NCBI GenBank assembly: GCA_045105615.1
Contig: JBGCDS010000030.1
Location: 16,498-80,497 of the forward strand
Direction of reading: 5' to 3'
Origin: Gammaproteobacteria bacterium
GTDB lineage: Bacteria > Pseudomonadota > Gammaproteobacteria > UBA4575
Length of the DNA: 64,000 nt
In this document: piece after piece, positions 1 to 64,000 of the stretch
Numbering within the stretch: position 1 is the stretch's first letter
Layout of the letters: every line of letters starts with the position of its first letter
Program-made: the position numbers and the translations under genes
Notes under the pieces: generated by a model
What the model saw: the letters and a program-made list of their open reading frames with translations, nothing else
Database searches by the model: none
What the model was told of the DNA's origin: nothing

Positions 1-1
1 A

Positions 2-895
2 CTTCATGGTAAGTTGTGGTCAGATGTAATCAAACAACTATTCCCTGAACAATCCCAAACTGATATCAGTAGTATTGATATTAACGGTCGCAATATACAT
101 TTTTCATCTAAATCTATTGATGGTTCTAAAGACTCACTAGTGCTAGTTAACGATGTTACGGATCCAGTAACACATATTGATAGTGTAAAAAGAAAAGAGC
201 GCCTTGCTTTCTTGGGTAATGCCATTGCATCAATTGCACACGATATACGTACGCCGTTAGCTACTTCATTTTTACATTTATCAAATTTGAATAGAAAATT
301 AAAAAGCCAAGATCATGGAGACTATGTGAGAGTGGTTGATAAAGTGAGACATAACTTAAAAACATTAGAAAATACTATTAATAGTATGCTTATCTATGCC
401 AAGGGCGGCGCAGATACATTTGAACTGATGGAGTGTAAGAAATGCTGTGAATTAATTGCAACAGATTTATTTGAGTTATTTCCAAGTGTGACATTTACAA
501 TACACGCGCAAGAAGATCTGAAGAATAAACATATAAAAATCAATTTTAATGCATTAATGACATCATTTAGAAACCTAATCGCAAATTCTCAAGCTGTTAG
601 TGAAAAAGATGTAGCGATTAAAATTAACTTCATTAGTGATAAAGATAGTTTCTTGAAAATAACTGTTGCAGATAATGGTCCAGGTATTGATGTGGAAACA
701 ATAGATAAAATATTTGAGCCATTCTTTACAGCAAGAAAAAATGGTACTGGATTAGGCTTGTCTATTGTTAAGTCAATTATTGAGTCTCACCGTGGAAATA
801 TAACTGCGGAAAACATCTCAACAGGCGCAATGTTTAATATAGAGCTGCCTTTAGAGTATCAAGAATGGAAGTCAGAAATTGGGGTAAACCAATAA
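2..895 (+). CDS. flrB: Sensor histidine kinase, C-terminal part (FlrB/FleS-type flagellar two-component sensor); 5' end is outside the window
   Basis: The frame is open to the window edge; the track start at 14 is only the first TTG. H-box IAHDIRTPL; ATP-binding boxes DNGPGID and GTGLGLSIV. Lies directly upstream of a sigma-54 response regulator and fliE. Confidence 0.8.
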
Positions 896-920
896 AATGG
901 CTAATGACAAGGAGGAAGTA

Positions 921-2264
921 ATGTCAAAAGTGAATATTTTACTCGTGGAAGACGATAAAGAGTTATTGCAAGCACTGGTCGATACATTAAGTATTGATGA
1001 TTATGCCGTGCATGCGGTTAATACTTTAGCCAAAGCAATGGCGTGTTTGAAAAGCAATAATATTGATTTGATTGTTAGCGATGTGAATTTTAATGAAGAA
1101 GATAAAAAATGTTCATTGCAAACAGGGTTGGATTTTCTTAAATATACTCGAGAAAATTCAATGCAAGTTCCATTTATACTAATGACTGCATACGCCACAG
1201 TAGATAAAGCAGTAGAAGCAGTAAAATTAGGCGCAATTGATTATTTGGTGAAGCCTTTTGAAGCGGAACAACTAATTAATATTGTACAAAAAAATGTGCA
1301 AGTGAAAAAAGATGATTCGATTTTTGTTGCTGTCGATGATGAGAGCGTCAGAGTGAAGCGTCTTGCTGCGCAGGTGGCTTCAACAGATGTGTCAATTTTG
1401 ATTAATGGCGAAAGTGGTACAGGAAAAGAGGTACTTGCTAGCTATATCCATCATTGTTCAGCACGTACGAATGAGCCATTTATAGCAATAAATTGTGCGG
1501 CTATTCCTGAAAATATGTTAGAAGCAATGTTGTTTGGATATGAGAAAGGCGCTTATACCGGTGCCCATACGTCTAACCCCGGGAAGTTTGAGCAAGCGCA
1601 GGGTGGCACTTTGTTATTAGATGAAATCTCCGAGATGGATATCACATTGCAGGCAAAGCTATTGCGTGTCTTGCAAGAAAAGCAAGTTGAGCGATTAGGT
1701 GGTAAAAGTGTGATTGAATTAGATGTAAGAATTCTTGCGACGACTAATAGGAATATTAAAAAGGAAGTTGAAGAGGGGAGATTTAGAGAAGATTTGTATT
1801 ATCGTTTAAGTGTTTTTCCAATTGGCTTAAAACCTTTGAGGGAGCGTAAAGATGATATTTTGCCTATTATTGAATCGCTACTTTACAAATATAGAAATAT
1901 ATCTGGCAATGTTGCATTAAGTGATTCAGCTACAGAGAAGTTAATTTCATATAAATGGCCTGGTAATGTCAGAGAGCTTGATAATGTTATTCAAAGGTCA
2001 ATTGTTCTGTGTAATGGACAAACAATATTGCCGGAACATGTCTATATCGATGACGACTCGCAAGATAGTGAGACTGTTATGCAGCCTGAAAATAATTTAA
2101 AAGATAATGAGCGAAGTTTGATTTTGCATGCATTGAAAGAAGGTAAAGGAAGTAGAAAGCAAGCTGCAGAACAGCTTGGTATTAGTCCAAGAACATTGCG
2201 TTACAAGCTAGCAAGACTTAAAGATGAGGGTATTGAAGTGCCTTCCGCATTTGGTATGGCGTAA
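921..2264 (+). CDS. flrC: Sigma-54-dependent response regulator (FlrC/FleR type)
   Basis: Receiver domain (ILLVEDD, acceptor Asp in LIVSDVNF). AAA+ core with Walker A GESGTGKE, GAYTGA loop and Walker B LLLDEI. C-terminal HTH AAEQLGISPRTLRYKL. ATG 921 is preferred over ATG 897 because GGAGG lies 5 nt upstream. Confidence 0.92.
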   Translation: MSKVNILLVEDDKELLQALVDTLSIDDYAVHAVNTLAKAMACLKSNNIDLIVSDVNFNEEDKKCSLQTGLDFLKYTRENSMQVPFILMTAYATVDKAVEAVKLGAIDYLVKPFEAEQLINIVQKNVQVKKDDSIFVAVDDESVRVKRLAAQVASTDVSILINGESGTGKEVLASYIHHCSARTNEPFIAINCAAIPENMLEAMLFGYEKGAYTGAHTSNPGKFEQAQGGTLLLDEISEMDITLQAKLLRVLQEKQVERLGGKSVIELDVRILATTNRNIKKEVEEGRFREDLYYRLSVFPIGLKPLRERKDDILPIIESLLYKYRNISGNVALSDSATEKLISYKWPGNVRELDNVIQRSIVLCNGQTILPEHVYIDDDSQDSETVMQPENNLKDNERSLILHALKEGKGSRKQAAEQLGISPRTLRYKLARLKDEGIEVPSAFGMA

Positions 2265-2277
2265 GGAGTGATAATAA

Positions 2278-2607
2278 ATGGATAAAATAAATTCTAACGA
2301 ACTACTTAACCAGTTACAGGTACTAGCGAGAAAGGTTCAAGAAACTAACACGCAAAATACTAGTAATAATGAGGTTTCTCAATCTAGTCAATTTTCAGAA
2401 CTTATGAAAGATTCTATAAATAGTGTCAATAATCAACAAATGAAAGCAGGCGAAATGACCAAGGCGTTTGAGATGAATGACCCTAATGTTCCACTCTCTT
2501 CTGTAATGATTGAGATGCAAAAAGCACGGGTATCATTTGAAGCGCTTAAACAGGTACGTAATCAATTAGTAGATGCATATAAGCAAGTAATGAATATGCC
2601 TTTGTAG
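2278..2607 (+). CDS. fliE: Flagellar hook-basal body complex protein FliE
   Basis: 109 aa with a typical C-terminus VRNQLVDAYKQVMNMPL. AGGAG RBS. Position before fliF. Confidence 0.9.
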   Translation: MDKINSNELLNQLQVLARKVQETNTQNTSNNEVSQSSQFSELMKDSINSVNNQQMKAGEMTKAFEMNDPNVPLSSVMIEMQKARVSFEALKQVRNQLVDAYKQVMNMPL

Positions 2608-2653
2608 TTAGTATATTAATAATAAAACACTAAAGAAATAAAAGAGGGTAGTC

Positions 2654-4303
2654 ATGGAAGGCGAAGTTAGCATTCAGCAAGGTGCAGAAATGCCTGATAA
2701 GGCAATGCGTATTACGAAAACAATTGTCTCGTCTGTAAGTATGTTGTTTGGGTTGGCCGCAGTATTAGCGCTCAGTGTAGCGGTAATTATGTGGGCATCT
2801 AAGCCAGAATATTCTCCTATTATAGATAATTTGTCTGATAATGATGTTGGTGCAATTACATCAGTATTAGCTGCTAATCAAATATCATATAAGGTTGACC
2901 ATATTTCTGGAAAGTTATTAGTTGCTAATGATCAAAGACAGCAAGCAAGAATGTTGATATCAGCAGAAGGATTGCCTAATTCAAGTCCAATAGGCTATGA
3001 ACTGCTTAAGAATGATACAGCTCTAGGGACTAGCCAATTTTTAGAAACAGCACGTTATCAACATGCTTTAGAAACTGAACTGAGTCGCTCTATATCGTCT
3101 ATGAGAAATATAGATAATGCTAGAGTGCATCTAGCTATTCCTAAAAGAACAGCATTTATGCGCAAGAAAGATAAGAGTACTGCATCTGTGATGGTCAAAG
3201 TAGCGGGTGGCCGTCAATTGGAAAAAGGTCAGATAGACTCTATTGCTTATTTGGTCGCTTCAAGTGTTTCTTATTTAGATGTTTCAAATGTAGCTGTGGT
3301 GGATCAATGGGGAAATTTGCTTAGTTCTACAGGTGCTGATAAAGGCATGGAGAGTTCACAAAAACAATTCGATTATAAAATGGAAGTAGAGTCTTTATAT
3401 GTAGATCGCATTGAATCTATGTTGGCACCCATCTTTGGTTATGGTCGTGTCAAAGTTCAAGTGAATGCTGAAATGGACTTTACTCGTGTAGAAAGTACTC
3501 AGGAACTATTTGACTCTGATCAAGAAAAAGTTAGAAGTGAACAAATTATTGATCAACAGCAAATAGGTGCTGTCGGTGCAGCAATAGGGATTCCAGGTGC
3601 TTTGTCTAATCAGCCGCCTGCCGGGGGTACTATTGATCCTGTTGAGGCGGGTGATGAAGGGACCGGTGCGCAACCATCAAATAGTAATAGAAATTCAGTG
3701 CGTAATTACGAATTGGATAAGACAATTAGACATGTAATGCAGCCAGTAGGCGAGCTGCAGAAGATCACTGTCGCAGTTGTGGCTGATGATTGGGTAACAA
3801 TTGATGATAATGGTGACGAAGTTCGAACTGAATTGTCCGGTGAAGACTTTGCATTAATTCGTGGCATAGTGAGTGAAGCGATAGGCTTCAATCAAGATCG
3901 TGGAGATAGTGTGTCTGTTTACAACAAGTCATTTCAGACGATTGATGTTGAAGAATTGCCAGAAATGCCAATTTGGAAGCAAGACTGGTTTGTATCTGTA
4001 ATTAAACAGGGAGTGGCGGGAATTGCAATATTAATATTGATATTTACTGTTGTGAAACCAACGATGAAAACTTTACAAGGGCGTTTAGTTGCATCTGCTG
4101 ATAATTCAAGTAATCAACTCCTGGCATTAGAAAACTCAGATACTGCTAGTAATGCTCATGCGTCAGATCCTAATTCGCAGCAAACATTGACTAATAAGCA
4201 TCCTAATTATGTTGAACAATTAGCGATGGCCAAACAATTGGTTGGCCAGGACTCTAAACAAGTTGCAAAAGTAGTGAAGAATTGGGTAGGCGATAATGGC
4301 TGA
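2654..4303 (+). CDS. fliF: Flagellar MS-ring protein FliF
   Basis: 549 aa with N- and C-terminal TM helices flanking a large periplasmic region. GAGGG RBS. Conserved order fliE-fliF-fliG. Confidence 0.93.
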   Translation: MEGEVSIQQGAEMPDKAMRITKTIVSSVSMLFGLAAVLALSVAVIMWASKPEYSPIIDNLSDNDVGAITSVLAANQISYKVDHISGKLLVANDQRQQARMLISAEGLPNSSPIGYELLKNDTALGTSQFLETARYQHALETELSRSISSMRNIDNARVHLAIPKRTAFMRKKDKSTASVMVKVAGGRQLEKGQIDSIAYLVASSVSYLDVSNVAVVDQWGNLLSSTGADKGMESSQKQFDYKMEVESLYVDRIESMLAPIFGYGRVKVQVNAEMDFTRVESTQELFDSDQEKVRSEQIIDQQQIGAVGAAIGIPGALSNQPPAGGTIDPVEAGDEGTGAQPSNSNRNSVRNYELDKTIRHVMQPVGELQKITVAVVADDWVTIDDNGDEVRTELSGEDFALIRGIVSEAIGFNQDRGDSVSVYNKSFQTIDVEELPEMPIWKQDWFVSVIKQGVAGIAILILIFTVVKPTMKTLQGRLVASADNSSNQLLALENSDTASNAHASDPNSQQTLTNKHPNYVEQLAMAKQLVGQDSKQVAKVVKNWVGDNG

Positions 4304-5324
4304 AGAATTAGCAGCTCTTGAAGCGCCAACACGTGAGTTAACTGGTGCTGAAAAATCAGCCATCCTGCTGATGGTTCTTGGTGAGCAGGATGCTTCATTA
4401 GTGCTGCAACATATGAGTCCGGAAGAGCTTCAACAGCTTGGTGAAGCAATGACAAGTATGAGTGATATTACTCAACATGAAATTCATAATGTGATGTTGA
4501 GCTTTTCTGATGATACTAAAAGTACAACGCCTTTAGATATTGGTGCATATGATTATCTTAAAAAAGTATTGAAAACAGCACTAGGTAATAACAAAGCTAA
4601 AAATATATTATCTAGAATAGTTTTAGGTCCAGATGCAAAGGGCATCGAAGTTCTGAAATGGATGAATGCTGAGACTATTTCTGATTTTATTAAAGATGAG
4701 CATCCACAAATAGTAGCAACATTACTAACTCAATTAGATAGTGAGTTAGCTGGAAAAGTTCTAGAAAGCTTGGATGTTCATACACAGTCAAAAGTGATAG
4801 AAAGAATTGCTCTAATGGAAGATGTCAATTCGGAAGCGTTAAAAGAATTAGATGAACTGATAGAAGACTACTTCAAAAAAGATAAACCCGATAAAGTTCC
4901 GAGTGTTGGAGGTCCATCTATTGCCGCTAATATACTGAATAACGTTAAGACTGACATTGAAGCTGGCGTGATGGAAAAAATCAATGGTCGTGATAAGAAA
5001 TTGGGCGATAAAATCAAAGGCTTAATGTTTGTATTTGATAATTTGTTAGATATTGACGATCGTGGGATGCAAACAATTCTTCGAGAATCTCCTCAAGATA
5101 AACTTGTATTGGCGTTAAAAGGTGCGAGCGCAGATGTGAGAGAGAAAATATTTAATAATATGTCTAAACGTGCATCTGAAATGCTTAGAGATGATTTAGA
5201 AACTGCTGGACCCGCGAAATTATCAGAGGTTGAAGATGCACAAAAAGAAATACTTGAAGTTGCACTCAAGCTTGGCGAAGAAGGAAAAATTATGCTCGGT
5301 GGTGGGGATGATGAGTTTTTATAA
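4296..5324 (+). CDS. fliG: Flagellar motor switch protein FliG
   Basis: 342 aa. EHPQIVA motif, MFVFDNL motif, C-terminal charged helix. Overlaps the fliF stop. Confidence 0.95.
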   Translation: MAEELAALEAPTRELTGAEKSAILLMVLGEQDASLVLQHMSPEELQQLGEAMTSMSDITQHEIHNVMLSFSDDTKSTTPLDIGAYDYLKKVLKTALGNNKAKNILSRIVLGPDAKGIEVLKWMNAETISDFIKDEHPQIVATLLTQLDSELAGKVLESLDVHTQSKVIERIALMEDVNSEALKELDELIEDYFKKDKPDKVPSVGGPSIAANILNNVKTDIEAGVMEKINGRDKKLGDKIKGLMFVFDNLLDIDDRGMQTILRESPQDKLVLALKGASADVREKIFNNMSKRASEMLRDDLETAGPAKLSEVEDAQKEILEVALKLGEEGKIMLGGGDDEFL

Positions 5325-5366
5325 ATTATCAGCATTTAATACTAAATAAGTTCGACTAGGTGGATT

Positions 5367-5999
5367 ATGAGTGAAGGTGGAATAACACGGCTAATTTTTG
5401 AGAATAGTCAAAGTGATAATGCGGAGAAAAATCAGTTTAGTCCTAGTGAGTTGTTTCTCTCAGATAATAAAAATACTACTAGTGATGTATATCATGATTC
5501 TTTTGAAGAGGAAAAAAAACGAGCATTTGATCAAGGCTATCAAGAGGCAGTTGCCCAAGTAAAAAATGAATGGAATGAAAAAATAGATTTTATTGAGAAA
5601 ATGGCTGTAGCAATTAATGAACCATTAAGTGATATTGACCATGTGATACAAGAAAAATGTGCTGAATTAGCAATTTCTATCGCCAAACAAATTGTCCGAC
5701 GCGAGCTTTCACTAGATTCTGGCCAAATTGTCTCAGCTGTGAAGCAAACAATCGAATTAATTCCTAAGGATGGTGAACAGATTAATATTCATATCAACCC
5801 TCAGGATGAACAACATATCAAGCAATTATTTTCGAGTGACGATAAATTAAGTAAATATAACCTTATCCAAGATCCTACCATCGCAGTTGGTGGATGTAAG
5901 GCTAGTACTGATTATTCGCTAGTAGACTTAACGGTTGATAAACAAGTGGCGGCAATAGCTGCTCAAATATTTGGCGATCAAAGAAATGTCTCAAGATAG
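5367..5999 (+). CDS. fliH: Flagellar assembly protein FliH
   Basis: 210 aa with a coiled-coil N-terminus. Positioned between fliG and fliI. Confidence 0.85.
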   Translation: MSEGGITRLIFENSQSDNAEKNQFSPSELFLSDNKNTTSDVYHDSFEEEKKRAFDQGYQEAVAQVKNEWNEKIDFIEKMAVAINEPLSDIDHVIQEKCAELAISIAKQIVRRELSLDSGQIVSAVKQTIELIPKDGEQINIHINPQDEQHIKQLFSSDDKLSKYNLIQDPTIAVGGCKASTDYSLVDLTVDKQVAAIAAQIFGDQRNVSR

Positions 6000-7350
6000 C
6001 GCTTATTTATCTCAAAGAACAGCTAGTTATGCACAATGGTTTGAGCAATGTTTAAGTAATACCCAGCAACAACCCCCAATCGTACGAGGAGTGTTAACTA
6101 GAATTTCTGGTTTAGCATTAGAAGCAAGAGGAATTCATTGTAAAATTGGTACGCGTTGCGAAATAATTTCGGAATCTGAACAGACCATAGAAGCAGAAGT
6201 TGTTGGCTTTTCTTCAGGTAAGACATTTCTTATGGCGATGGATAAAACACATGAATGTTCGCCAGGAATGGAAGTAGTTCCAAAGGAAGAATTGATTGGT
6301 TTACCTGTAGGTGATGAGTTAATTGGGCATGTGCTCGATGGTAATGGTTGTCCTCTTGATGGGAAAGTGCTGCCCGATAATCTAACAAGGTCAAAGCTTA
6401 CTCGACATCCAATTAATCCATTGATGCGTGGGATAATTGGCGATCCGCTTGATGTTGGCGTTCGTTCTATTAATAGTTTGTTAACTATTGGGCGTGGTCA
6501 AAGAATAGGTTTGATTGCGCCTAGTGGTGTTGGTAAGAGTGTGTTGTTAAGTATGATGACGCGCTATACCAATGCTGATATCACAGTGATTGCGCTGATT
6601 GGTGAGCGTGGGAGAGAAGTCAGTGAGTTTTTACACCATACATTGACTGAAGAATCTAGAAAGAATTCAATAGTAATTGCAGCACCCGCTGATTACAGCC
6701 CATTGCATAGAGTGCATGCTGCACAATATGCTACTTCAGTTGCCGAGCATTTCCGTAGTCAAGGTAAACATGTTCTGTTATTGATGGATTCATTAACACG
6801 CTATGCACAAGCACATCGAGAAATTTCTTTGTCGGTTGGAGAGCCCCCAGTTGCAAAAGGATATCCACCATCAGTATTTGCTAAAATTCCTGAGTTGGTA
6901 GAACGAGCAGGTATGAATAAAAATGGCAGTGGCTCAATTACCGCCTTTTATACTGTGCTAGCAGAAAATGATGACTTAAATGATCCTGTTGTGGATTCAG
7001 CGCGCTCAGTATTGGATGGGCATATTACTTTGTCGCGCGACTTGGCAGAGTATGGTCACTATCCAGCAATTGATATAGAAAAATCAATTAGTCGAATCAT
7101 GAATAATATTGTCGGCAAGGAACATATTAAGCTTGCGCAAGTGTTTCGTTCAATCTATTCGAAATATGAAGAAAATAAAGATGTTATTCAGTTGGGTATA
7201 TATAAGAAAGGTTCTGATGAGGAATTAGATATTGCCATTGCATTGCGAGAAAATTTAATGAAATTCTTATCTCAAGATGTTGATGAGCAAGCTACATTAG
7301 ATGAATCAATTGCGAGTCTTTCATCTTTATTTACATTGAATGATTCGTGA
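5986..7350 (+). CDS. fliI: Flagellum-specific ATPase FliI
   Basis: Walker A APSGVGKS, Walker B VLLLMDSLTR, F1-ATPase beta-like fold. ATG 5986 is preferred over the TTG at 5971. Confidence 0.95.
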   Translation: MSQDSAYLSQRTASYAQWFEQCLSNTQQQPPIVRGVLTRISGLALEARGIHCKIGTRCEIISESEQTIEAEVVGFSSGKTFLMAMDKTHECSPGMEVVPKEELIGLPVGDELIGHVLDGNGCPLDGKVLPDNLTRSKLTRHPINPLMRGIIGDPLDVGVRSINSLLTIGRGQRIGLIAPSGVGKSVLLSMMTRYTNADITVIALIGERGREVSEFLHHTLTEESRKNSIVIAAPADYSPLHRVHAAQYATSVAEHFRSQGKHVLLLMDSLTRYAQAHREISLSVGEPPVAKGYPPSVFAKIPELVERAGMNKNGSGSITAFYTVLAENDDLNDPVVDSARSVLDGHITLSRDLAEYGHYPAIDIEKSISRIMNNIVGKEHIKLAQVFRSIYSKYEENKDVIQLGIYKKGSDEELDIAIALRENLMKFLSQDVDEQATLDESIASLSSLFTLNDS

Positions 7351-7778
7351 AAAAATTACAGCGATTAAAAAAACTATATAAACTCTTGAAGATACAAGAA
7401 CAGGAGATGTTAGTTGAATTTAAAGAGCTGCAAAATGTAAATCAACAGATTAAAACACAAATTAATGACTTGTTTGCGCATGGATCCCAATCTAGAAATA
7501 AGCTTATGTATAGCTCAGTGGATATTAGTCAACTGACGATGGTGAGAAGATTTAGTGAAAAAATTGAAGTGGTGATAGAGCAATTACAATCTCGTCTTGA
7601 AGCAAATGATAAAAACTTTCTTATTGTTGCGGATAAAGTTAAACAATTAAGAGCTAGTCTTACCTCAATTGAAAGACTGATAGATAAACATCAGTTAATA
7701 GACAACTATGAGCAAGATAACAATTTTCAAAAGCAGGTAGAAGAAAATATTAACTACACTGTGTCTTCGCATGAATAA
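7347..7778 (+). CDS. fliJ: Flagellar export chaperone FliJ
   Basis: 143-aa coiled-coil protein. GTG start overlaps the fliI stop (GTGA). Conserved position. Confidence 0.8.
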   Translation: MKKLQRLKKLYKLLKIQEQEMLVEFKELQNVNQQIKTQINDLFAHGSQSRNKLMYSSVDISQLTMVRRFSEKIEVVIEQLQSRLEANDKNFLIVADKVKQLRASLTSIERLIDKHQLIDNYEQDNNFQKQVEENINYTVSSHE

Positions 7779-7800
7779 TAAATTTCTCATGATAATAAAG

Positions 7801-7817
7801 TTGGCCCGCTACATGCA
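7801..7817 (+). promoter_or_regulatory. Candidate sigma-54 (-24/-12) promoter for fliK
   Basis: TTGGCCCgctacATGCA. GG at 7803-7804 and GC at 7815-7816 are exactly 12 nt apart, about 40 nt upstream of the fliK ATG. The -12 element is ATGCA rather than TTGCA. Confidence 0.45.
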
Positions 7818-7855
7818 ATAACATTAGGTAAGTTACTAACTACCTGATATATGTT

Positions 7856-9670
7856 ATGCAGTCATTAATAAGCCAAATCAGTCATTTATTTGCTACGCAA
7901 TCATTAAATACACTAGAAAACAGTGGGTTACAATATGGTGCTTCAACGATCACCGATTTCGGAGGGCTCTTAGAAGGCTTTTCTGGTGGAGACTATACTG
8001 CAGAAATTGCCACCCTCAATGGCAACCTTTTGCAGCCTTCACCGGCGCCTATATCTTTTCAGTTAACACAATTTGCATTGACGGCACAACCTGGTGCTTC
8101 TGATGGAAGTGTTGAATATAGTGGCGAAATTACTCATGCTCGAATAGAAAGTGATTTGCTTGATTTAACGGGTATACGCCAAAACACGAATGCAAACACT
8201 CAAAGTGATGTAAATTCCTTTACTGCTGATAATTATACAAATTTAACCTCGTTAAGTAGCCAGACTTTAACAGTGGATAGCATGCGTGCTGCATCGTCGC
8301 TGTCTACTGATTCTATTGGTAGTAATGTTGGTCCAATAACAACCTTAAATAATTTTGCTAACGAATCAGTCATTAAATCTCATCTGTCTAGCCTGAATCA
8401 ACAAACAGTGAATATTCAAGATGAAAATCTCATTAATAGTCGTCAGTCATTAGCAGCTCCTGTTGAGACAAGTCTTAAAACAGATGTATTGCAAAACAAT
8501 ATTAATATTTTCACTAAGGAAAACGATATAAGAAGTAATGCGAATAGTAATTTACTTAACAGTACTACTATAGATGATGTCATCGTAAACAATATAACTA
8601 GCACTAATAAATCACCAGATCAGACATTGTCTGCCTATTCTGTTGCTTCTATTGATGATAAGGCTACTAAAAATCCTAAAAATCTTAATATATTATCAGT
8701 AGATAATAAGATATCTGTCTCTAATGAGTCACATATAGTGGATTCAAGGATTCCAGGATCAAAAGTTAACTTAACTGATGATTCAATCAACGTTTCAGAA
8801 AAATCTGATATTCGACCATTGGCAACAGATCTTAATCGGATAAATAGTTCGGCGTTAAATAATCAAAACGTGCCTAATGAAAATGCTGCTGTTTCTGAAC
8901 TCCCAAAAGACGAATTAGAAGTGAATGCAGTTAAACAAACATATAATCCTTTACAACAAGATGAAATTAAACGTGTGGAAAGTAATGCGCGTGATGAAAT
9001 AGTAAATATAAGGTCTCATGGTTTAGACCAAAATACTTTCTCTGATAATGGTCGTGCAACAAACAGAAATGAATTTGGTGTCGATTTGACTTCGTCTATT
9101 AAGAATCAAGAATTTGTGCAAGATGTTAAATTCACACCAAATAACATAGCTATTGATAAAGCTAATATACATAGCCCTGCATCGCCAGAGCCGCTAAGTA
9201 CAAACAACAGACTATCTGGATTGGATAAACCGCTTTTACAGCTTAATTCCAATAATGAAGTGGGAAACGGTGATGATCTTGCGCAGCAAATTGCTTGGGC
9301 TAAAAATACAAACACTAATAATATTAAAATTGCGATATCACCAGAACATCTGGGGGCGTTAGAAATTAATATTGAAAGTGATAAGGATGGATTGAATATT
9401 CAATTTCTAACTCAAAATTCGACAGCAAAAGAAGCATTAGAGACATTTATGCCTAGGCTTAAAGATATGTTAGAACAAGATGGATTGAATCTGCAAAATG
9501 CAAATGTTTCACAGCAAGATAAAGGTCAAAGTGATAATGCTGAATATGAAAATGCAGAACAATTTGTCTCTCAATCTGATACTAATGATCAATTTAATCC
9601 TAATAGTGCATCAGAAGCTAATACCTCATCTGCACAGTCAAATAATCGCCTCTTAGAAGCATTCGCTTAA
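7856..9670 (+). CDS. fliK: Flagellar hook-length control protein FliK
   Basis: 604 aa with a long Asn/Ser/Thr-rich low-complexity centre. Conserved C-terminal domain (IKIAISPEHLGALEINIESDKDGLNIQF). Position after fliJ. Confidence 0.85.
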   Translation: MQSLISQISHLFATQSLNTLENSGLQYGASTITDFGGLLEGFSGGDYTAEIATLNGNLLQPSPAPISFQLTQFALTAQPGASDGSVEYSGEITHARIESDLLDLTGIRQNTNANTQSDVNSFTADNYTNLTSLSSQTLTVDSMRAASSLSTDSIGSNVGPITTLNNFANESVIKSHLSSLNQQTVNIQDENLINSRQSLAAPVETSLKTDVLQNNINIFTKENDIRSNANSNLLNSTTIDDVIVNNITSTNKSPDQTLSAYSVASIDDKATKNPKNLNILSVDNKISVSNESHIVDSRIPGSKVNLTDDSINVSEKSDIRPLATDLNRINSSALNNQNVPNENAAVSELPKDELEVNAVKQTYNPLQQDEIKRVESNARDEIVNIRSHGLDQNTFSDNGRATNRNEFGVDLTSSIKNQEFVQDVKFTPNNIAIDKANIHSPASPEPLSTNNRLSGLDKPLLQLNSNNEVGNGDDLAQQIAWAKNTNTNNIKIAISPEHLGALEINIESDKDGLNIQFLTQNSTAKEALETFMPRLKDMLEQDGLNLQNANVSQQDKGQSDNAEYENAEQFVSQSDTNDQFNPNSASEANTSSAQSNNRLLEAFA

Positions 9671-9806
9671 AGTCTAAATATTAAGGTGCCGTAATCTCGG
9701 TACTTTCATTGTTTAACACGTCAATGTGTTGGCAATCCATTGTAATTGCGCGCCAATTTTACAACAATACTACTCTATATCATTGAAATAATTGAAGTTA
9801 TTTTGT

Positions 9807-9822
9807 TGGCATGTGCTTTGCT
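9807..9822 (+). promoter_or_regulatory. Sigma-54 (-24/-12) promoter for fliL-R/flhB operon
   Basis: TGGCATgtgctTTGCT matches TGGCAC-N5-TTGCW. GG at 9808-9809 and GC at 9820-9821. Lies 57 nt upstream of the fliL ATG in a 208-nt intergenic gap. Confidence 0.65.
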
Positions 9823-9878
9823 ATTAGTAATGCATGGACGCACTGTGTCTTATTAATTTTGATTAAGAGGATTGAGTA

Positions 9879-10382
9879 ATGGCTGAAGAAAATACAGAAG
9901 AAGAAAAAAAGGGCGGCTCTAAAAAGCTGATTGTGATGATAGCAATTGGTGTGGTTACCTTAGCTTTAGGTGCTGGCGGAGCAATGTTCTTTATGGGTGG
10001 TGATGATCCCGTTGAAGGTGAAATGGCTGAAGACGAGATGATGGAAGAAGAAATGGTGACTGAGATGTCATTTTATCATGAGTTACATCCAGCATTTGTT
10101 GCCAACTTTACCGGGAAATCTAAAAAGAATTATATGCAGGTTTATATCGTTGCCCTAGCTCGAGAAGAATCAGTGATAGATGACCTTACGTTACACATGC
10201 CGGCGGTCAGAAATGATGTATTAATGACGTTGAGTAAAACGACAAGTGATGAAATAGAAACAGTTGAAGGCAAAGAAGAGCTAAGGCAGAAAGTATTAAT
10301 GAGAATTAAAGAAACCATGAAGATGAAAACCGGTGAAGAAGGGGTAGAAGATATCTACTTTACTAAATTCGTGGCGCAATAA
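9879..10382 (+). CDS. fliL: Flagellar basal body-associated protein FliL
   Basis: 167 aa with a single N-terminal TM helix and a FliL-type C-terminal domain. Position before fliM. Confidence 0.88.
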   Translation: MAEENTEEEKKGGSKKLIVMIAIGVVTLALGAGGAMFFMGGDDPVEGEMAEDEMMEEEMVTEMSFYHELHPAFVANFTGKSKKNYMQVYIVALAREESVIDDLTLHMPAVRNDVLMTLSKTTSDEIETVEGKEELRQKVLMRIKETMKMKTGEEGVEDIYFTKFVAQ

Positions 10383-10385
10383 GTT

Positions 10386-11444
10386 ATGTCTGATGAAGAA
10401 GTTTTGAGTCAAGAAGAAATGAATGACCTCGCAGGCAATGGTGTGAATAGTAAACCTGCTGTGAAGGAAGAGTTGTATGAGCAGGGTGAAGTTCTTCCGT
10501 ACGACTTCAAACAGCCAGAACATACTAAGCAATCACACTTTCCAACACTGCAGATAATTAATGAGAAAACTGCATTAGATTTGCGCGATAAGTTGGAGCT
10601 TATGCTTCAGCAGAAAATAGAAGTAAATGCGCAGGAAGCACATATTAATCGCTTTGGTGAATTTGTTCATTCACTTAGCACTCCTGTTGATATCAAGAAA
10701 ATTTATGTGCCTGAACTTAAAGGAAGTTTTCTAATTTGTTTTGATAATGGATTGATTGACTCGCTTATTGAAGGGTATTTTGGTGCGCCAGATATGGCGC
10801 CAGATATAAAAGCTGAAGAAGATGAGGGAGATGGTGATAAAGATAATTCTGATGAAGAGTCACAAACAGAGTCAGGTGAAATTTTAGAAAAAGAAGAATT
10901 TACAAATGCTGAATCTAGAATCAGTCAAAAGCTACTTAATTATGTATTGGAGAGTATGCAAGGAGGGTGGAAGCTATTGGGTGATTATTCTTTCAACTAT
11001 GAGAAAACTGAAAGCAACCCTCGCTTATTAAATCATTTAGATCATGAAGAACTCATGATTAATATCAATTTTGAATTGAAAATCAGAGACAAAATAAATG
11101 TAATTAGAGTGGGAATGCCATACAAGCTACTAGATAAAGTTAAACATAAGTTGCGCAGGGTTGTTCAAAATATTCAAGAGGCAGGTGATAAGAAATGGCT
11201 GGCTAAGTTGTATGACAAGTTGCAATCAGTGCCTATGGAACTGGTCGGTGAGCTTGGGCGTGTCGTATTGCCTGTGAATAAGCTAGTTGAACTAAAAGTT
11301 GGTGATACGTTAAAGATACAAAAACCTGAAAATATCACTATTTATGTAAATAAAACTCCTATATTGGCTGGCCAATTAGGAGAGTTGAATGGACAAACAG
11401 CAATCCAAGTAAATAATTGGATTAAGCCTGAAGTGAAAAAATAA
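10386..11444 (+). CDS. fliM: Flagellar motor switch protein FliM
   Basis: 352 aa. N-terminal CheY-P binding-like LSQEEMNDL. C-terminal SpoA domain. Contains an acidic insertion. Confidence 0.93.
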   Translation: MSDEEVLSQEEMNDLAGNGVNSKPAVKEELYEQGEVLPYDFKQPEHTKQSHFPTLQIINEKTALDLRDKLELMLQQKIEVNAQEAHINRFGEFVHSLSTPVDIKKIYVPELKGSFLICFDNGLIDSLIEGYFGAPDMAPDIKAEEDEGDGDKDNSDEESQTESGEILEKEEFTNAESRISQKLLNYVLESMQGGWKLLGDYSFNYEKTESNPRLLNHLDHEELMININFELKIRDKINVIRVGMPYKLLDKVKHKLRRVVQNIQEAGDKKWLAKLYDKLQSVPMELVGELGRVVLPVNKLVELKVGDTLKIQKPENITIYVNKTPILAGQLGELNGQTAIQVNNWIKPEVKK

Positions 11445-11457
11445 TAAAGGGATTGTT

Positions 11458-11814
11458 ATGAGTGAAGCAGAACAAGAGGTGAACGTGGATACAGATCAGG
11501 AGAGCATAGCAGATGAGAAAATTCTCGAAGCAGCAAGTGTTGATAATAATCCAAATTTAGACGTGATACTTAATATACCTGTGCAAGTTTCATTAGAGCT
11601 TGGTAAGGCAAAAATGGATTTAAGAGAACTTCTTCAATTAGGCCAAGGTTCAGTGGTTGAGTTGGAAAGAACTATTGATGAACCATTGGACGTACTCGTA
11701 AATGGAACGTTGGTAGCACGAGGGGAAGTAGTGGTTGTGGATAATAAGTTTGGTATTCGACTCACCGATATTGTTAGTCCAGAAAAACGCGTTCAAACAT
11801 TTAGTGGTTTATAA
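11458..11814 (+). CDS. fliN: Flagellar motor switch protein FliN
   Basis: 118 aa. SpoA domain VVELERTIDEPLDVLVNGTLVARGEVVVVDNKFGIRLTDIV. Confidence 0.95.
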   Translation: MSEAEQEVNVDTDQESIADEKILEAASVDNNPNLDVILNIPVQVSLELGKAKMDLRELLQLGQGSVVELERTIDEPLDVLVNGTLVARGEVVVVDNKFGIRLTDIVSPEKRVQTFSGL

Positions 11815-11818
11815 AGAA

Positions 11819-12256
11819 ATGAATTCAATGTTGATGAAAATGGCCTCGATAGCCATTTTAAATGTTGTTTATGTGCCTTGTTCATGGTCACAAGATCAAT
11901 TAAATGACACGTCTCTTGGATCTTATTCATGGGAGGCTATCAAAGTCATATTATCACTGGGCATTGTGCTAATAGCATTTTATCTCTTGGTTAATGCATT
12001 TAAGAAATATAGCGGAGTGTCAATTAAAGCAAATTCTTCAGTACATATCCTGGGAGGAATTTCGCTGGGAGGTAAGGAAAAGGTAGTCATTTTACAAGCG
12101 GGGAATGTGGATTTTTTATTGGGAGTTTCAGGTGCTGGTGTTAATAAACTGCATCAGTTTGAACCTGGTGAGCTTGACTCGCATGATGAAGGTCAAAAAA
12201 ATCACATTAGCTTCAATCAGCAGATTGAAAAAATTCTAGGCAAGAAGTCATCATGA
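11819..12256 (+). CDS. fliO: Flagellar biosynthesis protein FliO
   Basis: About 145 aa with a single TM helix, located between fliN and fliP. ATG 11819 is chosen because the track start 11735 would overlap fliN by 80 nt. Confidence 0.75.
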
Positions 12257-12984
12257 AGATTTTGTCAATATTTTTTGTATTTTTGATTTCTAATTCACTT
12301 TATGCAGCGCCTGGTCTGGAAGCGCTAACTGTTGAAACAACAGTCGATGGGGATCAGAAGTATTCACTAAGCTTGCAAGCATTAGTGCTAATGACGGTGC
12401 TGAGCCTGTTGCCTGCGGCATTATTAATGATGACTTCTTTTACTCGTATCATTATTGTTTTAGCAATTCTTAGGCAGGCACTAGGAACAGCGCAGACACC
12501 TTCTAATCAAATCCTTCTAGGATTAGCCCTGTTTGTTACTGTTTTTATTATGTCGCCAGTATTGCAAGAAATTAACGAAACAGCGGCGCAACCGTATTAC
12601 GCAGAAACTATTTCAGCTAATCAGGCGATACAACTAGCGAAAAAACCAGTCATGGAGTTCATGATGGCTCAAACGAGAGAGGCTGATATTTCTATGTTTA
12701 TTGAAATGTCTGGTATTGAAGGCATTGATGGTCCGGAAAATGTCCCATTGACTGTATTGCTACCTTCTTTTGTTACTAGCGAATTAAAAACAGCTTTCCA
12801 AATTGGATTCTTAGTGTTTCTTCCGTTTTTAATTATAGATTTAGTTGTTGCGAGTGTGTTGATGTCGATGGGTATGATGATGTTGTCCCCATTAATTATT
12901 TCTCTACCTTTTAAGCTAATGCTATTTGTAATGGTTGATGGTTGGTCAATGATTATCGGTAGCTTAGCATCTAGTTTCTTATAA
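12253..12984 (+). CDS. fliP: Flagellar type III export apparatus protein FliP
   Basis: Signal peptide plus the conserved [17 protein letters not shown] segment. 243 aa. Confidence 0.95.
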
Positions 12985-12989
12985 TTATT

Positions 12990-13259
12990 ATGACTCCAGA
13001 ATCCGTATTAGATCTTACTCAAAATGCTATGTGGACTGCAGTGATTGTTGCTGGTCCTATGTTGATGGTTGCGTTAGCAGTTGGTTTGGTGATTGGTATG
13101 TTTCAAGCCGCAACACAAATTAATGAAATGACATTGAGTTTTATTCCAAAGCTTTTTGCGTTGTTCTTAACATTAGTCATGGCAGGACCATGGTTGCTGT
13201 CAACATTAATGAACTATACACAACAATTGTTATTAAGTATTCCGAGTGTGATTGGTTGA
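12990..13259 (+). CDS. fliQ: Flagellar export apparatus protein FliQ
   Basis: 89 aa, two TM helices, conserved position. Confidence 0.93.
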   Translation: MTPESVLDLTQNAMWTAVIVAGPMLMVALAVGLVIGMFQAATQINEMTLSFIPKLFALFLTLVMAGPWLLSTLMNYTQQLLLSIPSVIG

Positions 13260-13266
13260 TTGAGCT

Positions 13267-14028
13267 ATGCAGGCGGGATATTTAATTAATTATTTGAGTG
13301 ACTTTATGTGGCCATTTGCCAGAGTCACAGGGCTGTTGTTGATTGCTCCATTGATTGGTAGCTCTTACATTCCTTTATATATAAAAATATTAGTTGCTAC
13401 TGCAATTACTATATTTGTATACCCGTTAGTTACATTCCCATCTAATGTTGATCCTTTGACAATTAACGGCGTGATTATCTTAATGCAACAGATAATGATT
13501 GGTTTGACTATCGGCCTGATTATGCAGATTGCTTTTAGTGCAATCACAATTGCAGGTGAAAACATCGCATTAACCATGGGTTTGGGTTTTGCTTCGATGA
13601 CAGATCCAGCTAATGGCGTCACTATTCCGGTTGTCAGTCAACTAATGACTGTATTTGCTTCGCTATATTTCTTGGCTTTGAATGGACATATCGCTTTAAT
13701 TGAACTGCTAATAAACAGTTTTATTTTTTTACCTATAGATGGTTTGTTTTCATTAGATACTGCTATGGCTGTCGCTGAGTGGGGAGGTCGTATGTTTATC
13801 GGTGCGTTGATGGTTTGTATACCTGCTGTTACTGCACTATTGGTGATTAACGTTGCTATGGGGCTTATGACTCGTGTGGCACCTCAGATGAATGTATTTT
13901 CAGTTGGTTTTCCATTAACTATGATGCTTGGGTTTATATTTATCGCGATTAGTATTCCTATGGCAATGCGCATATTTCAAGATCTGCTTGAACAGTCATC
14001 CGAATATATTATTTTTCTCTTTAACTGA
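13267..14028 (+). CDS. fliR: Flagellar export apparatus protein FliR
   Basis: 253-aa polytopic membrane protein in the conserved position. Confidence 0.92.
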   Translation: MQAGYLINYLSDFMWPFARVTGLLLIAPLIGSSYIPLYIKILVATAITIFVYPLVTFPSNVDPLTINGVIILMQQIMIGLTIGLIMQIAFSAITIAGENIALTMGLGFASMTDPANGVTIPVVSQLMTVFASLYFLALNGHIALIELLINSFIFLPIDGLFSLDTAMAVAEWGGRMFIGALMVCIPAVTALLVINVAMGLMTRVAPQMNVFSVGFPLTMMLGFIFIAISIPMAMRIFQDLLEQSSEYIIFLFN

Positions 14029-14039
14029 TGGAATGAATC

Positions 14040-15167
14040 ATGGCAGATAACACATCAGATCAGGAGAAAACCGAAGAACCGAGTGCCAAACGGCTTCTCG
14101 ATGCTAAGAAGAAAGGTCAGGTCCCTCGATCAAGAGAGTTAAGTGTCACTATTGCAAGTCTCGGAGGAGGCCTATTGTTTTTGTCTTCAATGGGTGAGAT
14201 TCAAGGTGCGATAGAAAAAGTTTTTGATAAAAGTTATGTGATTACAAATCGTAGCATGTTGAGTAATGCTTATATTCTTGACGTGTTTGGCGCTACATTT
14301 ACAGAAGTGCTAATGAGTTTATCATTTATGTTTTTCTTTTTAATGATTATTGTTGTTGCTGGGCCAGCATTGATAGGTGGATGGTCATTTAGCCTTTCTT
14401 CTATGAGTTTTAAAGCCTCAAAATTGAATCCAATGAGTGGGTTTAAACGCATGTTTGGCACCAATGGTTTGATAGAGCTAATTAAATCTGTTCTCAAAGT
14501 TGTTTTGGTTGCTGCAATATCATATGCATTTATAACCTCCTACCAAGATGAGTTTTTAGCATTAGCAAGTGAACATCATGATAAAGCGATAATTCATTCT
14601 GTAACAATTGTCGTTAGTAGTTATCTATACATAGCTTTAGGTTTGATAGTAATTGTTGGCATAGATGTGCCTTACCAGCTATGGAACCACAAAAAGCAAT
14701 TAAAAATGAGCTTGCAAGAACTCAAGGATGAATATAAGGAGACTGAAGGAAATCCTGAGTCTAAGGCGCGAACACGAGGTTTGCAAAGAGAAATTTCGCA
14801 AAGAAAAATGCTGCAAGAAGTGCCCAATGCAGACGTTATTATTGTTAATCCAACTCACTTCAGTGTGGCCTTGCGTTATGACGCTACTAAAGATTCAGCG
14901 CCTATATTGGTGGCTAAAGGCGTTGACAATATGGCGATGAAAATTAGAGAGATTGGTACAGCTCATGATGTACCGGTATTTACTGCGCCATTATTAGCTA
15001 GGGCAATTTATCACACGACAGAGGTTGATAAAGAAGTAGTCTCAGATCTGTATGTGGCTGTAGCTAAAGTGCTTGCATATGTATTCCAGCTGAAAAATGC
15101 GAAACCTGGTAATTACCCAAACCCACCTACAGATTTAACTATTCCTAGAGAATATAGGGCTTATTAG
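14040..15167 (+). CDS. flhB: Flagellar export switch protein FlhB
   Basis: 375 aa. Four TM helices and the NPTH autocleavage site (VIIVNPTHFSVAL). Confidence 0.95.
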   Translation: MADNTSDQEKTEEPSAKRLLDAKKKGQVPRSRELSVTIASLGGGLLFLSSMGEIQGAIEKVFDKSYVITNRSMLSNAYILDVFGATFTEVLMSLSFMFFFLMIIVVAGPALIGGWSFSLSSMSFKASKLNPMSGFKRMFGTNGLIELIKSVLKVVLVAAISYAFITSYQDEFLALASEHHDKAIIHSVTIVVSSYLYIALGLIVIVGIDVPYQLWNHKKQLKMSLQELKDEYKETEGNPESKARTRGLQREISQRKMLQEVPNADVIIVNPTHFSVALRYDATKDSAPILVAKGVDNMAMKIREIGTAHDVPVFTAPLLARAIYHTTEVDKEVVSDLYVAVAKVLAYVFQLKNAKPGNYPNPPTDLTIPREYRAY

Positions 15168-15170
15168 AAA

Positions 15171-17285
15171 ATGAATTTTTTCGACATGATTAGAGCATTC
15201 ATCAAAAATGGACTCGGTACGCCAATACTATTAGTCATGATGCTGATGATGTTAATTGTACCTATACCGCCATTTGGATTGGATATCTTATTTACATTTA
15301 ACATTACACTTTCTCTGATAGTTATCTTGGTGACTATCTATACTATGCGCCCATTAGATTTTGCTGTATTCCCTACCGTGTTATTAATTGCAACCATGAT
15401 GCGATTAGGTTTGAATGTAGCTTCTACACGTGTTGTGCTAATCGAAGGTCATACCGGTTCAGATGCAGCAGGATCGGTGATTCAATCATTTGGCGACTTT
15501 GTAATTGGTGGTAATTATGCAGTCGGTATTGTTGTTTTTGCGATTCTAATCATTATTAACTTTGTTGTAGTGACTAAAGGTGCAGGGCGTGTATCTGAAG
15601 TAAGCGCGCGCTTCACATTAGATGCTATGCCAGGTAAACAGATGGCCATTGATGCTGATCTAAATGCAGGATTGATTGATCAACATCAAGCTAAAGCAAG
15701 ACGTGAAGATATATCAAATGAAGCTGATTTCTATGGTTCTATGGATGGTGCGAGTAAGTTCGTTCGTGGTGATGCAATTGCAGGGATTTTAATCGTATTT
15801 ATAAATATTGCTGGTGGTTTGATCATTGGCATGGTGCAGCATGGTTTATCGCTTGAAGTAGCTACACAGAACTATTTGTTGTTAACCGTAGGCGATGGCT
15901 TGGTTGCGCAAATTCCTTCATTACTACTCTCGACTGCAACTGCAATTATTGTAACACGCGTATCATCTTCTCAAGATATGAGTAAACACGTAATCACTCA
16001 GATGTTTGATGATAAAAGAGCATTGGGTGTGTCTGCAGCGATTATTGGTGGATTAGGATTGATACCAGGAATGCCAAATATTGCATTTCTAACACTTGGT
16101 GCAATCGCTGGTGGTGCTGCGTTTTGGATGAATATTAATAAATCTAAGCTCGCAAATGCTGTTGAAGAAGAAGTAGAGCCGCCTGCACCTAGTGAAGAGA
16201 ATGCAGATATTAGTTGGGACGATATGCAGTCGGTAGACAAGATTGGATTAGAAGTTGGATACAAGTTAATTCCATTAGTAGATCGTAAACAAAATGGTCA
16301 ATTAATGGGAAGAATTAAAGGTGTAAGGAAAAAGCTTTCACAAGAACTAGGCTTTTTAATACAGCCTGTGCATATTCGAGATAATTTAGATCTTAGTCCT
16401 AATGTTTATCGCATTACATTATTAGGCGTTAACGAAGGTGAGGGTGAAATCTATCCAGATCGTGAGTTAGCGATTAATCCAGGCTCAACTACCAGTGAAT
16501 TAAAAGGTATTAAAACTACTGATCCAGCCTTCGGTATGGATGCTGTTTGGATTGAAGCTAATCAGAAAGATTATGCTCAAAGTAATGGTTATACCGTAGT
16601 TGACCCTGCCACGGTCATAGCAACCCACATTAATAAGATCCTACGCGACCACGCAAGCTCTATGTTGGGTTACGACGAAGTCCAAATGATATTAGATAAT
16701 CTTGGTGAAAAGTCTCCTAAGCTAGTTGAAGACTTAGTGCCTAAAGCATTGCCGATCGGAACCATCACTAAAGTGCTGCAAAATCTATTACAAGAGGGTG
16801 TTTCTATTAGAGACATTAGAACTATTTCTGAAACGCTGCTAGATGCGGCAAATACTAGTCAAGATGGTGACGCTTTAACTGCAATTGTGAGGGTCGCACT
16901 TAGGCGAATGATTGTTCAAGGTATCAATGGAATGCGCTCTGAACTGTCAGTTTTCACAATTGATCCAAAACTGGAACAGTTATTGCAGAAGTCAGTACAA
17001 GGGAATAATGACGGATATTTGATGATTGAACCAGGATTAGCTGAGAAGTTGCAGCAAGGTGTTAGAGAGTCTGCGCAAAAGTTACAAGCGATAGGTCTCC
17101 CTGCAGTATTGGTGGTTTCTAAGGGACTTAGAACGATGCTGTCACGTTTGTTTTCAAATACAGTCACGGATTTACATGTGATTGCATATGAAGAGATCCC
17201 TGAGTCAAAACAGATAAAAATAGTAGCAAACGTCGGTGATGAAACAGAACCGGCAGAACCCAATATGATTGGTGTGACAGCATAA
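15171..17285 (+). CDS. flhA: Flagellar export gate protein FlhA
   Basis: 704 aa. FHIPEP-family segment ARFTLDAMPGKQMAIDADL and a large cytoplasmic C-terminal domain. Confidence 0.96.
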   Translation: MNFFDMIRAFIKNGLGTPILLVMMLMMLIVPIPPFGLDILFTFNITLSLIVILVTIYTMRPLDFAVFPTVLLIATMMRLGLNVASTRVVLIEGHTGSDAAGSVIQSFGDFVIGGNYAVGIVVFAILIIINFVVVTKGAGRVSEVSARFTLDAMPGKQMAIDADLNAGLIDQHQAKARREDISNEADFYGSMDGASKFVRGDAIAGILIVFINIAGGLIIGMVQHGLSLEVATQNYLLLTVGDGLVAQIPSLLLSTATAIIVTRVSSSQDMSKHVITQMFDDKRALGVSAAIIGGLGLIPGMPNIAFLTLGAIAGGAAFWMNINKSKLANAVEEEVEPPAPSEENADISWDDMQSVDKIGLEVGYKLIPLVDRKQNGQLMGRIKGVRKKLSQELGFLIQPVHIRDNLDLSPNVYRITLLGVNEGEGEIYPDRELAINPGSTTSELKGIKTTDPAFGMDAVWIEANQKDYAQSNGYTVVDPATVIATHINKILRDHASSMLGYDEVQMILDNLGEKSPKLVEDLVPKALPIGTITKVLQNLLQEGVSIRDIRTISETLLDAANTSQDGDALTAIVRVALRRMIVQGINGMRSELSVFTIDPKLEQLLQKSVQGNNDGYLMIEPGLAEKLQQGVRESAQKLQAIGLPAVLVVSKGLRTMLSRLFSNTVTDLHVIAYEEIPESKQIKIVANVGDETEPAEPNMIGVTA

Positions 17286-17320
17286 AACGCATATATGAGA
17301 TAACGGCACGGAGTTAAATA

Positions 17321-18760
17321 ATGGAAATTAAACGAATCAAAGAGAAATCAATTCATGATGCTATACAAAAGGTGCGTGAAGAATTAGGACCAGAAGCAGT
17401 TATCCTGTCGACGGAAAAAAATAGACATGGAGTGGAAATTATTGCCGCTTTAGACTTTGATGCCAGCGTATTAGAAGAAAAATTAATAGAAACAAATCAA
17501 CATGCAACGGCTGAAGAGTCACAGACATTAATTAGTGAAGAGACATTGTCTGATGCGATAGAAAAAAGCATCGAAAAGCAGTTTTCGGCACAGATGAATA
17601 AGATTAGTGAAACGATTGTTAATTTTCAAATTGACAGCAACCAAGAACGAAATAAGCTCTACGACAGTTTGAACCAAAAGATTGACACATTGCATAAGTC
17701 TGTTGAAGAGAAATATATAGAACAGCAGCGCGCACGAACAGAAAATTTCTCTGTATTGCAAAAGCAAGTGACACAATTGCGTGATGAGTTTACTGATTAC
17801 ATGACTAGTGCATTACCTGATGAAATGAACTCTATTATGCAGATACATGAAGAAATAGGTGATTTGAAAGATGTCCTGGGATGTCAGACTAAGTTATTAG
17901 ATTGGGCTAAATGGGGGAAGAACAACCCTAGTGGTATTTCACTTATTTCAAGACTAGTCAATGCCGGTTTTGGTGTTGGGTTAAGCAAAAATGTGATGAG
18001 CAATATTAGTGATATTTCCGATAGCGAGACTGCTTGGAGAAATGTTATAGAATTATTGACGACTGGAATCAAGACGCCTGACATTAATGTGCAGCAAGAA
18101 GGTGGAGTTGTCATGGCATTAGGAAGAACAGGTGTTGGCAAAACAACTACATTAGCTAAGATTGCAACTAAATACGTGATTGAGAATGGACCTAATGATG
18201 TTGTGTTTATCAATTTAGATGGCAAGCGTGTAGGTGGATTCGATCAACTAGATACCTATGGGCGCATTCTTAATGTCCCCGTCTATCGGTTTGATGGTGA
18301 AGAAAATATACGTAGTATTTTAAAAATCATTCGTAGTAAAGCATTGGTGTTGATTGATACGGCTGGTGTGACGGAGCCTGATAAAGAAATAGAAAGCTTC
18401 ATTAGTAGTCTGTCTAGAAATAAAGTTGATGTACATAAATTACTTTTGATGAGTGCAAATACTCAATTGCATAACTTGAAGGAGATTGTTGATGGATTTA
18501 AAAAATGTCAGCCAAATGGTTGTGTGATTACTAAAACTGATGAGTCATCACAGCTGGGTAATGTCATTACTGTGTCAATAGAAGATGACTTGCCTGTATA
18601 TTTTGAAACATTTGGTCAACAGGTGCCTGAAGATATTACGTGCGTTGAGCCTTCTTCTTTAATTCAGAGAGCTATAGATAATAAAAATCATAATGAGATA
18701 CTTGCTTCAGAAGACAGCTTGTTATTGGAGGGATTAAATCAGAATGGAATTACAGACTAA
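17321..18760 (+). CDS. flhF: Flagellar SRP-like GTPase FlhF
   Basis: 479 aa. G1 GRTGVGKTTT, DTAG, TKTDE. Confidence 0.92.
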   Translation: MEIKRIKEKSIHDAIQKVREELGPEAVILSTEKNRHGVEIIAALDFDASVLEEKLIETNQHATAEESQTLISEETLSDAIEKSIEKQFSAQMNKISETIVNFQIDSNQERNKLYDSLNQKIDTLHKSVEEKYIEQQRARTENFSVLQKQVTQLRDEFTDYMTSALPDEMNSIMQIHEEIGDLKDVLGCQTKLLDWAKWGKNNPSGISLISRLVNAGFGVGLSKNVMSNISDISDSETAWRNVIELLTTGIKTPDINVQQEGGVVMALGRTGVGKTTTLAKIATKYVIENGPNDVVFINLDGKRVGGFDQLDTYGRILNVPVYRFDGEENIRSILKIIRSKALVLIDTAGVTEPDKEIESFISSLSRNKVDVHKLLLMSANTQLHNLKEIVDGFKKCQPNGCVITKTDESSQLGNVITVSIEDDLPVYFETFGQQVPEDITCVEPSSLIQRAIDNKNHNEILASEDSLLLEGLNQNGITD

Positions 18761-19619
18761 TATAACAACACAGAATAATAATATTATGAATTCAGCTCAA
18801 TTATCTGTTGCAGAACACAAGGTACGCTGCATAGCAATTACTGGTGGTAAAGGTGGCGTGGGTAAAACAAATATATCGATAAACCTGGCCACTAGTTTTT
18901 CACGATTAAATAAGCGTGTCATGTTGTTAGATGCGGATTTTGGTTTGGCCAATGTGGACGTGGTTTTAGGTCTTACGCCAGAACACAACCTTTTACATGT
19001 AATTGAAAATAAGTGCACATTACAAGATGTCTTATTGGATGGCCCCGAGAATATTAAGATTGTGCCTGCATCATCCGGTGTTAAGAGGATGGCAAATCTA
19101 AATAGTCTAGAACAAAGCGGCTTGATTTCTGCTTTTAGTGAAATGGGTGATCAAGTTGATGTAATGATTATTGATACAGCGGCTGGTATTAGCGATAGCG
19201 TTGTTCATTTTGCTAGAGCCGCCGGTGAAGTGGTCGTTGTTGTATGCGATGAACCTGCATCAATTGCAGATGCCTATGCGTTGATCAAAGTCTTAAGCCG
19301 CGATTATGCAGTGAATAAGGTTAGTGTGATATCAAACCAAGTTGAATCAAAAGCACATGGTGAGATGTTGTTTAATCAGATTCTAAGAGTGATCAACAAG
19401 TACTTGGATGTATCTGTTAGTTATTTAGGCGCAGTACCTGATGACGCTTATTTGAAAAAAGCGGTAAAGAGACAATTGGCGGTTACCTGTGCTTATCCTA
19501 GATCGCGAGCATCTGAAGCATTTAAGGAAATTGCAAAGAAAATAAATAGTAAAAAAATAGAAGAATTTTCCTCCGGGAATTTAGAGTTTTTTGCGGAACA
19601 ACTAGTCAATATAAATTAA
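18744..19619 (+). CDS. flhG: MinD/ParA-type ATPase FlhG (FleN), flagellar number regulator
   Basis: Deviant Walker A GGKGGVGKT. Position between flhF and fliA. An alternative ATG at 18786 would avoid the 17-nt overlap with flhF. Confidence 0.9.
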   Translation: MELQTNITTQNNNIMNSAQLSVAEHKVRCIAITGGKGGVGKTNISINLATSFSRLNKRVMLLDADFGLANVDVVLGLTPEHNLLHVIENKCTLQDVLLDGPENIKIVPASSGVKRMANLNSLEQSGLISAFSEMGDQVDVMIIDTAAGISDSVVHFARAAGEVVVVVCDEPASIADAYALIKVLSRDYAVNKVSVISNQVESKAHGEMLFNQILRVINKYLDVSVSYLGAVPDDAYLKKAVKRQLAVTCAYPRSRASEAFKEIAKKINSKKIEEFSSGNLEFFAEQLVNIN

Positions 19620-19647
19620 CTATAAAGTTGCGAAAGGGAAGTCAAGG

Positions 19648-20379
19648 ATGAATGCTCACACAATGTACATGAATGTACAGCAAGAGACATCAGCAGATGA
19701 GTTAGTAACTCGTCATGCACCGTTAGTTAAACGAGTTGCCTACCATTTAAAAGGTAGGCTGCCAGATTCAGTTCAAGTAGATGATCTAATTCAATCTGGT
19801 ATGTTGGGTTTGCTAGAAGCAGCCAAGAATTTCGATTCTACACAGGGTGCTAGCTTTGAAACATATGCTGGAATAAGAATTCGTGGTGCAATGTTAGATG
19901 AAATTAGATTGGGTGATTGGACGCCAAGATCTGTTCATCGTAAAGCACGTGAATTAAATCAAGCGATAAAGACAATTGAGGATAGGAAATTAGGGAATGC
20001 ATCTGACAGTGAAATAGCTAAAGAAATGGGTGTTTCATTAGATGAATTCAATAAAATTTTAAGGAACGCATCTGTATCTAAAATATTTAGTATAGATGAT
20101 GGGGAGGTGGAACATGATTACAACGGTAATATGTCTACCAAGGTCCAGCCGGAAACAATTTACAAAAGAGAAGAGCTTGCTTATGCGTTAGAGGGAATTA
20201 TAGATGACTTGCCTGAAAGGGAGCGTTTAGTGATGTCCTTTTATTATGAAGAGCAAATGAACTTGAGAGAGATTGGTGAAGTACTAGGTGTGAGTGAGTC
20301 ACGTGTTTCACAGATTCATGGCAAAGCACTTATTACCATTAGATCAAGAGTTCAAAATAGCTTTGATAATATAAAATAA
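19648..20379 (+). CDS. fliA: Flagellar sigma-28 factor FliA
   Basis: 243 aa. Region 2 DDLIQSGMLGLLEA. Region 4.2 HTH LNLREIGEVLGVSESRVSQIH. Confidence 0.93.
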   Translation: MNAHTMYMNVQQETSADELVTRHAPLVKRVAYHLKGRLPDSVQVDDLIQSGMLGLLEAAKNFDSTQGASFETYAGIRIRGAMLDEIRLGDWTPRSVHRKARELNQAIKTIEDRKLGNASDSEIAKEMGVSLDEFNKILRNASVSKIFSIDDGEVEHDYNGNMSTKVQPETIYKREELAYALEGIIDDLPERERLVMSFYYEEQMNLREIGEVLGVSESRVSQIHGKALITIRSRVQNSFDNIK

Positions 20380-20446
20380 CAATGAATATTGTGAGTCGTG
20401 CAATGAGAACAATACGTGAGGTGTGTAAATTTAATGGAGCATACTC

Positions 20447-20605
20447 ATGGACGACAATCGAATTAAACAGGTTAACCCTTCACTTGCTAGGTTGAAATAC
20501 GACCCTAATCGTAAAAATAATAGTGAGAAGAAGAAAAAACATCAACCAAAAAAACTACATGAACCAGATAACAGCAATGAAAATGGTTTTGATGACTTTG
20601 CATAA
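20447..20605 (+). CDS. Unlisted 52-aa Lys-rich hypothetical protein
   Basis: My own translation is MDDNRIKQVNPSLARLKYDPNRKNNSEKKKKHQPKKLHEPDNSNENGFDDFA. GGAG lies 6-7 nt upstream of the ATG. The ORF fills the gap between fliA and the next gene and is below the track length cut-off. Confidence 0.35.
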   Translation: MDDNRIKQVNPSLARLKYDPNRKNNSEKKKKHQPKKLHEPDNSNENGFDDFA

Positions 20606-20616
20606 AGGATAATAAT

Positions 20617-21027
20617 ATGGATTACTCAATTTCAGACGATGATTTGTTTTCTACCAAACCTTCTTTTTTTGAAAGAATGTCTGCTGTGATTACAGATAAA
20701 TTTATTGGTAAGAAACCAACACTAGATACGCAAATAGATGGTTTGCGAGCTGATTATGCAATGGCAATGGATCATTGTCAGATGATGAAGCAACACATTC
20801 AAGAATTAGAAAATAAATTGGATAATGTGACAGCGACAATGGATTTGCGTCCAGAGGCGATTGAGCCTGAAGTGCCTTATTCGACTGCCATTGTATTGGC
20901 TAAACGTGGCTGTGATAAACGAGAAATTCAAGAAGCCTGTGGGTTAACAGACTCTGAAGCTGACTTGATTTTAACCCTGCATAATAAAACCCATGGGCAG
21001 ATGTCAAATAGCATGTTGGCTAATTAA
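20617..21027 (+). CDS. DUF2802-like protein (family normally at the end of polar flagellar/chemotaxis clusters)
   Basis: 136 aa with a central coiled coil. C-terminal HTH-like segment VLAKRGCDKREIQEACGLTDSEADLILTLH resembles the DUF2802 signature as I recall it. AAGGA RBS. Confidence 0.5.
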   Translation: MDYSISDDDLFSTKPSFFERMSAVITDKFIGKKPTLDTQIDGLRADYAMAMDHCQMMKQHIQELENKLDNVTATMDLRPEAIEPEVPYSTAIVLAKRGCDKREIQEACGLTDSEADLILTLHNKTHGQMSNSMLAN

Positions 21028-21127
21028 AAATCAGTACCAGCGCCTTAAATTATAGGATGTTTGGTCGTTACTGATGATTTAATACGAGTATTATTTAAAT
21101 ACTGACTATAAACATTAAAGTAGTGGT

Positions 21128-21346
21128 ATGGAATACTTTGGTAAAAACACATTAGAACAGATTATCTTAGACTTTTTAGATCGTCAAAAAGAAAATAGAA
21201 ATCTGAGTACCCAGGAATTGATAGGCAAGGTCAATAAAGTTGTCGAGTACTACAGAGAGTCGTTAATGTATGAGTTTGACGAGTCTGAATACCCGAGTAC
21301 TTTGGAGATGATGCGCGAAGACGTAGTTCCTGAAACTAAAGAATAG
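21128..21346 (+). CDS. Hypothetical small acidic protein (72 aa)
   Basis: ORF only, with no recognisable motif and a weak RBS. Its stop abuts the stop of the convergent ureG with zero spacing. Confidence 0.3.
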   Translation: MEYFGKNTLEQIILDFLDRQKENRNLSTQELIGKVNKVVEYYRESLMYEFDESEYPSTLEMMREDVVPETKE

Positions 21347-21958
21347 TTAGATCATTCCGTGTTTTTTGATGAAGGAAATAACTTCATCAAGCCCTTTCTC
21401 TTCTTTTAAATTTGTAAATAAGAAGGGTTTATCATTTCTCATTTTTTTAGCATCTCGATCCATGACTTCCAATGAAGCGCCTACCATTGGTGCCAGATCG
21501 ATTTTATTTATAATTAATAAATCAGACTTAGTGATTCCTGGACCACCTTTGCGAGGAATCTTTTCCCCGGCTGCAACGTCTATTACATAGATGGTTAGAT
21601 CAGACAATTCGGGGCTAAATGTTGCGCTTAAGTTATCACCGCCACTTTCAATAAATACAAAATCTAAATTACCAAAAGTGTCACACAGGCTTTCTACAGC
21701 TGACAGATTCATAGAGGCATCCTCGCGTATTGCGGTATGTGGGCAACCGCCTGTTTCAACGCCAACGATTCTATCTTTTTCTAATGCTTCATGTCGGATT
21801 AAGAAATCTGCATCTTCGCGTGTGTATATATCATTAGTGACTGCAGCTATTTGATAGTCGTCACGCATATGCATGCATAATAATCTTAATAGGGCAGTTT
21901 TACCCGAGCCGACAGGGCCGCCGACACCAATTCTTAATACTTGTTTATTTATAGTCAT
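21347..21958 (-). CDS. ureG: Urease accessory GTPase UreG
   Basis: P-loop [23 protein letters not shown]. Confidence 0.96.
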
Positions 21959-21972
21959 ATTTATTTAGTTGA

Positions 21973-22641
21973 TTATGAGCGAAAAAGTCGTGTGTACTGC
22001 TGTTCATGTTGCATGCTAGCCATTACTGCACCAGGGCATGTTGCACCGATATGTTCTTCTTCTACGTCTAATCCACAGCTGACACTGTCATCAATACTGT
22101 GCATTAAATTAGATAGAATTAATTGTCCGCTGGTTTGACCAAGTGGAATGAGTTTTACGCCAATACTTACTTGGTTTTCACACCAGCTCCATATTAGACC
22201 CTGCGTAGCAGTCGACTTTTCAATTTCCCACTTAGCACAGGCTAAGCTGAATGTTGTTAATAATGAGCATGGGTGCTTTTTCCAATAGGCTGACTCATAT
22301 ATACCCAGATCGAGTAGCAATCTTGCTAATGCACCGCCCATTTGTGTATCTTCTAACAACAGTTCACTGGTTTCACGTGATGCTAATACATAGTCATTCC
22401 AGTACCGGATAGCTTTATTGTTTTTTTCTTGGTGTGCATCATAGAGGCGAGAAAATATTGGTATATCTAAATACTTTAAACTGTTTTCTAGTAATCCCTG
22501 TATCCATTTTTTTAAGCTTTCTTCATCAGTAACATATTCATTATGACAGGCTGTTTCTAAACCCTGTGAATATGCATAACTTCCTATAGGCAAAGTAGGG
22601 CTGCAAATTCTCAGTAGTTGTAGCAATGAAAGTTTATTCAT
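21973..22641 (-). CDS. ureF: Urease accessory protein UreF
   Basis: LLQLLRICSPTLPIGSYAYSQGLE is the typical UreF N-terminus. ATG 22641 (MNKLSLLQ) is chosen. The track start 22707 would run 74 nt into ureE. Confidence 0.9.
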   Translation of the reverse strand: MNKLSLLQLLRICSPTLPIGSYAYSQGLETACHNEYVTDEESLKKWIQGLLENSLKYLDIPIFSRLYDAHQEKNNKAIRYWNDYVLASRETSELLLEDTQMGGALARLLLDLGIYESAYWKKHPCSLLTTFSLACAKWEIEKSTATQGLIWSWCENQVSIGVKLIPLGQTSGQLILSNLMHSIDDSVSCGLDVEEEHIGATCPGAVMASMQHEQQYTRLFRS

Positions 22642-23098
22642 GATGATCATGAGAATGTGAATGACTATGCCCATGCCCCTGTGAATATGCACCTGATTCA
22701 GGTTCAAAGGGGGCTGATTCTTTACTTATACTAAGATTTAAGTGTTCTAGCATTTCATTCAACACATGATCGTAATGAAACCTTAAGTATGTTGGTTTGA
22801 CTTCTAGTGGCACATGGCGATTACCTAAGTGATAGCTGGCACGCATTAAAAGCAAGGGGTCGTTAGAAGTAGCAGTGCTTACTTCTTCGTCGGCAGATAC
22901 GATCTCAATGATTTCGCCGGATTCTGCTTGTAATTTATCGCCGCCACGTAAAACTATTCCACGAGGTATGAATAAACCTGCTTCTTCACCACTATCCAGT
23001 TGAGTGTGCAGTCTTGCTTTCTGTCTGGATTCGAAGGGTAAGGTTAATGTGTAACTAGCATCGACTTTAGTGTCGATTTTACTGGTAAGTTTAATCAC
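22634..23098 (-). CDS. ureE: Urease metallochaperone UreE
   Basis: 154 aa. UreE fold region LGNRHVPLE. His-rich tail HGHSHSHSHDHHE. Confidence 0.92.
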   Translation of the reverse strand: MIKLTSKIDTKVDASYTLTLPFESRQKARLHTQLDSGEEAGLFIPRGIVLRGGDKLQAESGEIIEIVSADEEVSTATSNDPLLLMRASYHLGNRHVPLEVKPTYLRFHYDHVLNEMLEHLNLSISKESAPFEPESGAYSQGHGHSHSHSHDHHE

Positions 23099-23115
23099 TT
23101 AAATTATGTCCGTGA

Positions 23116-24819
23116 CTAAAAGAGAAAATATCTCTGTGCCAGCGCGACAACTTCCGCAGGTTCACAAGTAAGTAACTTACCATCGGCACGTACTTCGTAT
23201 GTTTGTGGGTCTACTTCAACGTTGGGCTGATAGCTGTTATTGATCATGTCGCATTTCCTAATTTTTCTAGTATTGTTTACAGCTATACATTGTTTGTGCA
23301 GAGAAAGTTGTTTTGCAATATCATTATCAATTGCTGCCTGTGATACAAAAGTATAGCTAGTTTTATAGTTCGCACTAGCATAAGCGCCAAACATGTAGCG
23401 ATAGTGGACTGGTTGTGGCGTAGGAATAGATGCATTTGGGTCACCCATGGGTGCTGCTGCAATAAAGCCTCCTTTAATGATTAGCGCAGGTTTAACGCCA
23501 AAAAATGCAGGTTTCCATAGTACTAAGTCTGCAAGTTTACCAACTTCGATCGAACCGACCTCATGTGAGATTCCATGGGTTATTGCCGGATTAATTGTGT
23601 ATTTTGCAATGTAGCGTTTTGCACGATTGTTATCATTCTCAGAACTATCTTCTTCTAGTGGCCCGCGTTGTTTTTTCATCTTGTCAGCAGTTTGCCAGGT
23701 GCGACAAACAACCTCACCTACACGGCCCATCGCTTGAGAATCTGATGCAATCATGCTGAATGCGCCTAAATCATGAAATATATCTTCTGCAGCAATAGTT
23801 TCTTTGCGGATTCTTGATTCTGCAAATGCGACATCCTCAGGAATTTTTGTATCAAGATGATGACATACCATCAACATATCCAAATGTTCATCAATTGTGT
23901 TAACGGTATAGGGGCGAGTCGGGTTAGTGCTTGAAGGTAATACATTAGCTTCTCCGCACGCACGAATAATATCTGGCGCATGACCGCCACCAGCACCTTC
24001 AGTGTGATATGTATGGATGGCACGTCCTTTAAATGCAGCAATAGTATCTTCGACAAATCCAGATTCATTGAGTGTATCGGTATGAATTGCCACTTGAATG
24101 TCATACTTTTCTGCTACGTTTAGACAGTTGTCGATTGAAGCGGGCGTAGTTCCCCAATCTTCGTGCAACTTGAGTCCCATTGCACCTGCGATAACCTGTT
24201 CTTCTAATGCTGCAGGTAAACTCGCATTACCTTTGCCTAGGAAGCCTAGATTCATCGGAAAAGCATCGGCCGCTTCCAGCATTTTGTGTATATTCCACGG
24301 TCCTGGAGTGCAGGTGGTTGCATTGGTTCCTGTTGCGGGACCTGTGCCTCCACCTAACATGGTTGTTACGCCAGACATTAATGCTTCTTCAATTTGTTGC
24401 GGACAAATAAAGTGTATGTGAGCATCAATACCACCTGCAGTAATGATTTGACCTTCACCTGCAATGGCTTCTGTACCTGGGCCTATCGCAATATTTACAT
24501 TGGGTTGTATGTCAGGGTTGCCGGCTTTACCGATGCCGAAAATTCTTCCGTCTTTAATTCCAATGTCTGCCTTAACAATGCCCCAATGATCTAATATTAA
24601 TGCATTAGTGATGACAGTATCGACAACGTCTTTCGAACATAACTGGCTTTGACCCATGCCGTCACGAATTACTTTGCCGCCACCAAATTTTACTTCTTCA
24701 CCATAGGTTGTATGATCTTTTTCAACTTCTATAAATAGATCGGTATCACCTAAGCGGACTTTATCGCCAATGGTTGGGCCGAACATTTCTGCATAGGCTT
24801 GTCTGCTAATTTTGGCCAT
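23116..24819 (-). CDS. ureC: Urease alpha subunit UreC
   Basis: 567 aa. [31 protein letters not shown]. Confidence 0.98.
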
Positions 24820-24823
24820 AGTT

Positions 24824-25132
24824 TTATTTCACCTTTCCCATTACTTTGGCGTTGAATCCGTAAATTATTTTACTGCCGTCAATTTCGACTAATTCAATAG
24901 TTCTTTCTTGGCCTGGTTCAAACCGTACTGCAGTCCCTGCGGCAATATCTAAGCGCATACCTAAAGTACTTTCTCGGTCAAAAATTAATGCGCTATTAGT
25001 TTCGTAAAAGTGGTAATGAGAGCCGACTTGTATTGGGCGATCACCTGTATTAGCGACTGTAATATTTAATTTTTTACGACCTTGATTGAGTTCAATGTCA
25101 CCCGATTGTGCAATTAGTTCGCCAGGTATCAT
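24824..25132 (-). CDS. ureB: Urease beta subunit UreB
   Basis: 102 aa. MIPGE N-terminus, [15 protein letters not shown]. Confidence 0.97.
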
Positions 25133-25149
25133 GTGTATATTCCTATGAT

Positions 25150-25452
25150 TTAAGTAATAGGGTTGTGTACGGTAACAAGCTTGGTGCCGTCTGGAAATGT
25201 TGCTTCAACTTGAACATCATGAACCATTTCAGCAATGCCATCCATGACGTCATCCTGTGTTAATAGGTGTCTACCTTCTTCCATTAATTCTGCTACTCGC
25301 TTTCCTTCTCTTGCGCCTTCTAATATCGCACAAGATATATAAGCGATAGTCTCTGGATAGTTTAATTTAATACCTTTGTCTTTACGTCGCTCAGCAAGTA
25401 GGCCAGCAGTAAATAAAAGCAATTTATCTTTTTCTCGTGGTGATAATTCCAT
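25150..25452 (-). CDS. ureA: Urease gamma subunit UreA
   Basis: 100 aa. [23 protein letters not shown]. Confidence 0.97.
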
Positions 25453-25470
25453 GCCTGTTCCTATGTAAAA

Positions 25471-26322
25471 TTAAGTATGCCAAATTCTAGGAGTACTTGA
25501 CTCTAGCTGGAGAATTTGAGGTCGTAGTAGTTCCCATAAAGCTGCAAAAAAGTCTTTTATTTTCTCTGCGTAGGCGCTCATTGCTCGTACAATAAATAAA
25601 CCATTCAGTGATGTACAGGAGTTGCTTAGTTCTTTGAACCGTTGAGCGACTTCATTAATGGCTTCTACCTTAATAAGTGCATCACTGTCGCTAGTGACAA
25701 AAGTACCCACTGACTTATGGCCTTGAAGCCCCCAACTAGCATCAAGAAGGTCATCGCCGCCAATGAGGCGATTAGTTTCTAATAGTACGGGTCTTTTATC
25801 TCGCCAAATTTCTAACTTTTGTCTGCATTGGCCTGAAATAAAGTATTCTTTTTGTGCGGGTAAACCTAAACATTGAATTTCCCAAGCAAAAAAACGATTA
25901 GTTTTATTTAGATTGATTCTAGTCGTTGATGCTGCGTTTGTGTCATTGAAATAAACTGTTTCTTGAGGGAGCCATTCTAATATAGCATTCTCTTCTAGAT
26001 TGATTGTCTGGTTTTGGCATGCTTGTATACCAGTGCTGCGATAAAACTTAGTCGCGGCAGGAGTCGTAATTAAGGCATGCGAATTTTCATTAAGTTGCGC
26101 ACTAAGGTTAAGTGAGTCTCCGCCAACAATGCCGCCAGGTGGGTGGATTAAGTAAATATGACAACAGCCATTTGATTCCGGATAAAATGGTTTTTGAACC
26201 ATTAGTGGGCCAGAGTGTTTTTTGCTGGTAAGAATAGTTTTGTTATTTCTTTGTGTAAATGATAAATCCAGTGTTGCTTCCCAGCTTGCTTGCTTTGATG
26301 ACGGTGATGCAGAGGCAGCCAT
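25471..26322 (-). CDS. ureD: Urease accessory protein UreD
   Basis: 283 aa. UreD/UreH-like HPPGGIVGGD. Position at the head of ureABC. Confidence 0.9.
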   Translation of the reverse strand: MAASASPSSKQASWEATLDLSFTQRNNKTILTSKKHSGPLMVQKPFYPESNGCCHIYLIHPPGGIVGGDSLNLSAQLNENSHALITTPAATKFYRSTGIQACQNQTINLEENAILEWLPQETVYFNDTNAASTTRINLNKTNRFFAWEIQCLGLPAQKEYFISGQCRQKLEIWRDKRPVLLETNRLIGGDDLLDASWGLQGHKSVGTFVTSDSDALIKVEAINEVAQRFKELSNSCTSLNGLFIVRAMSAYAEKIKDFFAALWELLRPQILQLESSTPRIWHT

Positions 26323-26331
26323 TATCTAATT

Positions 26332-26502
26332 CTACTTTTTTATGTAATGGTAAATTATGCCACCAATTACAAACAATGCTAAAAAATACTCGATGCCTGA
26401 ATGGCTATGAAATATAGTTGTGTGTCCAGAATGTGAAAATGCTGGGGCAGCAAAAAACAAGAGAATTAAAGATAGGAAAATGCTGGCTAATCTAAAGTGC
26501 AT
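26332..26502 (-). CDS. Unlisted 56-aa His-rich small membrane protein between urtE and ureD
   Basis: My own translation is MHFRLASIFLSLILLFFAAPAFSHSGHTTIFHSHSGIEYFLALFVIGGIIYHYIKK. AGGAG lies 7 nt upstream of the ATG. The stop is 9 nt before the ureD ATG and the start is 21 nt after the urtE stop. Signal peptide, His cluster and one TM helix. Confidence 0.55.
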   Translation of the reverse strand: MHFRLASIFLSLILLFFAAPAFSHSGHTTIFHSHSGIEYFLALFVIGGIIYHYIKK

Positions 26503-26523
26503 AATTTTCTCCTAGGTGCTTTT

Positions 26524-27222
26524 TTACACCTTCAAATATTTATCGATTAAGTGATCATCTAGCTCATCCATTGAGCCCTGGGCAACATCGCGACCTTTTT
26601 CTAATATACAGAAATTGGATGCAACTCGTCTCGCGAATGGTAATTTCTGTTCAACTAATAATACCGTGAGTCCAAGCTCCTGGTTTAACTTTTTTATAAT
26701 GTCGCCTATTTCACGCACTATATTGGGTTGTATGCCCTCAGTTGGTTCATCAAGTATTAATAATTCAGGCTCTATGGCTAATGCGCGACCAAGTGCGAGT
26801 TGTTGCTGTTGCCCACCGGATAAATCTCCACCTCTACGGTGTAACATTTCTTTCAATACAGGGAATAATTCGAAAATAATCGGTGGTAGTTGCTTAGATT
26901 TGTTGGCGACTAGGCCTGTGTTTAGATTATCTTCAACGCTGAGCTGAGAAAATATTTCTCTGCCCTGTGGGACATAGCCTATTTTATGGATAGCGCGTTT
27001 CTCGGCATTTAACTTAGCAATGTCTTTGCCTTTGAAGTTAATAGAGCCATCAGTGGTAGATTCTAGCCCCATAATACATTTGAGTAGGGTGGTTTTGCCA
27101 ACGCCATTGCGACCCATTAAGCAGGTGACGCTACCTTCTGGTACATCTAGCGAAAGATCCCACAATGTATGGCTTTCTCGATAATATTGGTTGATTGAAG
27201 AAACTTTTAACATATTAATCAC
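26524..27222 (-). CDS. urtE: Urea ABC transporter ATP-binding protein UrtE
   Basis: Walker A GRNGVGKTT, signature LSGGQQQ. Last gene of a branched-chain-type ABC set next to urease genes. Confidence 0.9.
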   Translation of the reverse strand: MINMLKVSSINQYYRESHTLWDLSLDVPEGSVTCLMGRNGVGKTTLLKCIMGLESTTDGSINFKGKDIAKLNAEKRAIHKIGYVPQGREIFSQLSVEDNLNTGLVANKSKQLPPIIFELFPVLKEMLHRRGGDLSGGQQQQLALGRALAIEPELLILDEPTEGIQPNIVREIGDIIKKLNQELGLTVLLVEQKLPFARRVASNFCILEKGRDVAQGSMDELDDHLIDKYLKV

Positions 27223-27961
27223 CTAAATATACTTCAATCACTTTACGGTCATTTTGGATTTTATCCATAGTGCCTTCTGCGAGTACTGATCCTTGATGTA
27301 ACACGGTAACTCGTTTTGCAATGGATCTAACGAATTCCATATCATGTTCAACGACGACAACAGAATGTCGTTTTGCCAATGATGTTAGCAATTCTGCGGT
27401 GCGCTCAGATTCCTGATGAGTCATTCCCGCAACAGGTTCGTCGACTAGTAGGACTTGAGGATTTTGAGTAATTAACATACCAATTTCTAGCCACTGTTTT
27501 TGTCCGTGCGATAACTCACCGGCCATTCTATATTTCTCAGCTTGAAGCCCTATAGTCTCAAGTGAATAATCAATTTTATTACGTTGATCTTCATTAAGCT
27601 TGTAAAAAAGATTACTTAAAATGTCGCGATGACCTTCTAGAGCAAGCTGTAAATTATCAAACACGCTGTGATTCTCGAATACAGTAGGTTTTTGAAATTT
27701 ACGACCAATACCTAAGTTGGCAATTTCAGCTTCATCTTTAGTAGTTAAATCGACATGGTCTCCAAAATAGACTTCGCCTTCATCAGGTTTGGTTTTACCG
27801 GTAATGATATCCATCATGGTTGTCTTGCCGGCACCATTTGGGCCAATAATGCAGCGTAATTCATTCTTATCTATGTAAAGACTTAATTCATTGATCGCTT
27901 TGAATCCATCAAAACTAACAGAAACATTATTCAAATATAGTATAGATTCATTTTTTTCCAT
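27215..27961 (-). CDS. urtD: Urea ABC transporter ATP-binding protein UrtD
   Basis: Walker A GPNGAGKTT, signature LSHGQKQ, Walker B LLVDEP. Confidence 0.9.
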   Translation of the reverse strand: MEKNESILYLNNVSVSFDGFKAINELSLYIDKNELRCIIGPNGAGKTTMMDIITGKTKPDEGEVYFGDHVDLTTKDEAEIANLGIGRKFQKPTVFENHSVFDNLQLALEGHRDILSNLFYKLNEDQRNKIDYSLETIGLQAEKYRMAGELSHGQKQWLEIGMLITQNPQVLLVDEPVAGMTHQESERTAELLTSLAKRHSVVVVEHDMEFVRSIAKRVTVLHQGSVLAEGTMDKIQNDRKVIEVYLGD

Positions 27962-29106
27962 TATGATTTCTCTATATTTGCTTGAGATTGCTTAATCGAT
28001 TTGTTTTTAGACTTACGCATGCTTATTTGGTTATAAAGGCCAACTAAACCTTTAGGCATAAATACAGTCACGAATACAAACATGCTGCCTAAGATAAATA
28101 GCCAAGCCTCAGGTGCCCATGCGGTAAAGAATGTTTTTGCATAATTAACAACAAATGCACCTAGTACTGCTCCATATAAAGTACCTCGACCACCAATGGC
28201 CACCCAAATTACAAGCTCAATTGAGCGTAAAGGGGCAAACTCACTTGGATTAATGATGCCGACTTGTGGAACATATAATGCACCAGCAATGCCAGCTAAT
28301 AATGCAGAAATTACGAAGATAAATAATTTAATATGTTCATCTCGATAACCCATGAATCGCACACGGCTTTCTGAATCTCGAATGGCCATGACTAAACTTC
28401 CAAGACGCGATTGCGCAATGTATTTGCATAACGCATAACCGGATAGTAATGCGATGGCAGATGCAAAAAATAATGCACATCGTGTGGTGTTATCTTGCAG
28501 GTTGAAGCCTAATATTTCTTTAAAGTCGGTTAATCCGTTGTTACCACCAAAACCAAAGTCATTCTGGAAGAAAGTTAACATTAAGGCGTAGGTCATTGCT
28601 TGCGTCATAATAGATAAGTACACGCCAGTCACGCGCGAGCGAAACGCTAACCAGCCAAATACAAATGCAAGTATCCCTGGAGCGACAAGCATCATTAATA
28701 ATGCCATTGAGAAGTGATCAAAACCAAGCCAATACCAAGGTAGTGATTCCCAATTTAAAAATACCATGAAGTCTGGTAGTAATGGATTGCCGTAGACGCC
28801 GCGATCACCAATTTGTCGCATTAAATACATTCCCATGGCGTATCCACCTAGGGCGAAAAAAGCACCATGGCCTAAACTAAGTATGCCTAAGTAACCCCAA
28901 ACTAAATCAACTGATAGGGCTAATAATGCATAACATAAATATTTACCTAACAAAGTGACAGTATAAGTTGAGATATGTAAAACAGAATCTACCGGTGTAA
29001 GTAAGTTAAGGGCAGGAATAACGATGGCAGAAAAAATCACCACGACTGTGAGAATTTTACTGCCCGTGTCTGACAGTAGTAACCGTTGTATGAGAGATTT
29101 TTCCAT
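27961..29106 (-). CDS. urtC: Urea ABC transporter permease UrtC
   Basis: 381-aa LivM-type polytopic permease in urt order. Confidence 0.88.
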   Translation of the reverse strand: MEKSLIQRLLLSDTGSKILTVVVIFSAIVIPALNLLTPVDSVLHISTYTVTLLGKYLCYALLALSVDLVWGYLGILSLGHGAFFALGGYAMGMYLMRQIGDRGVYGNPLLPDFMVFLNWESLPWYWLGFDHFSMALLMMLVAPGILAFVFGWLAFRSRVTGVYLSIMTQAMTYALMLTFFQNDFGFGGNNGLTDFKEILGFNLQDNTTRCALFFASAIALLSGYALCKYIAQSRLGSLVMAIRDSESRVRFMGYRDEHIKLFIFVISALLAGIAGALYVPQVGIINPSEFAPLRSIELVIWVAIGGRGTLYGAVLGAFVVNYAKTFFTAWAPEAWLFILGSMFVFVTVFMPKGLVGLYNQISMRKSKNKSIKQSQANIEKS

Positions 29107-29110
29107 AGTA

Positions 29111-30781
29111 TTAGTTGTCTACTGATCGACCCTTCAAAGCAAACATGCCTCGAGGTCTTTTTTGGATGAATAAAATAATTAATACCAGCACAATTATTTT
29201 TGCTAACACAGCACCGGTGACTGGCTCGAGATATTTATTAGCAATACCTAAAGTCATTGCACCAAATAATGTGCCCCATAAATTTCCCACACCGCCAAAC
29301 ACAACAACCATGAATGAATCAATGATATAGGCTTGACCTAAGTTAGGCCCCACGTTAGTTAGCTGGCTAAGTGCAACACCAGCAATCCCTGCAATACCTG
29401 AGCCTAAACCAAAAGTGAATGCGTCTACCCAGTCTGTTCTTATGCCCATAGCCTTTGCCATTGAACGATTTTGAGTAACAGCTCTGACCTGCAAGCCAAA
29501 TTTAGATTTGTTGAGTAGCAGCATTAGCCCAACAAGTACAAGTAAGGCAAATATAATGATGTAGAGACGATTGTAGGTAAGGGATAAGGCTGGGTTAATT
29601 TCAAGTGAGCCACTCATCCAATCTGGAGTAGAGACCGCACGATTTTGTGGCGAAATAAGTGTGCGTACTGCCTGCTGTAAAATTAAGCTAATACCAAAAG
29701 TTGCCAATAAGGTTTCTAGTGGACGTCCATAGAGAAATCTTATAACACCACGTTCTATACCAATACCAACAAGCCCTGTGAATACAAAGGCAGTGGGTAT
29801 AGAGATAAGGATGGAATATTCAATATGATTGGGGAGTAATAGTTGCACTATGTAAGTGGTGTAAGCACCTAGCATTAGCATTTCACCGTGTGCCATGTTG
29901 ATCACGCCCATGACGCCAAAGGTGATTGCTAAACCTACAGCAATGAGCAGTAAGACAGATCCTAAACTAACACCAAAAAATATATTTTCTACTTGTTTAT
30001 ATATGCCAACGCTGGATTCAATTTTTCTCAATGAGGTGTGAATTTCATGGGTAAGTTCTTGAGATTTTGTTGTTTGTGTTTTATTAGAAAGGCTTTTTTC
30101 TAGTTCTTTTAATGCAACGCGTACTTCAGGGTAAAGCGAATCTGATAACGCCTTTATTGAGTCAAGTTTTTTCTCATGTATGGGAGAGTTTAATTGATTG
30201 ATTGATATGGCTGTTTGTAATGCACTGATCACGTTTTTGTTTTTTTCTACAGTGAGTCGTTGTTTTAATATGGAGGAAGTTTCATCATCCATATTTTTGA
30301 ACATCTCTACTGCGGCAGATTTCCTAACTTTTGCATCTTTATCAGCTAAACTCAATTGAGCGATAGACGAGTTTAAGGTGCGTCTTAGTTTGTTATTGAT
30401 GCCTACTTTTTTGAGCTTTTTCTTAGTTGTTTCGCTTAGCAATTTACCAGTGCTAGCATTAATAATGCTGGCTTTTTTATTTTGAATATCAGCGATGACG
30501 ATTAATTTATCATCTTTTCTATAATAAACTTTTCCATCTAATAGCTTAGACAAAACGGTTAGGGATCGTGGGTGTTCTGATTGCTGTATTTTTTTGATAA
30601 TGACAGCTTTTTCATCAAACTTTTTAGTCGTCAGGCTGGCGACTAATTGAGAAAAGTTTAATGGTGTGTCATTAGTATCAATTTCTTCTGCAAGAGAAAA
30701 TCCTGCTAGCAGAGAGGAAAATAATAAGATAAATATTAATTTTGACAGCATTTTAATTATTATTATGAAAGGGCGTTCCAT
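29111..30781 (-). CDS. urtB: Urea ABC transporter permease UrtB with about 250-aa N-terminal extension
   Basis: The C-terminal 300 aa or so form a LivH-type permease. The N-terminal half has a signal/TM segment followed by a helical repeat-like soluble region. The start is uncertain (30781 or ATG 30751, MLSKLIF...). Confidence 0.85.
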   Translation of the reverse strand: MERPFIIIIKMLSKLIFILLFSSLLAGFSLAEEIDTNDTPLNFSQLVASLTTKKFDEKAVIIKKIQQSEHPRSLTVLSKLLDGKVYYRKDDKLIVIADIQNKKASIINASTGKLLSETTKKKLKKVGINNKLRRTLNSSIAQLSLADKDAKVRKSAAVEMFKNMDDETSSILKQRLTVEKNKNVISALQTAISINQLNSPIHEKKLDSIKALSDSLYPEVRVALKELEKSLSNKTQTTKSQELTHEIHTSLRKIESSVGIYKQVENIFFGVSLGSVLLLIAVGLAITFGVMGVINMAHGEMLMLGAYTTYIVQLLLPNHIEYSILISIPTAFVFTGLVGIGIERGVIRFLYGRPLETLLATFGISLILQQAVRTLISPQNRAVSTPDWMSGSLEINPALSLTYNRLYIIIFALLVLVGLMLLLNKSKFGLQVRAVTQNRSMAKAMGIRTDWVDAFTFGLGSGIAGIAGVALSQLTNVGPNLGQAYIIDSFMVVVFGGVGNLWGTLFGAMTLGIANKYLEPVTGAVLAKIIVLVLIILFIQKRPRGMFALKGRSVDN

Positions 30782-30835
30782 TATTAGAACGCCCGATTTG
30801 TAACGAGAGTGTTTAGTTACCTAACCATCTATAGG

Positions 30836-32113
30836 TTAGTAATTTTGTCCTGAACACTTCTTAGTTTCAGTGTTGAAGTTACCGCAGTTGATTGCCGGAT
30901 CAGCCCAATCAGATACAATCAATGCACTTTCTGGAAGGTAATCCGTCCAGGCATCACCTTTAACTTCACCATCAGTTGACCAAACAATTTCAAATTGGCC
31001 GTCATCTTGTATCTCACCTATTAGAACGGGTTTAGATAAATGGTGGTTTGTATTCATCACTGCAGTACCGCCTGTTAAGTTTGGAATTTCCAATCCGTAC
31101 ATAGCAGGGCGAACTTTATCAACTTCTGTAGTCCCAGCGGTTGTGACAGCTTGTGCCCACATTTTGAAACCAATGTATGTGGCTTCCATTGGATCGTTGG
31201 TTACGCGCTCTTCGTTACCAATAAACGTTTGCCATGCTTCAATGAATTGATCATTTACTTCGCTTTCAGCACTTTGAAAGTAATTCCATGCCGCAAGGTG
31301 TCCAACTAATGGTGTGGTATCAATACCCGAAAGTTCTTCTTCTCCAACCGAGAATGCAACTACCGGAATATCTTCTGCTGACATGCCTTGATTACCTAAC
31401 TCTTTGTAGAATGGTACGTTTGCATCTCCATTAATAGTTGAGACAACCGCTGTTTTCTTGCCTGCAGAACCAAATTGCTTAATGTCAGAAACAATTGTTT
31501 GCCAATCAGAGTGACCGAAAGGTGTGTAGTTGATCATAATATCTTTTTCATCAACACCTTTAAGCTTCAAATAGGCTTCTAGAATTTTGTTGGTTGTACG
31601 TGGATATACATAATCCGTTCCTGCAAGTACCCAACGTTCAACACCGCCATCCATTAAGTAATCAACGGCTGGAATGGCCTGCTGGTTTGGTGAAGCACCT
31701 GTGTAGAACACATTTTTAGATGATTCTTCGCCCTCGTACTGAACTGGATAGAATAAAAGTCCATTTAATTCTTCAACAACTGGAAGCACCGACTTTCTTG
31801 ATACTGATGTCCAGCAACCGAAAATCACATCTACTTTATGAACTTCGATTAATTCTCGCATTTTCTCAGCGAATAAAGGCCAGTCTGATGCTGGGTCTAC
31901 AACAACCGCTTCTAACTGCTTGCCTAAAAGGCCGCCTGCTTTATTTTGTTCCTCAATCATCATTAACACAGTGTCTTTTAGTGTTGTTTCACTAATTGCC
32001 ATAGTGCCGGATAACGAGTGAAGCACGCCTACTTTTATAGTGTCTGAGAATGCGTTTGATGACCATGCAATCATCGCAACACATAACACTGACCACAAAC
32101 TCAACTTTTTCAT
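30836..32113 (-). CDS. urtA: Urea ABC transporter substrate-binding protein UrtA
   Basis: 425 aa. Signal peptide and a LivJ/amide-binding type periplasmic fold (IKVGVLHSLSGTMAISE). First gene of the urt set. Confidence 0.9.
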   Translation of the reverse strand: MKKLSLWSVLCVAMIAWSSNAFSDTIKVGVLHSLSGTMAISETTLKDTVLMMIEEQNKAGGLLGKQLEAVVVDPASDWPLFAEKMRELIEVHKVDVIFGCWTSVSRKSVLPVVEELNGLLFYPVQYEGEESSKNVFYTGASPNQQAIPAVDYLMDGGVERWVLAGTDYVYPRTTNKILEAYLKLKGVDEKDIMINYTPFGHSDWQTIVSDIKQFGSAGKKTAVVSTINGDANVPFYKELGNQGMSAEDIPVVAFSVGEEELSGIDTTPLVGHLAAWNYFQSAESEVNDQFIEAWQTFIGNEERVTNDPMEATYIGFKMWAQAVTTAGTTEVDKVRPAMYGLEIPNLTGGTAVMNTNHHLSKPVLIGEIQDDGQFEIVWSTDGEVKGDAWTDYLPESALIVSDWADPAINCGNFNTETKKCSGQNY

Positions 32114-32669
32114 TTAATTCTCCAGTGGTTAATATTCGAAGTTCTAAAATAGGGCGTGCATCATGTTCGGCTACTTGGCCGCATTATCATTGTGCGTAAT
32201 GCCCATAGTTAGGTCTCTTCACGTTCTGTGCCATAAATTTTTTTGCATGATTAAAATATTGAATTGTTTCTTTAAGTGAATGAAATATATATAGATATCC
32301 TATAGGTATATTTTCAAAGAAGTGGCTATTCTGAATCTTGAAGGTATTGGTCGCGTATTAAATGCACTAAAATAGAGCGTAATAGCAATTAAACGCGCAT
32401 AAATAGTGCGAAGTGAAGATTTTATAGAGAATAACTATTCTAACAGTGCTTTAAATATCGTATTACCAAGTTTTAATGATTTTATGTTATTTGTATAGGT
32501 TTCGGTTAAGTAGTGATAATTGGTAACTAACTGAAAATAAATAATAAATTATATTAAATCTGTACATTGAGGTATTATTTATAAGATTTATGCTTTATGT
32601 ACACATGTACAAATCCATGTGTATAGCGTTAGTATAAGCAATACAAATGTAAACGTAGGGAATAATGTT

Positions 32670-33668
32670 ATGGAAACACAAATTAGTAACGACGAATATA
32701 AGATTGGTGCTGTATCTAAAATTACAGGGATAGGTACAGAAACCTTACGCGCATGGGAGCGTCGCTATCATGCAGTTGTGCCAAGTCGTTCTGAGTCAGG
32801 TGACCGCGTTTACAATAGTGAAGATTTGGCAAAATTGTTTTTACTGAAGAATTTATCTGATGCGGGCAATTCAATTGGCACCATCGCAAGACTTTCTACT
32901 CAAGAACTCAAGAGTAAATGGGAAAATAGCATACAGTTAAGCGAGCTAGGCTCGAATCAATTCAATATTCATGAAAGTCATGAAATGACAAGCAGTCAAG
33001 CTTGCCGTGTACTATTGCTTGGAGAGGATTTCCCTTTGAGGGTGCTGGATGGGATGTCTGATTTTAAGGGCATTGAGTTGCTTGGCCATGTTGATTCTAT
33101 CGAAGACTGGAAACAAACTGATCTAACCTCATTAGTGAATGTCGCTATTATTGAGCGACCGACCATAAATAAAGAGACAAGGAAATATGTATCCAAGCTG
33201 CTAAAGGAAATGGGTGTTTGGCATGTCATAGTCTTATATGGATTCGGTTCTCAATTAGAGATTAATCAATTGCAAAGTCCGCAGGTAAGCGCAATTAGGT
33301 CGTCGATTGATGTTTATGAATTGGCTCGCTTGTGTATAGATCGATCTGGGGGTGACTCAAAGAATTTGGTCGTTTCTAGTGGTTCAACTGTGTTCGATGA
33401 AGATTCTATTCCTACGCGGCGATACAGTGCTAAACAGTTAGGAAACTTGGCGAGAATATCTTCGCCAATTCAATGTGAATGTCCCAAACATTTGTCTGAC
33501 TTGATTAAGAGCTTGGTTGCATTTGAAATTTATAGTGCTGAATGTGAGAGTAAAAATGATCGTGATGCTGATTTGCATGCGTATCTACATGCTACCTCAG
33601 CGCAATCTCGCGCTATCCTTGAAGATGCGCTGGCTCATATAATTAAGCATGAGAATATACAGATTTAA
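32670..33668 (+). CDS. MerR-family transcriptional regulator with an atypical long C-terminal region
   Basis: N-terminal MerR HTH YKIGAVSKITGIGTETLRAWERRY...SGDRVYNSEDL. The middle region looks like a Rossmann/receiver fold (RVLLLGEDFPL...). The C-terminal segment is Cys/His-containing (QCECPKH...AECES). ATG 32670 is preferred over the GTG at 32619. Confidence 0.7.
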   Translation: METQISNDEYKIGAVSKITGIGTETLRAWERRYHAVVPSRSESGDRVYNSEDLAKLFLLKNLSDAGNSIGTIARLSTQELKSKWENSIQLSELGSNQFNIHESHEMTSSQACRVLLLGEDFPLRVLDGMSDFKGIELLGHVDSIEDWKQTDLTSLVNVAIIERPTINKETRKYVSKLLKEMGVWHVIVLYGFGSQLEINQLQSPQVSAIRSSIDVYELARLCIDRSGGDSKNLVVSSGSTVFDEDSIPTRRYSAKQLGNLARISSPIQCECPKHLSDLIKSLVAFEIYSAECESKNDRDADLHAYLHATSAQSRAILEDALAHIIKHENIQI

Positions 33669-34014
33669 ATGTTATTTAATCGGATGAATTGCTACGTTGA
33701 TTTGGTTGCTTTTCGATAGGCAATTACTTTGTGATGATTTTTGCATAAGTAGCTTAAAAGTAACTGTTTGATTGTTTGAGGTATCATAATTTCGTCTGCT
33801 TTTTGTCTCGTCTAAGTATTTCCTTTTTGCGCTACATTTTATAGTGATTTTTTTTGGACTTGTTGCTATTCCACTTAGCCAAGAGCTAATTACGCTCATC
33901 AGATTCCATGATAACGTCAAGATGTTGATTGTTATGTTGCTCGCCAATGGAGTCGATCATCGATTTTAATCAAGAAACGGTGACTAAAATTATATCAATA
34001 ATTTAATTAATAAC

Positions 34015-34803
34015 ATGGTGGGTAAAATGCAGTCGGAAAACGTAGCGGAATATGATGAGGTGCTTGATGAGGATCAAGTCAATCATCAAGATAGTATTGT
34101 ACGTGAAAAGTTAGATCAAAGAATTCGTCCATACTTTTTGATTACAGGGTTTCTGTTTGCTTTTCTTTTGCTGGAAACATATCGTTGGTATATGGGTGTT
34201 CCGCCTATGCCGATAGTAGTGCTTGGGTTGTTTATTGCATCAGTAGTATTTGTTGCGTATCAACTTGCAGATTACAAAGATCACTTTCGTTTTTTACGTC
34301 TAGGTAAGCAGGGTGAGCCGCAGCTGCAAGACGCAATTAAGTTGCATAGCGATCAAACGGGTAGTACGGTTTATAAAGAGGTTGTGATGGGTAAGCAAAA
34401 AATTGATTATGTTATTGCTAATCAATCTGGTGTCGTGCTTATTAATGTTTGTGACTGGCGTACGCCTTCCAATGACGAGGCAATTATTAATTATGGTGAC
34501 GAGCAGATTCTGCTTAACGGATATAGACCGGATGCAAACCCAATAGAACCACTTAAAAATGTTAAGCAATGGATTGAAAATAAGCTCTATGCAAGCCTTG
34601 GTAAGCCAATTGATGTGGAATGCTTGGTTGTATTTCCAGAATGGTTCGTAAGGTCAGCAAGAGAGCATGTTGTTGTTCGAGTGATTAACCCTCGTGAACT
34701 TGGAAAAGTGCTAGAAGAGCGAACTAATGTTTTATCAGATAATGATAAGACGTTACTTAACTACAATATCTCTAAGCTTATTAATAAGAAGATAAGTAGC
34801 TAA
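34015..34803 (+). CDS. Membrane-anchored NERD (nuclease-related domain) protein
   Basis: Two predicted TM helices, then a NERD-like core: GKQGEPQLQDAIK, IDYVIANQSGVVLINVCDW, and a late VVFPEWF segment. Confidence 0.6.
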   Translation: MVGKMQSENVAEYDEVLDEDQVNHQDSIVREKLDQRIRPYFLITGFLFAFLLLETYRWYMGVPPMPIVVLGLFIASVVFVAYQLADYKDHFRFLRLGKQGEPQLQDAIKLHSDQTGSTVYKEVVMGKQKIDYVIANQSGVVLINVCDWRTPSNDEAIINYGDEQILLNGYRPDANPIEPLKNVKQWIENKLYASLGKPIDVECLVVFPEWFVRSAREHVVVRVINPRELGKVLEERTNVLSDNDKTLLNYNISKLINKKISS

Positions 34804-34821
34804 CTTTATGAATATGATATA

Positions 34822-34852
34822 TCAAGCACGGGTTATGAAAACTCGTGCTTGA
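34822..34852. terminator. Bidirectional hairpin terminator between convergent genes
   Basis: TCAAGCACG-13 nt loop-CGTGCTTGA, a perfect 9-bp stem. Lies between the NERD stop (34803) and the ferredoxin stop (34863). Confidence 0.6.
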
Positions 34853-34862
34853 ATGATTAGCC

Positions 34863-35177
34863 CTAGTTAATCGAGCCTTGCTCAAAATCTACTTCTACTT
34901 CAATATCGCTTTGAAGCCTTGATTGACAAGCTAGAACCATGCCGCTCTTCAATTGCTCGCCATCTAGCACGTAAGAAAAATCATTTAGTGGTTTAATCTT
35001 TCCGCTCTTAATCGTCGCACGACATGAACCGCAGCTTCCTACGCGACAATCATGTGGCCATTCAATCCCTGCATTTAATGCAGCTTGTAATAGATTGATT
35101 CCGCCGGTCACTTCGAAACTTTGTCCCGTATTAACAATAGTGGCTGTGAAATCTTTCTTTTTTCCTAATCCAAACAT
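34863..35177 (-). CDS. Plant-type 2Fe-2S ferredoxin
   Basis: 104 aa. CRVGSCGSCRATIKSGKI and LACQS give the Cys-X4-Cys-X2-Cys...Cys ligand pattern. Confidence 0.85.
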   Translation of the reverse strand: MFGLGKKKDFTATIVNTGQSFEVTGGINLLQAALNAGIEWPHDCRVGSCGSCRATIKSGKIKPLNDFSYVLDGEQLKSGMVLACQSRLQSDIEVEVDFEQGSIN

Positions 35178-35294
35178 TTGTAATCTCCAAGCTTAATTAC
35201 GTCCAGTGTATTGCCCTAAAGACTAGTAAGGGCGGTATATGGTAATAATAAGTTTTAAATTTAACGAAACTTATCGGCAGTTTTAAGTGCCAAA

Positions 35295-35471
35295 TTATTT
35301 TGTAGAAATATTAAAAGGTAGGTAAGCCGGACACCATGCGGATACTCCAGTGAATACCAATACTATTCCAATAATTCCCCACCATGATGAAAGGGCAAAC
35401 CCGATTCCTATGATGAGTAGGCCAATGAGGATTCTGGCCATTCTTTCTGTATCGCCTACATTGCATGTCAT
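35295..35471 (-). CDS. Unlisted DUF2892 (YgaP-like transmembrane domain) protein, 58 aa
   Basis: My own translation is MTCNVGDTERMARILIGLLIIGIGFALSSWWGIIGIVLVFTGVSAWCPAYLPFNISTK. It shows the CNVG..ER..R...G and G.S.WCP.Y pattern typical of DUF2892. Confidence 0.65.
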   Translation of the reverse strand: MTCNVGDTERMARILIGLLIIGIGFALSSWWGIIGIVLVFTGVSAWCPAYLPFNISTK

Positions 35472-35659
35472 AATTAAATACCTTAAATTAAATAGTGTTA
35501 TTGAGTGAGTTTATACTAAATTGCTACTAAATCTAAGCCTAATTCTACCTCGTATAAGTAACGAGACCTAGCTAGAATAGCGTGTTCGTACAGGATAATC
35601 TTAATACTCAGATCATTTCATATGTAATTGATGGAAAAGCAGAAAATATCGAATAAATT

Positions 35660-36214
35660 ATGAAAGATAATAGTGTTAAGCCAGGTCTAGTCATTATGAA
35701 TACGAAAGAGCAAGGATTTGAATCCATGGTTCATGCCTATTCGAAGGACCTTTATAGGTATGGGTATTGGCTGAGCAAGGATAATGGGATAGCAGAAGAC
35801 CTGGTGCAAGAGACGTTTTTGCGAGCATGGCGAGCAATCGATTCTTTAAACGATGCAAAAGCGGCAAAAAGTTGGCTTTTCACAATTTTACGACGTGAAA
35901 ATGCACGTCGATTTGAGAAAAAGAGTGCTCAAGCTGAATTGACAACGCTCGATGATGAAATGGTGGAAATATTTGCGACTGTCGATGACGATTTTGCGAA
36001 CGTTGATAATATTGCTGTTCGCGCAGCATTACGCCAATTGCCAGCATCCTATGCCGAGCCGTTGGTTTTACAGGTGATTGGTGGTTATTCGTGTGACGAA
36101 ATTGCGACCATTATCGATGCTAAGCCAGGCGCGGTGATGACTCGAGTTTTCAGAGCCAGACAAAAATTAAGAAAGCTATTAGAAGAGGAAGAGACCAGAA
36201 TGGTCTCAATATAG
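35660..36214 (+). CDS. ECF-type RNA polymerase sigma factor
   Basis: 184 aa. Region 2 DLVQETFLRAWRA. Region 4 SCDEIATIIDAKPGAVMTRVFRARQKLR. Confidence 0.88.
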   Translation: MKDNSVKPGLVIMNTKEQGFESMVHAYSKDLYRYGYWLSKDNGIAEDLVQETFLRAWRAIDSLNDAKAAKSWLFTILRRENARRFEKKSAQAELTTLDDEMVEIFATVDDDFANVDNIAVRAALRQLPASYAEPLVLQVIGGYSCDEIATIIDAKPGAVMTRVFRARQKLRKLLEEEETRMVSI

Positions 36215-36216
36215 AT

Positions 36217-36924
36217 ATGGATGATATGAATTGTTTAGCGGCAAGACGCATTATTACTACCGATATCACTGATAAAAGCAATGCTTTTGTTCAGCATGTT
36301 GCTAGTTGCTCGACTTGTAAATCTTTTTATGAGAAGCAACTTAAGTTTAATGCGGTCTTAAAGAAAGCGGTTGATATTGATGTTCCAGAAGGTTTGGCTT
36401 CACGTATTCTAGTTGAACATAGTCTCAATAAGAGAAAGCAAGGCAATCAAAAGTACCGTTGGAGTGCAATCGCAGCTAGTGTCATGTTGGTATTTGCTGT
36501 CTCAATTGTTTCTACGTTTAATACACAGCCTGCGATTGCAGGTGTGATTTTAGAACATGCACATGATGAGCTTTGGGTGTTGGAAGACAAGGATCACGTG
36601 ACTTTAGAAAGTCTAAATCAATTATTAAAGCCGCATGGTGTGAAAGCGGATGATAATATTGGCTATGCGACACATGCGGGTAATTGCATCATCCAAGGTA
36701 AAGTGGGTGTGCATATTGTTTTTGCTGGTGAAAATGCGCCGGTGACATTGATTGTTTTCCCTGAACCTTTAGACCATAAAGAAAGTGTCCGTATAAGTGA
36801 TCATTTTTTTAAAGGTGTTTTGATGGGAACTAACAAAGGAACGTTAGCATTATTGTCTGAAGATGAAGAATCTTTGAAGAAATTTGAGGCTAGATTAAAT
36901 ACTTCTTTGATGACGTTTATCTAA
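36217..36924 (+). CDS. Anti-sigma factor (DUF3379-like, single-pass membrane protein)
   Basis: Starts 3 nt after the sigma gene stop. N-terminal C...H...C..C zinc-finger-like anti-sigma segment (CLAARR...HVASCSTC), a central TM helix and a periplasmic C-terminal domain. Confidence 0.7.
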   Translation: MDDMNCLAARRIITTDITDKSNAFVQHVASCSTCKSFYEKQLKFNAVLKKAVDIDVPEGLASRILVEHSLNKRKQGNQKYRWSAIAASVMLVFAVSIVSTFNTQPAIAGVILEHAHDELWVLEDKDHVTLESLNQLLKPHGVKADDNIGYATHAGNCIIQGKVGVHIVFAGENAPVTLIVFPEPLDHKESVRISDHFFKGVLMGTNKGTLALLSEDEESLKKFEARLNTSLMTFI

Positions 36925-36948
36925 CTCAAACTAGTTTTTAACTACAAG

Positions 36949-36976
36949 GCGCAGCCGTTTACGGCTGCGCTTTTTT
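36949..36976. terminator. Rho-independent terminator (bidirectional)
   Basis: GCGCAGCCG-TTTA-CGGCTGCGC followed by TTTTTT. Lies between the anti-sigma stop and the sat stop. Confidence 0.85.
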
Positions 36977-36981
36977 ATGTC

Positions 36982-38166
36982 TTAACTATTTTGATAGTGT
37001 TCCATTAATATCTTAGCAACTTCTGGTCTCGCAAATTCCATTGGTAGATCTTCTCCTGCTGCTAGCATTTCACGTACTTTAGTGCCTGAGAGTAATACAA
37101 AGTCTTCTTTGCTGTGATCAGGTGCATCTCGCATCATCACGACTTTATCGAGTTTCTTTGAGTAAGCAGTATGGTCAGCATTGAATATTTCTATTTCTAA
37201 TGCATCGTCTGGGACTTGATCATCAAAGATGGTTTGTGCATCAAAAGCACCGTAGTAATCGCCAACACCAGCATGATCACGACCAATAATGAAATGGGTG
37301 CAACCACAATTTTGTCTAAATACTGCATGTAGCACTGCTTCTCTTGGTCCGGCATATAGCATGTCGAATCCATAGCCAGTAATCATCACTGTATTAGGTG
37401 GGAAATATAGCTCAACCATTTTACGTATTGCAGCGTCTCGTACAGGGGCAGGAATATCGCCTGGTTTCAATTGGCCTAATAACATATGGATGAGAACACC
37501 GTCTGCATTGGTCGATTCTTTTGCCATTTTGCATAACTCTTCGTGTGCGCGATGCATGGGATTTCGAGTTTGAAATGCCACTGTTTTTTTCCAGCCGCAT
37601 TTTTCAATTTCAGCACGAATCTGTACGGCCGTTCTAAACGTGCCAGGAAATTCGGTTTCAAAGTAACTGTAATTTAAAACTTCAATCGGGCCAGAAACTA
37701 CATTATTACCAAGTGAGGTAAAAGTGGCTACACCAGGATGATCGGCATCTTTGGTAGCGTAGACTTTTTGCGTGATTAAATCTAACTCGTCTTGACTGAG
37801 TTGTTCTATATTCTCAACCGTTTGAATGGCGACCACTGGGTTGCCATCTACATTAGGATCTAATAGTGCAATTCTTTTATGGCCACTGATCTCGGAAATG
37901 TCTTTACACAAATTCAGTACAGGGGTAGGCCAAAAAAGCCCACTGCTTGTATGCATGTTATTGGCAACGGAAATTGCGTCTGCCTTATTCATATAGCCAG
38001 CGAGTGGAGTGAAGTATCCAGCACCTAGCATGACTGCATTGGCAGCGGTGGCAGAATTGACAAGTAATTTAGGAAGCGTCTCTGCTTCTTTTAATAATGC
38101 TGCACGTTTCTCATCATTTTCCACGTAAAGTGGGATGAGTTTTGCTCCTCCATGCGGTTTTATCAT
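36982..38166 (-). CDS. sat: Sulfate adenylyltransferase (ATP sulfurylase, homo-oligomeric Sat type)
   Basis: 394 aa. QTRNPMHRAHEEL and HFIIGRDHAGVG motifs. Confidence 0.93.
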   Translation of the reverse strand: MIKPHGGAKLIPLYVENDEKRAALLKEAETLPKLLVNSATAANAVMLGAGYFTPLAGYMNKADAISVANNMHTSSGLFWPTPVLNLCKDISEISGHKRIALLDPNVDGNPVVAIQTVENIEQLSQDELDLITQKVYATKDADHPGVATFTSLGNNVVSGPIEVLNYSYFETEFPGTFRTAVQIRAEIEKCGWKKTVAFQTRNPMHRAHEELCKMAKESTNADGVLIHMLLGQLKPGDIPAPVRDAAIRKMVELYFPPNTVMITGYGFDMLYAGPREAVLHAVFRQNCGCTHFIIGRDHAGVGDYYGAFDAQTIFDDQVPDDALEIEIFNADHTAYSKKLDKVVMMRDAPDHSKEDFVLLSGTKVREMLAAGEDLPMEFARPEVAKILMEHYQNS

Positions 38167-38817
38167 CGCATACTCCTGTTGGTTGAATTTATGTCGTTAT
38201 TATTATTTTTTATCTTTATTTGTAGGTGAATCGAGCTTATTCAATAAGCTTGGAGATAGTATCATTAACACAATTTCAGGCAAACTTGACAAGCTTATTT
38301 ACCGTATTTCACGTTCGGGATGACCGGATCAATCGCTGAGTCAGCCTAGATTTGCTGATTGGTGGGAGTATCACCGCTGATACTCGCTAAGTGTAATCTG
38401 CCAGCTTGCTGGTTTTAGACAAACAATCCTCGAGAAAAACCAGTACTTGGAGGCTGCTCTGCTTATTATGCCTATTCGAAATGAGTGCAAGATTGAAAAA
38501 AGGTAGTGTTGTCTATTCGCTGCACGTTTCTTAATGTACCGCTGTTAAAGCAGTCAGTGTTAACTCATATTTCATTTAGTTAATGTCTCTGGATAACCTT
38601 GGTTGTTTTAGAAAAGTAATAATTTTTTCTGCTAAAAAAACCCACTATCTATTAGTAGGATATGTTTGCTCTAGTATTTTTAATGAATAATTCTTGTTTG
38701 TGAAATGTTCTATCTATCTAAAATCTAAATAGAAACTGTTAATCCGATCACATTGCATTTTGACTTGCTATGCTAATCTAATTCTGTAATTAAACGTAGT
38801 TATGTCAGGGGATTTTT

Positions 38818-39015
38818 ATGTTGTTAACAAGTGCGGTCATCGTTGCTTGGTTTGCAGGACTATTAGTTATGTTCAGTGGCTTTGAACGTTCTCAAGAATT
38901 GAAATCAGGAGCGTTAATTGTTGATCAGCAAAAGCGTAATAAATTAACATTTGGTTTAGGTATTTATTTGGTCATTAGTTTAGGGCTGCTAGTAGTGTTT
39001 GTTACTCAGGCATAA
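38818..39015 (+). CDS. Hypothetical small membrane protein (65 aa, two TM helices)
   Basis: ORF with an AGGGGA RBS 6 nt upstream. No recognisable family. Confidence 0.4.
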   Translation: MLLTSAVIVAWFAGLLVMFSGFERSQELKSGALIVDQQKRNKLTFGLGIYLVISLGLLVVFVTQA

Positions 39016-39061
39016 TAACAGAACATCGTTTAATTTTTCTTTTATACTCCTCACAAGATAT

Positions 39062-39568
39062 TCAGCTGGCTTTAAAGTGTAACGCGTTGCCATTGTTGCA
39101 CCAACGTTCTCCTTTCGGTAATGGCCCATCCATAAATAAATGACCATGGTGTCCACCACAACGCGCACACTTATATGCTCTTTGTGGGGGAATCGCAGAT
39201 AGATCAGTATAAGTTACTAAATGCCCTAGAATGTGTTGTTTAAAACTGGGCCATCCAGTGTGACTCTCATACTTCATTTCTGAGGTGAATAAATCTAAAT
39301 CACAACCCTGGCATAAATAAACACCTGTTCGCCACTCCTTGTTTAAAGGGCTTGATTGGCGTATTTCTGTCTTGCCTTTTCTGAGAACATAGTAGGCATT
39401 TTCGGAGAGCTTTTGTTTCCACTCATCATCGCTTAATGTTAGCGTTTGAATGTCACTTGCTGCTGTATATAATTGTTTGCTCTTGCCTGAGAGTATTTGT
39501 AGATATACAAAACCGGTGAAGCCAAATACTCCTATTAAGAAATTTCTACGTGATTTAGATAAATTCAT
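39062..39568 (-). CDS. msrB: Peptide-methionine (R)-S-oxide reductase MsrB with twin-arginine signal peptide
   Basis: SelR domain with two CxxC zinc pairs (CQGC, CARC), GWPSF, HGHLFMDGP and the catalytic Cys in RWCNNG. The N-terminus SRRNFLIGVFGFTG matches the Tat S-R-R-x-F-L consensus. Confidence 0.88.
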   Translation of the reverse strand: MNLSKSRRNFLIGVFGFTGFVYLQILSGKSKQLYTAASDIQTLTLSDDEWKQKLSENAYYVLRKGKTEIRQSSPLNKEWRTGVYLCQGCDLDLFTSEMKYESHTGWPSFKQHILGHLVTYTDLSAIPPQRAYKCARCGGHHGHLFMDGPLPKGERWCNNGNALHFKAS

Positions 39569-39683
39569 ATGAGGTCAACTCCCAATGTTATTAAACATTA
39601 GATCGGGTATCCAGGGTGTAATCTTACAAGCTAGTTAGAGTATTATAGAGATTAATTTATTTGCAAAAACAATTTTATAATAT

Positions 39684-39983
39684 ATGAGTAATACACCAGA
39701 AGACGTTAAATCATATTTCCTTAAAATCAATCGTACGATAACGACCAGCCTGGTGGTGATCTTAATTATGATTTCAGTGATGTTTTGGTATACCAAAGCA
39801 GCTACTCTCGAGAGTTCTTCTTCTTCGATAGGTGCGGCTTTGATGATATTAGCAGTCGTATTTTATCAATTGCCTCGTGTCAGCTTCTTGATTACACGGC
39901 GTCATTTCGAGAAAGCAGATCGCAAGGGCATAGAAATTCTCGATTCTGGTTGGAAACCGTTCAGGCAATGGTTGGAATCTTGA
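39684..39983 (+). CDS. Hypothetical membrane protein (99 aa)
   Basis: ORF with two hydrophobic helices. No clear RBS and no recognisable family. Confidence 0.35.
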   Translation: MSNTPEDVKSYFLKINRTITTSLVVILIMISVMFWYTKAATLESSSSSIGAALMILAVVFYQLPRVSFLITRRHFEKADRKGIEILDSGWKPFRQWLES

Positions 39984-40136
39984 TTGTCAAAAACAACTAG
40001 TTAATATTGATTGGCTGACCGAATAGGCTTGTTTCTGGGAGTATTATCGGAATACCCACGGCCTAAATATGCATTCTATAGTAGCCTTAATAGGACCCTG
40101 AAAAAGGGTAGAAAACGGCCAATTTAGACATAATAA

Positions 40137-40487
40137 ATGGAAACTGATATGCATTATCCACGTAGTCAACGCCAACCTCTCGACGGAGAAGTGATAATAA
40201 AGCGCCCAGGTAAACCTACTTTGAAGTCTAAGCAGGGGAACTTCAGTGATGGAGGCTTATTTGTCAATCTGCCTAGCCATGACTTACAGAAAGGACGTCG
40301 TGTAGAGGTGATACTGGTACGGGAAAACGGAACAGTTCGGGATATGCAAAGAATGTCGGGTATTGTGATTAGGATCGACGATGAGGGCGTTGCTATGGTT
40401 ACTTATAAAGCCGATCAATTGCGCCGAGGCGATGCTGAGGATGCTAGCCCAATTAGTATTAGATCGAATATGCCTGAAACCTCGTAA
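40137..40487 (+). CDS. Single-domain PilZ (c-di-GMP binding) protein
   Basis: RSQRQ (RxxxR) followed by NFSDGG ((D/N)xSxxG) at canonical spacing. 116 aa. Confidence 0.75.
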   Translation: METDMHYPRSQRQPLDGEVIIKRPGKPTLKSKQGNFSDGGLFVNLPSHDLQKGRRVEVILVRENGTVRDMQRMSGIVIRIDDEGVAMVTYKADQLRRGDAEDASPISIRSNMPETS

Positions 40488-40574
40488 ACGGTCGATTTCG
40501 ACCGATGACGTGTAAAGCAATTTTTCTACTTCACACTATAATTAACCCTGTAGTTTCTCTCCTTCTGAAGCTGG

Positions 40575-40605
40575 CCCGCAGTAATTTATTATTGCGGGTT
40601 TTTTT
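40575..40605 (+). terminator. Rho-independent terminator
   Basis: CCCGCAGTAAT-TT-ATTATTGCGGG followed by TTTTTTT, about 90 nt after the PilZ stop. Confidence 0.75.
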
Positions 40606-40720
40606 ATGCCTGCTGTATAGTCTCTGTATACCTGATATTAATCTTAAGCTTGTCCCTCAGGCGCTCAAGTGATTGAATGTGGTCCCGAAGTTACTTCTAG
40701 ATATAACAGGTCTAATTCTT

Positions 40721-41092
40721 ATGAAATCGTTGTTGTTAGTTGCACATGGCAGTCGCCGTGCTGAATCAAATGCTGAAATTGCCGTTGTTGCTAAGTCTTT
40801 GAGTGAGAGAGTTAAAGGAAATTATGCTCGAACAGGCTATGCATTTTTAGAACTGGCCGAACCATCTATCCCAGAGGGTATTGATACACTAGTTAAAAAT
40901 GGTGCGACTGAAGTGACGATACTTCCATACTTTCTGTCCGCAGGGCGTCACGTACATGAAGATGTGCCTGAAATCGTTAATCTGAAACAAGAAGAAATGA
41001 AGGATGTAAAGATACATATCGCACCTTATATTGGCGAAGCAGTAGAAATGATAGATGTGTTAGTGGCTATCTCTGAGAGTGGCAAAAAATAG
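40721..41092 (+). CDS. cbiX: Small CbiX/SirB-type sirohydrochlorin chelatase
   Basis: LLLVAHGSRRAESN and ILPYFLSAGRHVHEDVPE motifs. ATG 40721 (MKSLLLVAHG) is preferred over the TTG at 40673. Confidence 0.8.
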   Translation: MKSLLLVAHGSRRAESNAEIAVVAKSLSERVKGNYARTGYAFLELAEPSIPEGIDTLVKNGATEVTILPYFLSAGRHVHEDVPEIVNLKQEEMKDVKIHIAPYIGEAVEMIDVLVAISESGKK

Positions 41093-41097
41093 CAATT

Positions 41098-41904
41098 TTA
41101 TTTGCTTGTCAGGCTATTCTGCTCAGTGATAATAAGCGATACCTGACTACGGTTTAGCCAGTCAGATAGGTAAGTTACTGCTACTTTACTGACTTCTTCT
41201 TCAGGATGATATGAAAGCAGATTTTCGCATACATCACTTAATGATCCTCCTTTTAAGAAAATGTTTATTGATTCTAGTTCACTTATTTCAAGTGATCTAA
41301 ACTCAGTGACTCTTTGCGCATTTCTCCAAATAACCCAGGTGGAGTCATCGCATTGTTGCACGTCAGGTGGAGATTGTTGTTGTTTCAGTGCTTGCCAGAT
41401 TTCAACACAGTTATAATTGTTTTGAAATAATTGCAAACTGGGATGAAAACGGATTTTAATGTTGGGCCAATCTTCAATCGATAATTTACTTAGATCAAAC
41501 ATGCTTGCGGCTGTAGAGTCGTTGGCATCGAATGCAAATAATAGTGTTTGCTCAAATCGTGCAAGTTCTGCAATCACTGGATATTGATTAAAGGGCGGAT
41601 TGTTTTTTAAATAATCAGGTACATTGCTGCAAAATTCGCGTAATGAAGTGTGATTTGAAGGGTAGGCGTCAATGTATCCTTCTACTAACTGATCAAATAA
41701 TTCGTCACCAAGATAATAGCTTAAGATTTGATGATCAGTATCGATTACTCCACGCAAGCGAACCGTGTAAGCATTGCTATAAATATTAAGCCGCGTCTGT
41801 TTGTCGATCGGGCCGCCATCTTTAATGTAGTCATCAACTTGTTGCTTTTTATGAACTAGATAGTTGATTAAATCTGACTGTAAGGCTCGTAAGTCTGGCA
41901 TCAA
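41098..41904 (-). CDS. DUF2063 family protein (BufC/HvfC-type partner of MNIO enzymes)
   Basis: 268 aa. RLNIYSNAYTVRL...YLGDELFDQLVEGYIDAYPS matches the DUF2063 N-terminal pattern as I recall it. Starts 12 nt after the upstream DUF692 gene. Confidence 0.75.
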   Translation of the reverse strand: MMPDLRALQSDLINYLVHKKQQVDDYIKDGGPIDKQTRLNIYSNAYTVRLRGVIDTDHQILSYYLGDELFDQLVEGYIDAYPSNHTSLREFCSNVPDYLKNNPPFNQYPVIAELARFEQTLLFAFDANDSTAASMFDLSKLSIEDWPNIKIRFHPSLQLFQNNYNCVEIWQALKQQQSPPDVQQCDDSTWVIWRNAQRVTEFRSLEISELESINIFLKGGSLSDVCENLLSYHPEEEVSKVAVTYLSDWLNRSQVSLIITEQNSLTSK

Positions 41905-41916
41905 GGCTTTTTAGTT

Positions 41917-42756
41917 TCAAACAGAGGTTAACGCTAAGGTTTGTTGGGCAATATCACGTGCATACTTCATTTCTGCATGCAGATCTTCAAATGGCGGAAT
42001 ATTGTCATCTCTTTCAATTAAAGTGCTAACAAAGCCAAATTTCTTAACAGCATCAGCATATAAGTCCCATACTGCAGGAGGGACATCATGATCATGTGTA
42101 TCAATTACATAATCGCCGTAATCACTATGACCGGCTAAATGAAATTGTTGGATATGTTCGGGCTTGATCGCATGTAAAAATGTTTGTGCAGAAAAACCAT
42201 GGTTTCGTGAACTGACATAAATATTGTTAATGTCTAACAATATTTTGCAGCCGGCACGATCTGCAATGGTATTAATGAAATCCCATTCTTCCATGTCTGA
42301 TTGATTGTAAGTGAGATAGCTAGAAACATTTTCTAGGACTAATGTTCTACCTAATATTTCTTGTACCTGTTGAACGCGGTCAACAATGTGTGTAATCACT
42401 TCGTCGTTGTATGGAACCGGTAATAAATCATGACTGTTTAGACCTTCTGCGCCTGTCCAGCATAAATGATCAGATACCCATTCGGGTTGTACTTCGGAGG
42501 ATAACGTTTTTAGTTTTTTTAAATAATCCATATTTAATGGATCAGTGCTGGCGATCGACAACGATACACCATGCATCACAATAGGGTAATTTTCTCTTAC
42601 TGAATGGAGGAAGTACTTAGGCTTGCCTCCTGCAACCATAAAGTTTTCTGAAATGACTTCGAACCAGTCAACGTCAGGTCGATTATCGACAACATGTTGA
42701 TAGTGGTCAGTGCGAAGTCCTACGCCAAATCCAAGAAAATTATTATTCATGATCAT
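41917..42756 (-). CDS. DUF692 / MNIO (multinuclear non-heme iron-dependent oxidase) family enzyme (BufB/HvfB/MbnB-like)
   Basis: 279 aa. N-terminal FLGFGVGLRTDHY, then WFEVISENF, HGVSLSI and LIERD, as in the UPF0276/DUF692 TIM-barrel proteins. Confidence 0.85.
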   Translation of the reverse strand: MIMNNNFLGFGVGLRTDHYQHVVDNRPDVDWFEVISENFMVAGGKPKYFLHSVRENYPIVMHGVSLSIASTDPLNMDYLKKLKTLSSEVQPEWVSDHLCWTGAEGLNSHDLLPVPYNDEVITHIVDRVQQVQEILGRTLVLENVSSYLTYNQSDMEEWDFINTIADRAGCKILLDINNIYVSSRNHGFSAQTFLHAIKPEHIQQFHLAGHSDYGDYVIDTHDHDVPPAVWDLYADAVKKFGFVSTLIERDDNIPPFEDLHAEMKYARDIAQQTLALTSV

Positions 42757-42815
42757 TCTTTTGAAACACGGGAAGCGACTAGCACTCCCCGTGATATCGG
42801 AGTATTGGTGATAAA

Positions 42816-43286
42816 TTAAGCGCCTACTTTGCCGCCAACATCACCACAAGATTTCTCTGTGGTAGCAACAAAACCCTGGCCTTTGCATGATGCTTGACCA
42901 GCGCATGAGTTTTCAGCAGTACCGCAATCATTGTGGCCTTTACAAGTGTTTATGCCATAGCAGTGGATTAAATCAGTTTTTGCAATTTCACCAACCCAGT
43001 CATCTTTAACTGTGCCGCCAATATCGCCACATGCTTTGCTTGGTGCAGCAACAAAGCCGCTTCCTTTACAAGATGCTTGTCCGCCACATGAATTGTCAGC
43101 AGTGCCACAATCGTTATGACCTTTGCATACGTTGACGCCATAGCAATGAACTAAATCTGTTGTATTAGCTGAAGCTGAAGCAACTTCAGCAGTTTCAGAT
43201 GTTGTTTGACAACCGCTGATGATTCCAGCTGCTGCTAGTGCTAATGCAACGCCAGTCATTTTTGGAGCAAGTTTTAAGTTTTCCAT
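42816..43286 (-). CDS. Secreted 12-Cys RiPP precursor-like lipoprotein (bufferin/DUF2282-like, tandem 6-Cys modules)
   Basis: 156 aa. Signal peptide with lipobox IISGC (Cys26). Two 51-aa repeats (residues 43-93 and 104-154) share 39 of 51 identical residues. Each has the pattern HCYG.N.CKGHNDCGTA.NSC.GQASCKG.GFVA....CGD.GG.V. AAGGAA RBS. First gene of the operon. Confidence 0.75.
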   Translation of the reverse strand: MENLKLAPKMTGVALALAAAGIISGCQTTSETAEVASASANTTDLVHCYGVNVCKGHNDCGTADNSCGGQASCKGSGFVAAPSKACGDIGGTVKDDWVGEIAKTDLIHCYGINTCKGHNDCGTAENSCAGQASCKGQGFVATTEKSCGDVGGKVGA

Positions 43287-43432
43287 GATTGATTCCTTAT
43301 GTTAAATCTCTATAAAATATGAAGTGAGTATAAGTAGGGTAACTATTTGAAAGCAGCATTTTTTAGGCTGTATCTTGGTGTTACTAGATACAAGACCTTA
43401 GTAATGTGGCGTTAATTACAAAATAATTTAAT

Positions 43433-44134
43433 TTATTTTAATAATTCTTTAGAGGTGATGGGGTGGTAAGGAGTATTCCGTGTTTTATCATGGGTATGCA
43501 TGCGATATTCAACAAAATCACTGCATTTATGGAAGTGTAAGAATGGATTGCCACTGATTTGTTCGCTCAGATGTGAGGTCGATTGATTGGCATAATTATG
43601 ACCAGGATGAATGACGGTGTCAGGATCAAGATTGCTTTTCATCTTTTTTAATGTGGAAAACATTTGCTCAGGGTCGCCGCCCTGTAAGTCGCATCGACCG
43701 CATCCGAATACAAATAATGTATCACCAGTAATGATATCATTGTCGAGTAAATAGCATGCTGATCCAGGAGTATGTCCAGGAGTATGCAAGACAGATATTT
43801 CTGTATCGCCAATATTAAGTGTATCGCCACCGTAATGTAGCGATGGCTTACTTAAATTCTCATCCCAAAAATCTGCTTCTTCTTTTAGTAAATGTAACTG
43901 TGGGTCCGAGTGGTTGAGGATCTCCTCTACACCGTTGATATGATCGTGGTGACTATGGGTGAGTAACACATCAGTAATAATGATGCCTTTTGACTGTGCC
44001 TGTTGAATGATTTTACAAACATCCCAAGCCGGATCAACAACAGCCGCCTGTTTGGTCCTAATATCAGTAATTAAATAGACGAAATTTTCCATTGGTCCTA
44101 GTTCCAAGGAGTTAATTTCATATGTCTTATTCAT
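43433..44134 (-). CDS. MBL-fold metallohydrolase (glyoxalase II / YcbL / persulfide dioxygenase-like)
   Basis: THSHHDHINGV metal motif and GDTLFVFGCGRCDLQGGD. ATG 44134 (MNKTYEI, GGAG upstream) is preferred over the track start 44320, which would overlap the divergent mug gene. Confidence 0.8.
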   Translation of the reverse strand: MNKTYEINSLELGPMENFVYLITDIRTKQAAVVDPAWDVCKIIQQAQSKGIIITDVLLTHSHHDHINGVEEILNHSDPQLHLLKEEADFWDENLSKPSLHYGGDTLNIGDTEISVLHTPGHTPGSACYLLDNDIITGDTLFVFGCGRCDLQGGDPEQMFSTLKKMKSNLDPDTVIHPGHNYANQSTSHLSEQISGNPFLHFHKCSDFVEYRMHTHDKTRNTPYHPITSKELLK

Positions 44135-44220
44135 AGCATTGCTCCAATAGGTCGACATGTAAAATGTATCATGGTCTATGGGTATATAATGTAAAAGATA
44201 CTGATTTAAAATACAAAGAA

Positions 44221-44763
44221 ATGGATGACGCAAGTAATAATGAAATTTCTCTGCCAGACTATATTGATCATGGCTTGAAAATTTTATCGGTAGGCTTGAA
44301 TCCATCAATGCCATCAGCACAGTTAGGTTTTTACTTTGCTAATCCTCGCAATCGATTTTGGAAAGCATTCAATCAAGCCGGCGTGATTGGTGTGGAAGTG
44401 ACGCCAACTAAGAATATTCATCAACAGTTACTAGAAAAATATGGTATTGGTTTCACTGATGTGGCTAAACGCGCAAGCTCGATGGGGCATGAGTTGCGAG
44501 CGGCCGATTTTAAGAGAGATGCTCCTGTGCTACGTGAGAAAATAGAGCGTTATAGGCCTGAGTTAATATGGTTTCACGGTAAAGTGGCGATGAGCAAGTT
44601 TATGTATTATTCCTATGGCGTGCGGCAAGATTGGCAATGGGGGTTTAATAGTATTGATGCTATGAGGTCAAGGGTGTTTATCAGTCCAAATCCAAGTCCT
44701 GCGAATGCGGCTTATAGCCTTGATGTGCTAGTGGGTTATTATAAAAAACTTAAATCCAGATGA
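44221..44763 (+). CDS. mug: G:T/U mismatch-specific uracil-DNA glycosylase (Mug family)
   Basis: ILSVGLNPS, ANPRNRFW and SPNPSPANA motifs. ATG 44221 is preferred over 44164. Confidence 0.8.
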   Translation: MDDASNNEISLPDYIDHGLKILSVGLNPSMPSAQLGFYFANPRNRFWKAFNQAGVIGVEVTPTKNIHQQLLEKYGIGFTDVAKRASSMGHELRAADFKRDAPVLREKIERYRPELIWFHGKVAMSKFMYYSYGVRQDWQWGFNSIDAMRSRVFISPNPSPANAAYSLDVLVGYYKKLKSR

Positions 44764-44816
44764 ACCTTCAAGTTAGTTCAATATCATATATACATATAAT
44801 ATAAGGTTAGACAGGC

Positions 44817-45176
44817 TTGAAGATATATTTTCAATTAATTCTGATTACGATGATATTGCTATCATTGTTTTTATCGCTGTCCTCTTCGGGGCATTCGGTT
44901 CCTGTCGCGTGGAATGATAAACTGATTCATTGTGTTAGTTATTTCTTTCTAATGATGATGCTAGATTTCTCTTGGGAATCTAGTAAACAGCTGCTAATTA
45001 AAGCGGTGATAATATTAATCTATAGTGGCTTGATTGAATATGCACAGGGTTTTATACCAGGAAGAGATACCTCATTGGCCGATATTGCTGCTAACGGAAT
45101 AGGGGTGATGTTATTTATTGCCTGTGTGCCAATATTAAAGCGCATGAATGTCTATCAAATATTAAAGCTTATATAA
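44817..45176 (+). CDS. VanZ-family membrane protein
   Basis: 119 aa. Four hydrophobic helices and a VanZ-like EYAQGFIPGRDTSLADIAANGIG segment. The start is uncertain (TTG 44817 or ATG 44850). Confidence 0.65.
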   Translation: MKIYFQLILITMILLSLFLSLSSSGHSVPVAWNDKLIHCVSYFFLMMMLDFSWESSKQLLIKAVIILIYSGLIEYAQGFIPGRDTSLADIAANGIGVMLFIACVPILKRMNVYQILKLI

Positions 45177-45200
45177 ATTAAGAGATAATGAGTCAATAAA

Positions 45201-45689
45201 ATGTATCGAATATTAAATTTATCGATTGTAGGTATTGTCATCGCTTCAATGTTATTTGCGCTTTACTACTTGGAGGGAGTGCTGTTTTTGGAGCCATGTC
45301 CTCTTTGTATGGTGGACAGGGCTATTTTAGTTGCGATTGCAATAGTATGTTTGATTGCATTTGTGCATAACGCGAATGGAATAATGCGTTGGGTTTACAC
45401 TAGTTTAGCTACCTTGTTAAGTTTGATTGGTTTGGGTGTGGCGGCACGCCATATCTGGTTACAAGGCCTACCGCCTGACCAGGTGCCAGAATGTGGTCCT
45501 GATTTAATGTTTATGTTGGACGTATTTCCGTTGGCAGATGTCATAAAACGTATATTTACCGGGTCTGGTCAGTGTGCAGAGGTGAGTTGGACCTTTTTAG
45601 GCATGACAATTCCTCAGCAAACCCTATTATTATTTGTTGTATTGCTCGTCTTAGTGATCGTCGCTCATATGCAATCTGAAAAACGCTAA
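45201..45689 (+). CDS. dsbB: Disulfide bond formation protein DsbB
   Basis: 162 aa with four TM helices. First periplasmic loop EPCPLCMVDR. Second Cys pair (PECGPD...GQCAEV). Confidence 0.88.
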   Translation: MYRILNLSIVGIVIASMLFALYYLEGVLFLEPCPLCMVDRAILVAIAIVCLIAFVHNANGIMRWVYTSLATLLSLIGLGVAARHIWLQGLPPDQVPECGPDLMFMLDVFPLADVIKRIFTGSGQCAEVSWTFLGMTIPQQTLLLFVVLLVLVIVAHMQSEKR

Positions 45690-45784
45690 TGGCTCATCAA
45701 TCATTGAATAAAACTTAGCGTTAAAATTTAATAATAGATATAATTTAACCTTAGTTTTAGCGTGTTTTAAAAATTGATTGAACT

Positions 45785-46948
45785 ATGAGTACTCGTACAT
45801 TGGAAGTAAAGAAAACTCACCCGCGAACAACAGCGGCAACTAAATTTGTTACCCTAAGAGGTGATTACGGCACTGGCGATTTTGTCATGCACCGTGGTGG
45901 AGTGCTAAAAGAGGTAGTGGTTGCCTACGAGTCTTGGGGAACCTTATCCGATAATCATGACAACGTCGTGTTGGTGTTTGGTGGTCTTTCTCCTTCGGCC
46001 CATGCCTGTTCTTCTGAGCTAGATACCAGTAAAGGCTGGTGGGAGTATATGATTGGGCCAGATAAACCCATTGATACAAATAAATACTATGTGGTCTGCG
46101 TCAATACTTTAGCAAGTTGCTTTGGCTCTACTAGTCCTTCGTCTATTAATCCTGATACCGGCAAAATATATGGACTAGATTTCCCCGATCTTAGTATCGA
46201 AGACGTTGCTAAGTCAGCCCATCATGCATTATTAGATTTAGGTATTGATCATTTACACACCGTTGTCGGTAGTTCAATGGGTGGCATGTCAGCATTAGCC
46301 TATGCGCTAATGTATCCACAAGAAGTGGATCACTTGATTTCTATTTCTGCAGCGACTCGTGCATTACCATTTACTATTGCCGTACGTTCTTTGCAGCGTG
46401 AAATTATTCGTTGCGATCCAGATTTTAAAGATGGTTTATATGACCCTAATGAGGTGCCTGCTAATGGAATGGTGTTGGCACGTAAATTAGGCCTCATGTC
46501 CTATCGTGCTGCTGAAGAATGGCATCAACGCTTTAACCGCGCACGTGTCAGTGCAGATCGAAAGTCAGAAGATCGTTTTGGTATTGAGTTTGAGGTCGAA
46601 TCATATTTGGATTACAACGCGCATAAATTTGTAAAAACATTTGATGCCAATAGTTACCTGTATTTGTCTAGAGCAATGGATTTATTTGATGTTGCAGATC
46701 ATGGTGGTTCTGTTAATGCAGGGCTAGCGATGATTCAGACTAAAAGCGCGTTAGTCATTGGTGTAGAAACAGATATTTTATTCCCAGTTCACCAGCAACA
46801 AGAAATTGCTGATGGCATACGTAAAGCCGGCCGTGCGGCTGAGTTTGTTCAGCTTAATTCGATTAATGGGCATGATTCATTTTTAGTTGATGAAGCGCAT
46901 TTCGCTCCAGTGATGCGAAAGTTTTTTGAGCAAAACGCTAACCCATAA
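45785..46948 (+). CDS. metX: Homoserine O-acyltransferase MetX (acetyl or succinyl specificity not resolvable)
   Basis: 387-aa alpha/beta hydrolase. Nucleophile elbow GSSMGGM and a C-terminal GHDSFL motif. Confidence 0.88.
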   Translation: MSTRTLEVKKTHPRTTAATKFVTLRGDYGTGDFVMHRGGVLKEVVVAYESWGTLSDNHDNVVLVFGGLSPSAHACSSELDTSKGWWEYMIGPDKPIDTNKYYVVCVNTLASCFGSTSPSSINPDTGKIYGLDFPDLSIEDVAKSAHHALLDLGIDHLHTVVGSSMGGMSALAYALMYPQEVDHLISISAATRALPFTIAVRSLQREIIRCDPDFKDGLYDPNEVPANGMVLARKLGLMSYRAAEEWHQRFNRARVSADRKSEDRFGIEFEVESYLDYNAHKFVKTFDANSYLYLSRAMDLFDVADHGGSVNAGLAMIQTKSALVIGVETDILFPVHQQQEIADGIRKAGRAAEFVQLNSINGHDSFLVDEAHFAPVMRKFFEQNANP

Positions 46949-46952
46949 AAAA

Positions 46953-46983
46953 AGCCCCAGTGATTATAAACACTAGGGCTTTT
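46953..46983. terminator. Bidirectional hairpin terminator between metX and gltA
   Basis: AGCCCCAGTG-8 nt-CACTAGGGCT (one mismatch), flanked by an A-run upstream and TTT downstream. Confidence 0.65.
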
Positions 46984-47006
46984 AATAATGCTCTTGCTAG
47001 TAGTGA

Positions 47007-48320
47007 TTAGCGTTTTTTGATATCCACATAATCTCTTGGTGCGTAGCCTGTATAAAGCTGGCGAGGTCGACCAATCCTAGCGTCAGGATCACTCATCATT
47101 TCCATCCAGTGAGTCAACCAACCAACAGTACGTGATAAAGCAAATATCACTGTAAACATACTAACTGGAATGCCAATCGCCTGGAAGATAATGCCAGAAT
47201 AGAAATCTACGTTTGGATATAGCTTACGCTTAATGAAGTATTCATCTTCAAGAGCAATCTTTTCTAAGTCCATCGCAATCTTAAGCAATGGCTTGTTCGG
47301 ATTGTCATCACCCAATTCATCAAGTAAGTCGTGGCAGATTTGACGAATAATTTTAGCGCGTGGATCGTAATTTTTATAAACACGATGGCCGAATCCCATT
47401 AATCTGAAACGATCATCTTTGTCTTTAGCGCGGGCAATGTAATGAGATAGGTCTTTGCCTGATGCAACAATCTCATTCAGCATAAGAATAACAGCTTCGT
47501 TTGCGCCGCCGTGTGCTGGACCCCAAAGTGAGCCAATACCTGCTGATAATGCAGCAAATGGGCTAGCTTCTGAACTTCCTGATAAGCGTACAGTAGAAGT
47601 AGAAGCGTTTTGCTCATGATCTGCATGTAAAATTAAAATCAAGTCCATCGCTCGAACCATGGTCGGAGAAGGTGTATGTAATCGACCAGGCATACTGTAA
47701 AGCATGTGTAAAAAGTCACCCGTGTAATCCAAATCAAGGTTTGGATAGTTGAAGGGTTGTCCTAATGCAAATTTGTAACACCAGCTAGCAAGGGTCGGCA
47801 TTTTTGCGATCAAGCGGTGAGCTGCAATTTCTCGAGAAACAGGATCATGTACATCCACTTCTTCATGATAAAAAGCGGCTAAGGCACCCACAGAGGCAAC
47901 CATCATAGCCATAGGGTGAGCATCGTGGCGGAAACCTAAGAAGAAGCGTCTCATTTTCTCATCAAGTAGCTTATGTTCCTTGATCGAATTGGTGTATTTG
48001 GTTAGCTGTGCTGCTGAAGGTAGCTCTCCATAGAGTAGAAGAGAACAGACTTCGTCATAGCTACTATTTTCAGCTAACTGTTCAATGGGGTAACCGCGGT
48101 ACGCTAAGCGCCCTTCGTTACCATCAATAAAGGTGATCTTACTGTCGCAACTTGCAGTGGACATGAATCCTGGGTCAAAAGTGAAATAACCAAGTTCTTT
48201 ATAGAGCGATCTAATATCTATAGTACCTGGACCGTCAGTACCTTCTAGCACCGGCAGTTCAACTTGCTTGCCCGTGGTGTTATCGGTGATGGTGACAGTT
48301 TTCTTTGATTGACTAGACAT
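47007..48320 (-). CDS. gltA: Citrate synthase (type II)
   Basis: 437 aa. [14 protein letters not shown] and [10 protein letters not shown] motifs. Confidence 0.96.
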
Positions 48321-48582
48321 GTTTAGTCCTCCTGGATTCTAGTTCAGTGTCCGTTAAATTCAGAGCGCACTGATTGGTGGCCTGTGCAGTGTGTTTTGAT
48401 AATCGACAGTACATTATAAATCTAATTAAAAAGGCGTTATAAACAATTGATATATTTTGGTTTTATTTTTCGAGGATTAATAAATAAGCAGTAATACCTT
48501 CAATTGCCGAGCTATTTTACATGAGTCGGCAGTATAGAGGATATCTAAATCAATAAGTGGCGTTAGTACACACATTTATTAC

Positions 48583-49113
48583 CTAACAGAGCTTAAAGTG
48601 GCTACAGATAAATGTCGCTATCTCCTTAGGTTCATTGATATCTAGGCAAACGACTTGTTCGGCGCTAGGACATGATTTATCAGTCGCCATTGCAATGATA
48701 TTTGTATCTTCAAGACACATGATGGGATGCTCTAAGCTGGGGCGGTATAACTCAATTTTTGGAAAGGATAATTTTTTGAATCCTTCTACTAGAATCAAAT
48801 CGATGTTTTTATGATCGATCTGGTCGATAAGATCAGGTAACGATAACTCTGTTTGTTTCTCATCTAACTCAGTCATTAGTGCCCAACGTCGAGATGAAGA
48901 AATAAGCATCTGTGCTGCTCCCGCATGACGTAACTCATAGCTGTCTTTGCCTTCATGGTCGATATCAAAATTATGGTGGGCATGTTTGATGACGGCCAGA
49001 CGAACACCCTGTTGGCAAAGTAAGGGGATTAATTTGGTTAATAATGTTGTTTTGCCGGTGCCACTGAATGCGCAAAAGCCAAGTAATGGGGTGGGGCAGT
49101 TGTTTAGATCCAT
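48583..49113 (-). CDS. mobB: Molybdopterin-guanine dinucleotide biosynthesis adapter MobB
   Basis: P-loop FSGTGKTTLL. 176 aa. Adjacent to mobA. Confidence 0.88.
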   Translation of the reverse strand: MDLNNCPTPLLGFCAFSGTGKTTLLTKLIPLLCQQGVRLAVIKHAHHNFDIDHEGKDSYELRHAGAAQMLISSSRRWALMTELDEKQTELSLPDLIDQIDHKNIDLILVEGFKKLSFPKIELYRPSLEHPIMCLEDTNIIAMATDKSCPSAEQVVCLDINEPKEIATFICSHFKLC

Positions 49114-49132
49114 ATTGAGTGAGTTAGGTTAA

Positions 49133-49723
49133 TTATAGTAATGCGCTGGCTGCTTGCAGATCTTCAGGAGTGTTGATATTGGTAAACATCTCTACGCAGG
49201 AAGAAAAGTCGGCCTTAGCGTATTGATGTTTATCATACCAACAATCAATTTTACGCTCACCTGCGCCAAGATACTGATTCAAATCGCTCAATAAATCTTG
49301 GTGGATAAGCGCATATACTGGCTGTAATCGGCTTCCATCAAAGGCAACGCTGATTGGGCTGTTAGCTTGGTTAGCGGCTTGCATGAGAATCTCGGCATAA
49401 TTATCAGATAACACTGGGCCATCACAGGGGACGGTCGCGATATAATCAGTTTTGCAATGCTTTAACCCACTTGCCATCCCTGCTAGCGGGCCTTGAAAGT
49501 CCTCGAGTTCATCGCTAATCACCGGGTAACCGTACTCTTGGTAGGTGCTGATGTTACGATTAGCATTGATCAATATGGAGTCTACCTGTGGGCTTAAAGC
49601 ATCAATAATGTAAGCAATCATGGGACGTTCTTCTAACACTACCAGACCTTTGTCGGTACCACCCATGCGGCGAGCTAGTCCGCCAGCGAGAATCAAACCA
49701 GTAATATTGTTGTGTGTTTTCAT
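49133..49723 (-). CDS. mobA: Molybdenum cofactor guanylyltransferase MobA
   Basis: GLILAGGLARRMGGTDKGL N-terminal signature. 196 aa. Confidence 0.9.
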   Translation of the reverse strand: MKTHNNITGLILAGGLARRMGGTDKGLVVLEERPMIAYIIDALSPQVDSILINANRNISTYQEYGYPVISDELEDFQGPLAGMASGLKHCKTDYIATVPCDGPVLSDNYAEILMQAANQANSPISVAFDGSRLQPVYALIHQDLLSDLNQYLGAGERKIDCWYDKHQYAKADFSSCVEMFTNINTPEDLQAASALL

Positions 49724-49802
49724 GTTGGATTAGTGCAGTTCAAGGTAAAATAGAGAGCAATCAGATTATAAAGGTTTCAAACCTAACAAGGAGCATAAAT
49801 AC

Positions 49803-50108
49803 ATGAGTGATCAACATAAAGTGGTAAACAGGCAAATGGAAATTGAAGCCGCAGTTTATAGACGCTTAGTCGAGCATCTTCAATCTAAGCCAGATGTGCA
49901 AAATATCGACTTAATGAATTTGGCGGATTTCTGTCGTAACTGTTTGTCAAAGTGGTACGTTACTGCGGCTAAAGATCAAGGGCTTGAGTTGGATTACGAT
50001 CAAGCGCGTGAACAGGTTTACGGCATGCCATATTCAGAATGGAAAGATAAGTACCAAAAAGAAGCGACACCAGAACAACTCGCCGCCTTTAATACTAATA
50101 AAAAATAA
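49803..50108 (+). CDS. DUF1244 family protein
   Basis: 101 aa. AVYRRLVEHL...ADFCRNCLSKWY matches my memory of the DUF1244 family. Confidence 0.6.
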   Translation: MSDQHKVVNRQMEIEAAVYRRLVEHLQSKPDVQNIDLMNLADFCRNCLSKWYVTAAKDQGLELDYDQAREQVYGMPYSEWKDKYQKEATPEQLAAFNTNKK

Positions 50109-50113
50109 CTAGA

Positions 50114-50884
50114 TTGATGTCTACTTCTTCTAACGAGCTGACTGATGCACAGCTGCTGCAATTTAGTCGGCAGATTATGCTGCCGCAAATTGATATTGAA
50201 GGTCAGCAAAAGTTAATCAATGCGAGTGTATTGGTGTTAGGTGCGGGTGGCTTGGGTTGTCCTGCACTTTCATATTTAGCTACCGCAGGGATTGGCCAAA
50301 TTGTGATTGTCGATCCTGATGTAGTTGATCAATCCAATATGCAGCGCCAGATTTTATATACAGTAGAAGATATTGGACGCTATAAAGCAGAAATTGCTAA
50401 GCAGAAGCTACATCAATTTGGTACAGATGTTCAAATCACTGCGCTGATAAAAATTCCAGATGATAAAGAGTTGCTCTCTCTGGTGAGTAAGGCTGATATT
50501 GTGCTTGATGGGACTGATAATTTTGCAGCACGTTACAAACACAATGAAGCCTGCCTGAAAGCTAAGACACCCCTGATATCAGGTGCAGTCATACGCTTTG
50601 AAGGGCAGCTGACGACTTTTGACCATAGTCAGCTAGATTCGCCGTGCTACCATTGTTTGTATCCTAAAGCGGCGGATGAGCAGCTTAACTGTTCAGAGAA
50701 TGGTGTGCTAGGACCAGTTGCTGGCATTGTCGGAACAATGATGGCGACTGAAACAATCAAAATGTTGCTAGGGATTGGTGAAACATTAACAGGTAAGTTG
50801 ATGCTGTTAGATGCATTACACATGGATTGGCGTTCAGTGCGCTTGCGTAAAGATACGAGTTGTCCTGTGTGTTCAAAAGAGTAA
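50114..50884 (+). CDS. moeB: Molybdopterin-synthase adenylyltransferase MoeB (HesA/MoeB/ThiF family)
   Basis: RQIMLPQI, nucleotide loop GAGGLGCP, two CxxC pairs (CYHC, CPVC). Confidence 0.88.
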   Translation: MMSTSSNELTDAQLLQFSRQIMLPQIDIEGQQKLINASVLVLGAGGLGCPALSYLATAGIGQIVIVDPDVVDQSNMQRQILYTVEDIGRYKAEIAKQKLHQFGTDVQITALIKIPDDKELLSLVSKADIVLDGTDNFAARYKHNEACLKAKTPLISGAVIRFEGQLTTFDHSQLDSPCYHCLYPKAADEQLNCSENGVLGPVAGIVGTMMATETIKMLLGIGETLTGKLMLLDALHMDWRSVRLRKDTSCPVCSKE

Positions 50885-50888
50885 ACAG

Positions 50889-52247
50889 ATGCAAGTCATT
50901 TTAAAGAAAATAGCCGAAGCAATTTGGAAGGTTGACATAAAGTCGCAACCATTATGGAAGCAGCTACTTATTAGTGTCTGTCGCTTTGCTTATTTGATTG
51001 TGATTGATTTGGCTAACGGGCAATTAAACTTGCGTGCCATGTCGTTAGTGTTCACAACAATTTTGTCATTTGTGCCTTTAATTGCAGTAAGCTTTTCGGT
51101 GTTAAAAGCTTTTGGTGTGCATAATCAAATTGAACCTGCATTATTAAATTTATTTTCACACTTGGGTGATAAAGCGCCGGAACTTACCAATAATATTATT
51201 GGTTTTGTAGATAATGTTGAAGTGGGTTTATTGGGGACATTGGGTATTGCGTTCTTATTCTACTCAGTCATTTCACTATTAACTAAAGTAGAAGAAGCCT
51301 TTAACTATACCTGGCGTATACAAAAAACTAGAAGTCTGGCAGAACGGTTTAGTAATTATCTAAGCGTGTTAATGGTAGGTCCAGTATTGGTGATTGCTGC
51401 CATGGGGACCACCGCCAGCTTGTTAAATAACTCGGTTACGCAAAGTTTAGCTAGCGTTGAGCCATTTGGCTTAGTGCTGGAGCTTGTTACTAAGCTTATT
51501 CCTTATGTGTTAATTATATTTGCCTTTACCTTTGTGTATTCATTTGTTCCCAATACCAAGGTACGCTTCATTCCGGCCTTAACCGGTGGTGTAGCCGCAG
51601 GAATACTGTGGCAGTCTGTTGGATATATTTATGCATTAGTGATTGCTCAGTCATCAACGCAGACAGCTATCTATGCTGGCTTTGCAATTATCTTTTTCTT
51701 TATGACCTGGCTGTATCTGAATTGGTTGATTTTATTGGTGGGTTCAAGTGTAGCATTTTATCGTCAATATCCTGAGTATTTAATGTCAAGAAATCAAACT
51801 GTGTCATTAAATAACCATGACCGAGAGCATATTGCTTTAAATGTATTGTTAATGATTGGTGCAAATTTCTATAACAAACAAGCCGCCGTTAGTGTAGAGG
51901 CGATTGTGGATCATTTGGCCTGTCCTAAACAATCAGTTGAAGAAGTACTACAGTGTTATGAAGCAGCGGGTATATTACAAAGTGTGAGTTCGTTGCCACT
52001 GTCATATTTGCCGGCGACACCATTAGAAAATCTAACCGTGTCGGAAGCTTATTCGATAGTTCGTAATAGTCATGCGGTTTTCTCTCCTGTTGTTATACAT
52101 AATGCCGATACAGATATGGCGCTGCCTATTATTGATAGGGTCGAGGGTTCAATTGGGCGTGAGTTGGGAGAGTTGACTGTTAAACAGATAATAGAAATGA
52201 ATACGAGTAAATCAGAAAAATTAAATACTGCTTTGGCTGAATCATAA
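50889..52247 (+). CDS. YihY/BrkB-family inner membrane protein with C-terminal soluble extension
   Basis: Polytopic core with the RSLAERF...PNTKV pattern typical of YihY. ATG 50889 is preferred over 50811, which overlaps moeB. About 150 extra C-terminal residues. Confidence 0.75.
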   Translation: MQVILKKIAEAIWKVDIKSQPLWKQLLISVCRFAYLIVIDLANGQLNLRAMSLVFTTILSFVPLIAVSFSVLKAFGVHNQIEPALLNLFSHLGDKAPELTNNIIGFVDNVEVGLLGTLGIAFLFYSVISLLTKVEEAFNYTWRIQKTRSLAERFSNYLSVLMVGPVLVIAAMGTTASLLNNSVTQSLASVEPFGLVLELVTKLIPYVLIIFAFTFVYSFVPNTKVRFIPALTGGVAAGILWQSVGYIYALVIAQSSTQTAIYAGFAIIFFFMTWLYLNWLILLVGSSVAFYRQYPEYLMSRNQTVSLNNHDREHIALNVLLMIGANFYNKQAAVSVEAIVDHLACPKQSVEEVLQCYEAAGILQSVSSLPLSYLPATPLENLTVSEAYSIVRNSHAVFSPVVIHNADTDMALPIIDRVEGSIGRELGELTVKQIIEMNTSKSEKLNTALAES

Positions 52248-52600
52248 TGGAACAAACAGAAGTAAAAGATTTAATGTTGGCGCTAAGAAAATTTGCGCAG
52301 GATCGTGACTGGGAGCAATTCCATAGCCCAAAAAATCTTTCAATGGCGCTGTCTGTTGAAGCATCGGAGTTACTTGAACATTTTCAATGGATGCCTGATC
52401 AAGCAAGTTATGCCTTGGGTGAAGCGAAACAACAACTTGTTGCCTATGAGCTGGCAGATATATTTATCTATTTACTGCGCATTAGTGATCAGCTTGATGT
52501 GGATTTAATGTCTGTGACTAAAGAGAAAATGAAAATCAATGATGAGCGCTATCCCGTTAGCAAGGTTAAAGGTAGCTCAAAAAAATATACTGAATATTAA
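52247..52600 (+). CDS. MazG-like nucleotide pyrophosphohydrolase
   Basis: 117 aa. RDWEQFHSPKNLSMALSVEASELLEHFQW and ELADIFIYLL (EEXXE/D-type helices). The start overlaps the upstream stop (ATAATGG). Confidence 0.75.
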   Translation: MEQTEVKDLMLALRKFAQDRDWEQFHSPKNLSMALSVEASELLEHFQWMPDQASYALGEAKQQLVAYELADIFIYLLRISDQLDVDLMSVTKEKMKINDERYPVSKVKGSSKKYTEY

Positions 52601-52619
52601 TCTAACTTTTTAAAAACTA

Positions 52620-53822
52620 ATGAATGAACTACCTGCTGAATCTCAACCTATTGAAGAGATTCAAGTAAACAATACTAAAATAACCATCCTAGGTACTGCG
52701 CACGTATCTAAAGCGAGCGCTGATGCAGTACAAGAACTGATTGAAACTAATCAATTTGATGTGATTGCAATAGAACTTTGTGATAGTCGCTATAAATCTA
52801 TCGTCAATCCAAACTCTCTAGCAGAAATGGACCTGTTTGAAGTGATTAAGACTAAGAAAGCTAGCATGGTGGCGGCAAGTCTTGCTTTAGGTGCATACCA
52901 ACAACGTTTAGCAGAGCAGTTTGAAGTGCAGCCTGGGCAAGAGATGCGTGTTGCAATCGAGCTTGCCGAACAGAAAGACCTGCATTTGGAATTAATAGAT
53001 AGAGACGTGGGTATTACCTTAAAGCGTTTGTATAGAAATATCCCCTGGTGGAGAAAGCTGTATGTGATTTCTGGCTTAATCGCCAGCGTGGTTACCAATG
53101 AAAAGGTGACAGAGGAAGAAATTGAGAAGCTAAAGACAGGTGATATGCTTGAAAACACTTTTGCACAATTTGCTTCCTCTGCTTATGACCTTTTTAGTCC
53201 ATTGATTGCAGAACGTGATCAGTTTATGTCAGCGAAACTTAGACAGGCTGTCGATAAGCGCGAAGGTAAAAATATATTAGCTGTTGTTGGGGCGGGGCAC
53301 TTAGCCGGTATAAAAGAAGAATTGAATAATGGTAATGCTGTGCCGCAAGACACAATTAGTGAGTTAACACATCTTCCTAAAGGCTCAAGCATTGGCAAAT
53401 TTATTCCGTGGATAATTGTTGCGCTAGTATTAAGTGGTTTTGCATTTGGGTTTAGTAAGAGTACTGATTTGGGTTGGAGTCTGGTTGTTAACTGGATTTT
53501 AATTAATGGGGGTTTGTCAGCATTAGGTGCCGCGATTGCGGGTGCACATATACTGACAGTTATCACAGCATTCCTTGCTGCGCCATTGACTTCACTCAAC
53601 CCTGCGATTGGGGCAGGGGTGGTTACTTCAGCTGTAGAGCTTTATCTGCGTAAACCTACAATTAAAGACTTTGAAAATGTACGTGTAGCTACAACAAAAT
53701 TATCAGGCTGGCGTTCTAATCGTGTGGCGAGATTAATCTTAGTATTCTTGTTGAGTACCTTAGGCTCTGTGCTTGGTACTTACATTGCCGGCTTTCAAAT
53801 ATTCGACGCGCTAGTCAACTAA
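52620..53822 (+). CDS. TraB/GumN family protein
   Basis: ITILGTAHVSKASADAV N-terminus and GAGHLAGI. C-terminal TM helices. 400 aa. Confidence 0.78.
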   Translation: MNELPAESQPIEEIQVNNTKITILGTAHVSKASADAVQELIETNQFDVIAIELCDSRYKSIVNPNSLAEMDLFEVIKTKKASMVAASLALGAYQQRLAEQFEVQPGQEMRVAIELAEQKDLHLELIDRDVGITLKRLYRNIPWWRKLYVISGLIASVVTNEKVTEEEIEKLKTGDMLENTFAQFASSAYDLFSPLIAERDQFMSAKLRQAVDKREGKNILAVVGAGHLAGIKEELNNGNAVPQDTISELTHLPKGSSIGKFIPWIIVALVLSGFAFGFSKSTDLGWSLVVNWILINGGLSALGAAIAGAHILTVITAFLAAPLTSLNPAIGAGVVTSAVELYLRKPTIKDFENVRVATTKLSGWRSNRVARLILVFLLSTLGSVLGTYIAGFQIFDALVN

Positions 53823-53826
53823 ATCT

Positions 53827-54630
53827 GTGATTGGTTTTGATAGCGTAGTTATATTTTTACTGCTTGGTGGTGTGGTTGGATTTTTTGCAGGTCTTCTAGG
53901 CGTTGGAGGCGGTGGCATTATGGTGCCAGTGCTTACATCCTATTTCTTATACAAAAATGTTCCTGTTGATTCGGTAGTGCATCTAGCGCTTGGTACGTCT
54001 ATGGCCTCAATTATTATGACTTCGGCATCAAGTTTATATGCGCACCAACGCCATCAAGGTGTTGTTTGGAATATTGTAAAAGTGATGGCACCTGCTGTAT
54101 TGATTGGAACCTTTGTTGCTACGTACCTCGTTACACATATTAGTTCGCAACAGTTGGCAATATTCTTTGCGGTATTTATGACTTATGTGTCTATTCAAAT
54201 GTTTCTGAATATTCAACCAAAACCATCTCGCTCGATACCAGGTAAAGTGGGTTTGTTGTCGGCAGGGGGCGGAATAGGGGCTATTTCAGCGGTTGTTGCG
54301 ATAGGTGGGGGAAGTTTGACCGTGCCTTTTTTGGCTTGGCATAATGTGCCAATAAAGAAAGCCATTGGTACTTCAGCAGCGATAGGTTTTCCCATTGCGA
54401 TAGCCGGGACACTGGGATATTTGATTAATGGTTTGAGCAATACTTATCAGCAAGATTATTTGTATGGTTTTATTTACCTGCCTGCGGTAATGCTAATATC
54501 ACTGGTAAGTTATTTTACTGCACCATTAGGGGCTCGCCTGGCACATAGGTTACCTGTACCAGTATTGAAGAAAGTATTTGCACTTTTCTTGTTGTTGTTA
54601 GGTGCGAAAATGCTTTTTTCGATTATTTAA
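53827..54630 (+). CDS. TauE/SafE-family anion (sulfite-type) exporter
   Basis: 267-aa polytopic protein. Gly-rich helices LGVGGGGIMVP and IGGGSLTVPF. GTG start is uncertain. Confidence 0.78.
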   Translation: MIGFDSVVIFLLLGGVVGFFAGLLGVGGGGIMVPVLTSYFLYKNVPVDSVVHLALGTSMASIIMTSASSLYAHQRHQGVVWNIVKVMAPAVLIGTFVATYLVTHISSQQLAIFFAVFMTYVSIQMFLNIQPKPSRSIPGKVGLLSAGGGIGAISAVVAIGGGSLTVPFLAWHNVPIKKAIGTSAAIGFPIAIAGTLGYLINGLSNTYQQDYLYGFIYLPAVMLISLVSYFTAPLGARLAHRLPVPVLKKVFALFLLLLGAKMLFSII

Positions 54631-54633
54631 GAC

Positions 54634-56766
54634 CTACTGCTGAACGACCATTCTCTGTTGGGCACGATTCCAATAACTATTTAAGTCGGCTGAAATTTGC
54701 GCTGCTTCGATGAGTAAAATATCATTTTCGATATTGTCATTATCATCATCTTTATTGTCTTTTTCATCATCACTATCATCGTTGCTTAAACCAATCAACT
54801 TCTCGTATTGTTTGCGGTCTTTTTCGAGTTGTAAGAATGTTTTTTCGCGTTTACTTTGATTCAATGACAACTCGGTTTGCTGTTGTAAACTTTCATTTAG
54901 ATTGTATAGTTTGATTAAAGATTGATATTTTTCATCATCTTTAGTGCGACTAACATGTTGCCTTTCTAGGTCTTCTACAATTTTCTTAGAGATGTGACGA
55001 TTATTAAACTGTGTTGGAGAAATCTTAGTCCAAGGTAAAGCATTATCTAGACTGCGCTCACCCTGTTCCGATTTATCATAAGACGCCTCAAATGGGATGT
55101 CAGGTTCAACTCCGCGGTGTTGAGTGCTCTCACCATTGATTCGGTAATACTGGGCAATCGTTGCTTTTAGCTGTCCTAAATTAGCGTCATTCTTTCGCCC
55201 CATTCGATTTAAGTCGACAAGTTGCTGTACTGAACCTTTGCCAAATGTGGTCTCACCGACAATTACCGCACGGCCATAGTCTTGTAATGCGCTGGCTACA
55301 ATTTCTGAGGCTGATGCACTGAATCTGTCTACCAATACAACCATTGGGCCTGTGTAAGAAATGTTTGCATCTTTATCTTTGTGAATTTCTATATGACCGC
55401 TAGAGTCACGAACTTGTACAATCGGGCCTTTATCTATAAATAAACCGGCTAATTGAGTTGCTTCAATTAATGAACCGCCACCATTTGAACGTAGGTCGAG
55501 TACTAAGCTATCGATATCCTCTTCGAGCAGTTCAACTAGTAATTTATGTACATCACGAGTAGTACTACGATAATCTTCTTCACCATTTTGAAAAGCGTTG
55601 AAGTCTAAATAGAAGGTCGGAATAGTTACAATGCCAATTTTTTCCGTTTTATTATCATTTGCTATTTCTATTATATCTTTAGTCGCGGCCTGTTCTTCTA
55701 ACTTGATTTTATTGCGAGTGATAGCAATTTCTTCTACTGCTGCACCATCACCTTTGCTACCAGGCAAAATTTGTAATTTAACAATAGTATCTTTAGGGCC
55801 ACGGATTAGTTCAACGACTTCTTCTAAGCGCCAACCAACAACATCAGTGAATTCTTTTTCATTTTGCTGTGAAATGCCAATGATTTTATCTTTGGAGTGG
55901 AGTAGGTCACCAAGATCAGCTGGACCACCAGGAATAATACGTTCAACTATAGTGTTGTCGCCATCAGTGCGTAGTAATGCGCCAATACCTTCAAGCGAAA
56001 GGCTCATGCGAATTTCAAAATTATCAAATGAGCGTGGGGATAAATAGCTAGTATGTGGATCAATCGCAGTGGCATAGGAGTTGATATAGATTTGGAAAAT
56101 ATCGTTTTCATCTAATTGCTTAGTGCGTTTTAATACACTGCTGTAACGTTTGACTAAAGTCTTTTTGATTTCGTCTTCTTTTTTATCAGCAAGCACTAAT
56201 GACAACACGTCATTTTTAATGCGTTTACGCCATAGGTCATTTTGTTGTTCTATAGTTACCGGCCACTTAGCATTTTTGCGTTCTATAACAAACGTTTCGT
56301 CTTTAGAGAAATCAAACTCTTTCTCTATCAATAGCAATGCATATTCAATGCGTTCATTAACTCGCTTTTGATAAGTGGAGAAAATTGAATAGGCTGGCAA
56401 TAAATTATTTGCGCGTAAGGCGTCATCCAAAGTGAATCTGTATTTATCAAAGCGTGCAATATCAGTAGCTAGAAAATAACTCTTACTCGAATCAAGAGAA
56501 TCTAAAAAATTATTGAAGATGATGGCTGAAAATTCATCATTTAAGTCAACTTTGCGATAATGATAGCGACCTAAAAAGTCAGTAATATGCTTAGTTGCAC
56601 GTAAGTGATCAACCGTAGGAGATAGAGTAGTATTCTCAGCGGCAATACTATTGAAAGATAGGATCGCCAGTAAAAAGGCGGAGACAAGGTTGATTATTTT
56701 TTTATGCACGATGGTTTTGACTTGGGCTCTGGTGATTAATTCAAAGAATTTATGATTAGATTTCAA
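54634..56766 (-). CDS. prc: Carboxy-terminal processing (tail-specific) protease Prc
   Basis: 710 aa. PDZ region. S41 catalytic segment VVLVDRFSASASEI with the downstream TFGKGSVQ lysine. Acidic C-terminal tail. Confidence 0.92.
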   Translation of the reverse strand: MKSNHKFFELITRAQVKTIVHKKIINLVSAFLLAILSFNSIAAENTTLSPTVDHLRATKHITDFLGRYHYRKVDLNDEFSAIIFNNFLDSLDSSKSYFLATDIARFDKYRFTLDDALRANNLLPAYSIFSTYQKRVNERIEYALLLIEKEFDFSKDETFVIERKNAKWPVTIEQQNDLWRKRIKNDVLSLVLADKKEDEIKKTLVKRYSSVLKRTKQLDENDIFQIYINSYATAIDPHTSYLSPRSFDNFEIRMSLSLEGIGALLRTDGDNTIVERIIPGGPADLGDLLHSKDKIIGISQQNEKEFTDVVGWRLEEVVELIRGPKDTIVKLQILPGSKGDGAAVEEIAITRNKIKLEEQAATKDIIEIANDNKTEKIGIVTIPTFYLDFNAFQNGEEDYRSTTRDVHKLLVELLEEDIDSLVLDLRSNGGGSLIEATQLAGLFIDKGPIVQVRDSSGHIEIHKDKDANISYTGPMVVLVDRFSASASEIVASALQDYGRAVIVGETTFGKGSVQQLVDLNRMGRKNDANLGQLKATIAQYYRINGESTQHRGVEPDIPFEASYDKSEQGERSLDNALPWTKISPTQFNNRHISKKIVEDLERQHVSRTKDDEKYQSLIKLYNLNESLQQQTELSLNQSKREKTFLQLEKDRKQYEKLIGLSNDDSDDEKDNKDDDNDNIENDILLIEAAQISADLNSYWNRAQQRMVVQQ

Positions 56767-57001
56767 TTTATTGTATACAAATGTTTAAGTAAATAGCGTA
56801 TTTATGTCTCTATTTTGATGAAAAACTCTCAGTGAGTTCCGTATAAAACAATTAAAATGGCGCATTAATTAATTTGGAAGTAGGCACAATTGTGCCATAC
56901 AATGCCAAGAAAGTATTGTAACTATTTGAAATAAAAGCATATTAAAGAATTGGAAATTCTCATTTTTAAGCTGTAATGAGAATGTATTAAGGAGAATATC
57001 A

Positions 57002-57499
57002 GTGGATCTGCCAAAACAAGAAAAAAAGCTATTTATGACGCGTTTAATGACCCCGGAGATGGCTAATTTCTCTGGCAAAGTCCACGGAGGCTCAATATTG
57101 AAGCTTTTAGATGAGGCGGCTTTTTCTTGTGCATCGCGTTACTGTCAGACTTACGTGGTTACTGCTTCGCTTGATCAAGTCGTATTCAAGAACCCGATTA
57201 AAGTAGGGGACTTAGTCACGTTCAAATGTCATGTGAATTACGTAGGGCGTAGCTCAATGGAAATTGGTATTAAAGTCGAAGGTGAGAAGATCTGTGAAAA
57301 GAGAAAATATCACGCTATATCCTGTTACTTCACGATGATTTCAGTGGACGAAAATGGAAGATCCCAGCAGGTGCCAAGACTCAGACTAGAGACAGAAACA
57401 GAAGAAAAGCTTTTCCAGGCCGGTAAAATGCGCTGCCAGATGCGTAAAGAGATTCATGAAAGAAATCTACAACTACATGTTGGGCTAGATTCTGACTAA
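57002..57499 (+). CDS. Hotdog-fold acyl-CoA thioesterase (YciA-like)
   Basis: MANFSGKVHGGSILKLLDEAA motif. GTG start with AAGGAG 7-8 nt upstream (alternative ATG at 57035). Confidence 0.82.
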   Translation: MDLPKQEKKLFMTRLMTPEMANFSGKVHGGSILKLLDEAAFSCASRYCQTYVVTASLDQVVFKNPIKVGDLVTFKCHVNYVGRSSMEIGIKVEGEKICEKRKYHAISCYFTMISVDENGRSQQVPRLRLETETEEKLFQAGKMRCQMRKEIHERNLQLHVGLDSD

Positions 57500-57550
57500 A
57501 GCAGTAAAATTGCGATAAAGAATCAAATACCGAAGAACTCGAAAAGAGAT

Positions 57551-57579
57551 ATGAGTAGCTAGATAAGCTAGCTACTCAT
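57551..57579. terminator. Bidirectional hairpin terminator between the thioesterase gene and cspA
   Basis: ATGAGTAGCTAG-ATAAG-CTAGCTACTCAT, a perfect 12-bp stem. Confidence 0.8.
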
Positions 57580-57596
57580 AAATGACTTAATTGAGG

Positions 57597-57803
57597 CTAA
57601 ACAGGAACGACATTATTAGCACATGGGCCTTTTTGACCTTCACCCACTTCAAACTCAACTGCTTGACCATCATTCAACGTTGCGTAACCGCCACCGTTTT
57701 TGATTTCAGAGTGGTGTACGAAAAGATCTTTTCCACCATCTTCTGGAGTGATGAAGCCAAAACCTTTGTCCGCATTGAACCACTTTACTGTACCTTTACT
57801 CAT
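57597..57803 (-). CDS. cspA: Cold-shock protein CspA family
   Basis: 68 aa. [18 protein letters not shown] (RNP1) and DLFVHHSEI (RNP2). Confidence 0.97.
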
Positions 57804-57956
57804 TTTCTATCGTTCCTTTATGGATTAAATTACATATTTGTCGCTACACAAAAATTGTGTAAATAAAACGACAGGCGTGAGTGTAACCGAAGGTAGGCCT
57901 ATATACACATTTTAATTGGTCATTTAGGGGTAAAAATGCAGTTTTAGCGGGTATTT

Positions 57957-58220
57957 TTAGGTGGTTTCACCAATTTTTAGCAATAAAGTCGCGCCATGAA
58001 TCGCATATCCGTTTTTTTCTATCTGTCTAAGCACGTCTTTTTGATCTAATGCCGGGTGCATTTTGCTGGCATCAATCTCTAATCGAGTTCTAAACGGTGA
58101 CAGCGTCAAGAGGTCTTTATCGACTGACTCGGGTAATGTTAATTCGCTAATTTTGGTGCCCTTAGGGACAGATATAAATTTATCGCCTTTAACTGCACTG
58201 TTGTAAATATCTATTTTCAA
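57957..58220 (-). CDS. YcgL-like domain protein (tentative)
   Basis: There is no ATG start; TTG at 58220 (MKIDIYNSAVKGDKFISV...) or TTG at 58259. Loose resemblance to the YcgL pattern IY.S.K....Y..V and L...D...V...I...GY. Confidence 0.35.
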   Translation of the reverse strand: MKIDIYNSAVKGDKFISVPKGTKISELTLPESVDKDLLTLSPFRTRLEIDASKMHPALDQKDVLRQIEKNGYAIHGATLLLKIGETT

Positions 58221-58273
58221 GTTAAGCCTTAATGTGAATTTGTAAAGTTGAATGCCCAAGCATATCAGTGAAA

Positions 58274-58750
58274 TTAATTGCGTGTGGCAGGTTTAACAAT
58301 CATCGTATTTCCATTCACAGAAGTAATAATGCATTGTTCTCCATTAGCAATCGTGTCTACTCCTGAATGACTATCTAAACGACTATTCCAGTCAATTCCT
58401 GAGTAACGAATCGTCCCAGTACTGGAAGTAATATCGCTACTTGCGCTGACTGTTTTACTAATCATGTCACTACTGGTGTCTGCGCCTCCTCCAGAATTTT
58501 GAAAATTCTTTAAGGGTTTCCATAAAAGCAGGGTGGTTACTGCAGTAATGATGCCTAATGTAAATATTTCCATTTCCCAGCCAGAGATAAGGCCAAAACT
58601 AATCAGTACCCCCGTGACAAAGCTGGCAATTGCAAAGAATAATAGTGGGCCACCAAAGCCAAGAATAGTGAGCTCGACAATAAAGCTAATGCCGGCAACT
58701 AAATAAAAGAAATGATCATGATGATCAGCTATGTATTGCATGATGTCCAA
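58274..58750 (-). CDS. NfeD-family membrane protein
   Basis: 158 aa. Three or four TM helices and a C-terminal OB-like soluble domain. Lies immediately downstream of the SPFH gene with a 2-nt gap. Confidence 0.8.
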   Translation of the reverse strand: MDIMQYIADHHDHFFYLVAGISFIVELTILGFGGPLLFFAIASFVTGVLISFGLISGWEMEIFTLGIITAVTTLLLWKPLKNFQNSGGGADTSSDMISKTVSASSDITSSTGTIRYSGIDWNSRLDSHSGVDTIANGEQCIITSVNGNTMIVKPATRN

Positions 58751-58752
58751 GA

Positions 58753-59742
58753 CTAGGCTCCTTCTGACTGACTAGGGAGTTTCAGGCTGCTAGAAACAGC
58801 AATCGCCTGGGCTACGGTATTAACAACATTATCACTAGTCTTGCCGTCACTTAGAACCACAGTACTTTCCGAAGCGATGGCACGATGCGCTGCAATAGCT
58901 TCGCGTCCTAGCTGTAATGTCATTGCTGATTCACCTGAATCCGTTTTAGCCATGTCACCCACCGTCTTTAAAGCGCTGGCATCCGCTTCAGCAACTAAGC
59001 GTATTGCGGTAGCTTTACCCATCGCTTGCAAGATCTGTGCTTCTTTATCTGCTTCTGCCGAAAGGACCTGCTCTGCTTTAGCGGCCTCTGCATCGAGTAC
59101 GCGTGCGGCTTTTAAGCCCTCTGCTTCAGTGATCGCTGCCGTTTTAACCCCTTCAGCTGTAAGTATGACGGAGCGTTTTTCACGTTCGGCCGTCATCTGT
59201 TTTTCCATGTCCTCACGAATTGACTGAGGCGGTGCAATATCTTTAATTTCATAACGAGTTACCATTACGCCCCAGGGGTGTGTGGCTTCTGTCATCGCAT
59301 TTAATATAGTTGCGTTGATGTTATCGCGACTTTGGAAACATTCATCAAGCTCCATTGAGCCAATTGCATTACGCATGGTAGTCATGGCTAGCTGCGTGAC
59401 TGCCATTTTGTAATCCGTCACATTATTAGTTGCGGCGCCGGCATCGGTCACCTTCATAAATAAAATGCCATCAATATGCAGAGAGATATTGTCTCTTGTA
59501 ATCGCGGACTGAGAAGAAATATCTAAGGCCTGCTCTTTAAGATTACGGTCAGCTGCCACGCGCTGAACAAAAGGAATAATGAAGTTCAAACCAGCGGATA
59601 ATGTTTTGTCGTATTTACCAAATGTATATATTACATAGCCGCGGTTTTGAGGCACAAAATGAATACCTTTTTTCAAGGTATAAATAATCACTAATGCAAT
59701 CCACAATAATGGGCTTGAAAATAAATCAGCAACAAAGTCCAT
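58753..59742 (-). CDS. SPFH/band-7 (stomatin/QmcA-like) protein
   Basis: 329 aa. N-terminal TM helix, an SPFH core (VPQNRGYVIYTFGKY, TRDNISLHIDG) and an Ala/Glu-rich coiled coil. Confidence 0.88.
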   Translation of the reverse strand: MDFVADLFSSPLLWIALVIIYTLKKGIHFVPQNRGYVIYTFGKYDKTLSAGLNFIIPFVQRVAADRNLKEQALDISSQSAITRDNISLHIDGILFMKVTDAGAATNNVTDYKMAVTQLAMTTMRNAIGSMELDECFQSRDNINATILNAMTEATHPWGVMVTRYEIKDIAPPQSIREDMEKQMTAEREKRSVILTAEGVKTAAITEAEGLKAARVLDAEAAKAEQVLSAEADKEAQILQAMGKATAIRLVAEADASALKTVGDMAKTDSGESAMTLQLGREAIAAHRAIASESTVVLSDGKTSDNVVNTVAQAIAVSSSLKLPSQSEGA

Positions 59743-59845
59743 AGTCTTTTCCTAATGAAATAGTCTGCTAATGATAATGTATTTTGGCAAATACAGTGCG
59801 GGAAATTACAGTGCTTGAGGCTAGGAAAGCTAGGTTTTCGATAGG

Positions 59846-60067
59846 TTAGGGTGTTTGGCTGAGTTGGATCTGCATTTTTTCATCAGCAAACTCAATAATA
59901 TCGCCAGAGATTATTTTTTTACGTTTCCTGGTTTCAATCTCATTGTTGACCAATACCTGCCCGTCAGCAATAACAGATTTGGCTTCTGCACCACTAGAGA
60001 CAATACCTTCAAACTTTAATATTTTGTAAAGCTCAACGGGTTCAGATGTTATTTCAACAATAGTCAT
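59846..60067 (-). CDS. ybcJ: S4-domain RNA-binding protein YbcJ-like
   Basis: 73 aa. VELYKILKFEGIVSSGAEAKSVIADGQVLVNNEIETRKRKKI closely parallels E. coli YbcJ. Confidence 0.8.
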   Translation of the reverse strand: MTIVEITSEPVELYKILKFEGIVSSGAEAKSVIADGQVLVNNEIETRKRKKIISGDIIEFADEKMQIQLSQTP

Positions 60068-60422
60068 ATACGCTTTTTCTATATTTCACCAGGTAAGAGT
60101 GCTCGTGATGTAAATTCTAATTCTATCTTAAATAGTGATATCGATTGATGTCGAGATGGAAATATAATAATCACGAAACGAATATAACTATTCCGTATTT
60201 CATTATACGATGCTACTTAGTCAATGTAGTTCCATGTATTATTAATATTCCTAGACCGGATAAAAATGATTGCTGGCAGAGTGCGGTTTTTCATTAAGCT
60301 AGATACTTGGCGACTGAATAAGGCGTATCCTGTTCTCGATTGTTTTATCGATTGGGGTTATAGGCGGCCGCGCTAGCGTGCATCCGATTGAGTGACTTGA
60401 TAGAGTTTTATCTATAATAACT

Positions 60423-60650
60423 TTAAAAAGCTCCTAGTATGAATAACCATGAGATTGAGCCTAAAAAAATCATAAGACCAATACTTACCCAAAAACCTCG
60501 AGAATTTTCAGTTTTACTATAGGTTGTACGTTGACCAGAGGGGTCTCGTATTGTGATGCTTCCTTGTCTATTAGAATAGTAAGCATAAAGGGGTGCAACA
60601 ATTGCGCAAATCCAAACCAGAAACTGTTGCATAGCACTTAGTTCTTCCAT
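60423..60650 (-). CDS. Hypothetical small membrane protein (75 aa)
   Basis: ORF with a GAGGA RBS. Two hydrophobic helices flank a polar loop. Confidence 0.4.
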   Translation of the reverse strand: MEELSAMQQFLVWICAIVAPLYAYYSNRQGSITIRDPSGQRTTYSKTENSRGFWVSIGLMIFLGSISWLFILGAF

Positions 60651-60785
60651 ATATCCTCGTATTCAATATACGGGTGTTCCCCATGTTTTTGAATTGCGAA
60701 TTCTCGCGCATATAATTTCATTTAGGTTTTACTCTTGTGGTGGTAACGTGGTACGTAGTCCGATGGATATTGTTAGATGAATAAT

Positions 60786-61964
60786 TTACAAGAGCTTGGT
60801 TAATCCAAGAATCAATTTTTCAATGCCATTTTTTACAGTATTGCAGGTGAGCGCCCCGTAAGAAACTCTTAGATAAGAACCATTAGGTGCTGCAAATGCA
60901 CTACCAGGAATTGTGGCAACACCAAATCTTTCTATGAGTTGTTTGGCAATGGCGAGGTCATGTTTGTGTGTATCTAACTTTATAAATAAATAGAATGCCC
61001 CTTCTGAGATGGCGGACCTGTTTAATAAGTCTGACGTATTTAATGCATCTAAACAGGTTTGTCGAGATTGTTTGATTTCTTTTAGATTGTTTGCAATGTA
61101 GGAATAGGGTGCTTTATGTGCGCCTAATGCTGCATATTGAGAAATAATGGTTGGTGAGATGAGTACGGTGTCTTGTACTTTTCTTAATGAAGAAAACAAT
61201 GCGTTGGGAATAACCATGTAACCAACGCGCCAACCGGCAAAGCCATAGGCCTTTGATAATGAATATAAGCTGATGGTGTGGGCTTCAGAATTCGTTATTG
61301 AAGCACAGGAGAAATGTTTGTGGTCCTCGTGTAAGAAATCTTCGTAAGCTTCATCTGAGATATGATAAATGCCATGTTGAGCGCATAGCTGATTTATGGC
61401 GGTTAATTCATCTTTTGTGTATACCGCGCCAGTTGGATTGTTGGGTGACACAGTAACAATAGCACGTGTTTTATTGGTAATGGCATTTTTAATGCGTTCA
61501 ATATCTGGGTGGTAAGTATCAAGTGTTGGCACTAATACTGGTTTAGCATTGGCTAAGCGTATTGCCATTTCATGGTTGAAGTAATAAGGCGTAAGTAGAA
61601 TGATTTCATCGTCTGGATCGGAAATGGCTACCATTAATGAGCTGAATGCCATGTTTGAACCGGCTGTGACAAATACTTTGTTATCTTTATTAATACTTAT
61701 GTTGTTTCTGCTGTGTAGTTTATTCGCTAAGGTTTGGGTTAATTCAGGAATACCTTCTACTGGGCCATAAGCGTTCAACTTGGCTGATATTAATTGTGTT
61801 TTTACTTCATCGTAGGCTTGTTGCGGTGGGCCATAGTAGGCAACGCCTTGGCCTAGTGAAATAGTACCGGGGTGTTCGCGTGCCAATTGTGTGATGGTGG
61901 GTATGATCGGTGTTTGAACTGCATCTACACGCTGACTATGTATTTTTTTTATTGATTCGTCCAT
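60786..61964 (-). CDS. Class I/II PLP-dependent aminotransferase
   Basis: 392 aa. PLP-lysine motif SLSKAYGFAGWRVGY and NPNNPTG-like SPNNPTGAV. Confidence 0.88.
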   Translation of the reverse strand: MDESIKKIHSQRVDAVQTPIIPTITQLAREHPGTISLGQGVAYYGPPQQAYDEVKTQLISAKLNAYGPVEGIPELTQTLANKLHSRNNISINKDNKVFVTAGSNMAFSSLMVAISDPDDEIILLTPYYFNHEMAIRLANAKPVLVPTLDTYHPDIERIKNAITNKTRAIVTVSPNNPTGAVYTKDELTAINQLCAQHGIYHISDEAYEDFLHEDHKHFSCASITNSEAHTISLYSLSKAYGFAGWRVGYMVIPNALFSSLRKVQDTVLISPTIISQYAALGAHKAPYSYIANNLKEIKQSRQTCLDALNTSDLLNRSAISEGAFYLFIKLDTHKHDLAIAKQLIERFGVATIPGSAFAAPNGSYLRVSYGALTCNTVKNGIEKLILGLTKLL

Positions 61965-61978
61965 GAACTTAATAATCT

Positions 61979-64000
61979 TTACATTGTAATACGTCGATAA
62001 ATATCAGACACCTTATAAGGTAGTTTGTCGACCTGATCAACAATGGTGAAATTAACAGGGCCATACATATGTTGTAGGTAGTCCATAGCTTCATCATCAA
62101 TAGTGATGCAAAAAGGATGTATGCCTAAAAATTTAGCTTCAATTAATGCGCGCCGTGTATCTTCTATGCCATAAGCACCACGGTATCCATCTTGGTCGTC
62201 GGGTCTGCCGTCGGACAGGGTGATTAGTACTTTGGTTTTTGCTTCTACGCGTGAGAGTAATTTAGATAAGTGTCGGATCGCAACTCCCATACGGGTGTAA
62301 TCCTGTGGCTTGATGCTGGCAATGCGATTTTTGACGGTAGTGGAATAGTGTTCATCAAAGTCTTTGATTTTGTATAAATCACAACGGCGGTGAGTTAATC
62401 CAGAAAAGCCATAAATTGCATAGCGATCACCCAGGACTTCTAACGACTCGCATAATAGAACTAAGGCTTCACGTTCCATGTCGTTAATCCAGCCTGAAGT
62501 GGAGCCGCTCATGTCTACCATGAACATCACTGCAATATTACGATCAACTTTGCGTTGTTTAACGAATAAATTTTGGCTGACTTCTTCGCCATTGACCATA
62601 TCGGCATAGGATGAAATAACAGCGTCTAAATCTATGTCTTCTCCATAGGGTTGTTTGCGTATTCTTCTGTCTTCATCGCGCAATGCTTCAAAGGTTCTGT
62701 GTAAGTGTTTTAATAAGCTGCGATGTTTGTTGAGTGTTTGCTCGACAAAGTTAGAAGGTTTTCCGACGACATCTATTTCACGAAGGTGGCACCATTCCTT
62801 GCGGTATTTTTGTCGCGAGTGGTCCCACTCATCATATAATAAGACTTCACCATCACCTGCGCGAATATTGATGTCGTCCTGTTGTTCGTCACCATCACCT
62901 GTTTGGTAGGCATTGCTGTCCACGGGTGATAGATAATCTTCTGGAATTTCACCTAAATCTTGTTTGATCGACTCCAATAATTCCTGAATATTATCAGGTG
63001 GCTCAATTGACTCGCCATCCAGAGCTAGCTCAAAACGATAGCCATCGGGCGTTTCATTGTCTTCAATTTCACGAACTTCAAAACGATTGCCATCCTGTTC
63101 ATCATCAACTGGCATGTCTTGATTATTGTCGATAGATTCTTTTTGTAGTTCGTCTAAGGCAAGTTGTAGATTATCTTTATCTTGATCTATGCGCTGTTCC
63201 ATTGTTTGCTTGGCAAGCGCAGGATTTAATATACCTTGATAGAGTGTGTCTTCTGGAGTGAAATCATGATCATAAAGTTCATAAACAATGCGAGCAGTGT
63301 CATGCGCTGTTGCCTGTTCAGACGATAAGGTGTTGATTGCACTTTGCCAGGGTGGTGATAGATCTTCTGCAACAAGTAAGGAATTAAATTTTCCTATTGC
63401 ACGTCCGATACCAGGGAGTTCTCGTCTGATATTGGCATCTAATCTAACAGTTTCAAGTTTATGAAATAAGTTGATCGCTTTTTGTTTGTCTGCAAAATTT
63501 TCAACAAGCTGTTGTATGTCGACATGCCAAGTACCAAACCATGTCTGTGCCCACTGGTGAACAGCGATAGATTTATATAAGGCAAAGTTATCTTCGCGAT
63601 TTTTGAAGGTAGAAATATTTTCTGGAAGATGAATGACTTCTGTATCAGTAAATAATTGATCACTTTGTTCTAGCTTAAGTGCTCGCCCATTGAGGCCAGT
63701 AATCACGCTTTCAACGATCCGACTAATCTCATCAAAGCTGACTGATGTTGGCGCGACCGCCATAGTGTCGACATAGTCATCGACTTTTTTCATTGCGATA
63801 ATGCAATCATCCATTCCTTGGGCGCGATAAATTTTTAATAAATGGGATATCCATGACTCCCAGTCTTCTTCATCAATGACTTTTAAGCTAGGTGGTGCAA
63901 AGTGGCAAAAATTGAATGCAAGCATGACATCAATTAAGGAGATGCTATCCACAGAGTGAATAAATCGCTCTTGATCCGCTAAGCTAGCACCAACTAATGC
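61979..64000 (-). CDS. CbbO/NorD-family von Willebrand factor A protein; N-terminus is outside the window
   Basis: C-terminal VWA domain with MIDAS DMSGSTSG. Long helical and acidic N-terminal part. My translation shows the frame stays open from the track GVG-start position 63952 (a GTG codon) to position 64000, so the real start lies upstream of the window. Confidence 0.8.
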   Translation of the reverse strand, partial: ALVGASLADQERFIHSVDSISLIDVMLAFNFCHFAPPSLKVIDEEDWESWISHLLKIYRAQGMDDCIIAMKKVDDYVDTMAVAPTSVSFDEISRIVESVITGLNGRALKLEQSDQLFTDTEVIHLPENISTFKNREDNFALYKSIAVHQWAQTWFGTWHVDIQQLVENFADKQKAINLFHKLETVRLDANIRRELPGIGRAIGKFNSLLVAEDLSPPWQSAINTLSSEQATAHDTARIVYELYDHDFTPEDTLYQGILNPALAKQTMEQRIDQDKDNLQLALDELQKESIDNNQDMPVDDEQDGNRFEVREIEDNETPDGYRFELALDGESIEPPDNIQELLESIKQDLGEIPEDYLSPVDSNAYQTGDGDEQQDDINIRAGDGEVLLYDEWDHSRQKYRKEWCHLREIDVVGKPSNFVEQTLNKHRSLLKHLHRTFEALRDEDRRIRKQPYGEDIDLDAVISSYADMVNGEEVSQNLFVKQRKVDRNIAVMFMVDMSGSTSGWINDMEREALVLLCESLEVLGDRYAIYGFSGLTHRRCDLYKIKDFDEHYSTTVKNRIASIKPQDYTRMGVAIRHLSKLLSRVEAKTKVLITLSDGRPDDQDGYRGAYGIEDTRRALIEAKFLGIHPFCITIDDEAMDYLQHMYGPVNFTIVDQVDKLPYKVSDIYRRITM

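Follow-up and report, generated by a model that had tools for sequence, protein, structure and literature searches.

A probable type-2 bufferin operon with a two-domain, putatively lipidated precursor in an uncultured marine gammaproteobacterium

Three co-directional ORFs lie on the minus strand of the window (the whole stretch of DNA that was analysed, 64 kb in length). They code for proteins of 156, 279 and 268 aa, hereafter A, B and C, and are separated by gaps of 59 and 12 nt, the arrangement reported in the original prediction. The motifs quoted there were all found in the translations, namely FLGFGVGLRTDHY, HGVSLSI and LIERD in B, and RLNIYSNAYTVRL, YLGDELF and AYPS in C. The features of the locus, in the order of transcription, are as follows.

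43393..43420, minus strand: bipartite motif TGTAAT-N17-GGTCT, a candidate ECF-type promoter or regulator site (from conservation; function predicted)
42816..43286, minus strand: bufA2, precursor of 156 aa with a predicted lipoprotein signal peptide and two tandem 6-Cys domains (NF050166)
43209..43286, minus strand: signal peptide (residues 1-25) and lipobox Cys26 (IISG/C, residues 22-26), from reading of the sequence
43008..43163, minus strand: bufferin domain 1, residues 42-93, with Cys 48, 54, 60, 67, 73 and 86 (translation)
42825..42980, minus strand: bufferin domain 2, residues 103-154, with Cys 109, 115, 121, 128, 134 and 147 (translation)
42767..42793, minus strand: 11-bp stem-loop in the A-B gap, directly after the precursor gene (folding and covariation)
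41917..42756, minus strand: bufB, MNIO (DUF692) maturase of 279 aa (PF05114, NF050167)
41098..41904, minus strand: bufC, DUF2063 / PME-type-1 partner with an RRE-like C-terminal domain (PF09836, AF2 and Foldseek)

All three proteins exceeded the curated thresholds of the corresponding profiles, which bears out the earlier reading of the locus as a bufferin-like MNIO RiPP system. The precursor matched the NCBIfam equivalog NF050166 (BufA2) at 138.8 bits (cutoff 60; 5e-41) in two stretches, protein B matched PF05114 (369 bits; 1.5e-110) and NF050167, MNIO_BufB (378.7 bits, cutoff 310; 1.3e-113), and protein C matched PF09836, DUF2063 (57.9 bits, cutoff 27.2; 1.2e-15). The score of B was under the cutoffs for HvfB (268 against 360) and MbnB (74.4 against 325), and that of C was under the HvfC equivalog cutoff (41 against 142). 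Since B passes the BufB cutoff and fails those of HvfB and MbnB, the system is placed with type 2 bufferins and not with the Hvf/oxazolin or methanobactin systems. A Pfam search with the precursor gave no match at E ≤ 0.01, and so no PF10048 (DUF2282), the domain with four conserved Cys by which Buf1 would be recognised.

The precursor had been described as carrying 12 Cys, but the count is 13, of which twelve are divided between the two tandem 6-Cys domains and one, C26, lies in the lipobox. The signal peptide that had been predicted is present, with a basic n-region, a hydrophobic core and the sequence IISG/C (judged by motif and conservation), but it is of the signal peptidase II type rather than the plain Sec type that had been proposed. 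A canonical lipobox is found in 100 of the 120 best homologues of gene A, and the position of C26 within such a lipobox indicates that the product is probably a lipoprotein. The residue at +2 after the lipobox Cys is Q here, and Asp in only one of the 100 lipobox homologues, although the +2 sorting rule derives from E. coli and may not apply to this organism.

Within the precursor, the spacing C-x5-C-x5-C-x6-C-x5-C-x12-C, which is that of the family, is present twice, the two domains share about 75% identity, and a strand of the form DL(V/I)HCYG(V/I)N recurs in each. Across 61 homologues none of the 12 domain Cys varies, and two domains are found in every one of the 120 best precursor homologues; those of 150–160 aa carry BufA2 or Lipoprotein as their source names. 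This architecture is thus the rule among the nearest homologues, and not particular to this copy. An AF2 model of A (mean pLDDT 68) places in domain 1 a strand at 42-49, a Cys loop modelled with low confidence, a further strand at 78-81 and a helix at 83-88, and the order of secondary structure is the same in domain 2. In this model the first Cys of each domain (C48, C109) falls in the first strand and the last (C86, C147) in the short helix, a placement that agrees with the published geometry of the bufferin disulfide. A PDB sequence search with A returned no match, nor did a Foldseek search with the model, in which the Cys loops are of low confidence.

Protein B retains the residues expected of an active MNIO. 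H62, H97, E142, D175, N178, H206, D219, H221 and E248 align with the nine iron ligands of MbnB (taken from PMC9060507), and among 81 relatives none of these positions falls below 97% conservation. Alignment with the relatives indicates that translation may begin at the third codon (ATG 42750), giving 277 aa.

The AF2 model of protein C (pLDDT 91) gave NGO1945 (3DEE) as its top Foldseek match (E 4.7e-8, TMt 0.80), followed by TglI, and its C-terminal part resembles the lasso-peptide RREs 6JX3_B and 5V1U. The PDB was also searched with the sequence of C, with no match, and homologues of gene C are named HvfC/BufC family peptide modification chaperone. The ORF of 268 aa is as described earlier, but its proposed TTG start at 41904 is probably incorrect; the ATG at 41901 (267 aa) is the most likely start, as it agrees with the product on record (P0121) and with the conserved M1 of the homologues. 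A methanobactin (MbnABC) identity was rejected on the MbnB score of B and on the nature of its partner, which is of the DUF2063 type and has only a weak fold match to MbnC.

The order A-B-C is retained in nearly all of 84 related loci, and the linkage is kept across phyla. The flanking genes are common only to near-identical relatives, and in one related locus (L082) A-B-C sits in a different neighbourhood. A convergent CbiX gene adjoins C. It was considered as an operon member together with the PilZ and MsrB genes, but these are found beside A-B-C only in the near-identical clade (L001, L081, L083 and L084) and are missing from L082 and other genera; an upstream MBL-fold (GloB-like) gene at 43433-44320, considered as a fourth member and likewise confined to that clade, is likewise absent from L082 and other genera. 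DoxX is absent from the scanned neighbours of A-B-C, and neither DoxX nor copper-homeostasis genes (cop, cus, cue) were detected among 38 scanned ORFs of the window. The neighbourhood of the operon is of a housekeeping character, with no local tie to copper. Genes for MsrB and DsbB occur nearby, and are not conserved with the operon beyond the close clade.

The gap between A and B carries a hairpin with a free energy of -18.1 kcal/mol. Across five relatives, 100% of the cells pair and compensatory changes are seen in four of the eleven base pairs, giving a covariation score of 0.482, compared to 0.266 for shuffled alignments (0/500 reach the observed value) and at most 0.14 for slid controls. 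A hairpin of -12 kcal/mol or lower is found in the A-B gap of 93% of 57 related loci. A scan for the intrinsic terminator consensus called no terminator, because the hairpin is without a full U-tract. It is probably a partial terminator or mRNA stabiliser that favours expression of the precursor over the enzyme, and would represent a simple mechanism for setting precursor-to-enzyme stoichiometry across the family. An Rfam scan of 40500-44500 returned only a chance-level match to Spot 42 (24.8 bits; gathering score 80).

Upstream of the operon, 91–106 nt before the bufA ATG, is the bipartite motif TGTAAT-N17-GGTCT, of which the 64-kb window holds a single copy. Neither half varies between the window and L001, L081, L083 and L082, the last of these having an unrelated neighbourhood. 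Strict matches in 1.6 Mb of loci numbered seven, six of them upstream of bufA. A relaxed search of the distant two-domain loci (L002-L005 and L007) found only a weak variant, in L004, indicating that the motif is specific to the close clade. Its position and conservation suggest that it probably directs regulated transcription of bufABC, possibly via an ECF-type sigma factor. A SigF-type promoter was rejected, as the resemblance to the Caulobacter SigF consensus (GTAACC-N16-CGAA) is confined to the -35 half. The ECF sigma gene (35660-36214) and adjacent DUF3379 gene (36217-36924) are not supported as the regulator, as the element conserved ahead of that sigma gene (GACCTAGC...TTCGTACAGGAT) is unlike the buf motif; a TGTAAT near the same gene is not conserved in L083. 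Counts from a sigma-70 promoter scan were at background level. Neither the post-precursor hairpin nor the upstream motif is mentioned in the bufferin literature searched.

Taken together, it is likely that the locus is a type-2 bufferin operon, bufA2-bufB-bufC, with bufferin chemistry, carried by an uncultured marine gammaproteobacterium. Its assignment to the periplasmic metal-binding RiPPs is supported by analogy with published work on the Buf2 system of Caulobacter (PMC11626156), where the four central Cys lose 4 Da each, a CysI-CysVI disulfide is likely, and the buf2ABC operon, which is without DoxX, is induced by copper and helps growth under copper stress.

From the Caulobacter Buf2 system and the sequence we infer the chemistry, lipidation, localisation, copper binding and regulation of the product as follows. 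In the cytoplasm, the iron-dependent oxidase BufB would act together with BufC, the precursor being docked by the RRE-like domain of the latter, and would convert the four central Cys of each 6-Cys domain to 5-thiooxazoles, eight in total, each by a four-electron oxidation with the loss of 4 H. The modified precursor would then be exported via Sec, lipidated at Cys26 and cleaved just before that residue by signal peptidase II. In the periplasm, a disulfide would form between the first and last Cys of each domain, and the tethered domains would bind copper via their thiooxazoles, so buffering copper in the envelope. The hairpin after bufA2 would terminate or stabilise part of the transcripts and leave the precursor in excess of the enzyme.

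By analogy with Caulobacter, copper buffering is probably the physiological role of the operon, a conclusion held with less assurance than the family assignment. The same thiooxazole lipoprotein may have a different role, either as a copper store or relay for cuproenzymes in copper-poor sea water or in protection against other soft metals or oxidants. The housekeeping neighbourhood without cop, cus or cue genes would fit such a role, as would the general lack of dedicated sigma and anti-sigma genes in Buf2 BGCs (PMC12452194; PMC13056109), and the lipid anchor and doubled domain suggest a fixed, high-capacity site rather than a diffusible buffer. Gold was the inducer in the first description of the related gig operons, and the MsrB and DsbB genes are close by, though with linkage limited to the close clade. 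The only functional data for the family, however, from Caulobacter Buf1 and Buf2, are of copper induction and protection from excess copper, and no evidence at this locus points to any specific alternative, so that a role outside detoxification is considered rather unlikely. Similarly doubtful is the more ambitious proposal that two-domain, lipid-anchored Buf2 proteins are a functionally distinct subclass that, in marine Gammaproteobacteria, would hold or relay copper at a fixed site of high capacity, located at the outer membrane or on the surface or vesicles, as opposed to the soluble periplasmic buffer of Caulobacter. Under that proposal the eight predicted thiooxazoles would be combined with probable outer-membrane sorting, and output would be tuned by an ECF-like promoter of the operon's own and by the hairpin that follows the precursor gene throughout the family.

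As for the chemistry, BufB might form oxazolone-thioamide pairs, as in methanobactin, instead of 5-thiooxazoles. The two are isomers with identical mass changes, and oxazolone/thioamide was the initial assignment for related MNIO products, but bufferin products have been assigned as 5-thiooxazoles (PMC11626156), oxazolin has been revised to 5-thiooxazole for systems of an MNIO with a DUF2063 partner generally (PMC13097082), and gene B scores as BufB and not MbnB, all of which make this alternative very improbable. That the precursor is an unmodified disulfide-rich lipoprotein, or the operon a decaying remnant, can be given hardly any credence, since, even if bufferin precursor genes are sometimes found with no MNIO gene beside them and such clusters may not all be functional, the three genes here are intact with every catalytic ligand kept, the 12 domain Cys are invariant in the 61 homologues, the A-B-C linkage is conserved across phyla, and modification in Caulobacter Buf1 requires BufB and BufC, which also suffice for it (PMC11626156).

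Among the closest systems already described is buf2ABC of Caulobacter vibrioides (CCNA_03001-02999; Leprevost et al. 2024, PMC11626156), which shares the order precursor-MNIO-DUF2063, the absence of DoxX, the 6-Cys BufA2 domain, the N-terminal export signal and an enzyme of the BufB subfamily. It differs in having one 6-Cys domain where there are two in tandem here, and a signal peptidase I site in place of the lipoprotein signal peptide; the window copy also has no linked SigF/NrsF pair, and its upstream motif is unlike the SigF consensus in the -10 half. The captophorins (HvfABC/oxazolin, fontiphorin and bulbicupramide, with EGKCG repeats) likewise combine an MNIO and a DUF2063/PME1 partner with a Cys-rich exported precursor, and yield copper-binding 5-thiooxazoles. 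No EGKCG repeats are present in the precursor described here, however, and its B and C proteins fall below the HvfB and HvfC cutoffs, as given above.

The position of the lipobox Cys, at the junction of signal peptide and core in an MNIO-associated precursor for which lipidation is predicted, is that of a RiPP-lipoprotein. DybA-type RiPP-lipoproteins (PMC13056109) also have a lipobox on an MNIO-modified precursor, and this shared feature implies that modification in the cytoplasm would precede lipidation and cleavage by signal peptidase II. The MNIO of DybA belongs to a different subfamily (ChrH), its product is a macrocycle/hydantoin where a thiooxazole is expected here, and its lipidation has been demonstrated experimentally (PMC13056109), whereas that of the bufA2 product is predicted.

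Among homologues with a name, the nearest are lipoproteins of the BufA2 family from Shewanella, Spartinivicinus, Endozoicomonas and Bacterioplanoides. This copy is 85–88% identical to metagenomic sequences, and its BufB is about 93% identical to that of the one close MAG, SGMAG-20. In surveys of Buf2, 12-Cys precursors make up about 10% and lipoprotein precursors about 16%, lipidated bufferins have been predicted, and bufABC operons without DoxX or sigma factor genes are recorded (PMC12452194; PMC13056109). The novelty first claimed was therefore overstated, as two domains, a lipoprotein precursor and a DoxX-free bufABC are all reported Buf2 features. The statement that the 12-Cys subclass is uncharacterised holds for experiments, a search of the available literature having found none on 12-Cys/two-domain or lipidated Buf2, but not for bioinformatics, where the subclass has been described in silico. 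Few RiPP families are as widespread as the bufferins, which form a layer of copper homeostasis in bacteria that was recognised only recently. The two-domain lipoprotein form is common in marine bacteria, is known from database surveys, and is dominant in marine Gammaproteobacteria. Of this subclass the locus is a compact example (2.3 kb including the candidate promoter motif), and a possible test case for how a single BufB/BufC pair acts on eight cysteines in two domains and leaves the lipobox cysteine untouched, for the lipidation and final location of a thiooxazole peptide, and for whether tethering turns a buffer into a means of storage or delivery. In its traits it matches the 12-Cys and lipoprotein Buf2 subsets (BUF_6/12Cys) described in silico (PMC12452194; PMC13056109) without substantive difference, and is an ordinary member of the Buf2 family rather than something categorically new.

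The three minus-strand reading frames of the original prediction were all present at their positions and lengths, with the quoted motifs and with gaps of 59 nt (A-B) and 12 nt (B-C) between them.

42816-43286, minus strand: gene A (bufA2), precursor, 156 aa ORF
41917-42756, minus strand: gene B (bufB), MNIO (DUF692), 279 aa ORF
41098-41904, minus strand: gene C (bufC), DUF2063 partner, 268 aa ORF, TTG start
Residues 42-93 of A: bufferin domain 1 (D1), 52 residues
Residues 103-154 of A: bufferin domain 2 (D2), 52 residues
42767-42793: 11-bp stem-loop in the A-B gap, -18.1 kcal/mol
43393-43420: bipartite motif TGTAAT-N17-GGTCT (buf motif), 91-106 nt upstream of the bufA2 start codon
Flanking genes: Mug, MBL-fold hydrolase, CbiX, PilZ, MsrB, ATP sulfurylase, and DUF3379 with an ECF sigma factor

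The GC content of the three-gene stretch (0.37-0.42) is the same as that of its surroundings. Gene C has a recorded product of 267 aa with a conserved M1, which makes the ATG at 41901 its most likely start; gene B may start two codons downstream of the listed codon.

The reading of these genes as an MNIO bufferin-type operon held under HMM searches. Precursor A matched NCBIfam NF050166 ('BufA2 family periplasmic bufferin-type metallophore') over two stretches (138.8 bits, cutoff 60), B matched PF05114 (369 bits) and passed NF050167 ('MNIO family bufferin maturase'; 378.7 bits, cutoff 310), and C reached 57.9 bits against Pfam DUF2063 (cutoff 27.2). The alternative label, Hvf-like, fell away, as B scored 268 against the HvfB equivalog cutoff of 360 and C was under the HvfC cutoff. 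Assignment of B to ApyH, MbnB or ChrH was likewise rejected, with scores below each equivalog cutoff. A Pfam search of A returned no match, and it is therefore not a DUF2282/Buf1 precursor. In an alignment to 7TCR, residues H62, H97, E142, D175, N178, H206, D219, H221 and E248 of B align with the nine iron ligands of MbnB (H54, H90, E133, D163, N166, H192, D208, H210 and E239; PMC9060507), and all nine positions are kept in at least 97% of family members (n = 81). The nearest solved structure to B is 3BWW. The AlphaFold model of C (pLDDT 91.1) is best matched by 3DEE (NGO1945; E 4.7e-8, TM 0.80 on the target), followed by TglI; its C-terminal part is similar to lasso-peptide RRE domains, and homologues of C are named 'HvfC/BufC family peptide modification chaperone' in the sources.

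The precursor had been described as carrying 12 Cys, but 13 were counted: twelve in the two tandem domains, which are ~75% identical and share the spacing C-x5-C-x5-C-x6-C-x5-C-x12-C, and C26, which closes a canonical lipobox (IISG↓C). The two-domain layout is found in all of the 120 best matches of A (149-165 aa, same Cys spacing), for example in Shewanella, Spartinivicinus, Endozoicomonas, Bacterioplanoides and Halioglobus. A lipobox Cys is present in 100 of the 120, the next residue being A, Q, T, S or N in 92 cases and Asp in one. Lysobacterales have two-domain precursors that lack a lipobox, and precursors with a single domain are found in Pseudomonas, Bradyrhizobium and many others. The domain duplication appears to be old, because in a tree of the domains (a short alignment of low resolution) the window's D1 clusters with the D1s of its relatives and its D2 with their D2s. 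In the precursors of three related loci (L002, L003 and L004) and in the homologous protein P0065, the two domains within a protein pair most closely with each other, which suggests gene conversion or independent re-duplication; outside those few lineages, D1 and D2 fall into distinct orthologous groups.

A survey with B as query and one genome per species returned 80 loci, nearly all with a BufA2-type precursor before B and a DUF2063 gene after it. Any further gene family recurs in at most about 12 of the 80, a DoxX-like protein in about nine. The flanks of the window are common only to a close clade (L001, L081, L083 and L084, of which L001 is a gammaproteobacterial MAG whose BufB is 93% identical), and in L082, where the precursor is 78% identical, A-B-C sits in an unrelated neighbourhood. 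Because the flanks are so restricted and no other family recurs beyond that level, the unit is taken to be the three genes. No copper-homeostasis genes were found among the 38 ORFs scanned in the window, and the neighbouring genes have housekeeping functions (urease and urea transport, molybdopterin synthesis, citrate synthase, DsbB).

Several neighbours deserve comment. The urease cluster (UreD, urease alpha subunit) adjoins a urea/branched-chain-type ABC transporter (21347-32113, minus strand), which fits a marine heterotroph or an ammonia-scavenging lifestyle and has no relation to the bufferin operon. The MsrB (SelR) methionine sulfoxide reductase (39062-39568, minus strand), whose place beside the operon is kept in the close clade alone, carries the N-terminal extension MNLSKSRRNFLIGVFGFTGF, which resembles a twin-arginine export signal and suggests a periplasmic enzyme. 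The MBL-fold (GloB/SolJ-like) hydrolase ORF (43433-44320, minus strand; 295 aa, GTG start), whose linkage to A-B-C is not kept beyond the close clade, extends into the 5' end of the Mug/UDG glycosylase gene (44164-44763, plus strand), which is divergent from it; since the hydrolase is called as 233 aa in relatives, its translation probably begins at an internal Met, near residue 63. Genes for a VanZ-like membrane protein (44817-45176, plus strand) and DsbB (disulfide bond formation protein B; 45201-45689, plus strand) are found 2 kb upstream of the bufferin genes. DsbB, a general housekeeping gene syntenic only in close relatives, could in principle be relevant to forming the two predicted disulfides of A. 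A small CbiX-type chelatase gene (40673-41092, plus strand; 139 aa, TTG start) is convergent with bufC, and only 5 nt separate the stop codons, leaving no space for a terminator between these transcription units.

BufB and BufC would act on the precursor in the cytoplasm, since neither carries a signal peptide, and would convert Cys 54, 60, 67, 73, 115, 121, 128 and 134 to 5-thiooxazoles. In the predicted model of A these Cys sit in low-confidence loops; the first strand of each domain holds C48 or C109 and its short helix C86 or C147, the modelled geometry being that described for the bufferin disulfide. Sec export would be followed by lipidation of C26 and removal of the signal peptide by signal peptidase II, and the Gln at +2 would, by the E. 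coli rule, direct the product to the outer membrane. From the computed monoisotopic mass of the 131-residue C26-A156 chain, the product would be expected at 12,967.69 Da - 32.25 (thiooxazoles) - 4.03 (two disulfides) plus acyl chains. The highly conserved strand (T/A)DL(V/I)HCYG(V/I)N is repeated at the start of both domains and, speculatively, is a plausible RRE docking element; this would agree with published work in which part of the core is involved in recognition.

The stem-loop in the A-B gap is kept among five relatives, where all cells pair and 4 of the 11 pairs show compensatory changes (covariation score 0.482; shuffles 0.266, with 0/500 reaching 0.482; slid controls at most 0.14). 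More widely, a hairpin of -12 kcal/mol or stronger occupies this gap in 93% of 57 analysable loci from many phyla (median z-score -2.8), with stems of unrelated sequence. A short imperfect T-run lies 3' of the window stem, which a consensus terminator scan did not call as a terminator. Most likely the stem-loop terminates part of the transcripts or stabilises a 3' end, giving more precursor than enzyme; hairpins that raise precursor relative to enzyme are known in other RiPP operons. The two bufferin papers searched make no mention of it.

The buf motif occurs once in the 64-kb window and does not vary between the window, L001, L081, L082 and L083, while the sequence around it diverges; more distant genera lack it. 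It looks like an ECF-type promoter, agreeing with the Caulobacter SigF consensus (GTAACC-N16-CGAA) in the -35 half only. A second exact copy in L083 (about 424-451, minus strand), within the 3' end of the DsbB gene, faces a homoserine-acetyltransferase-like gene, has no counterpart at the equivalent place in the window and may be due to chance. Directly downstream of the GGTCT half is a 7-bp inverted repeat, TGTATCT-N10-AGATACA (43369-43392, minus strand), which is probably fortuitous since neither L001 nor the other relatives conserve it. An ECF sigma factor gene (PRK12517 subfamily, 215 bits) followed by that of a DUF3379 protein, likely a membrane anti-sigma factor, lies 5 kb from the operon (35660-36924, plus strand), and both L081 and L083 have the pair in synteny. 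The conserved element upstream of the sigma gene (GACCTAGC...TTCGTACAGGAT) is unlike the buf motif, so no link between this sigma factor and the operon could be shown.

Systems of an MNIO and a DUF2063 partner have been unified as 5-thiooxazole 'captophorins' (PMC13097082). Lipidation has been shown for DybA, a different MNIO RiPP, and lipidated bufferins are predicted (PMC13056109). The original prediction held that the 12-Cys subclass is uncharacterised: a literature search found no experimental work on two-domain or lipidated Buf2, but the two-domain lipoprotein subclass is common, is covered by the current NCBIfam model and has been described in silico. In the 2025 survey by the group of Leprevost et al., ~90% of Buf2 precursors have 6 Cys and the rest 12, one 12-Cys member modelled with AlphaFold has duplicated domains, lipoprotein signal peptides occur in ~16%, and Buf2 BGCs are without sigma and anti-sigma genes (PMC12452194). 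A distinct role for the tethered two-domain form, for instance in storing or relaying copper at the outer membrane, seems rather unlikely. The reference system, Caulobacter buf2ABC, is without DoxX, is copper-induced via SigF and gives better growth under copper stress; in its product, which absorbs near 305 nm, each of the four central Cys is 4 Da lighter, and CysI and CysVI stay unmodified and are likely joined in a disulfide (Leprevost et al., PMC11626156). Whereas the Caulobacter core has six Cys, the window precursor has two such 6-Cys domains, and the evidence supports assigning the locus to the Buf2 bufferin operons, as a member of the two-domain lipoprotein subclass.

Follow-up and report, generated by a model that had tools for sequence, protein, structure and literature searches.

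A two-domain BufA2-family bufferin precursor with a predicted lipoprotein signal peptide in a candidate three-gene operon of an uncultured marine gammaproteobacterium

Gene Content of the Locus

The window, that is, the whole stretch of 64,000 nucleotides that was analyzed, carries at 42816..43286 on the reverse strand an open reading frame (bufA2) for a 156-aa bufferin precursor of the BufA2 or BUF_6/12Cys family in its two-domain form. The translation was searched against NCBIfam, and a match to NF050166 (BufA2) was obtained in two stretches with 138.8 bits against a cut-off of 60 (E 5e-41); NCBI gives this model the title 'BufA2 family periplasmic bufferin-type metallophore'. A Pfam scan of the precursor returned no family at E <= 0.01. 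The start codon is an ATG, a Shine-Dalgarno sequence AAGGA was read from the sequence at 43294..43298 on the reverse strand, 7 nt 5′ of this ATG, and an N-terminus of the form MENxKxxPK is common to the window protein and its nearest homologues. The identical protein was found on three metagenome contigs, each of which had been assembled independently. At the level of sequence, the predicted gene product was confirmed as a BufA2-family bufferin precursor with two 6-Cys domains and a lipoprotein-type signal peptide.

The original prediction had measured the precursor against classical DUF2282 bufferins, with a single core behind a type I signal peptide; this is a sister family, and the right comparator is BufA2 or BUF_6/12Cys. 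Membership of DUF2282 (PF10048, BufA1) was rejected, as no PF10048 match was found and each domain has six Cys and not four. The oxazolin or EGKCG-repeat precursor class (HvfA, NedA, MmrA) was likewise set aside, the window precursor sequence being without EGKCG. The positions that had been given for the two modules (residues 43-93 and 104-154) and for the lipobox Cys (Cys26) mapped exactly onto the gene.

Directly downstream of bufA2 and on the same strand lie bufB and bufC, each present in one copy at the locus. The bufB gene (41917..42756, reverse strand) encodes an MNIO-family bufferin maturase of 279 aa with the motif ERDD at residues 248-251; it matched PF05114 with 369 bits and the MNIO_BufB model NF050167 with 378.7 bits against a cut-off of 310, whereas the 268 bits that it obtained with the HvfB model fell below the cut-off of 360. 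The bufC gene (41098..41904, reverse strand) encodes the DUF2063 partner of 267-268 aa (PF09836, 57.9 bits against a cut-off of 27.2), and its start is probably the ATG one codon past the TTG. When the window was scanned for a further bufferin module or MNIO besides bufA2 and bufB, none was found. The earlier expectation that one MNIO would have to process two cores on one substrate agrees with this gene content, a single bufB and a single bufC being present at the locus and no other MNIO in the window.

The genes bufA2, bufB, and bufC were collinear in every related locus long enough to show all three. An MBL-fold hydrolase, UDG, VanZ, DsbB, CbiX, PilZ, and MsrB were tried as further cluster members and rejected on account of being conserved only in the three closest relatives; the recurrence of the MBL, UDG, DsbB, CbiX, PilZ, and MsrB neighbours in these three alone reflects synteny, not cluster membership. 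Judged from family matches and gene order, the locus is best explained as a bufferin operon of three genes that belongs to an uncultured marine gammaproteobacterium. Neither a copper-related gene nor an ECF sigma/anti-sigma or SigF/NrsF pair was found beside the locus, so that it is family membership only that links the operon to copper. When transcripts of the organism were looked for, the only runs found were DNA metagenomes, labelled as plant and marine metagenomes.

Two Six-Cysteine Modules Under Equal Constraint

Module 1 comprises residues 43-93 (43008..43160, reverse strand) with Cys 48, 54, 60, 67, 73, and 86, and module 2 comprises residues 104-154 (42825..42977, reverse strand) with Cys 109, 115, 121, 128, 134, and 147; together with Cys26, these are all the Cys residues of BufA2. 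The modules are joined by the linker KDDWVGEIAK (residues 94-103; 42978..43007, reverse strand), in which D95, W97, and G99 are nearly invariant. In BLASTP the two modules aligned without gaps, with 39 of 51 residues identical and 44 of 51 similar (E = 2e-30), and the spacing C-x5-C-x5-C-x6-C-x5-C-x12-C was found twice in the protein, once per module. At the DNA level, 113 of 153 nt are common to both, and the codon differences comprise 17 synonymous and 12 non-synonymous ones (dN 0.15, dS 1.8). Such a low DNA identity at these rates points to an old duplication held by selection; as read from the two coding sequences, the module repeat is an old, selectively maintained duplication and neither a recent event nor an assembly artefact.

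All 12 module Cys and many of the motif residues were invariant among 70 diverse homologues, and the dN/dS ratio against a 96%-identical orthologue was about 0.02 in module 1 and in module 2. The tandem duplication of a 6-Cys module that had been proposed from the window sequence was thus borne out by the identity of the two copies, by the six Cys that each contains and by the equal constraint on both, and a degenerate second module, which would have spoken against the proposal, was not encountered in these orthologues.

Modules were also compared between proteins. The best match of module 1 was another protein's module 1 in 126 of 135 cases, and that of module 2 was a module 2 in 127 of 135, the mean identity being 0.76 for module 1 pairs and likewise 0.76 for module 2 pairs. 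This like-with-like matching indicates that one old duplication would predate the diversification of the clade of the window BufA2.

Distant two-module BufA2-like proteins of 163-196 aa were observed in other lineages (P0166, P0171, P0176, P0183, P0190, P0207, P0212, and P0269). Lipoboxes are present in most of them, for example FGC, AAC, and GGC, and the best matches of their modules are mixed, some being to module 1, some to module 2, and some to single-module proteins. On such matches, BufA2 may have acquired its two-domain form more than once.

An AlphaFold2 model of BufA2, computed from the alignment, had a mean pLDDT of 67.6, which is moderate confidence only. The pattern strand, Cys-rich loop, strand, helix, strand is present twice in this model, and a confident beta-strand at residues 92-102 passes through the inter-module linker; residues 24-37 have a pLDDT of <50 (disordered), and the Cys-rich loops are of low confidence. 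A profile search with BufA2 found nothing among PDB sequences at E <= 1, and a Foldseek search of the model against the PDB returned only meaningless matches (E >7).

Signal Peptide and Lipobox

Residues 1-25 (43212..43286, reverse strand) constitute a predicted signal peptide with K5 and K9 in the n-region, an h-region at residues 10-23, and the lipobox residues I-S-G. These are followed by Cys26 (43209..43211, reverse strand), the predicted diacylglyceryl-modified +1 Cys of the mature lipoprotein, with Gln at +2, and by a disordered tether rich in Thr, Ser, and Ala at residues 27-42 (43161..43208, reverse strand). The lipobox was judged by a rule of the PROSITE PS51257 type, in which [LVI][ASTVI][GAS]C closes an uncharged h-region and a positive n-region comes before it, and hydropathy was also used. 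The stretch ALAAAGIISGC (residues 16-26) conforms to this rule, and by the same rule-based reading BufA2 has a Sec signal peptide made up of a positive n-region, a hydrophobic core, and the lipobox.

Of the 120 best homologues, 100 have the lipobox Cys where the h-region ends, in boxes such as LAGC, IAGC, LVGC, ISGC, and MAGC, and about 60 of the 80 best species genomes have the lipobox form. The remaining 20 homologues have no Cys at this place and carry an AXA-type signal peptidase I site instead; loss of the Cys together with gain of an AXA site is the pattern expected if the Cys served for lipidation rather than belonging to the core. Among the 100 lipobox homologues, the +2 residue was A, Q, T, S, or N in 92 and Asp in one, and 15-27 residues separate the lipobox Cys from the first module Cys (CysI) in homologues. 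Against the 96%-identical orthologue (L003), 10 nucleotide changes and no amino acid change were counted in residues 1-26, and the tether after Cys26 had the highest dN among the gene segments in comparison with both L003 and L005; on these counts, the signal peptide is under purifying selection. Some orthologues carry the UniRef name 'Lipoprotein', and lipobox-bearing two-module orthologues are labelled BufA2 by NCBI. The claim that Cys26 closes a lipobox held on the PS51257-type rule and on the retention of the Cys in homologues, and the lipoprotein reading of the window BufA2 is supported by these comparisons.

In E. coli, lipoproteins with a residue other than Asp at +2 are sorted by the Lol system to the outer membrane, a rule that may not apply in this host. 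By this rule, Gln at +2 would predict a periplasm-facing anchor in the outer membrane, and the earlier description of the product as surface-immobilised goes too far.

Two-domain BufA2 proteins with a lipobox were seen in Shewanella nanhaiensis, S. corallii, and S. hanedai (L011, L016, and L054), and Cys-less, AXA-type two-domain proteins in S. decolorationis, S. hafniensis, and Shewanella HN-41 (L025, L030, and L037). The presence of both forms inside one genus suggests that membrane anchoring is evolutionarily labile. Judged from homologues, anchoring is dispensable for function, one in six of the close ones being without the lipobox Cys.

Distribution of Two-Module and Lipobox Forms

Among the 1276 matches obtained from 5.8 billion proteins, the best 120 clusters all consisted of two-module proteins of 149-165 aa, with the lipobox Cys in the 100 mentioned above. 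A pattern scan with one genome per species yielded 436 genomes with a relative; marine Gammaproteobacteria account for nearly all of the best 80, among them Shewanella, Pseudoalteromonas, Amphritea, Halioglobus, Marinicella, Motilimonas, and Endozoicomonas. The 96%-identical copy of BufA2 comes from an uncultured gammaproteobacterial MAG. Loci binned as Halobacteria archaeon, Myxococcota, and Verrucomicrobia (L069, L039, and L081, respectively) contain bufA2-bufB-bufC of the gammaproteobacterial type, with 62-64% identity to the window BufA2; mis-binning seems likelier than transfer for these loci, at least for the archaeal label.

Across the family, a lipobox was present in 10 of 13 complete two-module proteins versus 32 of 119 one-module proteins (odds ratio 9, p = 6e-4), counted in 132 representatives clustered at 50% identity with regex-based classes, some of the metagenomic proteins being fragments. 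Two published minority features, the twelve Cys and the lipobox, thus tend to co-occur, which is a small addition to the published picture.

A Hairpin Between bufA2 and bufB

The intergenic region between bufA2 and bufB contains a hairpin at 42767..42793 on the reverse strand, with an 11-bp stem (CACGGGGAGUG / CGCUUCCCGUG), a 5-nt loop, and an energy of about -18 kcal/mol. Hairpins of unrelated sequence recur at this position in 81 of 82 related loci. For segments of 45 nt, the best folding energy had a median of -19.0 kcal/mol versus -9.5 kcal/mol after shuffling, and in 71 of 81 loci it was better than in each of 10 shuffles. An 86-nt fold that includes the window hairpin was not significant as a whole (z = -1.34), so that it is the recurrence in other loci alone that argues for the hairpin. 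A T-run follows the hairpin in a few loci, for example L020, L022, L050, and L062. When positions 40900-43600 were scanned for sigma-70 promoters and intrinsic terminators, the results were no better than in shuffles and no terminator was called. The hairpin is probably an intra-operon attenuator or RNA stabiliser, raising the precursor over the enzyme transcript.

Comparison With Known MNIO-Modified Precursors

Bufferins, which were recognised only recently, defend bacteria against excess copper and are very widespread. The family was named BUF_6/12Cys in the 2024 bufferin paper, with members that have six or twelve conserved Cys. According to a 2025 survey, six Cys are present in 90% of Buf2 precursors and twelve in the rest (~10%), the twelve-Cys form corresponding to duplicated domains in an AlphaFold model, and ~16% of Buf2 precursors have lipoprotein signal peptides and might be membrane-anchored (PMC12452194). 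The two-domain and lipobox features of BufA2 are already known for the family, and they are common in marine Gammaproteobacteria.

The BufA2 of Caulobacter vibrioides (CCNA_03001) resembles the window protein in its HMM family, six-Cys domain, Sec signal, and adjacent BufB and BufC; it belongs to the second bufferin operon of that organism, which has the order bufA2-bufB-bufC and is without a DoxX gene (PMC11626156), as is the window locus. It is a single-domain protein whose signal peptide is of the signal peptidase I type, whereas the window BufA2 has two domains and a lipobox, and no SigF/NrsF regulator lies near the window locus. The central Cys of Caulobacter Buf2 show thiooxazole shifts of -4.03 Da, while CysI and CysVI are left unmodified and are likely joined by a disulfide (PMC11626156). 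The Buf2 family is also called 'Cys-Lys' captophorins, and an Asp of the corresponding MNIOs is reported to contact the substrate Lys (PMC13097082). Cys 54, 73, 115, and 134 of the window BufA2 are each followed by Lys, and the ERDD motif at residues 248-251 of BufB is consistent with the Asp of Cys-Lys-type MNIOs, as a consistency check on the motif and not from an alignment to reference enzymes.

Bufferin 1 (DUF2282) has in common with the window system the enzyme pair, the thiooxazole chemistry (predicted for the window), Sec export, and a similar predicted small fold; it differs in having four Cys and a DoxX-type bufD, whereas the window has six Cys per domain and no bufD. DybA and NedA are lipobox-bearing, MNIO-modified precursors that were triacylated in E. 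coli; the same study reports that subsets of bufferins carry lipoprotein signals, proposes copper capture at the membrane, and describes NedA as a multi-site copper binder (PMC13056109, 2026). They are like the window BufA2 in the lipoprotein signal on a precursor for an MNIO, and NedA also has an MNIO with a DUF2063-type partner. Their cores, however, are EGKCG repeats or chryseobasin-like, whereas the window BufA2 has folded 6-Cys domains and its lipidation is a prediction only. MmrA, the bulbicupramide precursor of Microbulbifer (PMC12538549), likewise comes from a marine gammaproteobacterium with one MNIO/DUF2063 pair and repeated Cys cassettes, but these are short EGKCG cassettes and not folded 6-Cys domains, and the modified peptide could stay intracellular according to its authors (PMC12538549). 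In the same work, a single MNIO/DUF2063 pair was found to install six thiooxazoles on three cassettes (PMC12538549), and the modification of many Cys on one substrate by one MNIO is established. The bufferin papers examined contain no experimental study of a two-domain or lipidated Buf2.

Proposed Function and Alternative Explanations

The reading that we favour is that of a bufA2-bufB-bufC operon whose two-domain precursor would receive thiooxazoles on both modules, be lipidated at Cys26, and bind copper, and we put its probability at roughly 0.78. The gene identities, the domain duplication, the lipobox, and the conservation of all of these make up its observed part. By analogy with Caulobacter Buf2, BufB (MNIO) and BufC (DUF2063) would turn each domain's four central Cys into 5-thiooxazoles in the cytoplasm, at up to eight sites (Cys 54, 60, 67, and 73 and Cys 115, 121, 128, and 134), and the modified precursor would then be exported by Sec. 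Lgt would add diacylglycerol to Cys26, signal peptidase II would cut between Gly25 and Cys26, and Lnt would N-acylate the new N-terminus; with Gln and not Asp at +2, the product would be carried by the Lol system to the outer membrane and sit in its inner leaflet. Disulfides would form in the periplasm within the outer Cys pairs 48-86 and 109-147, and the two folded domains, on a flexible tether of ~16 residues, would bind excess copper via the thiooxazoles. What we infer in this scheme is its chemistry and lipidation, together with the localisation of the product and the metal that it binds.

The product could instead be a two-domain bufferin that is soluble in the periplasm after cleavage by signal peptidase I, with Cys26 unlipidated and either removed with the signal peptide or kept free or disulfide-bonded. 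Such a form would be in line with the 20 of 120 closest homologues that have AXA sites and no Cys, several Shewanella proteins among them, with the small -3/-1 residues near position 25, and with the word 'periplasmic' in the NCBI family name. We nevertheless consider it unlikely, because a canonical lipobox closes the h-region and is not followed by a good AXA site in the next few residues, because 100 of 120 homologues keep the Cys at the exact position despite a highly divergent tether, and because lipidation in E. coli is documented for sister MNIO peptides that carry boxes of this kind (PMC13056109). Less likely still would be that BufB and BufC modify a single module and leave the other as an unmodified domain rich in disulfides, with a structural or docking role, for instance as a built-in recognition element. 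The two modules are equally conserved (0.76 and 0.76), with all Cys invariant and with the same HCYG..CKGHNDC..C...ASCKG.GF motifs, and an unmodified domain would not be expected to keep the Cys-Lys motifs equally; the idea draws on the leader-independent recognition via part of the core that was proposed for BufA1, and mass spectrometry of a two-module bufferin was not found in the bufferin papers examined. That BufA2 would be an ordinary, unmodified Cys-rich lipoprotein with a metal- or redox-related role, and the adjacency of the MNIO incidental, is very improbable given the equivalog-level HMM matches and an A2-B-C order that, in the related loci examined from many genera, is strictly conserved while all other neighbours vary.

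With the bufferin modified on both modules and anchored through Cys26 as the preferred reading, the window locus is a clean example of the 12-Cys lipobox form that surveys had predicted; current NCBI models would annotate it automatically, and it leaves existing knowledge unchanged. It offers a test case for whether two folded domains are fully modified by one MNIO/partner pair and whether the product is lipid-anchored. A wider proposal, which we hold to be doubtful, is that the two-domain lipid-anchored BufA2 would be a functionally distinct subclass and not a trivial variant, and that it would predominate among the bufferin-2 forms of marine Gammaproteobacteria, with an anchor in the outer membrane and perhaps with exposure at the surface or release on vesicles; the doubling of sites and the anchoring would have been co-selected, and repeated switching between anchored and soluble forms inside genera such as Shewanella would tune the site of copper trapping.

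Additional Observations in the Window

The MBL-fold gene at 43433-44320 (reverse strand) has a GTG start (295 aa) that is probably too far upstream and would overlap the UDG gene on the opposite strand; on the identical contig, the gene is called as 241 aa. For the CbiX-like gene at 40673-41092 (forward strand), which is called as 123 aa and not 139, the mechanical start is likewise probably too far upstream. An Rfam match to 5_ureB_sRNA (116 bits) was obtained at 24384-24666 on the forward strand, antisense to a 567-aa open reading frame at 23116-24819 on the reverse strand; if this frame encodes a urease subunit, the match may simply stem from conservation of the coding sequence, with no genuine sRNA behind it.
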